A stretch of 64,000 nt of DNA from Schmidtea polychroa (lineage: Eukaryota). Position numbers and translations under genes: made by a program. Under the pieces are notes generated by a model. That model saw nothing but the letters and a program-made list of their open reading frames with translations. It searched no databases and was not told the DNA's origin. This document shows positions 1 through 64,000 of the stretch, piece by piece; within the stretch, counting starts at the first letter, position 1, and every line of letters starts with the position of its first letter. Location: contig CM097885.1 in assembly GCA_044892525.1 (NCBI GenBank), positions 7,752,001 to 7,816,000 on the forward strand, written 5' to 3'.

Positions 1-1933
1 TTTCCGTATAATTCCATTTTCTTACAAATTTTGTATTGCTTCTTCAATCTTTGATTCCAAATTTAGTGGTTGGCGATATGGTTTTATGTTTATCGGCTCA
101 CCTCTTGTAACTATCTTGTGTTTTACCAAATGAGTGCGACCCACATCCCATTTATCTGCCATAAACACGTTTCCACTGTTTGTTATAATTTCCTTTAATT
201 TGCTATCTTCATTGATCTTTAACTGTTCCAACGCTCGTATCAATCGTTCTTCATCCTTTATTTTTCTGCCAAATTTTGCTTCAATGTTACAAATATAGTT
301 CTTGTCTTTTTCACTAGCCTCGATATCTTTAATTTTTAACAGTCTAAATCCAAATGTTTCTTGTAATTCGATTCATCCAATCACATCTGGTGTCACTTTC
401 TCCGCCACAATGAATATAACTTCCTTCGAAACATTTCCAATGGTTACTTGCACCTTCGTTCTTCCTATTGTCTCGATCGTACTCCCGTTTGCGCATCGTA
501 ACTTATCGTCACTTTTCGTCAATTGTTGTCCTCGTAGCTTGTTAAAACAGTTCACACTCATTACATTGATTCTTGCACCAGTGTCTAATAAACAGTCGAA
601 AGTTTCCCCATCCATCCTTACTGTTATACTAGGCCTTCCTTGCATTTTGTTATACAAAATTTCAACAACCTGCTCCGTTTCAATGGTTCCAATTCTTTCC
701 ACTTCCTCTTCAAACATTTCTCTCTTTAGGAACCTGTATACTTTCTCGCTTACCCTTCCAACATTCTCACACTTTTCTGCCCCTTGAGGATATCCCATCA
801 AATTTTCTGTTAGAATATAGCTCCAACCAACTCCTCTACTGGTGGAGCCCTGTTGTTTGGGTACGTCTTCCTAAAATTATCTTCATTTGTCTCTACACAC
901 GATTCCTTTTCTTCTTCTTCCTCGATACCATTTATCCGACTGTATCTGTTTCCCGTGAATCTTTGTCTCTCCGTCGCTCTCCCGTAACTCATCTTTGTAT
1001 AACACTCCTCGGATCTATGACAATTTCTGCTACATCTTTCACAACGTATTTCCTGACACAATCTTCTTATATGACCTTCTTTCCCACACCCAAAACATCT
1101 TGGAGCTTTTTTATCTGGACAGTTTCTACTTATATGTCCGCTTCTATGACATGTCCAGCATTCTATTTTTCCTTTTATTGGACAATCAATTTTCGTGTGT
1201 CCTATTTTGTGGCATAACCAGCATTCTGGCATTTCTCTTCGGATACTTTCTTCTCTCTGTTCTTTCTTCTTGTATTGTACTCTTCTCTGTGATTCCTGAT
1301 AGACCACTCTGGCGTAACTTTTCATACTGTTTATCTGATCTCTTTGCTTGTCTACTTTGTCCATCAGAATTAGTGTTTCCTTTATTTCTTCTGTGCTTTT
1401 ATCTTCCGTAGTATCACTTCTTTCTCAACTTCTTTATTCTCCGCACATACTATTAACATCCTTGCTGTTAATTTCTCTTTGGTAAATTCTTTATTTTCAA
1501 ACAACCTATCAACAAGGTCCTCCACCTTTTTAAAATACGTTTTTATTTCTTCACCCTTCCGCTTGTAATTCAACAAGTTTTGTAGATCCTTTAAAACATC
1601 TCTTTCGCGATCGAATGCCAATCGCAACCTAGCCTGGAATCCTTCGGCTTTTTTCAGTGTTTTGGCATACACTTCCAGGAGATCCTCATCAATCATGCAA
1701 GATGTTAATCTTTCCTAATCTTTCTTCTGCGTGATTCCTTTGGCGTCGAAATAACTTTCGCATCTTTTAATGAACTTTTCCAAGTCGTCACCTTGGCAGA
1801 ATACCTTTGGTAGCAATCTTTCGGTGATTGCGTCAGTGTTTACCGCTGCCACCATATTAGGATGTTCATCCTGTAAAACATTAAAATCAGTTTTTGCTTC
1901 CATAAATTTTATTTCAGTAAATATCAGTATCAA
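1..1933 (-). mobile_element. Ty3/Gypsy LTR retrotransposon, decayed gag-protease-RT start, running off the window edge
   Basis: Gag fragments 1933-810 with four CCHC knuckles (e.g. CWLCHKIGHTKIDC, CWTCHRSGHISRNC); protease LLDTGA in 801-373; RT lead-in FMADKWDVG..PINIKPYRQP in 243-22; broken by stops and frameshifts; same family as pol at 42043-45255. Confidence 0.92.
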
Positions 1934-2370
1934 ATTATATCTTCTTTAAACTTTCTTATTTAAACAAATTTTCTACGAAGATATTTTTAATTAAAATATC
2001 TTCTTATTTTTTTTTAATCTAATATTTAATTAATCTAAAATTTAATTTTTAAAATTTTCAATTTAAAAATTTCTTCATCATAAAACTTCCTCATAATAAA
2101 GTTATCAACATTAATTGACAAAGAAAGTAGTGGAATATTTATACTGTATGAAAAGGATATAAAATATAGAGAAGTCTGATTTAAGATAAAAGGGACTTAC
2201 AGCTTTGAATGAATTAAGTTGTATTTAGAAGGGATATATCAGGCGAGTATACAGATGTACAAGAACTTGACATTTAGGTTACTTATCTCCTGTCGCCCGA
2301 TGTCTAGCGGTGTAATGCAGAAACATCTTACTAAGACATTTCGAACATGCTTTATTTTGTTTACCTAGAT

Positions 2371-4100
2371 CAGAGATTTTCAAAGCGTGAGTCGCAGGCT
2401 GTGGTAAGGAAAATCTTTTAAAATATATATGTTACAGTTAAAATATAAACTTAGACAATGTATACATTAACTAGATAATGCATAAATTCTCTAATAAAAT
2501 ACATAAATGTTATTCTAGTATAATATTTTGCAATACAGCATACATTTTATTATTATTATTATTTTATTATTGTCTAAAAATTTACTACTAAAAACTTTAC
2601 TAGTGACTGTATACTTTAACTGAATTTAAAACTTTAACTGTAATGTAAACTTTAACTAGTTAATGCATACATTATCTAAGTTTATACTTTAATTGTAACA
2701 TAAACATAATTTCGTTGCAAAAATTGTCCTACTTACAAATGTGAGCTCAACCTTTTGCATCAGAGTAACTGTAAAAATCTTTTTTATACCTTATTAGAAT
2801 TCAAAAGACATTAATCTTGTTTTTGCTAGAAATTTCTCAGTTTGTAGTGCACAGCTGTATGAATAATTTGCCGCATTTAAAAGCTGTAATTAATAGTGTA
2901 ATCCAATTAATAGGACCAGTCGGGCATTTTCACTAAATTTATGTTGAAACTATTTATTTTGCACTAATCCATTTTCAGGTTGTTGGGATAATTTTAATCC
3001 CATAAAATTACTGACGGAATCTTTATTTTTAAAAGAGCGTTTATTTACTTAATGTATTTTCAATTTTTACAGAATTTACATTGAGTCTACCCTTACTTAT
3101 TGAGAATAAACATTATGGTCTTCTTCAAGCCAAATTTTCAAAAGAAAATGGTTTTTTATTGAATGCACTCCTTGATGTATAGAACGTTCCATGAACCCCT
3201 CCAAAGATTTTGGAAACTCAAAAATAGGGTCCCCCAAGGGAAACAAAATGCCTATTTTTGTAAAAGGTTCGGAAATACTGCTCTAGAATATCGCATAAAA
3301 CGAGGAAATATATGCAAAATGACAGTGTCAATAGCAACCTGAATAGGTGGCCAGTCAGCCACTATAACAGGTTGGCGGTCAAATAACTGCAATAAAAAAC
3401 ACCGTGAGAATATTTCTCCAAACTGACAGTAAATTTCGTCATAAACTATTAAAACAATAAGAATAAAACCTTCAAATGAACTCTAATAATAAACTAATTT
3501 TTAATTGCATACTTCTTAAATTACTATAGAACCGTAGTTAATATGTTGTAAATAAATACATTATAGAACTTGATAATGTAACTAAAATGCTGGCATAATT
3601 AAAACAAAAATAGTTTTAAATTGTTGTGAAATTGGTGATGATATAATCTATAAGCTGTTAAAGAAATAAAAGCACCAATTAAAAATAATTTGATAAAAAT
3701 CTCTCAAGCGTGCAATTTGTTGCGTAAGGAATTTTTATTCAATTCTTTTGAGTCTCATATTGTCATTACATTTTTGCACGCTTGAAATTTATTTGTTAAT
3801 TGTGAAAAAAATTTCAGGATTGAAAAAAATGATTTTTTATTCAATTTAAAAATTAACATCTTCTAAAGTCATATGCCCGACCGGCCCCTTTGAAGTAGCT
3901 GTCAAACGTGGATAGTAAGTATTGGCAGTATGCAAAATTAACGGTCGATAAAATAGCTGTATGAACGTTGTTATATTTAGCCGTGAATGAGCATATTATA
4001 TTAAAAATATATGTGGAAATAAAGGTGCCCAACCTCTGAGGCGTGATACCCCACCGTGGGAAACATTGCTCTAGACTAGGGGTGAGCAACTTTTTTAATC
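2371..4100. mobile_element. Cluster of hAT (Charlie-type) non-autonomous element ends
   Basis: CAG-type termini next to CTAGA target sites: CAGAGATTTTCAAAG at 2371, GGAAATACTG|CTCTAGA at 3280, GGGAAACATTG|CTCTAGA at 4068 followed by TAGGGGTGAGCAAC; ends could not be paired confidently. Confidence 0.5.
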
Positions 4101-4752
4101 AACGGGCTAATTTAAATTTTAAAATTTTTACATAAAGTAACACTTATTAATAATTTATAAAACTTTATTTATAATAAACATTAGAATAAAAAAATATAAA
4201 AAAAAGTAAAGATTTCATATACAAATTTTAATGAAAAATAAAAACAAACAGAAAAGAACAATAAAACGAATTTACTTCCAGGTGCCTCCAGGTGGTATTG
4301 TGAACGAGAGGATAAGTATTGTTATTATTCTATATAAATTTCTATATAAATTGAAGTTATTGAATGTAATATTATTTGACCTCCAGGACCTTTCAGAGGT
4401 TTCAGCAAATTAAGAAAATAATGGTGTAAACCGCTATAAAATACGCAATCAAATTAAAACCTTCACTAAACTGATTGATAGTTGCATGCTGTGAATGAAA
4501 ATTGGATCAACTGTATTTATTATATAACAATTTGTATGATTGAAGAGATCTCAATTGGTGTCGTACTTAGTGACTGCTCAAGACATTTTGACATATTGAA
4601 GAGATGTTGAAAAAGCATTACTGACAAGTCAATTAATTCTTAGGGGTTAAACAATTAGTTTTGCTAAACAGTTTGAATCAGATGTCAATGTTTTATTTTC
4701 AATTAATCTCTGTTAATTGTTTTAATTTATTAAAATATTTCAATTATTCTAG

Positions 4753-18092
<13,340 letters not shown>

Positions 18093-18605
18093 TGACTTTT
18101 ATCTTTTTTATTTTATTGTAAATTTACTTTTATATAACTCTAATACCGGATCATATCAATTTTTGGATTTTTCGTCCGATTATTTAAAAAATAATTTTAT
18201 GTGGGATAACGAAAAAACAAGTAAAATCTACTATTGCGGTTTATTTGAAGTTGTTAGGGGCCCCCATTGTGCTTCAGTTCTGAAAGGTGATAAAATCAGT
18301 TCAAAGCCTTTTTAATTTGCATATGAATTTCAATATTTATTCACGAGTTATATTTTATTTTTATATTTATTTATGTGTTCTTTTCCTCTGTGCGTGCACA
18401 ATTTGCTTCTTTATTAATTGGGAATTTCTGTATCTTTAATGACAATCACTTTATTTATTTTCATTACTTGTATAAATCAAGAATCTAGAAGAACAAAAAA
18501 AAATTTGTAATTATTTACAACATCGGATAACCCAAATTTTTCAACAGCCACAAAACCGGTCATCGTCGATGATCACTTCCATTATTCACCAAATTTCAAT
18601 TTATA

Positions 18606-18667
<62 letters not shown>

Positions 18668-19069
18668 TAATAATAATAATTATAATAATAAATATGAAAT
18701 TTACTTTTTTCAAAAAAAAATTCAAAATATTTCAAACAATAAAACACAGCTCGTAAATAGATGAAAATATTTCGCATTTGAATGAACTGGACCTAATTTA
18801 GGCAGAAGATTTTCATTTAATAAAAACACTTGGAAAGATTTATTAATTAATTTAAATTATATTTTTATAAATAATTCCGCTATCGATCATTATCATTAGG
18901 TTTCTATTTAATCCTTATTAATTTATTTTGAATTTAATATAAATATATTTTATTTCAAAAACGTATTACATATATCACCATATTACATAAGAAATTATTT
19001 ATTAAATTATTTAATAAATAATAATTTTAATAATAATAATATATCATTAAAACAAATTGTTTAATTGTC

Positions 19070-19463
19070 ACTGAAATTTGAACCAAAGTTCATATTTCTG
19101 ATGAAACTGAATGGCCATATAAATTTTTACGAATGTCCACATTACTTTTCATGATGCTGTTTTAGGTCACCCCACGACCACAATATATCGTATGACCATA
19201 TATTAAATCGCATATCTGTGTAGCTAATTGATCAGCATTAAATTTGCACTTGCAAAGTTAGCAAATAAGGTTGGACATTTAATCTCGCCTGATCTGAGAA
19301 AATTTTAGCATCTAACGTAAATCCAACCACTGTACATAAAATATCCTTCGTAACCATTCCGAAATAAGTACCATCATGACTCTCAGCTTCCATAGAATAT
19401 TCAATTGGATATAAACTATCTCCGGAGAAAAATAGTTTTGGGATTATCATGTCTTCGAGCCAT
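19070..19463 (-). pseudogene. PSMA4: Decayed, apparently intronless proteasome alpha-4 subunit copy
   Basis: MARRHDNPKTIF / SGDSLYPIEYSMEAESHDGTYFGM resembles [37 protein letters not shown]; later DQLATQICDL resembles EQLVTALCDI; frameshifts and deletions. Confidence 0.65.
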
Positions 19464-22187
19464 CATAGTAATTTTAAAAGTAAACAGAAAATCTTCAAAA
19501 AACTTTATTTTTCAAACTTTGCCAATAAAGACTTTTTTAAAACAAAATTTTGAAACTTCCAGAAAAACTCCAATTAAAAATCCAAAATACATTGCCTTGT
19601 GGCTGTGTGCGCACACTCACAGGCAAATACAATCAATAATCAGCGTGCACACAGACTCAATACATAATTAACCACAAAGTTATTGCAACTGCCAGGTATT
19701 GGCGAATTGAAATATATTTAAAGGTATATTAAAATTTAAATTATTAACAAAAGTTATTTGTATTTATTTTTCAATACTAAAATATATAACCATAATATTA
19801 TATTAAACTTTACAAACCGTTGTGGTGATAGTGCCAGCATCCCTAAAAGAGCACTCTAGAAGATTTACAACACCATATAACAGCATGCCTGTTATATTTT
19901 GACTAACATACTAGTTATGTTATGTTATTTTTCATTAATAAATTTTTGTACTTTCCCTTTTCTAAGCAACTAGCAAGGTTCTACATCTAATCATTTGTGC
20001 ATGGAGGATTAAGCAACAATACAAAACTTAAACATAAGTACAATTTTTTTAACTTTTATTCTGACCAATTTGTTTTATTATTGAACAAAAAATATCTAAT
20101 TTATACGAGACCTGGAATTTTAGAAATAAAATAAAATTTTCACAACTTATATTCCAAATTATTTAACCATGTTTATAAAATAAAACAAAAAGAATGTTTT
20201 AAAACGTAAAGTACCGCGTTATTCTAGGGTTGCATGTAATACAAGCAATGTAAGTTCTTTTGTAATGTAAGGCATGTTAGAAGTGAAAATACAGAAATAG
20301 CGTTTATACAGTTTGATAATATAATTTGTATAATTTATATTTCCAATATTTAAAATCGTAACTTATTAAAAGTCGAAAAAATTTACGATCAAAACTAAAA
20401 CATTAATTAAATTTAATTAATATTTATTTTAATAATTAAAAATAAATTTTCCAATGAATGTCTTTTTTACTGACGATTTTTATTATTAATTTTGTTAACG
20501 AAAAAAAATTTAATAAATTTCCTAAATTAAAATGAAAATTAATAAACTCAATTCCTAAAAAAATTGATTTCGAAAGAAATAATAAAATAATTTTATCAGA
20601 TTAAATTTAATAGCAGTAGACAGCAGCTTTTGCAAAAAAATACAATTTTAAGGTTTATGATGCCAATAAAAATATTTATTTATTAATCCCTTCAATACTG
20701 TAGGGATATATTGTCCCAGATTATTTCTAATAATTACAAAAATAATTTAAATGCTTACAAATGCATTGGGATCTGGGATTTTAGTACTGTATGGCCATAG
20801 GCTCGTAAACAAGTCCAAACCTGTCTAATTTGTTACTGTTTGCTTTCTGCTTCTTTTCTTTTCTATAAAATTTTGTCAGTCTAAATGTAAGTCTAGTAAT
20901 AAGAACATATAAAAATACAGTTAGTAATAAGCTTTCGAAAAATTTAACAATCATAAACAAAATAATTAATGAATTTTATTAAAAAAGAAATTCTATTTTT
21001 AAAAATTCAAAAATCTTATAAATTTAAATTAAAAAAAACATTTTTTATTAAATTTAACAGATTTTTACATTTATACATAACACAATTTTACATTCAAATC
21101 ATTTTACACATAAGTTTCCATGTGCCTCTTCAAATATGGCAATACAAACACATTATTCTTTGCATACATACTACTCTTTAATATTTTATTGTGCTCACTA
21201 ATATTAATCCCTTCCCCCAGTTGTGAGTGACAGCGGAGATGATGGGTAGTTATTCCTATTTATGCGGCATTTCATCCATAATATTTTAATTCATAAACAA
21301 AATCAAAATACGGTCTAAGACGAATTTAAAATCCAATAATAAACACAAAGTGTAAACACCACAGCTTTGAGATAATCTTAAAAAGTAAAATACTTTCACC
21401 ATAGGATGACAATGAACCTGTCGAAATATATAATACAAGTTATGTTCGAGTGGTGTTTTCTAATTGTGTATTTTTGTAGCCTTTGTACACTTGTCTGTCG
21501 GATGTCTTATAAAACTATTTTGACCGGTCGAAGGTTAAAGAAAATTTCTGCAAGACTTAGCCATTTATACAGACCAAATATTAATCGCAGAACTCAAAAG
21601 AATAAAGCAAATTAACCATTGAAAGATATCTGATATGAAACATAAATTCATAAAAAGAAATATAAATTGAATTTTTCTATTCTCCTTTTAATGCATATTT
21701 TTAAAACGAATCTAAAACGAATTATGTTTATTATTTTCATAAAGAAAAACTGTTTGAAAAATTCTAATTGAAAAATGTCAATTGTTTGGTTAAAATGGGA
21801 TCTGATCATTGAGTTGACATCTTGATTAATTCAGTGTAATTCTCACTTGCGTTTCCTGTCGTTAAAATGTTTTGTTTGTATTCGGATTGAATTAATTGAG
21901 AAAAGCGGCTAAAATCTTTTTTATTGAAATAAAATGACGAGAATAACAAATGGAAATAGTAAAAATTCTTCAACACACTTGATGATTACATCACCTGTAT
22001 ATGTCTGACATCACAACTTTCTATTGACGCCGCATTGGACATGCATATATGATATATGCTGTTCTAGGCTAAGCCACATCACGCATAAATATCAGAAAAT
22101 CTATGTATATTTATACTATCCTTTTAAAATATAGTCCTTGGTGATTATATTAGAAAATTTATTAAAAACAATTTAATAAATTATTTA

Positions 22188-22430
22188 TTAATTATAAGAT
22201 AACGCCAATCAAACATTCTTTTCACGATATATTTCGACAGTTTTCCTGTCATCATCAGGTGAGATATAATAACTAATTAAATTACGGATTTTAAACAAAT
22301 TTATATATAATTAATAAATTTGTTTAAAATCCGTAATTTAATGAGTTATTATATCTCACCTGATGATGACAGGAAAACTGTCAAAATATATCGTGAAAAG
22401 AATGTTTGATTGGCGTTATCTTATAATTAA
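22188..22430. repeat. Near-perfect ~243-bp palindrome (Penelope-type inverted pseudo-LTR)
   Basis: About 115-bp arms with very few mismatches and a short AT loop; each arm contains a hammerhead-like motif. Confidence 0.92.
22222..22262 (-). ncRNA. Minimal type I hammerhead ribozyme
   Basis: UCAC-CUGAUGA-U-GACAG-gaaaa-CUGUC-GAAA-UAUA-UC-GUGA: stem I UCAC/GUGA, core boxes, stem II, palindromic stem III loop, UC cleavage site; mirror copy 22356-22396 (+) has GAAA changed to AAAA. Confidence 0.78.
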
Positions 22431-22827
22431 ATCATTGCCATGTATGTTTAACTATTTATTTATTAATTAATTAATCATTTATTAAGTTATATATGTGAAT
22501 AATATATTAATTATTTCTAAGTAAATATGATTATAATATAAATACGTAATTTAAAATAATAGAATGTTTGTAGATTGAATTGTCTGATGTTTTCTTAATG
22601 ATAGAATGTTATTTAATTATTATTTAACATTGTTTTTCTTATTTAAACAAACGGAAAGATTTATAAAATAAATTCATTGTTTAATATTTTTAAAGTTTTA
22701 GACGTTACGACATATCTTATTTCATAAAATAATGCCGAAAAAATTTTAAATGATAAAGAATTTATTAATAAAAAAAATGTAAAACATAATTAAAAGAATA
22801 AAAATAATGTTTTATTATAAATAAATA

Positions 22828-22863
<36 letters not shown>

Positions 22864-22866
<3 letters not shown>

Positions 22867-23333
22867 TATAAGAACTTTTTTCAATTTTCACCACTGATTT
22901 CTTTTCCATTGACATTGTATTTATTAAAAGCTTGACTGTGAATCAGTAAATATATCGATGTTTTTGATATTCACGAATTTTCGGCACTGCCTTTTTAAAA
23001 TTTTTTAGATTTTAATGTGATGGATGTGTAGGTTTATTAGGAGAGAGTTTCACCCAGCTCTTTTTCAACTTAATAATTACAACTTAAAATTATGTGAAAT
23101 ATATAAAATTAATATCAAAAATATTTAAATTAAAATCGAAATAAATATATAAAGTTTATAATATAAACAATAAAGATATAAAGATATAAATCACTTGAAA
23201 AAGGCTTAGCCGAAAATTCGTGAATATCACAAAAACATCGATATATTTACTGATTCATTGTCAAGCTTTTTAATAAATACAATGGGAATGGAAAAGAAAT
23301 CAGTGGTGAAAATTGAAAAAAGTTCTTATAATA
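22864..23333. repeat. Inverted repeat with ~120-bp arms (22864-22985 and ~23210-23333), Penelope-type
   Basis: Arms are reverse complements by inspection; spacer about 220 bp. Confidence 0.88.
23191..23223 (+). ncRNA. Variant minimal hammerhead ribozyme (U3-A8 core)
   Basis: UCAC-UUGAAAA-A-GGC-uua-GCC-GAAA-AU-UC-GUGA. Confidence 0.6.
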
Positions 23334-25389
23334 ATAAAAAAATATTTTAATAAGATAATTGAATAAAATTTTACAAAAATAATATTAAAATAATATTTAA
23401 TTAAGAAATTAAAATGAGAAAAATCGAGAAAAACATTTTAGGGCCCCCATTCGCACTAATTGATGCCTCCGAATTAGTAAGTCACTAACATAAGAAAAAG
23501 TTTTCATTTTGACAGACAGAAAAGAAAAATATCAAAGTAAGCAAATAATGTGGGATATAAAGGCGAAGTATTTCTAATAAAGTTGGATATACGTAAAAAA
23601 AATCACTAAAAAAACTACTAATTTTGGTAGAAGAAATAGCTTTGTATCATTGAAGAAGTTAAAAAAAATGTCATTCCTCAATCAGAATCATAAAGGGGAT
23701 AATTTTCCCATTGAAACTTATCCTTATTGTAATTAATTAAAGGAAAAATTAATAACAATTGTGTAAACACAAAATTTTGTCAGATTATTTTCCAACTGTA
23801 TATGCATTGATAATTTATGAAACATTTAACATTTATGAAAGAAATATTTGCAAGCAGCATCACAGAACTTGGCACCCGATATGTTTTTATTCTGATTTTT
23901 ATAATAAAGGTTATTTTGACATGAAAAATAAAAAGGAAATTCATTTGTTTTGAGTTTAGATTGAGCCGAAGAGATTGAAATAAAACTTTAAAAAATATTC
24001 CTGTCTCCTATAGTTGTTGTCATAATTACTTTTAGCATTTCTAGTTTATTCAGCTCTAGATTGAATAAATTTTGAATAAGCTCTGCAAATATTCGAATTT
24101 TATTCATCTTCTTTTTTTGAAAAATAATTTCATTTTCTTTGCTCTTTAGCACCAATAAATGTTGTATAAAATAACATATAAATGTAAATATTTATTATAA
24201 AAATAAAATATGTGTTATTGATAATATATTATTAAAAATATACTATCATTATATCCAATAATAATAATAATAAAAATATTAATAATAATAAAAATAATAG
24301 TAATAATAATAATAACAATAATAATAATAACAATAATAATAATAGTAATTATGACAGTCACTAAATAATGGTATCGATTTAAATATATGTAAAAACGCCA
24401 AATCCAATATATATATATAACTACAATATATTCACTGTCATCGTCAAATAGAATTGAAATTCAAACTAAATCAATCTAATTTCTCTTTTTTAAACAAACT
24501 AATTTCTGAATTTTTTATAAAATATATTTGGCTAAAAAATCATAAAATTCTGTATTTACAATTCAAACTTTTAAAGATTTTAAAAGTTTCAAAATTTTAA
24601 AACTTTCTCAACTTATAAAATTTAATATCAAACAACATTTCAATAAATGTTTCAATCCTGCTTGCTAATAGGAGTTAGTAAAATGTATGTATTCTAGTGA
24701 TCAATTATTACACAAATATATTTTTCTTCTCTTAATGTTTCTCTTAACAGGTTTTGAGCCAAGGGAAAATACATTTTGGAACTCGAAAATTTATTGATTG
24801 AAGTACAATATACTAATATATAGTATTAAGATGGCACACGTAACCGTCATGGTCCTAGAGACTGATATAGGCACGTGGGGGCATTGCGGTCATTTACATG
24901 CATTACACAGCGGAAAATGTATTGAAATAGCGGCCACCACAAAACAACCAGCACACAGAATCATGAATACGCGGGCGGCCTAACCTGTTAATGGACCGTG
25001 TTAAGTTAAGAATTACACTTAGTTTGTGTATAATTTGTATAATTTGTATAAGAAATCTGAAGGATCCGATAGAGTCACTGTTAAAAATGTGGCGGGACAA
25101 TCGGGGTGCGTGTTGTGTATGTTTACAAGTTAATAAAAAATAAAAATAAAAATAATAATAAACAATAATAACTCTTTTATTAAAATCTAAATAAAAAACC
25201 TTAGTATTCTTCTTTAAAACAATTTAATCCAACTTTTCGATTTAGCAGTTCATTCAGCTCGATTCTAGTTCTTCTTGTTCATATAGTCTTGATTCGTAAT
25301 GTTAATTTTGTTATTTTAAAAATTTCCAATGTTTTATTGATTTTTTTCTTACTATAGCGATACTATAGTAAACTATCGCTATATAGTTT

Positions 25390-26165
25390 TTTTTAATACT
25401 TTTTATTTCCGCCAATTAAAAAATGTAAAATGCTACTACAGACCGCAAATATCCATATATATATATTTTCTTCATCGCTTCCTGAGCTTGAATTAATTCT
25501 AAATAAATCTTCTATATCAAAATTGTTCCGAATATATTTCATTACTTTTTTTCTACTCCTGCATGGCATAATAATAAATGTGCTTATTTCATTATTTCTC
25601 GTCTTTTTGTTTCTGATATCCATATTTTGTTTTGATTCGTGTATATAAATTTCTTTTTAACATATATTTATTATTTCTCTTTTTATTTAATTGATATTTT
25701 ATTTCTTGTATCTCTACGTTTTTAGCTTCTATTTCTAGACAGCATATCTGCATTTATATGTACTATACCTTTTCTGAATGCTGCCCAAATAATTTATCAA
25801 TGTTTAAAGGTGTGATGTTATAGGCTTCTTTCTCGTTAACATGAAAGTTATTGCTTTATGATCAGTGTGTAAAGCCAACGGCTTACCATCTAGATAAGGG
25901 TTGAAGTGACGAGAGAAATAATATATAGTCAAGAATTCTTTTCTCGTGATATAATATCCTCTTTTGTGGGTATTCATTGTATTTGTTCCACATACAATAA
26001 CGTGTTCATTTTCATGTCCATCCATTTGTGATAATACAATTCCAATTGTATCAAAGCTCGTATCTATAGCTAATATGAATTATTTCTTGAAATCTGGAAA
26101 TACGGGAATTGGTACTGTGGTCAACACTATTTTCATTTCTTCGAAAGCTTTCTCAAATTCCTAAG
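25390..26165 (-). mobile_element. Decayed Ty3/Gypsy pol fragment (RNase H and start of integrase)
   Basis: VFPDFKK*FILAIDTSFDTIGIVLSQ..ITRKEFLTIYYF..HTDHKAITFML, collinear with the pol at 42043-45255. Confidence 0.85.
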
Positions 26166-26229
26166 TCCAGATTATTTTCTTAATATTGCTTCCACATATT
26201 CATTATTAATGAGTGTATATATGTTGAGG

Positions 26230-26968
26230 GTAAAAGTTGTTTTTAACACTGCCCTCTGTTTAGTATATCCACTGGTTTTGCACTCGAAATATTCTTTCGG
26301 TTTGTTCTGCAGATCTCTTGTAGTCAATTTCCATTTGAGAGGACTTACAAATAAGTCACCCACACTAATAGAATTTCGTCATTTTCTGATGGTAGGAAAC
26401 CGTATTTTATATATTCCACATCATATTTTCGAGTATATTTGGTTTCCTTACAAACATCAATTGAAATGTTATCTTGATCACCACCGTTTTCGTTGCCATT
26501 ACTATCCGTTTTGCGGCGCAAAATCAAAGGATTAAACTTCAGAAAACGATCCATTTTACGGTTTAAATTTTTTCATTAATTCTAATGACTCTAACTTTAC
26601 TCAAAACAATAAAAAATATTTCCAAAAAGGTGCACAAACAGCGGCTGAAATGTAAACTATTATCCTTTTATAGTTTATATATTGCTATGAAATACACATA
26701 AATAAACAATGCTTAAAATGCAACATGCCTTTGCTGGCGTCATCCCGGTCAGCACTCACCCAGCTGGTACACTGACTCTGTGCTGCTAGAATAGATAGTG
26801 TTAATAAACTAGCAATCTACAATTCTGCAGCATGCATCCGTATAGTCCGCTGCTTTCAATTCGTGGTAAACGTCGATTTATTTTTTATTTTTTTTCTACT
26901 CTTTCTACTTTTTCTAGACTTCATCGCGGCCCACCTTTGAGCCACGGTCCATGGATTGAAAATCACTG
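26230..26968 (-). mobile_element. hAT Charlie/Buster transposon 5' fragment
   Basis: Terminus CAGTGATTTTCAATCC at 26968; MDRFL..RKYDVEYIKYGF..LQNKPKEYFECK is the typical decayed BED-finger N-terminus of this transposase family. Confidence 0.75.
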
Positions 26969-27277
26969 CCTTAATAAATCTCCTATAATAGTTTCGTATA
27001 CCTAAAGGATTCTCAAATTCTTTATATAACTAGGCTTCTGAAAAGATTTGATAACCTCAATGTTACTTTGATCTGCCCCAATCCTTGGAATGTACCAATG
27101 ACAAGTGAGGAGAATAAAGCAAGCTAAATATCCGAGGAATATACAGTTTTAGGTACAATTTGTATGGGTACCCAAGGGTTCAGGAGTTACATAATTTTTA
27201 TGAAATTACACAATTTATATATGTTATGGCATAATATAAGAAATCTTAGATAATGATCGACCTTTGACCTCTGATCT

Positions 27278-27328
<51 letters not shown>

Positions 27329-27388
27329 CATAATAATAATAATAATAATAATAATAATTATAATAATAATAATAATAATAATAATAAT

Positions 27389-27481
<93 letters not shown>

Positions 27482-27507
27482 TATTATAATAATTATAATA
27501 ATAATAA
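27278..27507. repeat. (AAT)n microsatellite
   Basis: Directly visible. Confidence 0.97.
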
Positions 27508-28353
27508 CTAAATTAAATTAATACAAAAATAAAATATAAAGTATTACTCAGCAAATGTTGAGCATATTTAAAATTTGAAATTTTTGAAAGATTATGTTTA
27601 TAATTTAATAATAATTCTAGTAATTATAATTCTTATTGAGTTAATACCTCTTAGCATGCAATCGTAGAGAATAATGAGATGGAAATTATAGTTACAAAGC
27701 AGAAAGTGAGTTTATAAATGTATACATTCTTCCTATATAATTTCCTGAATTCGTTTTCAATGAAATATTTTATTTGGAATTGAAAATTTTCATTTAAGAA
27801 CCCAAAATCTCTTTTTTCAGCAGTTTAAAAATAAAATAATTGCCCGTTCAAATATTTTAATATTATAAATTTCGATTCGGTTATTAGCTCACAAACACAA
27901 TTTATTAATAATTTTATTAAATAATTAATTTTTTATATTTTCTAATCCGATGGAAACTCCATTGTCCGTAACGACTAATTCGTCTGCATTCTTTCCCCAA
28001 TGATCTTCAATAAATTGCTCAGATTTTTCCTAACGGTTTTGAACATTATTTTTCTGATTATTATTATAAATTGAATATTTCTAACATTTTTATTTATTTT
28101 AAATTATAAAGAATTTTCAACTTAAATTATTAATTTATTATTATTTTTATTACTAAAAAAATGACGGAATTTAAAAAAGAATTAAAAAAGAATTAATGGT
28201 CCAAATTGGACAAATTATGCATCATTCGATAGAGGAAAGTCAATTTTCAGATAACATTAAAATAAAAATTAAAAGATATGATTAAATTTGCCATTTGGTG
28301 ATTTTAATTAAGCGTTATTCTAAAATCACTCAATCACATACATCCAAAGGGAA

Positions 28354-28645
<292 letters not shown>

Positions 28646-30478
28646 ATGAAAAAATAAAAGAAAATTAAATTTATATTTTTATTTGATTCATTAAAATTAA
28701 TTGCTGTGAATAAAGATTTCTTCAACATAATGGTAGAACACATGGCTTTTACAATGCGAAATATTACCTATTGTAAAATATTCTGATTGTACTTTATCAT
28801 TTAGTTTGTTTAAACAAAATATAAATAATAAAATCACCAATTAGACTCAAAAGATTTCATTTGATGGATGGGTGAATTCAAAACAAAAATACTTTCAAAA
28901 GAAAAAAAATATTGGTTTTCATTATTTTATTAATATTTTCTTTTTTAAAAAATTTACTATAATTCTAGCTATCTAAAATAAGACAAATCTTGTTGAAATA
29001 AATTTATTAAAATACAAAATCTGTCGCTGTCTCCTCTAATAAAGAGAAAACTGCAAATTTCTAGACTTTAATACTTGCATCATTAATATTTATTTTTGGA
29101 CGTGCTTCAATTTAATTTTTTTTAAATTAAAATTTCATATTATTAAACAATATTTTTAATAATTTTAATAATATATTTGGGTTTACGTAACATAATATCG
29201 AGGTCAGAAAAATCAAATATCTCAATGAAATTACATTTCAATATTACAATACAGTTTCATTCCTGTCTTTGACTTAATATTATTAATAATTCAATATAAT
29301 AATTTTTTAAAGATCCCAAACCTATATTACATGAATACATAAATTATACATTAATTCAACCGGATTTTCTAAAAAATTAAAACCAATATTAAAACAAAAA
29401 TAATGTCATTCTTTGACATTTTTCACCTTAACTATTTTTATTTAATTACAATTAACATTTTCATTAAAATTTTTATTATTTGATTAATTAACAGCCAAGA
29501 CATTATAATTTACTTATTTATCTTATTTATTAAAAAACTAAACTATGAATATATCAATGTTTTTTTATTTATTTACTGAATCACAGTCAAGCTTTATAAT
29601 AAATACAATGTCAATTGAAAAGAAATATGTGGTGAAAATGGAGAAAGTTCTTATAATACTTATTTATATAATATTATTTTAAATTATTTTAATGAAATTT
29701 AATTGAAGAATAGCACGTCTAAATTAATTTTTTTTATATTAAAATTATATTTAAAAAAATTATTTAATTTTATTTAAAAAAGGTTTTTGAGTTTAAAAAA
29801 AATAAAAAAATATATATTTTATAGAATTTATTTGTTGGGTTATTGAGTTGGTGATAAAATTAAATGTTACTCTGACTCCAAGCGTGTCTTTAACCGATTC
29901 ACAAATAACACTTGACAACATAAATCTTTATTGATAATCACAACTAAACTTTCACTTTACACTGACAATCAATTCAATACTCTGCTTGGTGACTATACAA
30001 TGCTTATTACAACACTCAGTGAGGAATAGCACTTGCGTATAACACCGGATTAAAAGATCACAAATTGCTGATTGGTTTATCAACTGGTACTTTGAGCTGG
30101 TTGTTTTCTTTGACCTTCTTCACAAATTTATTCAAATCCTCAAGTTACTTCTTTTCGTTTAATTTTCCAACTAATTCTTTTCTGAAAATCTTCTCCAACA
30201 ATTGTAATAAATTTCGGCCCCGTAAAAATGTCTCACTAGTCTAGGGCCAGGTAAATTCTACCCCCTCTCGACGGAACTGCTTTTATCCCTTCCCAAAACC
30301 TTAATATTTGGAAGAAATTGGGAACATCCAACCCAATTTTATAACAATAAAATAAAAAAGATTTTATTGTCACTAAAATCATTCATAATAAATTATTTAA
30401 AATTATTTAATAAATTAATAAATAAAAACGATTTAAACAACACTTTTAAAAGTGCATTACGTATTTCGTTTGTTGGGT

Positions 30479-30522
30479 AAACTGAACTACTCCCCCCCCC
30501 CAAATTGTATTTTAATTGATTT

Positions 30523-30605
<83 letters not shown>

Positions 30606-30651
30606 TAAAAATCAATTAAAATACAATTTGGGGGGGGGAGTAGTTCAGTTT
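30479..30651. repeat. Fold-back palindrome centred on (TA)n
   Basis: AAACTGAACTACTC(C)n..TTTTAATATT-(TA)n-AATATTAAAA..(G)nAGTAGTTCAGTTT; about 50-bp unique arms. Confidence 0.9.
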
Positions 30652-31159
30652 GTAATTATATATTATAAATTAAGCAAAATTATTTAATGAATATAATAAA
30701 ATAATATTTTTAGTTCTATTTTTAGATCTGAAACTAAATCTAATTAATCTATTAAAAATTTTTAATTAATTTCTTTTTCAAGATTTTATCTATCTGAAAT
30801 TGTTTAATCAAATGCAATTTCACGGTTGAATACATTTTTGAAAATTTCCCGCCAATTTGTATGTAATTGAATTGCAAACCTCAATAGACATAAAATATAA
30901 ATTTTTAAGCATTAAATTGCGGTAAAATTTACAAATTAAAAGTATTTATTAACAAATCACATACAAAAGATGAAGAATAATTATTTAAGTCTCATTAATA
31001 AACACATCTACATTATTATATATACATTGGTTTCATTGGACAATATTTTCTTTAATTAAAAAAATCAATAAATTTTATAATATAGATAACACAACAATTT
31101 GCCTGTGTGTTGAAAATCTTGATACGCTGACTAAAATCTATTAAATTGCTTTATTATTA

Positions 31160-31465
31160 AATTAGTTGTTCAATGTCGAAATGATGCCAATACTGCTATT
31201 CGAAACAAACTCTATGTAAATGCGCTCAACGAGGATTTGATATATAATATACTAAGCTGTTAAAGGCTTATGACAAGGAGAAAATTCGATGGGGTCATAT
31301 TGTGAAATTATATTTGAATATGGCTCTTTGTGATTTGGAATTAAACCGGTGACCATATGCAATCAAAAGTTGCAATACAGTGCTTGCTAAGCAGCCAGTG
31401 AATGTAAAAGCCCTTTATCGAAAATGAAAGGGTCTGATGATTATTGGTGAATTTGAAGCTGGTAT
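31160..31465 (+). pseudogene. Decayed TPR fragment of an FKBP-type co-chaperone
   Basis: From 31302: VKLYLNMALCDLELNR*PYAIKSCNTVLAKQPVNVKALYRK*KGLMIIGEFE, a TPR immunophilin pattern with stops. Confidence 0.68.
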
Positions 31466-33829
31466 TTCAAAAAATAGTCAAACCCGAGAGCATGCTTTGT
31501 TGACTAGTATTATTTTCGAGTTATAAAGTTGTGTTTGAGAAACAAATAATCTTTTATGTTTTTACTTTTTATTAAAAATCTTTTCTTTAAAAATCTATTG
31601 CACAATAGCTTACAGCATAAATTTATTAGTATTGACTACAAAACTGTAACATTTTTATTTTGAGAGTCGCAATTAATTGTCAAGAACATTTTATATACTT
31701 AAAATGATATTTCATACGATTCAATTCAATAATTCCGATAAAACATCACTAGACAAATCATTGTTAGTAAACAATGCACAATCTATATTTATAATTTCAT
31801 GAGTCATATACAACTGTTATGGACGGCTTTAGTTTACTAGTGTTTTAATAATATTTATATTTGTTACAAAAGAATGTTAGGCAAGATAATTCTTTGCAAT
31901 AAGTTTTACTATATGTGAATTAATAGCAAAAGCTTATATTTAAATTTGTATTATAGATATTTCAAATCATTTCATATTATTTCTCATTTGGGATTTTGTA
32001 GTTAACAGAAATAAAGCTTACTTATACATATGGGATGCATATTTATCGAAGTCTGTAACATTTTAACAAAATATTAATGGAAGTCGTCAGATTCCTTATG
32101 GCATGCAGATGCAACATATTCTAATAAAAAGCCATGAAGTTGCCAGTGACATCAAATAGTCTTTTTAAAAATTACATTTGCTACATATTTTTATCTCAGT
32201 AAACAGAGATACTTTGTTATTGTAAATGATAAATTCGTTTCGCCTCTAGATTCACCTCTAAAATGTTCGCCACTCAAAGAATTAAAACATTTACAAAGGC
32301 TTAATTGTTCTAACATAATTCAAGATATACAAATGCCATTGGTGGCACAGACAAAATGTCAGAGGAGAAAATTTGAAATTATCTTTTTCAACTTTTATGA
32401 TTTGTTTAATTTAATATTTCATAAGTTATTCCTTGCACAATGTTATTATGAATTTTATTCTTATGTGTATTCTTATGTTCTTATGTGACTTGTGGAATTA
32501 GACTAGTGGTGGCCAACCCAAATCAATCGAAGGGCCAAATTTTCGGAAAAATACTTTCACGGGCTACAATAAATTCATTTAAATAAATATAACTCGTTTT
32601 TACGATTCAATTAAACTTAGAATCAATTTTTAAAATTAAAAACATGCTTAATTCGAATATGAATTCTAAAAAAGACAATTATTGATTTGATGTTTAAAAT
32701 TGTGTCCGGGCCCCATCAAAACGCTTCGGTTGGCTGAATTAGACAATTACATTAAATACAAAACTTTTGTGTATTTATATATGACTCTTTAAAAAATATA
32801 AAAATCGTCATGTGAGGCGGCCCTAATACAGTATGGGGAATATAAAAAAACATCGATATATTTACTCAATTTTTTAATAAATACAATGTCAATTGAAAAG
32901 AAATTAGAGATGAGAATTGATAGAAGTTCTTATAATATGAATATATACATAATTACTATTTAAGTATAAGCACAAATTTTTTTTGTTACTACTCATTTAT
33001 GTAAGTTTCCATTTATAAGCATATGAGCCACTTCAGTTGTTTCAATCGCAATTTTCCTTGATTTTCCCATATTTTCAATCATAAAGAAATAATAAGAGTC
33101 TAGTTTACTTGGTAATGCCTAAATCTTTCCAGTACTCTTGAGGAAATTTGAAAGCATTTTATAAAAGCTACGTTAGCTTGTAATTTTACGATGAAGCCTA
33201 AATAGAAAAAATGTAATAAATTCCTAAATCATCACTATGAAGCAAGTATTATATCACAGAATTGTACAGAAGATTTAATTAATTCCAGAATGCGACCGAA
33301 ATTATGAAATCTCATCGGGGTTGACATGATTACGTGATGACATAAATTTATTACTACTAATTAATCTTTGAAAAAAGATAATAATGAACTATAGTCAATA
33401 ATTATTATAAAAATCATAAAATAATTTGCTCTTTGTAAAGCCGCCATTGTTTAGAGGAATCGTGATAATTTATAACTAATTAAAACAATAATAATAATAA
33501 CAATAATAATAATAATAATAATAATAATTACATGTTTCATTAATTAAAGCTCATAATTATTCTTAAACATTCACACTCGCCTCTTTATTTTTTTATTTTC
33601 TTTTAGTTTGTAATAAGGTAACATGACTTAAACAGCAAAGCAGACATAAGACGGGAGAAGGTGAGGCAAAATGAATAGAAAAGAACAATTACTTGAGTTT
33701 AATAAAACAAGAAAACTGAAATTGCACAAAATGTAAGTATACGAAATATATTTAATACAAAATTGTATTTAAATGCCTCGAGCAATTGTACGGAAATCTT
33801 TTGCATATATACAAATATATTATATATAA

Positions 33830-33938
<109 letters not shown>

Positions 33939-36900
33939 ATTAAGAATTAAGATTAAAATTTTGAAAACTCTAAATTAAAAAGGAAATTAATATTATTAAA
34001 TGGATCTAGGATGAGACATTTTAATAGGTTGTTAATTTTATTTCTATCACTTCTAAACTTTTGAGAACATTATTTCCGTTTAGTAAAGGAAAAGGATAGT
34101 AATTTAAATGTATAATTAAAACAAAACGCACACATTTAATAACAATTTTCTACCTTCTTTAGTTCATTATATTTAAATAAAAAAATAAACTTTCTTCTCA
34201 GAAAGATGAAGAAATTCCGAATAAAATTGTTTGCCGTATAATGACATATAAGCAAAGAGAAAAGGATTTCTGATTTAACTCTTGTAAGAATTAAGACATA
34301 TAAACCCTATGTCGATCATAATTTCTTTAGACATTCTTATTCTGATGATTTCATTGTTTTTTGTAATGCTATTAATGGGCTTCATTCCAATAAAGAATTA
34401 ACAGTGGAAGAAGAAATTACTTCTTTATAATAAAAATATGATAAGGGGTTTGATTTTTAGATTATGGGCATTATCATGTGTGCTTGAAAAAAAATCGCAG
34501 TCCCCACAAGTAGCATTCAATCAGCAACGAGTTTATTGAGATTATTTATTTAACTCGTTAAATCATAACTATATATACACCGGTTCCGCTGGACAATATT
34601 TTCTTTAATTAAAAAATCAATAAATTCTATAATAGAAATAACACACTTACTTGCATGTGTGTTGAAAATCTTGTTACGCTGATTAACATCTTTTATATAG
34701 GATTTTAACTTAGTCAAAGAAAGAAATTTGTTCTTACCACAAAAAAATTCCTATAATAAAAACGCTATCTATATAGTGATCAACAAAATCGTTGTGTTTG
34801 ATAGCATCTAAATAAGTTTTTTATTGAAAGATTCTTTTAAAATAATTAATTTTAACACGTTCCCACCGGTGCAAATCACCGGTTGCCCACACTAACTTAT
34901 CCCATCGGGCGGCGCGTACCACAGGTGAGACGTATTTGATTGTGATATTACACGTGTATTAGAAGTAAACATTTATTAAATCATTAGAAAATTCTAATAA
35001 AAATCTTTAAAAGAGTAATGAATATTTTAAAATCAATAATTAGGTTTAGAAATAAATATCAACCCCCAAAAAATTTAGTGTCTGATCTAGTGTATAAACT
35101 TCAATGTCTCCGTCATCTCCCAATATGAATTCAGGAACAAAGCCGATTGAAAGACGTGAGGCATGTTATTGAGCATAAAAATGGTTAAAGGAGCAATTGA
35201 CTTGAAAGATTTAAAAATTTATCTAAAGACTTTAATAATAAGTAGGAAAAACATTTATGTCAATTATTATTGATTAAATCACAGTCCCCACAATTATCAA
35301 TCAATCAGCAACGAATTTATTAAGATTATTTAATTAACTCGTTTAATCATAACTAATACATCATTATTGTTTCCGTAAATAACTTTTGACATAAAATTTG
35401 ATCGCAGACTGATGAAGAGGATAATTTCCTTTTTCACTTGAAAATTTATTTTGCCGATGACAGCACTTATTGCAATACACCTATCATAAACTGTGACGAA
35501 GTATTAAGATAAAAACTGAATCTTGTAAGATAAAATGTTCTACCCTTGAAACGAATCACTAGAAAAGGCTACAAAAAAGCATACCGGCATCTAGGGAATT
35601 TCAGATTTTAAAAAATCCCATTTTGATAAATATTCATTAAATTCATTTTTCAGATTCATTTTTCTATATCTCTGAAGCATGCTAATACATATATGTAATA
35701 CATGCAATTGTATTCTCCTTAGCATCAAAACCTTTTGTTAAATTATTTCAGCCTCCATTCACGTCTCACAGAAGGCTTTCGGTACATTCCGAAACACTTT
35801 TCAAGGCAATCAAAATATTTAATTTAATTTACAAAGACTATGTTAATTAGTTTCCACATTGTGCAACAAGACAAGCATTTTGTAAATTGTTTCCAAAAAA
35901 TAAACGCAATAATCCATCTGTTTTTCCAATGATATCCTAGAGAGGTCTGAAATGAACTTCGACATTTTCTTTGGGTTTTCAGCACAGCTTAATTATATAA
36001 GCCATTGTCATCCTTGTTTTCCAAATGTTTATCAGTAATAAAAACACAGCTTACACGAGTTCTTTACTCCTAAATCTTACCGAGCGTATCAAATGTTGAA
36101 TCACCGTGTCCAGTAAGTACGGGATCACCGAAATCTCCACACAGCTTTGCTGCAATTTTACCATTTTTGATAAATTGTTGAATCTTTGTTCCCTACAATC
36201 TCTAAGTAGCCTGTAATTTTCTACAAAAAATACGGAATGAAATAATAATAATTTTATTCTTATTCAACGTAATTTCTATTTGTTTAAACAAATTTTCTAG
36301 AATAATTACAGCTGCAGAAATGTTACTAAAGTTGCACAATTAGAGATAATATTACAAGTAAATTAAACTGATTATATAATTGAAATAAACTATTTATAAT
36401 AAAGTACTCCAAATAAAATTATCTAGGTTATTCTAAAAATAAAAACATTAGCGAAACTATAATTCAAGCCTGTGCAAATGTAATTAAGTTAAATAAGCAA
36501 AGTTTCACCCGTTTGCAGTGAAAAAACACATCTATAATGTAAAAAATTCAATACATGTATAGACATATATTATATAAACATACAAACTTACCTGTGTGTT
36601 GATTTTAGCGTTGCAATGAACAAACGCATTTAATATAGAAAGTGAAAGTGGTAGAAAAAATAAACTGACACACAAAAACACAACACATAGTAAAAAATAC
36701 ATGCAAAATTTCGATATGTAGAATCGTTGTAATGAATAAACGCACTGTAATAAATCATTTACAGACATTTTTAGAAATTTATAGAAAAAAATGACCGAAA
36801 AAAGTTTGACAAAAATTCTGAAAACTCAACTTTGAGTTGTATAGATAATAAAGACATTATCTCGTAAGATTTATCTTCAAATTTTAATAAAATCAGACTT

Positions 36901-37087
36901 ACATTATATCGAAATAATTCCAAATAACTTCATAAAAATCCTAAAAAACCCTGAAATTTAATTATAAATAATTTATAATAAAAAATGTTGATAAAAAATT
37001 TTTATTTGAATAAAAGTTTATGTTTGATATATATTATTGTTAATTTAGTATTGATTTTTATATATTCTTACATACATTCACCCCATC

Positions 37088-40000
37088 TGTCCCGAGACAA
37101 TTTATTTACTCGGCTGGATACTACCATATTTCTTACAGCATTCACGAATATAAATACAAACATAATATATATTGCATAATATAAGACAAATATAATACGC
37201 ACACAACAAAGGAACCTCCTAACATAACTGGTGTCAGAAACAAAGCAAACACAACACGACACTCGCATTCGACGATTTTTGTCAATCACTACGCCTTTCA
37301 GCATACTTATTATAGAAGTATAAAGGATAGTGACTTTTTTGGCTGAACACAGTAAGCCATATCCTTGAACAATCTCAATTGTTTTAACACAGCAAGCAAT
37401 AAAAAAAGCATCAACAAATCAAATAATGGCATCAAATCAAACAAATCCAACAAATATTCCACAAATACCTAACAACTACGAAAATACTCAAACATCGGAA
37501 AGCATCAATTACTACTACAACCCTAACACCAGCACAGAAAACACACATACCATTAATTCAATAATCAACCCAAAAACAAATATCCCCAACTATTTCACTG
37601 ATGACAACGGAACAACGCAAAAATGGTTAGAATTCGCTAAACTAACCTTAACGCTATCTGGAGTCAATTCAATAAAATCCCTATGATCCAACATAATAGC
37701 GGCACTACCAAGCAACAAATTAAACGAAATCGCCGATCAAATTGATGAAATATCAAAAGACGACGACCCTTTTACAAAACTGTGTAACATACTGACCAAC
37801 AAAAACAAGGTCAACAGAAGGCAACTGCTAGAGTCATGCCTCAACAATACACAGTTAGGGGACAACAAGCCCACAGATTTCCTACGACAATTAAAACAAA
37901 AACTGGAGTATTTACAGCCAAACATAACAAACTCCGGTTCCAACGAATTGGTGAAGGAATTCTTCATGCGCGCTATGCCACCGGAAATCAGATGAATCTT
38001 AGCCGCTAGCAGCAATGCTGATGTCGAAACACTTGCTGACATAGCTGACAAAATAAACGAAGAAATTTACCCTACAATTTGTAGTACCCAAAACTACAAT
38101 AGAAATAAAGCAAATTACAACAACCAGACAAACAACAAAAATACCGAATCAAACGAAACAACAAACCAACTAATAAACACTTTGATTAGTAAATTCGACG
38201 AAATAATCGTAGAAAACAGACAAATAAAAGCAAAACTAGCCGAAATAAAAGAGAAATACAACAGGCAAAATTTCAATCCAAACGAAAACAGAGACCTATT
38301 CAACAGAAACAATTTAAATACAAGCCAACTATCAAATAATCATAGCAGACAAAATTATAATCGATCATCTGACGGAAACAACAGGCAGAACTACAGCCGC
38401 AGACAATCCACAAACAATGACTACAGAAACCGATCAAACTTCCCGAACCGATACAACAACTACCGAAACAACAGCCCAGAAAAAGAATCAAGAAGCGAGT
38501 TTATCAACAAAAACTACTGCTACTTCCACAACAAATTCGGCGACAAAGCATATAAATGCACAAAACCCTGTGAATATCACAAGATCGAACAGGAAAACTA
38601 AAACCGTCACTGTTGATAGCACCCACATTCAATGACAAAAACAATACATTTTTGTGCACACAAATAACACTGATTTTCTAATTGACACAGGCTCTGTAAT
38701 ATCACTACTACCCCACTAAATCTACAAAAACGCAAAAACAACAGAAAAATCAATGGCTCAAGCATAAAAACATACGGCCAACACACACTAACAATAAATT
38801 CACAAAAATACAATTGGTCATTCACAATCGCAGAAGTACAGCAATCAATAATAGGAGCTGATTTCCTAGCACACTACAACTTACTGGTGGACTGCAGAAA
38901 CAAAATATTAATTAAAAATCTCACAAAAGACAGAGAAACCAACAAGATTAAAATGACAAACACTGCAAAAGTAGACATCGGCGTGATACAAACAAGCACA
39001 CCAAATATTAAAACAATCAAAAGAACTGAACACGTACCCGAAATAACTACCCTTCTGACAAAATACAACAAACTCTGCGAATCAGTAACTTTCGACGGAA
39101 AATCAAATCATTCAACCGAGCACGCCATCATAACCAATGGAAACCCAGTACACTCAAAGGTCAGACAACTAGATCCACAAAAGACAAACATCACAAAAGA
39201 AATCTTCCAAGAACTACTGGAAAACAACATAGTCAGACATTCAAACTCTAAATGGTCTTCAGCACTGATGCTAAAAAAAGCTAATGGCGAATTGAAAGCT
39301 TGTGGTGATTACAGACTTCTGAATAAAATAACAGAACCAGACAGATACCCATTACCTATAATCAAAGACATAATAAACCAAATAAACGGCGCCAAATACT
39401 TCTCAAAAATAGATTTACAAAAAGCATATCATCAGATACCAATTAGAAAAGAAGACGTCAAAAAGACAGCAATAACAACACCGTTAGGAATGTTCGAGTA
39501 CAATAGAATGCCTTTCGGTTTACGAAACGCCGCAGCCACGTTCCAAGGATGCATGGACCAAACAATAAAAAAAAATAAAAACACAATCGCTTATCTGGAC
39601 GACATCCTAATATCAAGCCCAGACAAAGAAACACACCTAAAAGACGTCGAAAAAGTATTCGAAACGCTGAACAAAGCAAAATTGAAAATAAACACACAAA
39701 AATGTGAATTCATGAAAGCTGAAATAAACTTCCTTGGTCACACACTGAACGACAAAGGAACACAACCAATCGAAAATAAAATAAACAACATAAAAAATTA
39801 CAAACTGCCAACGAGCACAAGAGAATTGAGAAGATTTCTAGGAATTGTAAACTTTTACCATTCTTACATCCCAAACTGCAGCAAACTACTAGCCCCACTA
39901 AATGACATTATCAAAACAAAACGAAATGTCACAATATACTGGACACAACAACCGATACTTTCGAGAAAGCCAAAGAAAGTCTGTCAACGGGAACATTACT

Positions 40001-41674
40001 TGGTTACCCAGATCCAGAGTTAGACTACCAAAGAACAACAGACTGTTCAGGTTTTGCTATGGGCGCAACAATTTTCCAAGAAAACAAATACGGCAAACAA
40101 TCACTAGGATTCTTCTCTAAAAAACAAAAGTCACACCAAACAAGATATTCAACATTCGACAGAGAAGTCCTAGCAATACATGAAGCAATCAAACACTTCC
40201 AACATTTACTCGAAGGACGAAACTTCAAAATATTTACAGATCACAAACCGCTCACTAACGCAATCAAAATGAAGAATCCCTCACCAAGGCAGATTAGACA
40301 AATCAACTTCATTTCACAATTCAACTGCACAATAAACTGTGTAGCGGAAAATCAAACATAGCAGCTGATGCTCTATCAAGAAACGAAAGTGACATAAACT
40401 CCCTAGAATTCGAATTGTAATCGAATTGGATCAAATTAAATCCAAACAAAACGTAACAATTAACAAACTCCCCACTAAACACAGTTTGAAACTACAAGAA
40501 CTCAACAAGCACGACGTCTCCAACGAAAACAACAAACGAATATTACTCCCGTAGGAATTCCGCCAAAACTGTATCGAAAAGATACACATGATTAATCACC
40601 CGGGAAACAAAGTAACATTCGAACTAATACACAACAATTATATATGGCCTAACATGCGGAAAGACATCAAAAACTACGTCAAGAGTTGCCACAGCTGCCA
40701 ATTAAACAAAACAACAAAAAACTCAAAACTCAAAAAGTAAACTTCCCAAGCAGCGAAGTCTTCGAAACAATACACACAGATGTGGTAGGACCACTACCAC
40801 CAAACGACAACTACAAAAACCTGCTGACAATTATAGATAGGAAATCCAACTGGTTCGAAGCAATCCCAATAAAAGAAATCACCGCAAAAAATATCTGTGA
40901 AATGATTGAATTAAATTTGATAGCTCGTTATGGTCAACCGAAAACAATCATAACCGATCAAGGCAGACAATTCAAATCAGAAATGATCAAAATACTCTGC
41001 AACAAATACAACATCAAAAGGAACCGAACAACAGCTTACAACCCACAATCAAACGGAAAAATCGAACGGTTCCACAGAACATTAAAAGAAAGCGTAAGAA
41101 CAAAAGCCAATGTTCAAAATTGGTTAAATCATCTACCCATAATACTAATTGGACTGAGAAATAGTCCAAACTCAATAGATAATGAAAGTCCAGCATACAA
41201 GGTTTTCGGAAAAGCAACAAATCTACCATCACTCAAAGACAAAACAACAGATAACACAGAAACAAACAAACAAACTACTAACAATAACAATGGAAATACA
41301 GAAAAAAACTCAAAAGGAATTTTAAAAAGGAGACCGGACTCTGAATTGGATGGAAAAACAGTACTAACAACAGATTTCATCCTAATAAAAAAACGTTCAC
41401 AAAAGGTTTCGAATCCAAATACGAAGGTCCATTCAAACTCCTAGAAATCAACAAAAACGTCGCCACAATAATCAAAAACAACAACAAAATGAAAATAAAC
41501 ATAAGACGAATAAAACCCTATCACCTGAACGAAAACCCACAAAACAATCCACCAGAAAACAAAACACAAACAAAAACACAACCAATTCACAAAGACATCA
41601 CATTTAACCACAAAACTCAATCAAACAATAATCACACCCCTATACAAAAACGATACAGCGATTGCCTTAAATAA
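37088..41674 (+). mobile_element. Ty3/Gypsy LTR retrotransposon (CsRn1-like), near full-length internal region, pseudogenised
   Basis: LTR-like end ..TAACA at 37224 and PBS TGGTGTCAGAA at 37229; gag 37426-38601 ending in CYFHNKFGDKAYKCTKPC (CHCC motif) and slippery GGAAAAC; protease FLIDTGS; RT YLDD; RNase H FTDHKPL; integrase HTDVVGP..TDQGRQF..IERFHR; several stops and frameshifts; no 3' LTR found. Confidence 0.93.
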
Positions 41675-42042
41675 AACACCAACACAAAAAAAACACACGC
41701 ACATACTTTTAGCCGCAACAACGTCAAATTCATTCTCAATCTCCATAATTAATAAATTAAACAAATAAAATTACTAAATTTATTTTTATTCACAAACTGC
41801 GCTTTTTTTGTAATATTCAAACAATCTGTTCGAGGCTTTTTTATTATTTTAATTTTGATGCTGATTTCAATGCTGGTTTAATTTATTTTAATATTTAATA
41901 TATTTTTAGTTATTTTTATATTTTAAACTTACTTTAATTTATTAATTTAAATATTTATATAAAAATTTATGTAATCTGATATATACAATTTAAATGTTTA
42001 TTAGCAATATCCAGTTTTAACTTAAACGTGAATTCTACCCTT

Positions 42043-45000
42043 TCATCCCCCTTCTTTAAATTCTTTAATCTTTTCAATATTCCTGATTAAAGACTTCCCA
42101 CTTTTATCTCTCAGCATATAACTGCGATCGTGTATTCGTTTTTTTACCGTGTATGGTCCTTCATATCTTTCTTGATCCTTGTTTCATATTTCTCGTTTGA
42201 TTAACACTTTGTCTCCAATATCCAACCTCCTTGCAGTTGTTGTTTCCTCATTTTGTCTTTTACTTTCAATTTTCAATGCGATATCGTTCCTGTTAATTCT
42301 ACTATCATTATACCATTTTGATCTATCAATTTTCCTACCAAAAATAATTTCAGCTGGGCTTACTCCCGTTGTTTTTTGAATGGTTGCGTTGAGTGTATAT
42401 TCTATATCTGGGATAAGGTCTGCCCAGTCTTTTGTATTTCCGTCTTTCAGCGATGCATTAATAAAATCTCTTATTGTCCGGAATTGTCTTTCGATTATAC
42501 CATTCGTATTATGATGATATGGACTCGAATACACTATCTCGAACCCTGCATTTTTGCTTATATTCTTTATGCTATTAGCTTCGAATGTTTTCCCGCAATC
42601 TACATGTAGTTCTTTGGGTGCCCCAAATTTTAGAATCCAGTTGTTTAACAATATCTTCCCAATTGTCTCTTCATCCTGTTTATTTATAGCTGTTAACGAG
42701 ATGTATTTGCTGTAATGGTCGATTATTGCGCAAATGTATCTTTTCCTGTTAAATGTTTCTTTCATTGGGCCACATATGTCCATATATATTTTCTCGAAGG
42801 GTTCGGATGCTTCAAGTACTTTTGGTTTCTCTTTCATCTTTGTAGTTACAACTTTAACTTTTTGGCACGATTCGCAATTTGATATTGTCGTTTTTACTTC
42901 CTTTATTAGATCTCTCATATCGAAATTTTTTTGTATGTATTTGATAACTTTGTCAACTCCAGCATGGCACAGTAATAGATGTGTTTTGTTAATCATTTCT
43001 CTTCTTTTGCTCTCTGGTATCCATATTCTTTTATCTTTGGTATAAATAATATTATCCTCTATTATAAACCTTCCACTCGTTTGCGTTCTTATTTTATTTT
43101 TAATCTCCTCTATTTCATCACTATTCATTTGCCATTCCTCTCCTTTGTCTTCCGTCATTATATTTAACATTCTGGTTTTCATTCTTCCCATTTTAGGATT
43201 ATCGTGTTCCATAAGACATTGTACACATGTTCCACACGTTTTCCTCGATAACATGTTTGCGTTTGTATGTAGTGTACCCTTTCTAAATTCCATTTTTATA
43301 TCAAGGCTACTTAAATAGTTTATCCAGGTCTGGAATTGAGCTGTAATTGGCTTCTTCGAGGTTAGCATAAATGTTATTGCTTTATGATCTGTACGTAGTG
43401 TAAATCTTTTCCCATATAAATAGTGATTGAAATGCCGACAAAAATAATATATAGCCAGGAGTTCCTTTCTTGTAATACAATAGCCTCTTTCGTGGTCATT
43501 CATCGCATGTGAGCCATAAGCGATAACTTGCTCATATCCCATGTCATTCTTCTGTGATAAGACTGCGCCGATTGTATCGAAACTTGCATCCGTATCCAGT
43601 ATGAATTCTTTCTTAAAATCAGGAAATACCAAAATCGGTGCGGTTATTAATGCCAACTTCATATTCTCAAAAGCCTGCTCACAATTTTCATTCCATATTA
43701 TTTTGTCGCTATTTTTACCACATATACTCTCTAAAGCTCTTGCCTTCTTTGCGCATTCTTTAATAAATTTTCGATAATAGTTGCAAATACCCAAGAAACT
43801 CCTTAAATTTTTCACACATTTCGGCCTTTGAAATGATTGAATAGCTTCAATTTTGCTCTGATCCGTTTGGATGCCGTCTCTATTTATAATATGGCCTAAG
43901 AATTTCATTTCGCTTTTCAGTATTTGACATTTTTCAGGATTAATTCTTAGTTTAGCTTCTGCGATTTTCTGCAATACTCTTTCTAGCAGTTTATAGTGTT
44001 CTTCCATTGTGTTAGTAAAAATTAATATATCGTCCAGATAAACCATTACCCCGTCTTTCCATAAATCCTTTAATATCTTCGTCATGAGCTCTTGAAAAGT
44101 TCCTGGTGCTGCCGCGATGCCAAACGGCATTCGGTAGAAACAGAATTGTCCCTCTTTCGTTGAAAAAGCTGTTTTCTCCTGTGAATCTCTATCCAACTTC
44201 ACCTGATAGTATGCGTTTCCAAGGTCAATAGAACTAAAATATCTAGTACCATGCAAAGCATCTAAGATCTCGTCAACGTTAGGCATCGGGAACGCTTGTC
44301 TTTCAGTAATTTTGTTAAGTTGTCTAAAGTCCAAACAGAGTCTGATATCCTTCTTTTCCTTTTTCCAAACGCACACTAAAGGTGTATTCCAAGGTGAATT
44401 ACACTTCCTTATAATATTATTATCCTCCAGATTTTTAATGGCCATGTTTATTTTCTCTTCCAAGTTTATAGGCTGTCTTCTGGGCTTTATCATTATTGGT
44501 CCGCCATTTGTTTCAATTTTATGTTGAATTAAATCAGTGCATCCAACATCCCACTTGTCAGCCATGAAAACACATTTATTTCTCTTAATAATTTCTACAA
44601 GCAATTTATCTTCTTTTACTTTCAACTTCTCTATCGCATGTTGGAATCTTTCTTCATTTGTAATATTCCTCCCAAATTTAGCATCAATTTCACATATACG
44701 TTCGTTAGATATCATTTCACCTTCTTGAATCCATCTTAATTCAATACCGAATTGTTTCTGTAATTCTATACCCCCAATAACATCTGGGACAATGTTTTGT
44801 ACGACGGTAAAGGTCACTATTTTTGTTAGCTTCCCTATCTTTACCTCAATTTGAACTTTTCCTATAGTCTCCAATTTACTGTCATTTGCACACCTTAGCA
44901 TTTCATCTGTTTTTATTATCTCGACTTTGTCCAATTTATCCAGTACTGCTTTAGACATTACATTAACTCGTGCTCCTGTATCTAACAGACACTCGATTCT

Positions 45001-45255
45001 GCGGCCCTGAATTTCAAGTGTTATACTTGGTCTACCTTGCATTTTATGATAAGTCATACGAGGTCCTTTCCATTCGTCTTTCGTAAATATATTTTGTTCC
45101 ACTTTGTTCTTTATACTATTGGAAATTTCATTAATCCACTCAATCTTATCTTCATTCATATCAAATGACTTTTTTAGGAAACTATATACTTTTTCTCCTG
45201 TTCTTTCATCGCTACACATTATTTTGCTGTTTCCATTTCTATGATCTATACTGCT
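42043..45255 (-). mobile_element. Ty3/Gypsy pol (PR-RT-RH-INT), 5'-truncated with no gag, one premature stop at 42184-42186
   Basis: LLDTGA, YLDD, TDASF..TDHKA, H-x-C2 zinc motif, MDICGP..VDCG..IERQFR; frame continues past the TGA to YEGPY..KEGG*; PPT AAAGAAGGGGGA (42057-42046) followed by TG (3' LTR start at 42045). Confidence 0.95.
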
Positions 45256-45369
45256 ACTTTTATAAACATTAAAATTAGTTTTATCATCCATATTATTACA
45301 TAAATCTTTACTAAAAATATTAAAATTATCTACACTATTCAAATTATTTACATTATTCAAATTATTTAC

Positions 45370-46382
45370 AGTAGTAAGATGTGTCACCTCCAGGACATGT
45401 CACCTCCAGGACACATATATATAAGTAGGTCAAGTTAAAATTATGTAGGTCACGACTATATAGGTATTAAAATATGTAGGTCAAGTTACTTTAAATATAT
45501 GTTACCTCCAGGACACTATATAAATAAATAAGTCAAATTAAGTAGGTCACGACTATATAGTTTATAAAAAAAAAAAAAAATATGTAGGTCAAGTTATTTT
45601 TAACATGTATCCCTATAATATATACATCATTCAAAAGATATTTGAGAGTAGAGTACAATGATCATACCTTCAAAGGTGTATGGTGAATCCCTAACCTTCA
45701 AAAGGTGCAAAACCCTCGAATTTTTTCAAACTCTATAATACATGTCATTCAAAAGGTAATTGAGATGTGAGTATGATGGTCATACAATCAAAGGTGTATG
45801 GTGAGTCCTTCACTTTCAAAGGGTCAAAAAATTTCGAATTTTTTCAAACTTTATAATATATATACATCATTCAAAAGGTATTTGAGAGTAGAGTGTGATG
45901 GTCAAACCTTCAAAGATGTATGGTGAGTCCTTACCCTCAAGTGTCAAAAACTTTGATTTTTATTCAAACTGTAAATTGATCATTTCAACAAATTTTCAAT
46001 CCCCAAAATAAATTTCCCAACTCAAAATTTCCCAAATTTTAAAAATTCCCAAAAACAATTTTCCCAACTCAAATTTTTTCAAAAATTAAAAAGTCCCAAA
46101 AATGAAATTCCCCAAATTTCCCAACTCAAAATTTTTCAAATTTTAAAAAGTTTTCAAAACTATTTTCCCAAATTTTCCAACTAAATAGTAAAAGAATGTT
46201 TTACAAATTTTTTTTTTTTTTTTCTTCCTCGAATACATCAAACCAAAAATTTAACAAGGTTCGTCACACAAATCTAATTTTGAAATCAAACAAATGAATT
46301 TAATAAAAATTAAAATCATCGACATACACAACCGCCGTTCGCCCGCCCGCCCGCCGCCCGCCCCGAAGGGGCTGGCGCGGTA
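45370..46382. repeat. Terminal/subterminal repeat region of arm A
   Basis: GTYACCTCCAGGACA x3; GTAGGTCA x5; about 119-bp unit x3 (45614-45960); CCCAACTCAAA repeats; GC-rich hairpin 46331-46381. Confidence 0.8.
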
Positions 46383-46452
46383 GTTTGTAAATTTGGTTTA
46401 GTTTGAATATTATTTTGAGTATTAATAACAAAGGTAAAGAAATAAATGTTTA

Positions 46453-46914
46453 TTAAATGTATATAGTATGATACTCATTAATATACATTGAACATGCTTT
46501 ACATTTGCGAACATTTGAATCATGGCATTTAGAACATACAATTACATGTCCGCAAGGTAAAAACAAAACCGATACTTGATTTTCTTTACAAATGTAACAA
46601 GTTAAATACATTTTCCTACCATCATTGAGTTTTTTCCTTAGCTTATTTTCAATCAATTCGGATTTCGATATCCATTCATAAATCAATCTACTACTATATC
46701 CTGGTTCCAGCCTTAAATCCATACAATTCCAAAAGCATTCATTCAATGAATCATTATCTACTATTGCTTTGTCTAAATGCATCAAATAAATCGATAACTT
46801 CAAAATGCATTTATTGTAATTAAATAAATCAATCAAATATCCAATGGAGGAATGTTTGAAAATTTCTAAAATTTTTATGGTTTCCTTTTCAGTGAGAGTA
46901 TCATAATTGTTCAT
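46453..46914 (-). CDS. IAP-type C3HC4 RING protein (putative E3 ligase), no BIR visible
   Basis: C-terminal CYICKENQVSVLFLPCGHVIVCSKC..CKAC..IYI follows the IAP RING consensus including the terminal aromatic residue. Confidence 0.85.
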   Translation of the reverse strand: MNNYDTLTEKETIKILEIFKHSSIGYLIDLFNYNKCILKLSIYLMHLDKAIVDNDSLNECFWNCMDLRLEPGYSSRLIYEWISKSELIENKLRKKLNDGRKMYLTCYICKENQVSVLFLPCGHVIVCSKCHDSNVRKCKACSMYINEYHTIYI

Positions 46915-46970
46915 AAAATCTTCAACATAGTATAAACATAATTATTTTTTCATTTTAATTATTTTCAACC

Positions 46971-47370
46971 ATGTCGGAAAAAGGTAAAATATGAATTTTA
47001 TGTTTATTAATTCTTTTTTTTTTTTTTTTTTTTTTATTTAGCATATATAATCAATTTTTTGATTGAAAAATTAGAGGAAATATCTAATGTAAAAATTAGA
47101 GAATTTATGAATGTTCCAGAGAAATTAAAATGGCCGTATTCAGACGATGAAATTAATGAAGATGATATGTCATATGAATCTGAAAATATTTCCCAGCAAG
47201 AAGATGAATATACTGATTTGCCTAGTGAAGAACTTAAGTCATGTATTGAGAATTCTACAACAGATAAATTACCAAATGAATCTAAACAAGAAGATGAATC
47301 TATTGTTTTTACTAATTGTATTGATCATATTGTTGAAAATATAATGAAAAGAGATTGTATTGAAGATTAA
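46971..47370 (+). CDS. Acidic orphan protein, spliced (exons 46971-46983, 47042-47370)
   Basis: MSEK|AYIINFLIEKLEEIS..CIDHIVENIMK; homolog with the same phase-1 intron at 60116-60436. Confidence 0.78.
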
Positions 47371-47442
47371 TAAATTTAAAACTTTAGTTATTTTCAATGA
47401 TTTAAAAACACCAAAACACTAATAAAGATGTATTAAATAAAT

Positions 47443-48037
47443 TTAACATGAACAATGTTCCTCTTCAAACTTATCTTCGGCTTTTATAATTTTCCAAATT
47501 GGTTTGATTCGGTCTCTGCTTACATTATACCCTTGAATTAATATGGTAACCATGCAGGTTATTTTGCTCATCTTACCACCATTGGGAATCATATCCAAAT
47601 CGTTTCTAATGAACATATCTTCATCATCAAATTCAATATTTTCATTGATCCTCTGAAATAATTGTCCCAATAGCATCTTGTCGTGAAACTTGATTTTGGA
47701 AAGTCTCACATTGTAGAAACATTTTTCCAGAGTTACTGGTTCCTAACAATAAATAATAATAATAATAAAATCCAAAATAATTTATAGAAACTTACCTTAA
47801 ATGTATAGGAAATTGGACAATACAAATAATTTAGTTTGTATTGCATGAATTCGACTGGTTTTTTTGTATCCACTCGAACATTGACCAAGGTTTCCGTGGA
47901 TAATGTCGCTTCTTTAAATTTCCTTTTTCAGAATTCTTGAGCGGCATCTGCATTTTTTCTCTTCAAAACTCCTAGATTAAAAAACTACTAAATGGAATAT
48001 GTGTAAACGACAACAAACCTGTAATTTGATTATCCAT
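47443..48037 (-). pseudogene. Orphan gene X, three exons (48037-48019, 47971-47796, 47742-47443), premature TGA at 47928-47930
   Basis: GT-AG introns of 47 and 53 nt keep frame; shares TI.IQGY.V..PIWKI with 59563-59982. Confidence 0.68.
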
Positions 48038-48239
48038 TTGTAGTTATAATATTTAATAATTTGAACCAGATATTTTATACTAATTTCATTGTAAACAAGT
48101 TTCAAGTGACAGGCATGATCAAAACGTGATCAACTAGTTCATTTTATGCTAAATAACAAAGTCTGAAATGATTTATTGTACACAAAGAAATATTATAGGT
48201 TAATTAAGGTTATCACAAAACAAATATAATTATATTTTA

Positions 48240-48626
48240 TTACAACAATACATTTTTTCGCAATTCCACAAGTAATGCATGAATTATTTCTCGTTTCTGT
48301 AGATTTACAAAACATGTACAACTATCATCCCCACAAGTATTCTGCATATTATTTTTACAAAAATCACAATTTTCAACATCATCGGTATAACATGTAATCG
48401 TAGCATGATCCATATGAATTAAATCTATTACATTTATTCCAGTTATTTCATAAATTTTGTAAAACACAACTTCTGGAGCACAATACATTAAGGAATTGTT
48501 CAAATTCGGATAAAAATCTTCAATTTTATCAATCAAAATTTTTAGTATAGTTTCTAAACAAAAATCAGTAAATTTAAAATAAAAACAGTTACCTTCATGT
48601 TCAATCATTGTTGAATAAATATTCAA
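48240..48626 (-). CDS. Cys-rich orphan gene Y
   Basis: FYPNLN..IYEITGINVIDLI..CTC..ELR aligns with YYPELN..VYNQTRIWIFDII..CSC..TLR at 58898-59307. Confidence 0.7.
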   Translation of the reverse strand: MNIYSTMIEHEGNCFYFKFTDFCLETILKILIDKIEDFYPNLNNSLMYCAPEVVFYKIYEITGINVIDLIHMDHATITCYTDDVENCDFCKNNMQNTCGDDSCTCFVNLQKREIIHALLVELRKNVLL

Positions 48627-49113
48627 GCAAATCCTCGTTACTTATATTTGAAGAAATTGTTAAAGATCCAATCAAATCCTTTACATCGTTTATAATTCCT
48701 TCAACAATAGTATGAAAATCTAAATTTTTAATACCTAGTACAACTATTTTACCACTCGAAAATATATTTACACATAGTGGATTATATTTTGTATAACGCA
48801 GAGCGGGAAATAATTCAGGCTCATATATACAATCTCCATCTAATAACTTTGCTAAATTATTCAAATTAATAGATTGTTCAACCTTGGTAGCTATAGTAAG
48901 ACTTTGAACTTGAATATCTTTGATATTATATTGCAAATTCTCGAATTCGATAGGCTTCTTACAACCCATTATACGACATTTACCATTTTTGAAAAATATT
49001 ATAGTATATTTTCCAGTTTTGTCAACATATTGTTGTGGTTTACACTTGGGGAAATTCATCATACCAACAGTTTCCAAAGACACACGACCTCTATAATTAA
49101 TATTTGTCAACAT
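48601..49113 (-). CDS. TATA-binding protein (TBP)-like, arm A
   Basis: Two TBP repeats: IFFKNGKCRIMGCK and INLNNLA..YEPELFPALRY..P..VNIFSSGKIVVLGIK. Confidence 0.9.
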   Translation of the reverse strand: MLTNINYRGRVSLETVGMMNFPKCKPQQYVDKTGKYTIIFFKNGKCRIMGCKKPIEFENLQYNIKDIQVQSLTIATKVEQSINLNNLAKLLDGDCIYEPELFPALRYTKYNPLCVNIFSSGKIVVLGIKNLDFHTIVEGIINDVKDLIGSLTISSNISNEDLLEYLFNND

Positions 49114-49138
49114 TTCTACTGAATATTTAAAAAATCAA

Positions 49139-49175
<37 letters not shown>

Positions 49176-49247
49176 ATATTATAGAGTAATTAAATCAATT
49201 TATTTTTTACGATATAAACAAAATTAATTTTTAAATAAATATTAAAA

Positions 49248-49874
49248 ATGGAACTAAGAAATGATGCTGTATATCAAATAGTCGGACCAAGTGGTAGCGG
49301 CAAAACTTTGTTTGTTTGCAAATTACTAAAATCACATTTATTTGAATCAAAATTTAACAAAATGTATTGGCATCGAGGTGCTGATCAAGAACACGGATTG
49401 ACTCAATCAAGTTTCTGTAAATTGAAAAATATGAAAATAGTAGAGGGATTTGATAAAAATTGGTCCAGTAGACTAAAGAAGGGGGATGTCATAATTATTG
49501 ATGACTTGTATCAAGAAGCTAATAAAGAAAAGAATTTCAATAATTTATTTACCAAAATCAGTAGACACGTTGGTGTAACTGTTATTTTTATAACTCAAAA
49601 TCTATTTCATCAAGGTGGTGCACATCGAACACGTAATTTAAATGTACAATATTAAGTTATTTTCAAGAATCCTAGAGATGCAACAGTGATTGATTTTCTT
49701 GCACGTCAAGCACATCCTAACAATCGTAATTTTCTTATCAGTGCATTTCAAGATGCTACAAAAATACCTCATGGATATATATTTCTTGATTTCACACAAC
49801 AATGTCCCGATGATTTACGAGTAAAAACAGATATTTTCAACCCAAAAGGTGCCATGGTTTATAAACAAAGTTGA
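49248..49874 (+). pseudogene. A32/FtsK-like packaging ATPase, arm A, in-frame TAA at 49653-49655
   Basis: Walker A GPSGSGKT, Walker B IIIDD, ITQNLF; collinear with the intact copy at 57567-58205. Confidence 0.93.
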
Positions 49875-50028
49875 ATAATAATGTTTCTAATAATGTTTCT
49901 AAAAGCAAGGGTGAAAAATATTAGGAAATTAAGAAAAAGTATTAAAAAGAGTATTAAAGTTCAAAAGGTTCCACCAACAACTAGTTATATACCATCTAAA
50001 AAAACTTGTAACTGAAAATTTCTCTGCA

Positions 50029-50427
50029 ATGAATCTTATTTCGAAAAATCCTAAACCTAAACGTGAAACACGTAAAACCCGTAAAGCCGGTAAAAAAGTA
50101 ATTAAAAATCATCGCAGTTTTCCATTTTTTAATGCATTGTTAAAGGCCCCGAGTATGAAAAGAATGAATATATTGCAATCATTCCCAAATTTTGTTGTCG
50201 ATGATTTACTCAATATTATACTTAAAGTAGTCAAAGGCAAAATTAAAATCAGTAAATCAAAAAAGCATTTTTTGAGCAAACATAGGAAACCTTTGTTATC
50301 ATTAGTAAATAATAAAAATCGTAAGCAAATGAGGAAAATTATATATAAACAACAAGGTGGATTTATTGGTGCATTGATACCTCTGGCATTATCATTATTA
50401 GGTGGAGTTGTAGGAAATCAATCATAA
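50029..50427 (+). CDS. Basic core protein with adenovirus pX-like C-terminus (N-terminus from ~49881 frameshifted)
   Basis: Lys-rich; QQGG|FIGALIPLALSLLGG resembles the adenain cleavage site and hydrophobic tail of pX. Confidence 0.7.
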   Translation: MNLISKNPKPKRETRKTRKAGKKVIKNHRSFPFFNALLKAPSMKRMNILQSFPNFVVDDLLNIILKVVKGKIKISKSKKHFLSKHRKPLLSLVNNKNRKQMRKIIYKQQGGFIGALIPLALSLLGGVVGNQS

Positions 50428-50430
50428 ACA

Positions 50431-50658
50431 ATGGGTGCTAATCCTTCATTACCTAATTTAAATTTAAATTTTAAATCTTCTTGCTGTAATGGAGAAGATT
50501 TGGACGGACCCAGAAGACGAAGCCGGTTTCGGTGGAGTGGCAAAATTAAAGAAAAGAGTTCCGAATTCGAAAAAAGAAACCTAGAAGTGGTTATCAGATC
50601 AGCTTGCGTACAGTTTGAACAAACCAATGCGGAAAAGATTTCCAACAAGAGCCTATAA
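50431..50658 (+). CDS. Small putatively myristoylated/palmitoylated protein overprinted on the integrase start
   Basis: MGANPS (MGxxxS) and SSCC; same length, start and stop in arm B (57055-56828). Confidence 0.55.
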   Translation: MGANPSLPNLNLNFKSSCCNGEDLDGPRRRSRFRWSGKIKEKSSEFEKRNLEVVIRSACVQFEQTNAEKISNKSL

Positions 50659-50876
50659 AACATTTGGTATTGACGATTTATGGCAAATGGATTTGATGGA
50701 GATGATACCCTATTCGAAAATTAACAATGGGAATAAATATATTTTAACATGTATTAATGTATACAGCAGGTTTGCACGAGCAATACCAGTCAAGGCAAAA
50801 TCTGCAGATGAAATGTCCAAGGCAATTAATATTTTATTTAAAGATGGACATCCTAATAACTTGCAAACAGATTTGG

Positions 50877-50932
<56 letters not shown>

Positions 50933-51562
50933 TTAGGTAAAGAATTCTACAATAGCAAAGTTAAGCTAATCCTCGATAAACTGAAAATAAATCACTACTC
51001 GGTACATTCTCAATACAAAGCTGCCCATGTTGAAAGATTTAATCGAACGTTGAGAGATAGATTAAAGAAATTGTTCGTGCATCAAGGTAATAAAAAATGG
51101 GTAAATGCTTTACCGAAAATAATAACAAGTTATAATCATTCATCACATCGAGGACTGAATGGATTAAGACCGGTTGATATTACATCAAAAACATTCTATT
51201 CTAAGAAATCTGTAAAAATTGCAAAACCTAAATATAAAGTCGGTGATCATGTTAGAATTAGTAAAATTAGTGCATCACCATTTATTAAAAATTTTGATAC
51301 AAATTGGAGTGATGAAGTCTTTGTAATTTCAAAAATAAATACTAAACAGAATCCTGTAATGTATGTCATCAAAGACAGTGATAATAATATTGTACAAGGG
51401 AAATTTTATGAGCAGGAATTACAAGTCATTCCTCCTCCAAAGGTATTTAGAATTCAAAAAATATTGAAAACTAAAAAGGTCGGCAAGGATAAACAATACT
51501 ATGTCAAATGGCATGGTTATCAAAACCCGTCATGGATATCAGCAAAGGACCTAGTAAAGTGA
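50489..51562 (+). pseudogene. Polinton retroviral-like integrase with chromodomain, arm A; intron 50877-50936; premature TAG at 50582-50584
   Basis: WQMDL..QTDLG|KEF..HVERFNRTL (DDE) and C-terminal IQKIL..YYVKWHGY..SWI chromodomain. Confidence 0.93.
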
Positions 51563-52575
51563 ATTTTTATACTATTTTACCGAGCAATAGTTGCCCATTA
51601 ATTCATCCAGACAATCAAGCCAGTAAATTTATGGTCAATCTCCAGAATCCGATTTCTTTAAATGGTGACTGGGAAGTTGCACTGCAAGATTTTACATTCG
51701 TGTACAACACATTCCCATTTTATAGTCAATGTAAGATTGATTTCAAAAGGAATATTGTGAAAACATGTAGCGGTATCTTTATTATCAGTAATTATGATAA
51801 AACATATCATATTCCAAATCAGATATTAGATCAGCACTGCTCTATGTTTTACAAGGATGGATTAAATATCAGTTGTGATTTTAAACCATTTACAATAACA
51901 TTCGAATATATTGAAGATGCCAAACGATTGGGTTGCAATAAGTTGAAAAATGAAGTTATGGAAACCGAATATTTATTACGCTTTAATCTATTTGAAGCAA
52001 ACAGTGTAATGAGAGAAGAAATCAAAATATCTGTGTCGTATAATAATGAAGTTGAAGAATCATTCACCTTTGCTGACGAATTATATATTGATAAACTTGA
52101 TGTGTTACTTAAATATTTAAAGTACAATTGTTCACACATATTTAAAAGTTTGGACATTGTGAAAGATCTGTTATTTACATTCAGTTTGAATGATGACATT
52201 TGCGAAGTTACATTTGATAAAAATTTGACAAATACACTTGGATTAGAGAAGCAGCAATATCGGGAAAAATCGGCTGGTATACGTAAACCAAGAATACTTG
52301 AACATCATCAACAAATGTTCATATATACTAATATTATTGAGCCTATTATTGTTGGTGATTCCAGTGTTCCTCTTTTGAAATCGGTATGGATTGGAAAATA
52401 TGAACATGATGAAGTTGTCAATATAAATATCGATAATCCCATGTATTTACCAATAGTAAGTTCATGTATAAACAATATAGAAATAAATATTCGTGATGAT
52501 AGTGGAAAACTTATAAACTTTCCAAAAGGTTCAAAAACTCATTTGACATTACATTTTCGTAAAGTAGATGGCTAA
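51508..52575 (+). CDS. Minor capsid protein (penton), arm A
   Basis: FYTILPSNS..F.VNLQNPISLNGDWEVAL and IEINIRDDSG..LTLHFR, typical of Polinton pentons. Confidence 0.85.
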   Translation: MAWLSKPVMDISKGPSKVNFYTILPSNSCPLIHPDNQASKFMVNLQNPISLNGDWEVALQDFTFVYNTFPFYSQCKIDFKRNIVKTCSGIFIISNYDKTYHIPNQILDQHCSMFYKDGLNISCDFKPFTITFEYIEDAKRLGCNKLKNEVMETEYLLRFNLFEANSVMREEIKISVSYNNEVEESFTFADELYIDKLDVLLKYLKYNCSHIFKSLDIVKDLLFTFSLNDDICEVTFDKNLTNTLGLEKQQYREKSAGIRKPRILEHHQQMFIYTNIIEPIIVGDSSVPLLKSVWIGKYEHDEVVNINIDNPMYLPIVSSCINNIEINIRDDSGKLINFPKGSKTHLTLHFRKVDG

Positions 52576-52936
52576 TTCTGATATTATTAGTATGTATAGT
52601 GATAGCCAATCTGGCGGTGAATTACCATATTTTATTGGTAAACAGTACGGATCGGGATGGTTGAGAACAATTGGTAGATTTGCATTGCCTATTCTTAAAC
52701 GTATTGGTAGTTTTGGTATGAAAACTGCAAAAGATGTTATTATGAATGAACAGAAAATATTACCATCTCTAAAATCAAATGCTTTAGCTGAATTAGGGAA
52801 AGTTTTACCCGGGGTTGCAGGTATGTTTCAAAAAGAAAAACCTCCAGCTCCAGCTCCAGCTCCAAAACGTAAAAGACATGGAATATCACGTATAAACAAA
52901 CGAATGAAAGGACATGGAACTATATTTGCAAAATGA
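52568..52936 (+). CDS. pVI-like virion protein with amphipathic helix
   Basis: QSGG and QYGSG protease-type sites followed by WLRTIGRFALPILKRIG; lies between penton and major capsid. Confidence 0.65.
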   Translation: MANSDIISMYSDSQSGGELPYFIGKQYGSGWLRTIGRFALPILKRIGSFGMKTAKDVIMNEQKILPSLKSNALAELGKVLPGVAGMFQKEKPPAPAPAPKRKRHGISRINKRMKGHGTIFAK

Positions 52937-54156
52937 TTTGTGGTAAATCTGAATTATGCATATTTGATAGACCATCGCCCCAGGCTGTAATAGAATTTGG
53001 GGCATTTGAGGAAGTTTTTCCTATGAATTCAATTACCGATAGTAGAAATGATGTAGAATTTTACATCAATGGTTCTCAAACAGAATATTTAGATTTGAAT
53101 GATACTTTATTGACTGTTCAAATCAAGGTTATAGATAAAGATAAAAAGGCTTTGGGTGATGCTGATGCTACAATACCTAATAATTTTTTGTTTCATACAC
53201 TTTTTAAAGATGCTATTCTTGGATTTAATAATATCAAGATTGAAGGTGGCAACAATACATATATCCACAAGGCGATAATAGAAACTATTTTAAATTATAA
53301 TACTGACACCAAAAATACATGTCTTACTCCTATGGGTTATGCATCAAGTGATGACGAACGGAAAAAATGGATTAAAGGCTCAAAGATTTTCACCATGTGT
53401 TCATCATTACAACTCGATTTTATGGATCAACCAAAATATTTGCTTCCAGGAGTTAATGTCCACATTCGATTGTAAAGATCCGATTCTGCATTAACTCTTA
53501 CTAGTGCTACAGGTGCACCAATATGTCAATTAGTTGATGCAAAATTATTAGTGAGAAGAGTTCGAGTAGACCCATCAGTATTAGCAGGTCATCAATTAGG
53601 TCTTAATTCTAAACATGCAATTTATCCTCTGAAAACAAAAGAAATTGTTTCATTTGCAATAGCCAAAGGTGCTTCATCATTCTATAAAGAACAGATATTT
53701 GGTGATAGAAGAATGCCTAATTTTATTCTGGTAACATTTCAAAGTGAAGCACAATATAATGGATCATATACTGCTTCCAGCTCAATTTTCAAAAACTTTG
53801 CTGTTACTTCATTAACTCTGTCGAAAAATACTGATTATCGAGAAACATATACTCAAGATTTCGACACTGATAATTACTGTTCTACATATATGCAAAGTAT
53901 TGTTAGAAATCTAGGATATTTAGATAAAAATTTGAATTGTGGAATAACTCTTGAAGAATTCAAAACAAAATATCCATTCTTTACATTTGTTTTAGCCCCT
54001 GATTTTGATTTAAATCAGAGTCAATTACCACAAAACGGTAATTTACGATTGGATATAAAGTTTGCGAGAGCCATTACAGAACCTGTGCATGTTATAATAT
54101 ATGGAGTATTTGAAAATGAAGTTCAAATTACTGCAAACAGGACCGTGCTGGTATAA
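52933..54156 (+). pseudogene. Double jelly-roll major capsid protein, in-frame TAA at 53473-53475
   Basis: KSELCIFDRPSPQ..YLDLNDTLL..QPKYLLPGV..GNLRLDIKF; the two ORFs are in the same frame. Confidence 0.9.
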
Positions 54157-54183
54157 ATGTATACAGAAATACAGAAAGTTGTC

Positions 54184-54559
54184 ATGGAGTAAGTTGTTTT
54201 TATACTGTTTAATTTATTAAAATAGTTCTGTTCAGGTTAATCGAATTGGAAAACAAATATTAGGAAATGAATTTTTAGGAGTTTTTCCTCTCGATAAAAT
54301 ACCATTTTTGAAAAATAATCAAGCCATAATCGTCAATACCCATTCATCTCATCTTGGCGGAGAGCATTGGATTGCAATCTATGTAAAACCAGATAAGATA
54401 CATGTATTCGATCCTATGGGTTTCTATTATCCTGCTTTATTGGTTTCGAAACTACAAACAATGGGCAAACCTATTGTATATAATAAAACAATGTATCAAC
54501 ACCCTTTAACTCGTACGTGCGGACAACATTGTTTAGGATGGCTTATGTCTATTAAATAA
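54184..54559 (+). CDS. Adenain-like cysteine protease, spliced (exons 54184-54188, 54226-54559)
   Basis: MD|SVQVNRIG..FLGVFPLD..IVNT..GEHW..FDPMG..Q..CGQHC; 37-nt GTAAGT..TAG intron restores the N-terminus. Confidence 0.88.
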
Positions 54560-54610
54560 TAAATGTTTTTATAAAAATGTGTTTTTATTATTTTATAATT
54601 ATTATTATGT

Positions 54611-54646
<36 letters not shown>

Positions 54647-54761
54647 TTTATAATTATTATTATGTTTTATATTATTACAATAATAACAAAGTCCGTCATG
54701 AACGGTGCATGCTCCGTGCATGATTAACAAAGGCATATTATCACGTTATAAACAATTGTAA

Positions 54762-54869
54762 TCCTATTGTTTTTAACCAACCTGATCCGTACTGTTTACC
54801 AATAAAATATGGTAATTCACCGCCAGATTGGCTATCACTATACATACTAATAATATCGGAATTAGCCAT
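54762..54869 (-). pseudogene. Truncated pVI-like gene, arm B
   Basis: MANSDIISMYSDSQSGGELPYFIGKQYGSGWLKTIG then unrelated sequence. Confidence 0.85.
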
Positions 54870-55874
54870 CTACTTTACGAAAATGTAGTGTCAAATGAGT
54901 TTTTGAGTCTTTTGGAAAGTTTATAAGTTTTCCACTATCGTCACGAATATTTATTTCTATATTGTTTATACATGAGCTTGAAATTGGTAAATACATGGGA
55001 TTATCTATATTTATATTGACAACTTCATCATGTTCATATTTTCCAATCCATACCGATTTCAAAAGAGGAACACTGGAATCACCAACAATAATAGGCTCAA
55101 TAATATTAGTATATATGAACATTTGTTGATGATGTTCAAGTATTCTTGGTTTACGTATACCAGCCGATTTTTCCCGATATTGCTGCTTCTCTAATCCAAG
55201 TGTATTTGTCAAATTTTTATCAAATGTAACTTCGCAAATGTCATCATTCAAACTGAATGTAAATAACAGATCTTTCACAATGTCCAAACTTTTAAATATG
55301 TGTGAACAATTGTACTTTAAATATTTAAGTAACACATCAAGTTTATCAATATATAATTCGTCAGCAAAGGTGAATGATTCTTCAACTTCATTATTATACG
55401 ACACAGATATTTTGATTTCTTCTCTCATTACACTGTTTGCTTCAAATAGATTAAAGCGTAATAAATATTCGGTTTCCATAACTTCATTTTTCAACTTATT
55501 GCAACCCAATCGTTTGGCATCTTCAATATATTCGAATGTTATTGTAAATGGTTTAAAATCACAACTGATATTTAATCCATCCTTGTAAAACATAGAGCAG
55601 TGCTGATCTAATATCTGATTTGGAATATGATATGTTTTATCATAATTACTGATAATAAAGATACCGCTACATGTTTTTATAGCATTCCTTTTGAAATCAA
55701 TCTTACATTGACTATAAAATGGGAATGTGTTGTACACGAATGTAAAATCTTGCAGTGCAACTTCCCAGTCCCCATTTAAAGAAATCGGATTCTGGAGATT
55801 GACCATAAATTTACTGGCTTGATTGTCTGGATGAATTAATGGGCAACTATTGCTTGGTAAAATAGTATAAAAAT

Positions 55875-56997
<1,123 letters not shown>

Positions 56998-57058
56998 TAC
57001 AACAAGAAGATTTAATATTAAATTTAATGTCTGGTAATGAAGGATTAGCACCCATTGT

Positions 57059-57553
57059 TTATGATCGACTTCCTATTATTCCACCTAATAATGATATTGC
57101 TAAAGGTATCAATGCACCGATAAATCCCCCTTGTTGTTTATATATAATTTTTCTCATTTGTTGACGATTTTTATTATTTACTAATGATAGCAAAGGTTTC
57201 CTATGTTTACTCAATAATTGCTTTTTAGATTTACTGATTTTAATCTTGCCTTTGACTACTTTAAGTATAATATCGAGTAAATCATCGACAACATAATTTG
57301 GAAAAGATTGTAAAATACTGTTTCTTTTCATACTGGGTGCTTTTAACAATGTATTGAAAAACGGGAAACTCCGATGATTTTTAACAACTTTTACTTTCTT
57401 AGTGGTTTTACTTTTAGGTTTAGGTTTAGGATTTTTCGAAATAAGATTCATTGCAGGAAAATTTTCTGTAATAAGTTCTTTAGATGGAGTATAACTAGTT
57501 GTTGGTGGAACTTTTGGTTGTTTTTTACTCGATATCCTTGTTTTTGAAAACAT
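57059..57553 (-). CDS. Basic pX-like core protein, arm B
   Basis: QQGGFIGALIPLAISLLGG tail; intact ORF. Confidence 0.72.
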   Translation of the reverse strand: MFSKTRISSKKQPKVPPTTSYTPSKELITENFPAMNLISKNPKPKPKSKTTKKVKVVKNHRSFPFFNTLLKAPSMKRNSILQSFPNYVVDDLLDIILKVVKGKIKISKSKKQLLSKHRKPLLSLVNNKNRQQMRKIIYKQQGGFIGALIPLAISLLGGIIGSRS

Positions 57554-57566
57554 GATTTATATGTTT

Positions 57567-58205
57567 TCAATTTTGTTTTGAACTTTGTTTATAAACCATG
57601 GCACCTTTTGGGTTGAAAATATCTGTTTTTACCCGTATATCATCAGGACATTGTTGTGTGAAATCGAGAAATATATACCCATGAGGTATTTTCGTAGCAT
57701 CTTGAAATGCATTGATAAGAAAATTACGGTTATTAGGGTATGCTTGTCGTCCAAGAAAATCAATGACAGTTGCATCTCTAGGATTCTTGAAAATAACTAG
57801 ATATTGTACATTTAAATTACGTGTTCGATGTGCCCCACCTTGATGAAATAAATTTTGTGTTATGAAAATAACTGTTACACCAACATGTCTGCTGATTTTT
57901 GTGAATAAATTATTAAAATCCTTTTCTTTATTGGCTTCTTGATACAAATCATCGATAATGATTACATCATCTTTCTTCAAACGACTTGACCAGTTTTTAT
58001 CAAAACCCTTTACTATTTTCATGTTTTTCAATTGACAGAAACTTGATTGTGTCAATCCATGTTCTTCATCGGCGCCCCTATGCCAATAAATATTGTTGAA
58101 TTTTGTTTTGAACAAATTTGATTTTAGTAATTTACAAACAAATAATGTTTTTCCGCTACCACTTGGACCAACGATTTGGTATACTGCATCATTTCGTAAT
58201 TCCAT
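57567..58205 (-). CDS. A32/FtsK-like packaging ATPase, arm B, intact
   Basis: GPSGSGKT, IIIDD, ITQNLF, FKNPRD, PHGYIFLD. Confidence 0.95.
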   Translation of the reverse strand: MELRNDAVYQIVGPSGSGKTLFVCKLLKSNLFKTKFNNIYWHRGADEEHGLTQSSFCQLKNMKIVKGFDKNWSSRLKKDDVIIIDDLYQEANKEKDFNNLFTKISRHVGVTVIFITQNLFHQGGAHRTRNLNVQYLVIFKNPRDATVIDFLGRQAYPNNRNFLINAFQDATKIPHGYIFLDFTQQCPDDIRVKTDIFNPKGAMVYKQSSKQN

Positions 58206-58311
58206 TTTTTAAATTTAAACTATATATAATTATTGTTTATATTGATAATTTAAATGAACTCCTTTTTAAAATAACTATATATAACAGAGTTTTTATAATT
58301 ATTTCATTAAA

Positions 58312-58728
58312 ATGCTTTCAAATATAAATTACAGGGCAAAAGCTGATGTATCAAAAATGGTATTTCCAATGGGGAAACCACAACAACTCATCAATAGAAG
58401 TAAAAAATATCCAATAATATATTTCAAAACTGGTAAATGTAGAATTATGGGGTGTAAGGAAATAATCAAAGCTAGTGAATATAATGTTTATGATTTAGAA
58501 ATACAATCGATAACCATAACTTCCGATATAGGTTTTTCTTGTAATTTAAATAAATTGGCTAAATTAATACCATGCTTTTACGAACCAGAATTATTTCCAG
58601 CTTTGAGATATATAAAATATAACCCTATGTGTGTAAATATATTCGCTAGCGGTAAGATAGTAATTCTTGGAATAAAAAATATTGATTACAAATGTATAGT
58701 TGATAATATCATATCTGAAATTAAATAA
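58312..58728 (+). CDS. TATA-binding protein (TBP)-like, arm B
   Basis: YFKTGKCRIMGCK and NLNKLA..YEPELFPALRY..NIFASGKIVILGIK. Confidence 0.9.
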   Translation: MLSNINYRAKADVSKMVFPMGKPQQLINRSKKYPIIYFKTGKCRIMGCKEIIKASEYNVYDLEIQSITITSDIGFSCNLNKLAKLIPCFYEPELFPALRYIKYNPMCVNIFASGKIVILGIKNIDYKCIVDNIISEIK

Positions 58729-58897
58729 ATAATTGAAGGAAATGAATTTTTAGATTTTTTATTATCACTTAATTAATTATTTATCATTACAAATTCAATG
58801 CAATTGAAATGCATGATTCTGATTGGTCGAAATCTAATTGGCTGATGATTATTTATAACAAAATGTTTTCGGTTTAGTTGTCATTTATTCAACAAAA

Positions 58898-59307
58898 ATG
58901 TACAACATACAAAGTTCCGCAATCACCTCAATGAAAGAGCATGCAAATTATGGTAATTTCAAATTTTTATTATTACATTAATATATATATATTTTACAGA
59001 TGAATATCAATCAATTATCTTGCAAAGATTATGCTTCTATTATCCAGAATTAAATGAAATTCTACAAGATAGAGATACAGCTATCATTCCGGATTTGGTA
59101 TACAACCAAACACGAATCTGGATATTTGATATAATAAACACTTTTCTATGGGATATCAAGATAGGAAGGGGGATGAAAGAAATGAAACCAGAGGCTCCTT
59201 GCATTTTCGGATGTAGCTGTTGCAATTTCCGTTATCAACAATATGTTGAATGGTGTTTGGTGAAGACTCTGAGAAATCACCACTCGAGTCAGATTGTATC
59301 AAAATAA
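58898..59307 (+). CDS. Cys-rich orphan gene Y, arm B, spliced (exons 58898-58952, 59000-59307)
   Basis: 47-nt GT-AG intron gives an ATG start in frame; similarity to 48240-48626. Confidence 0.68.
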
Positions 59308-59437
59308 ATTTTTATGTTGAATTGTTTTGTTTTTGTAAATCGAAATAATAGAAATAATAATAATAATAATAGTAATAGAAATAGTAATAATAATATAAGT
59401 AATAATAGTAATAAAAAACAATATTTATAATAAAAAC

Positions 59438-59528
59438 ATTAATGCAACATTAATGCAAATGACATGCAATTTAAACAAAGACATACAGCAATCTGATTGG
59501 TTGATAAACAATAGTCATAGGTATAAAA
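59438..59528 (+). promoter_or_regulatory. Putative promoter module: octamer, CCAAT box, TATA
   Basis: ATGCAAAT 59453-59460, CTGATTGG 59493-59500, TATAAAA 59522-59528, about 40 nt before ATG 59563; the octamer block is duplicated at about 60033-60072. Confidence 0.55.
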
Positions 59529-59562
59529 ACCCTGTACCATTTCATTTTAATCATAATTCACG

Positions 59563-59982
59563 ATGACAAAGAAAATTTCAAGCACTGAAAAGCCAAAAGT
59601 TGTTCCAGAACTTGTACAACCTGTTCAAATGTTCCACAACTATAAAATGTATTTTTTAAAAGAAGAAATCAATATGAAATTGGCGTCGCCGATCAAGCTA
59701 ATTCCAACTAAATTTCAATTCTTATCCGGCACGCTTTCAATGATAGATATTAAATCTATTGATGAGGTTTTCAAACGGTTGAATACGAATCTATCTTGTA
59801 ATCAACATGCCTGGTTCAACAACAGATATGCAAGATTTTATGATTCCTTTGATGAAATCGGTTTCAAAGAAAACGAAAATTGGTATATAACAATTGCAAT
59901 CCAAGGATATAAAGTAGATAATAATGATGTGTATTCTCCAATTTGGAAAATTATGTCTGCTAGACTTTCACAACTATTTTAA
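59563..59982 (+). CDS. Orphan gene X, arm B, intronless
   Basis: Intact 139-aa ORF; ITIAIQGYKV..SPIWKI shared with the arm A gene. Confidence 0.75.
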   Translation: MTKKISSTEKPKVVPELVQPVQMFHNYKMYFLKEEINMKLASPIKLIPTKFQFLSGTLSMIDIKSIDEVFKRLNTNLSCNQHAWFNNRYARFYDSFDEIGFKENENWYITIAIQGYKVDNNDVYSPIWKIMSARLSQLF

Positions 59983-60115
59983 TGTTATATTTAATAAATG
60001 TATTAGTCATATTTGTTTTTTCTCTTTATTAATTGCAACATTAATGCAAATGACATGCAAATTTAACAAAGAAAATCTATAAACAAACTTATAATATAGT
60101 TTTAAAGTGATGAAA

Positions 60116-60436
60116 ATGACTGCAGAAAAAGGTTAACATGATTAATTAAATACTGAATTATTTATTATTTAGAATTATTAATCAACTTTTTGTTGGAAAA
60201 AATTAGCAGAAATATCTGGTGTAAAAATTGAGGATATATTATCTGTTACAAATGCATTAAATATCGGCTGGGTAGTTGAGAGTCAAGATTCAAGATTTGA
60301 AGGAACCGATACTCAAGAAATTGATGACGAAATCTATGAACCTAAAGATAATATTACGAATGATTGTATTGATCATGTCGTTGAAAATATAATGAAATGT
60401 GGAGATGACGATTGCGAATGTGTTAATAAATTTTAA
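60116..60436 (+). CDS. Acidic orphan protein, arm B, spliced (intron 60132-60172), +1 A in a homopolymer near 60200
   Basis: MTAEK|ELLINFLLEK/LAEISGVKI..NDCIDHVVENIMK. Confidence 0.72.
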
Positions 60437-60480
60437 AATTGAATTATTTTCATTTAAATATACTATTAAAAACAATAACA

Positions 60481-61009
60481 TTAATTTTTATTCATATATC
60501 TACAGAAAATATACATTATAACAACTCCAGTTGTAAGTTTTATAAAGTTTTTCATTTTTCTTTTGATTTCATCAGTTTCTTTAAAATTGCAGGCCAGTTT
60601 ATTTAATACACCCCATCCGCCATTGGCTTCTATCCATGGGGTAAACTTGGACTTGATTATCTAGAAATGAATATTATTAAAATATAGATTATAAAAGAAA
60701 TCTTACTTCTAAAGACCACTGATAATAATGTTCTGAGTCATGTTGACCTTTTGCAATGATTATCTTCATGTAGGTGAATCCTACAATTATCCTTGTCCAT
60801 TTCATGTCTTCATCGAAAAGACACTGAAATATTCTATTGAAGTAATACTTCTTGGTTTCCAGGGATTCCATCTCCATCATCTGCTGATAATCGATATTTT
60901 CACCTTCAATGATTTGTTCGGTTCGATTGATCAGGAAATTGAGGCTGTCGACTATATTCGCGGTGACAATTCCGTTTAGAACATTTTCCATAAAATTTGG
61001 TTGCGACAT
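60481..61009 (-). CDS. Bcl-2 family protein, 160 aa, spliced (exons 61009-60707, 60660-60481)
   Basis: BH1-like LFDEDMKWTRIIVGF, BH2 PWIEANGGW, C-terminal hydrophobic anchor FIKLTTGVVIMYIFC plus RYMNKN; 46-nt GTAAG..TAG phase-0 intron. Confidence 0.88.
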
Positions 61010-61225
61010 TTCTAAATTAATTTAAAATATAATGTTTTATTTATACTAATACCATATGATTTTGATTGGTTGATAGACTATAAATGTAAAAGAAAGGTTT
61101 TGATTTGATACACCATAAAAACTGTATTGCTAATTATTATAACGAGTGTGTGCTAACACAATACTATAAATTTTATAATATTCGACTATGTTTTTTGTTA
61201 ACTATGTTTTGTGATAGAAATAATA

Positions 61226-61341
<116 letters not shown>

Positions 61342-61415
61342 TATGTTTTATTACATTGTTTAATAATACCCTTGCGAGTTGTTGAGCGCGACCAGTACCC
61401 TTGTTAGCAGTACCC

Positions 61416-61800
61416 ATAGGGGGACAGAATATTTTGTCGGATAAACTCGGAGTATATAGATTAATAATATATCGATGAGAACACTAACTTGTTGCGTGTG
61501 TGGACATTAATAATAATATTTTTATACATTGTGTGTGTGACCATAGGGGAACAGAATATTTTGTCTGAGTATTGTGTGTAATAATTTTATTTTATTTAAC
61601 CATCAAAATAAGTTTTTAAAATACCGCAACGTAATATATTTAATAATTAAAATTTTAAAATACCGCAACGTAATATATTTAATAATTAAAATTTCAAAAT
61701 ACCGCAACGTAATATATTTTTAAAATACCGCAACGTAATATAAAATTTAAAATACCGCAACGTAATATAAATTTTAAAATACCGCAACGTAATATAAATT
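61416..61800. repeat. Direct repeat arrays
   Basis: CATAGGGG(G/A)ACAGAATATTTTGTC x2; AAATACCGCAACGTAATATA x6 (about 61618-61797). Confidence 0.9.
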
Positions 61801-61857
61801 TAAAAAAAAAATTAAAAAAAAAATAAATAAAAAAAAAAAAATAAAAAAAAAAAAAAA

Positions 61858-61975
61858 CCCTCCCCCCGGGGGTGGGGGTGGGGTATGACGTCATATGTCT
61901 TTGTGACGTCATCGATGACGTCATATGTCTTTGTGACGTCATCGATGACGTCATATGTCTTTGTTCCCGGGTCCA
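61858..61975. promoter_or_regulatory. GC-rich block with five CRE/ATF palindromes in a 30-bp tandem repeat
   Basis: TGACGTCA at 61886, 61904, 61916, 61934 and 61946; GGGGGTGGGGGTGGGG immediately before. Confidence 0.65.
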
Positions 61976-62017
61976 CACAATACCCTACTATCATAATTAT
62001 TTTATTACAATTTTAAA

Positions 62018-62650
62018 ATGTCATCAATTAATACTAAAATCAATGTGGTTCTTTCGAGAAATGGTAAGGATTTTTATTTATTTATTTATATTAAATAATT
62101 AAATTTACAATTAGAAACTCGTACCGTTAACTCGTCAGTCTTCAATAGGCGATTAGGTTCTGGAAATGATGGAAATGGTATATTTATAATTATTATAAAT
62201 ACTTTAATTATTATTATTATCTTTATTATTTAGACAATTATTTTGGTGATTGGGCCGCAATTACCGAAAATGACGACATATTAGATATTTCAAACATATT
62301 CCAAAATGGGAATTTATTAGTTTAATTAAAATTGTATTACCATTAACATTTTAGAATCTTCTGTTTCTCATAACAAGAATTTTCCAATAATAAATGCCGC
62401 AGTAGTGGATACCTCCGTTGTGTATAATTTGAATGATCCCATCCCTATTGGGGACTCAGTTTCGAATAACGAATCAAAATGTATGTTTCATTTTATTAAT
62501 ATATAGTTTTTAATTAATTAATAACTTAATAATAATATAGATTTTATGTAAATATAATGTAAATATAACTTTATGTAAATTATTTCAGTTATCATTAAAA
62601 TAGTAATTGTAATAGTAATAATTATAATAGTAATTGTAATAGTAGTAGTA

Positions 62651-62728
<78 letters not shown>

Positions 62729-62804
62729 TTAATATTTAAAATTTGTCTATAATATTATCAACTATAAAATAATTAGTTAATGTTAAATAATGCTAAGTTA
62801 TTAA

Positions 62805-62873
<69 letters not shown>

Positions 62874-64000
62874 ATAAATAATACATTTTCATTCAATAAA
62901 TAATTATTTAACTTTTATTAGGCAAATTTTATCTTAAATATTGTAATTCGTCTATGGGTCATGACAATAAATGCCACAAAAATATGAAGAAATATTATCG
63001 CCAACCTTTTAATGGCATCAACTTTTTTATTTGCCCCATATGCAAAACTTCCCAGAGTGTAAGGTATAAGGAATTTTATAGTCAACATTCTCAGCACTTA
63101 AATTCTTTCAAAACAAATAAACAAGAACTGTTTAAAATAATAAATAAGAATAACATTGAAATTGTAAATATTTTAAATAATAACACAAAAAAGAAATCTA
63201 ATAAAAGACCTGCTGAACATAGGGTGTCTAAAATTAAAAATAAAATTATAAAAACTGAAGTTATTGAGATCAGTGACGACGAAATTATTAAAAATGAAGT
63301 CATTCTACTCAGTGATGACGAATGTAATAATATTACATATACTATAAATCATGATATTATAAATGATAATATTGATACTATAAATGCTATAAATGAAAAT
63401 ATAAATAATGATAATACTATAAATACTATAAATCAAATAGGTGGATCATCTTTAGCGATTGAGCCGATAATAGAATCAAATTTAAATGGCGCCATTCGAA
63501 CTATTCGATTTAATATTGCCGATTCACAATTAATTAAAATTATAATAACGGATAAAATCACTGAAAAGTTAACATCTGAAATAAATAACATGGGTAGCGT
63601 CAAAATTCAATTCGCTATTCTTATAAGATTTGAAAAAGATGGGGAAATCCGTGACAACTACTTTTCAAATAACGCCGAGATCTTTTCGGATAACTTTTTA
63701 ATTGAGGGAGTTAATAAGTTAAACGAAAAAATTGAAAAGTTTACTTATTTAGGTAGTGGCTGGAGAGTAATTAATATCTTAGAGATTGATTTCATTCTGA
63801 CTAAATTTGCTCCTATTTGTCGCCTATCTGGTCATAGTTACATTCGTACACCCGCAGATTTGAAATCTAAAGGAGCAATTATTAATGTTAAAAATAAGGA
63901 TCATAAGTGTTTCCTTTATAGTATTCTCGCGCTCTTGAAAAAAGATGAAATAGGTAGCCACCCTGAAAGAGTTTCAAAATATGAAAATCTTTTAAATATT
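62018..64000 (+). CDS. N-terminal part of Polinton protein-primed DNA polymerase B precursor, spliced, running off the window. Tentative exons: 62018-62063, 62115-62177, 62234-62308, 62355-62480, 62922-64000
   Basis: Open frame 62922 to the end with GSGWRV..GHSYIRTPADLKSKGAIINVKNKDHKCFLYSILA, typical of Polinton pPolB N-termini; upstream exons all phase 1, but the third donor reads GG; catalytic PolB motifs lie outside the window. Confidence 0.75.

Follow-up and report, generated by a model that had tools for sequence, protein, structure and literature searches.

A spliced Bcl-2-family gene carried by a Maverick/Polinton of the planarian Schmidtea polychroa and its likely origin from host bcl2-1

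Gene structure and splicing

The window, by which we mean the whole stretch of 64,000 nt of Schmidtea polychroa DNA that was analysed, carries on its minus strand a Bcl-2-family gene of two exons which specifies a product of 160 amino acids. Its parts are as follows.

60707..61009, minus strand: exon 1 of the Bcl-2 homolog, 101 codons; N-terminal helix as in host bcl2-1, BH1 KWTR, match to PF00452 at E=7e-4
60661..60706, minus strand: GT-AG intron of 46 nt, phase 0; contig joints in runs X1 and X2; site recurs in 24 of 34 loci
60481..60660, minus strand: exon 2 of the Bcl-2 homolog, 59 codons plus stop; BH2 PWIEANGGW, a basic stretch and a predicted tail anchor

The original prediction held that the 106-amino acid ORF at 61009-60689 is exon 1 read through into an intron. 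The ORF is indeed present, and removal of the 46 nt between the GT donor at 60706 and the AG acceptor ending at 60661 gives an open frame of 160 amino acids with its stop at 60481, the longest among the nine GT-AG pairs that yield frames of more than 120 amino acids. Since shuffling of the DNA downstream also permitted frames of at least 160 amino acids in 14 of 500 trials, such frame rescue is weak evidence by itself. Splicing at 60707/60660, looked for in read contigs as had been proposed, was found as an exact skip of 46 nt (joint 60660/60707, ends CT..AC) in two of four runs, X1 and X2. Both are probably RNA and come from one study; their nature was guessed from the data rather than taken from a record, and the contigs carry neither strand nor expression level. 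Each run has one such contig, with a depth of 46 and a shorter side of 30 letters in X1, and a depth of 18.2 and a side of 39 letters in X2. Poly(A)/poly(T) loose ends lie near the ends of neighbouring genes in X2, and the X2 contig itself appears to derive from a variant copy since 18 letters at its 5' end are unmatched. Contigs of X3 and X6, runs of unrecorded kind, are continuous through the intron, and X1 also contains contigs which retain it.

The identical donor and acceptor position is found in 24 of 34 loci, the window included (23 GT-AG and one AT-AG), in introns of 30–60 nt that represent all three length classes modulo 3 and flank exons 1 with identities as low as 30%; the other ten loci were unmatched by the motif search for the intron site. 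When the read-through translation (X) was compared by BLASTP with the S. mediterranea bcl2-like protein the sole downstream gap was one of 15 residues, exactly the intron-derived stretch. The joint could be mimicked by a family A copy in the genome that lacks the intron, but none among the best 150 of 3980 matches spans both exons without a stop, and the intron is present in all five of the shortest-span matches fetched from the genome. The minus-strand gene of two exons and 160 amino acids with its 46-nt intron is confirmed as real.

Both exons are under purifying selection, with dN/dS values of 0.05–0.57 in all 14 computable of 22 exon comparisons, the remaining eight being saturated at silent sites. 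This bears upon the view that the main product is the unspliced 106-amino acid form, with BH1 only and a short hydrophobic end, or that intron retention serves as an off switch, the 160-amino acid form being minor. We hold that view to be very improbable. The intron-retaining contigs that stand beside the spliced one in X1 would fit it, but they may be DNA or pre-mRNA; the public gene calls P0002–P0004 are all short, but presumably come from gene callers which ignore introns; and in several subfamilies the translated intron is hydrophobic. Selection against amino acid changes in exon 2, together with an intron free to vary in length and frame, speaks against the view. Without splicing, BH2 and the tail would be lost.

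A second X1 joint, 60739/60976, skips 236 nt and has non-canonical ends. Together with loose X2 letters at 60745 it suggests transcripts of internally deleted copies which lack most of exon 1.

The Maverick/Polinton carrier

The surroundings of the gene are those of a virus-like element, of which the window holds the following parts.

54763..61989, minus strand: 7.2-kb part of the element in the window; joined head to head with a related element
61219..61989, no strand assigned: terminal inverted repeat (Maverick/Polinton), with the end of the element at 61989; the far end of six full copies matches this stretch
59563..59982, plus strand: conserved element gene of 139 amino acids, no Pfam family; neighbours the Bcl-2 gene in families with and without the intron
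58312..58728, plus strand: TBP-like gene of the element (PF00352, E=3.6e-15)
57567..58205, minus strand: packaging ATPase, A32-like (PF04665, Pox_A32, E=2e-7)
57059..57553, minus strand: basic element gene of 164 amino acids, without reliable family
55875..56997, minus strand: retroviral-type integrase (rve, E=2.8e-7); low end estimated from the inverted copy
56609-56501, minus strand: predicted ATT-repeat intron of 109 nt in the integrase
54862..55929, minus strand: minor capsid protein, probable from its position; resembles unnamed Preplasmiviricota proteins

The carrier is a young, multi-copy Maverick/Polinton of approximately 15.5 kb. All 40 scored DNA matches, distributed over four large contigs, are 99–100% identical, and the acceptor motif occurs in 269 exact copies in the genome versus none for a reversed control; the gene is borne by a mobile virus-like element, as had been claimed. 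The six full copies examined (ca. 15.5 kb) all have the same terminal repeats and 6-bp target duplications, and one Bcl-2 gene each. This is the first gene inside the terminal repeat, starting about 210 bases inward. In addition to the integrase and packaging ATPase seen in the window, the full copy L114 contains a protein-primed DNA polymerase B (PF03175, E=1.5e-29) and an adenain-type protease (L114:516-860; PF00770, E=1.6e-6, above the cut-off). No capsid protein was matched by Pfam. The capsid candidates have Atlas look-alikes at 0.97, with DJR-like domains in 10–17% of their members, and look-alikes among Preplasmiviricota proteins, recognition lying below threshold, and full copies may encode capsids. 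The window holds a truncated copy from which the half encoding major capsid, protease and polymerase is absent; as this copy retains 54763-61989 alone, it cannot be autonomous.

We rejected a location of the Bcl-2 gene inside a long terminal repeat: the inverted pairs L101/L102 and L103/L104 are rearranged head-to-head halves, and the full copies have a single gene. Such head-to-head inverted half elements recur (window 48701-58703 and the two pairs just mentioned) and form palindromes of 7–10 kb between two Bcl-2 genes. The Bcl-2 gene converges with a small acidic gene (60170-60430, plus strand), the 3' part of which is similar to the ORF at 47107-47370.

The integrase, too, has a predicted GT-AG intron, rich in ATT repeats and 60–118 nt long, in the window (56609-56501, minus strand, and 50877-50936, plus strand) and in L103, L105, L108, L113, L115, L117, L072 and L076. 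Its length is 3n+1 in all eight family A introns measured, so that the integrase of this family would need splicing, and 3n in three relatives. By eye, the protease of L114 and the gene downstream of it (L114:440-1610) seem to be split by several short GT-AG introns, and judging from this region introns may be general in the planarian Maverick family. Intact vertebrate Mavericks, which share terminal repeats, 6-bp target duplications and core genes with the planarian family, have been reported as intronless (Barreat and Katzourakis 2021, PMC8097293). The planarian family departs from them in its spliced accessory gene and its predicted frame-breaking integrase intron. Introns made by introners have been described in dinoflagellate Polinton-like elements (PMC11957031); Maverick, Polinton and Bcl go unmentioned in the part of PMC11410931 covered here.

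Family membership and relation to host bcl2-1

On the strength of its sequence the window gene is a member of the Bcl-2 family. The read-through translation X, a query that includes intron-derived residues, matches PF00452 over profile positions 6-100 at E=1.3e-6 and 29.4 bits, the cut-off being 31.4, and relatives exceed that cut-off. Among sequences of solved structures the best match is Bcl-2-related A1 (E=0.003), and a profile of 14 relatives matches Bcl-xL (E=1.3e-10). The relative L076 (61% identity in exon 1, intron read through) was modelled in place of the window protein and gave an all-helical prediction with a pLDDT of 75.8, four other models having values of 50–66. All 37 PDB matches listed for the L076 model belong to the Bcl-2 family (best TM 0.57–0.62, best E 0.002), and Foldseek returned none for it at E≤0.001. 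The profile matches and the L076 model support the predicted homology to Bcl-2.

Exon 2 supplies the BH2, PWIEANGGW, which removal of the intron had been said to add. A C-terminal tail is present as well, with basic residues on its flanks, but as an anchor it is weakly hydrophobic, its best 17-residue Kyte-Doolittle mean being 1.35 (relatives, 1.44–2.11). In BH1 the canonical NWGR is replaced by KWTR, with Thr at the position of the glycine, a residue that matters for partner binding in mammalian Bcl-2. This divergence is as predicted; its interpretation as a viral-type feature is not sustained, since the BH1 of the host bcl2-1 ortholog already reads RWSR, with Ser at the glycine position, and the change therefore predates capture. 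The Trp and Arg of BH1, the PW..NGGW of BH2 and the tail are retained across subfamilies under purifying selection.

A genome-wide search with the PF00452 profile, in which the best 150 of 909 candidates were scored, gave matches falling into host genes, Burro-like polyprotein domains, the spliced Maverick genes and an intronless Maverick family B. The Bcl-2 genes of family B lie beside the same TBP-like and 139-amino acid genes and are 48% identical to the host gene L061. The latter is single-copy, lies in 20 kb of retrieved sequence free of element genes, and specifies a protein 89% identical to S. mediterranea ACW83059 (ACW83059.1, FJ807655.1), which is bcl2-1 in the supplement of PMC4993586. 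So high an identity is what a planarian closely related to S. mediterranea would show. Judged by pairwise scores L061 is the nearest host gene to the Bcl-2 genes of the elements: the window protein scores 154 against this bcl2-1 ortholog, ≤90 against eight other host paralogs and 52–53 against Burro, and the element proteins as a whole score 149–233 against bcl2-1 and no higher than 97 with Burro or the remaining host genes. The window protein is colinear over its full length with S. mediterranea bcl2-1 once the intron is removed, and they share the spacing of W-S-x-E and PW..NGGW, a BH1 without glycine and a C-terminal tail. They differ in that bcl2-1 is a single-copy chromosomal gene, in being only 21% identical, and in the loop after the first helix, which is 15 residues shorter in the window protein. 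Relatives outside the genome were few (three proteins among four candidates, one among 14, and two representatives).

The prediction had called for a comparison with host Bcl-2 genes and their intron positions. L061 has one intron, a 2972-nt GT-AG intron located right after GGW, and a GT right after GGW (the donor side) is found in six of nine host paralogs; in the host paralogs examined, L061 included, there is no interruption at the intron site of the element. By contrast the element genes are continuous through GGW and, as the exon map bears out, the window gene is interrupted upstream of BH2, where it had been predicted. With the GGW intron present in the host gene, the element's intron site uninterrupted there, and the sister Maverick family intronless, the pattern is best read as capture through mRNA and subsequent intron gain: the gene was likely captured from host bcl2-1 by way of its mRNA, and the intron was likely gained later, once, inside the element. 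This agrees with the original proposal of capture via cDNA and later intron gain, although the direction and route of capture, and that the intron was acquired and not lost, are what we infer from these distributions. The subfamily series, intronless as well as spliced at 30–89% identity, is suited to the study of intron gain in a mobile element.

In an unrooted tree, from the alignment of which one near-duplicate row was dropped, the elements group with bcl2-1 (75/84) and family B with bcl2-1 (80/81), and the spliced group has modest support (64/28). A long branch leads to family A. The tree is compatible with one or two captures, which it does not distinguish. Its topology is also relevant to the idea that the element gene derives from the Bcl-2 domain of the Burro LTR retrotransposon, or that the host gene is itself a domesticated element gene, both of which we regard as very improbable. 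Burro-like polyproteins with a Bcl-2 domain do exist in the S. polychroa genome and would offer an RNA route, and in this tree without a root the AU test does not reject placing the elements together with Burro (p=0.20); yet the pairwise scores of the element proteins are 45–71 to Burro versus 149–233 to bcl2-1. Domestication is disfavoured because the GGW intron is common to the host gene and five other paralogs; had the host gene been domesticated from an element, this intron must have been acquired anew.

The Burro-like sequences are Gypsy polyproteins (L062, L063, L070, L077) in frames of up to ~3090 amino acids with a different Bcl-2 domain, and match published Burro; many copies of such domains are among the best 150 of the 909 PF00452 candidates. 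Seven near-identical Bcl-2 genes with a canonical NWGR form a cluster (L031–L037; G000:C4, 89.9–90.8 Mb) which lacks an intron after GGW in the one gene checked; it may have arisen by tandem expansion in the host or belong to another carrier. The Maverick and Burro copies inflate any count of Bcl-2 genes in planarian genomes.

Putative function and known systems

The reading we favour, with a probability of about 0.7, is that the two-exon gene was captured from bcl2-1 via mRNA and gained its intron later, and that its product is a membrane-anchored pro-survival protein which preserves the host cell during replication of the element. Tail anchoring and the binding of Bak/Bax-like and BH3-only proteins are established Bcl-2 biology. 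The spliced protein would be anchored by its tail in the mitochondrial outer membrane, where its BH1-BH2 groove could bind host Bak/Bax-like or BH3-only proteins and so delay death of the cell in which the element replicates and integrates. The element would benefit in that its linear DNA and integrase might otherwise trigger cell death. An anti-apoptotic activity is suggested by the likely descent from bcl2-1, RNAi of which results in total lysis of the worms (PMC4993586). Smed-Bcl2 has been termed pro-survival (PMC7586133). Planarian Polintons are targets of piRNAs and are de-silenced during normal differentiation (PMC8532177), which would provide a setting for expression of the element Bcl-2 gene.

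Given an identity of 21% to bcl2-1, function may have drifted. It is conceivable, if unlikely, that the origin and structure are as described and that the product no longer blocks mitochondrial apoptosis, acting instead as a bcl2-1 decoy or in autophagy or calcium release. The low identity and shortened loop would accord with this, as would the long branch to family A, the non-canonical BH1 and the weak tail, but purifying selection across subfamilies maintains the tail, the BH2 and, in BH1, the Trp and Arg, and the likely donor is the pro-survival paralog. Moreover, the canonical killer BH3 motif, L-x3-G-D, is not visible in the alignment.

Adenovirus E1B-19K and other viral Bcl-2 proteins are inhibitors of apoptosis, and like the planarian gene they represent a divergent Bcl-2 fold on a DNA virus or virus-like element. 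The parallel with E1B-19K drawn in the original prediction is acceptable as a functional analogy and not as kinship. There is no adenoviral family among the Pfam matches at E≤1, which consist of Bcl-2 and one chance family, nor an adenoviral chain among the best 60 of 82 PDB sequence matches. The top four viral fold matches are Bcl-2 models of iridovirus, gammaherpesvirus and ASFV, all weak (E 0.03–1.4). The nearest relative is the host bcl2-1 ortholog, and the planarian gene would represent an independent capture from a flatworm host.

The novelty implied for a Bcl-2 cargo was overstated. Starrett et al. (2021, PMC8502044) describe homologs of Bcl2 and IAP among the accessory genes of adintoviruses, the animal Polintons/Mavericks (section 3.2), and Bcl2 labels appear on three maps in their Supplementary Fig. 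S2. These homologs are, like the planarian gene, accessory cargo of Polintons. The text of Fig. S2 includes no flatworm, splicing is absent from the main text, and a donor is not traced in the parts of that paper covered here. A BCL2-like motif in the planarian Burro Gypsy elements is likewise on record (PMC6431247, citing Grohme et al. 2018). In Burro, also a planarian mobile element, the domain differs in lying within a giant retrotransposon polyprotein, in being intronless and in its distance in sequence from the Maverick gene. No spliced or bcl2-1-derived gene of planarian Mavericks was found in the freely accessible papers searched. New are a likely donor that can be traced and an intron probably acquired within the element. 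Anti-death cargo of Polintons was previously known from annotation only; with a likely donor whose knockdown is lethal, and RNAi being routine in planarians, suppression of apoptosis by such elements becomes testable in vivo.

A broader picture may be sketched, though we think it doubtful. The planarian Mavericks would be an intron-gaining lineage of Polinton viruses which took the essential bcl2-1 gene of the host, possibly twice, and whose integrase, too, now relies upon the host spliceosome. De-silencing of Polintons in differentiating cells would activate their spliced Bcl-2 genes, present in hundreds of copies, and these might contribute a real survival signal to cell turnover and regeneration. 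Burro would have captured the same pathway independently, which would mark cell death as a main line of defence of planarians against mobile DNA.

A RING-finger gene lies close to the end of a second Maverick family, at a position comparable to that of the Bcl-2 gene (window 46453-46914, minus strand; L119:3326-3784). It matches PF13920 (E=3.6e-10) and is reminiscent of the C-termini of IAPs. The window ORF at 62954 is the start of the polymerase of another copy of this RING-bearing family. The TBP-like gene (PF00352) occurs in both elements of the window, at 58312-58728 and 48601-49113, and also beside the Bcl-2 gene of the intronless family. Lastly, two ordinary Gypsy-type pol regions are located at 38953-41444 (plus strand) and 42184-45291 (minus strand) of the window.
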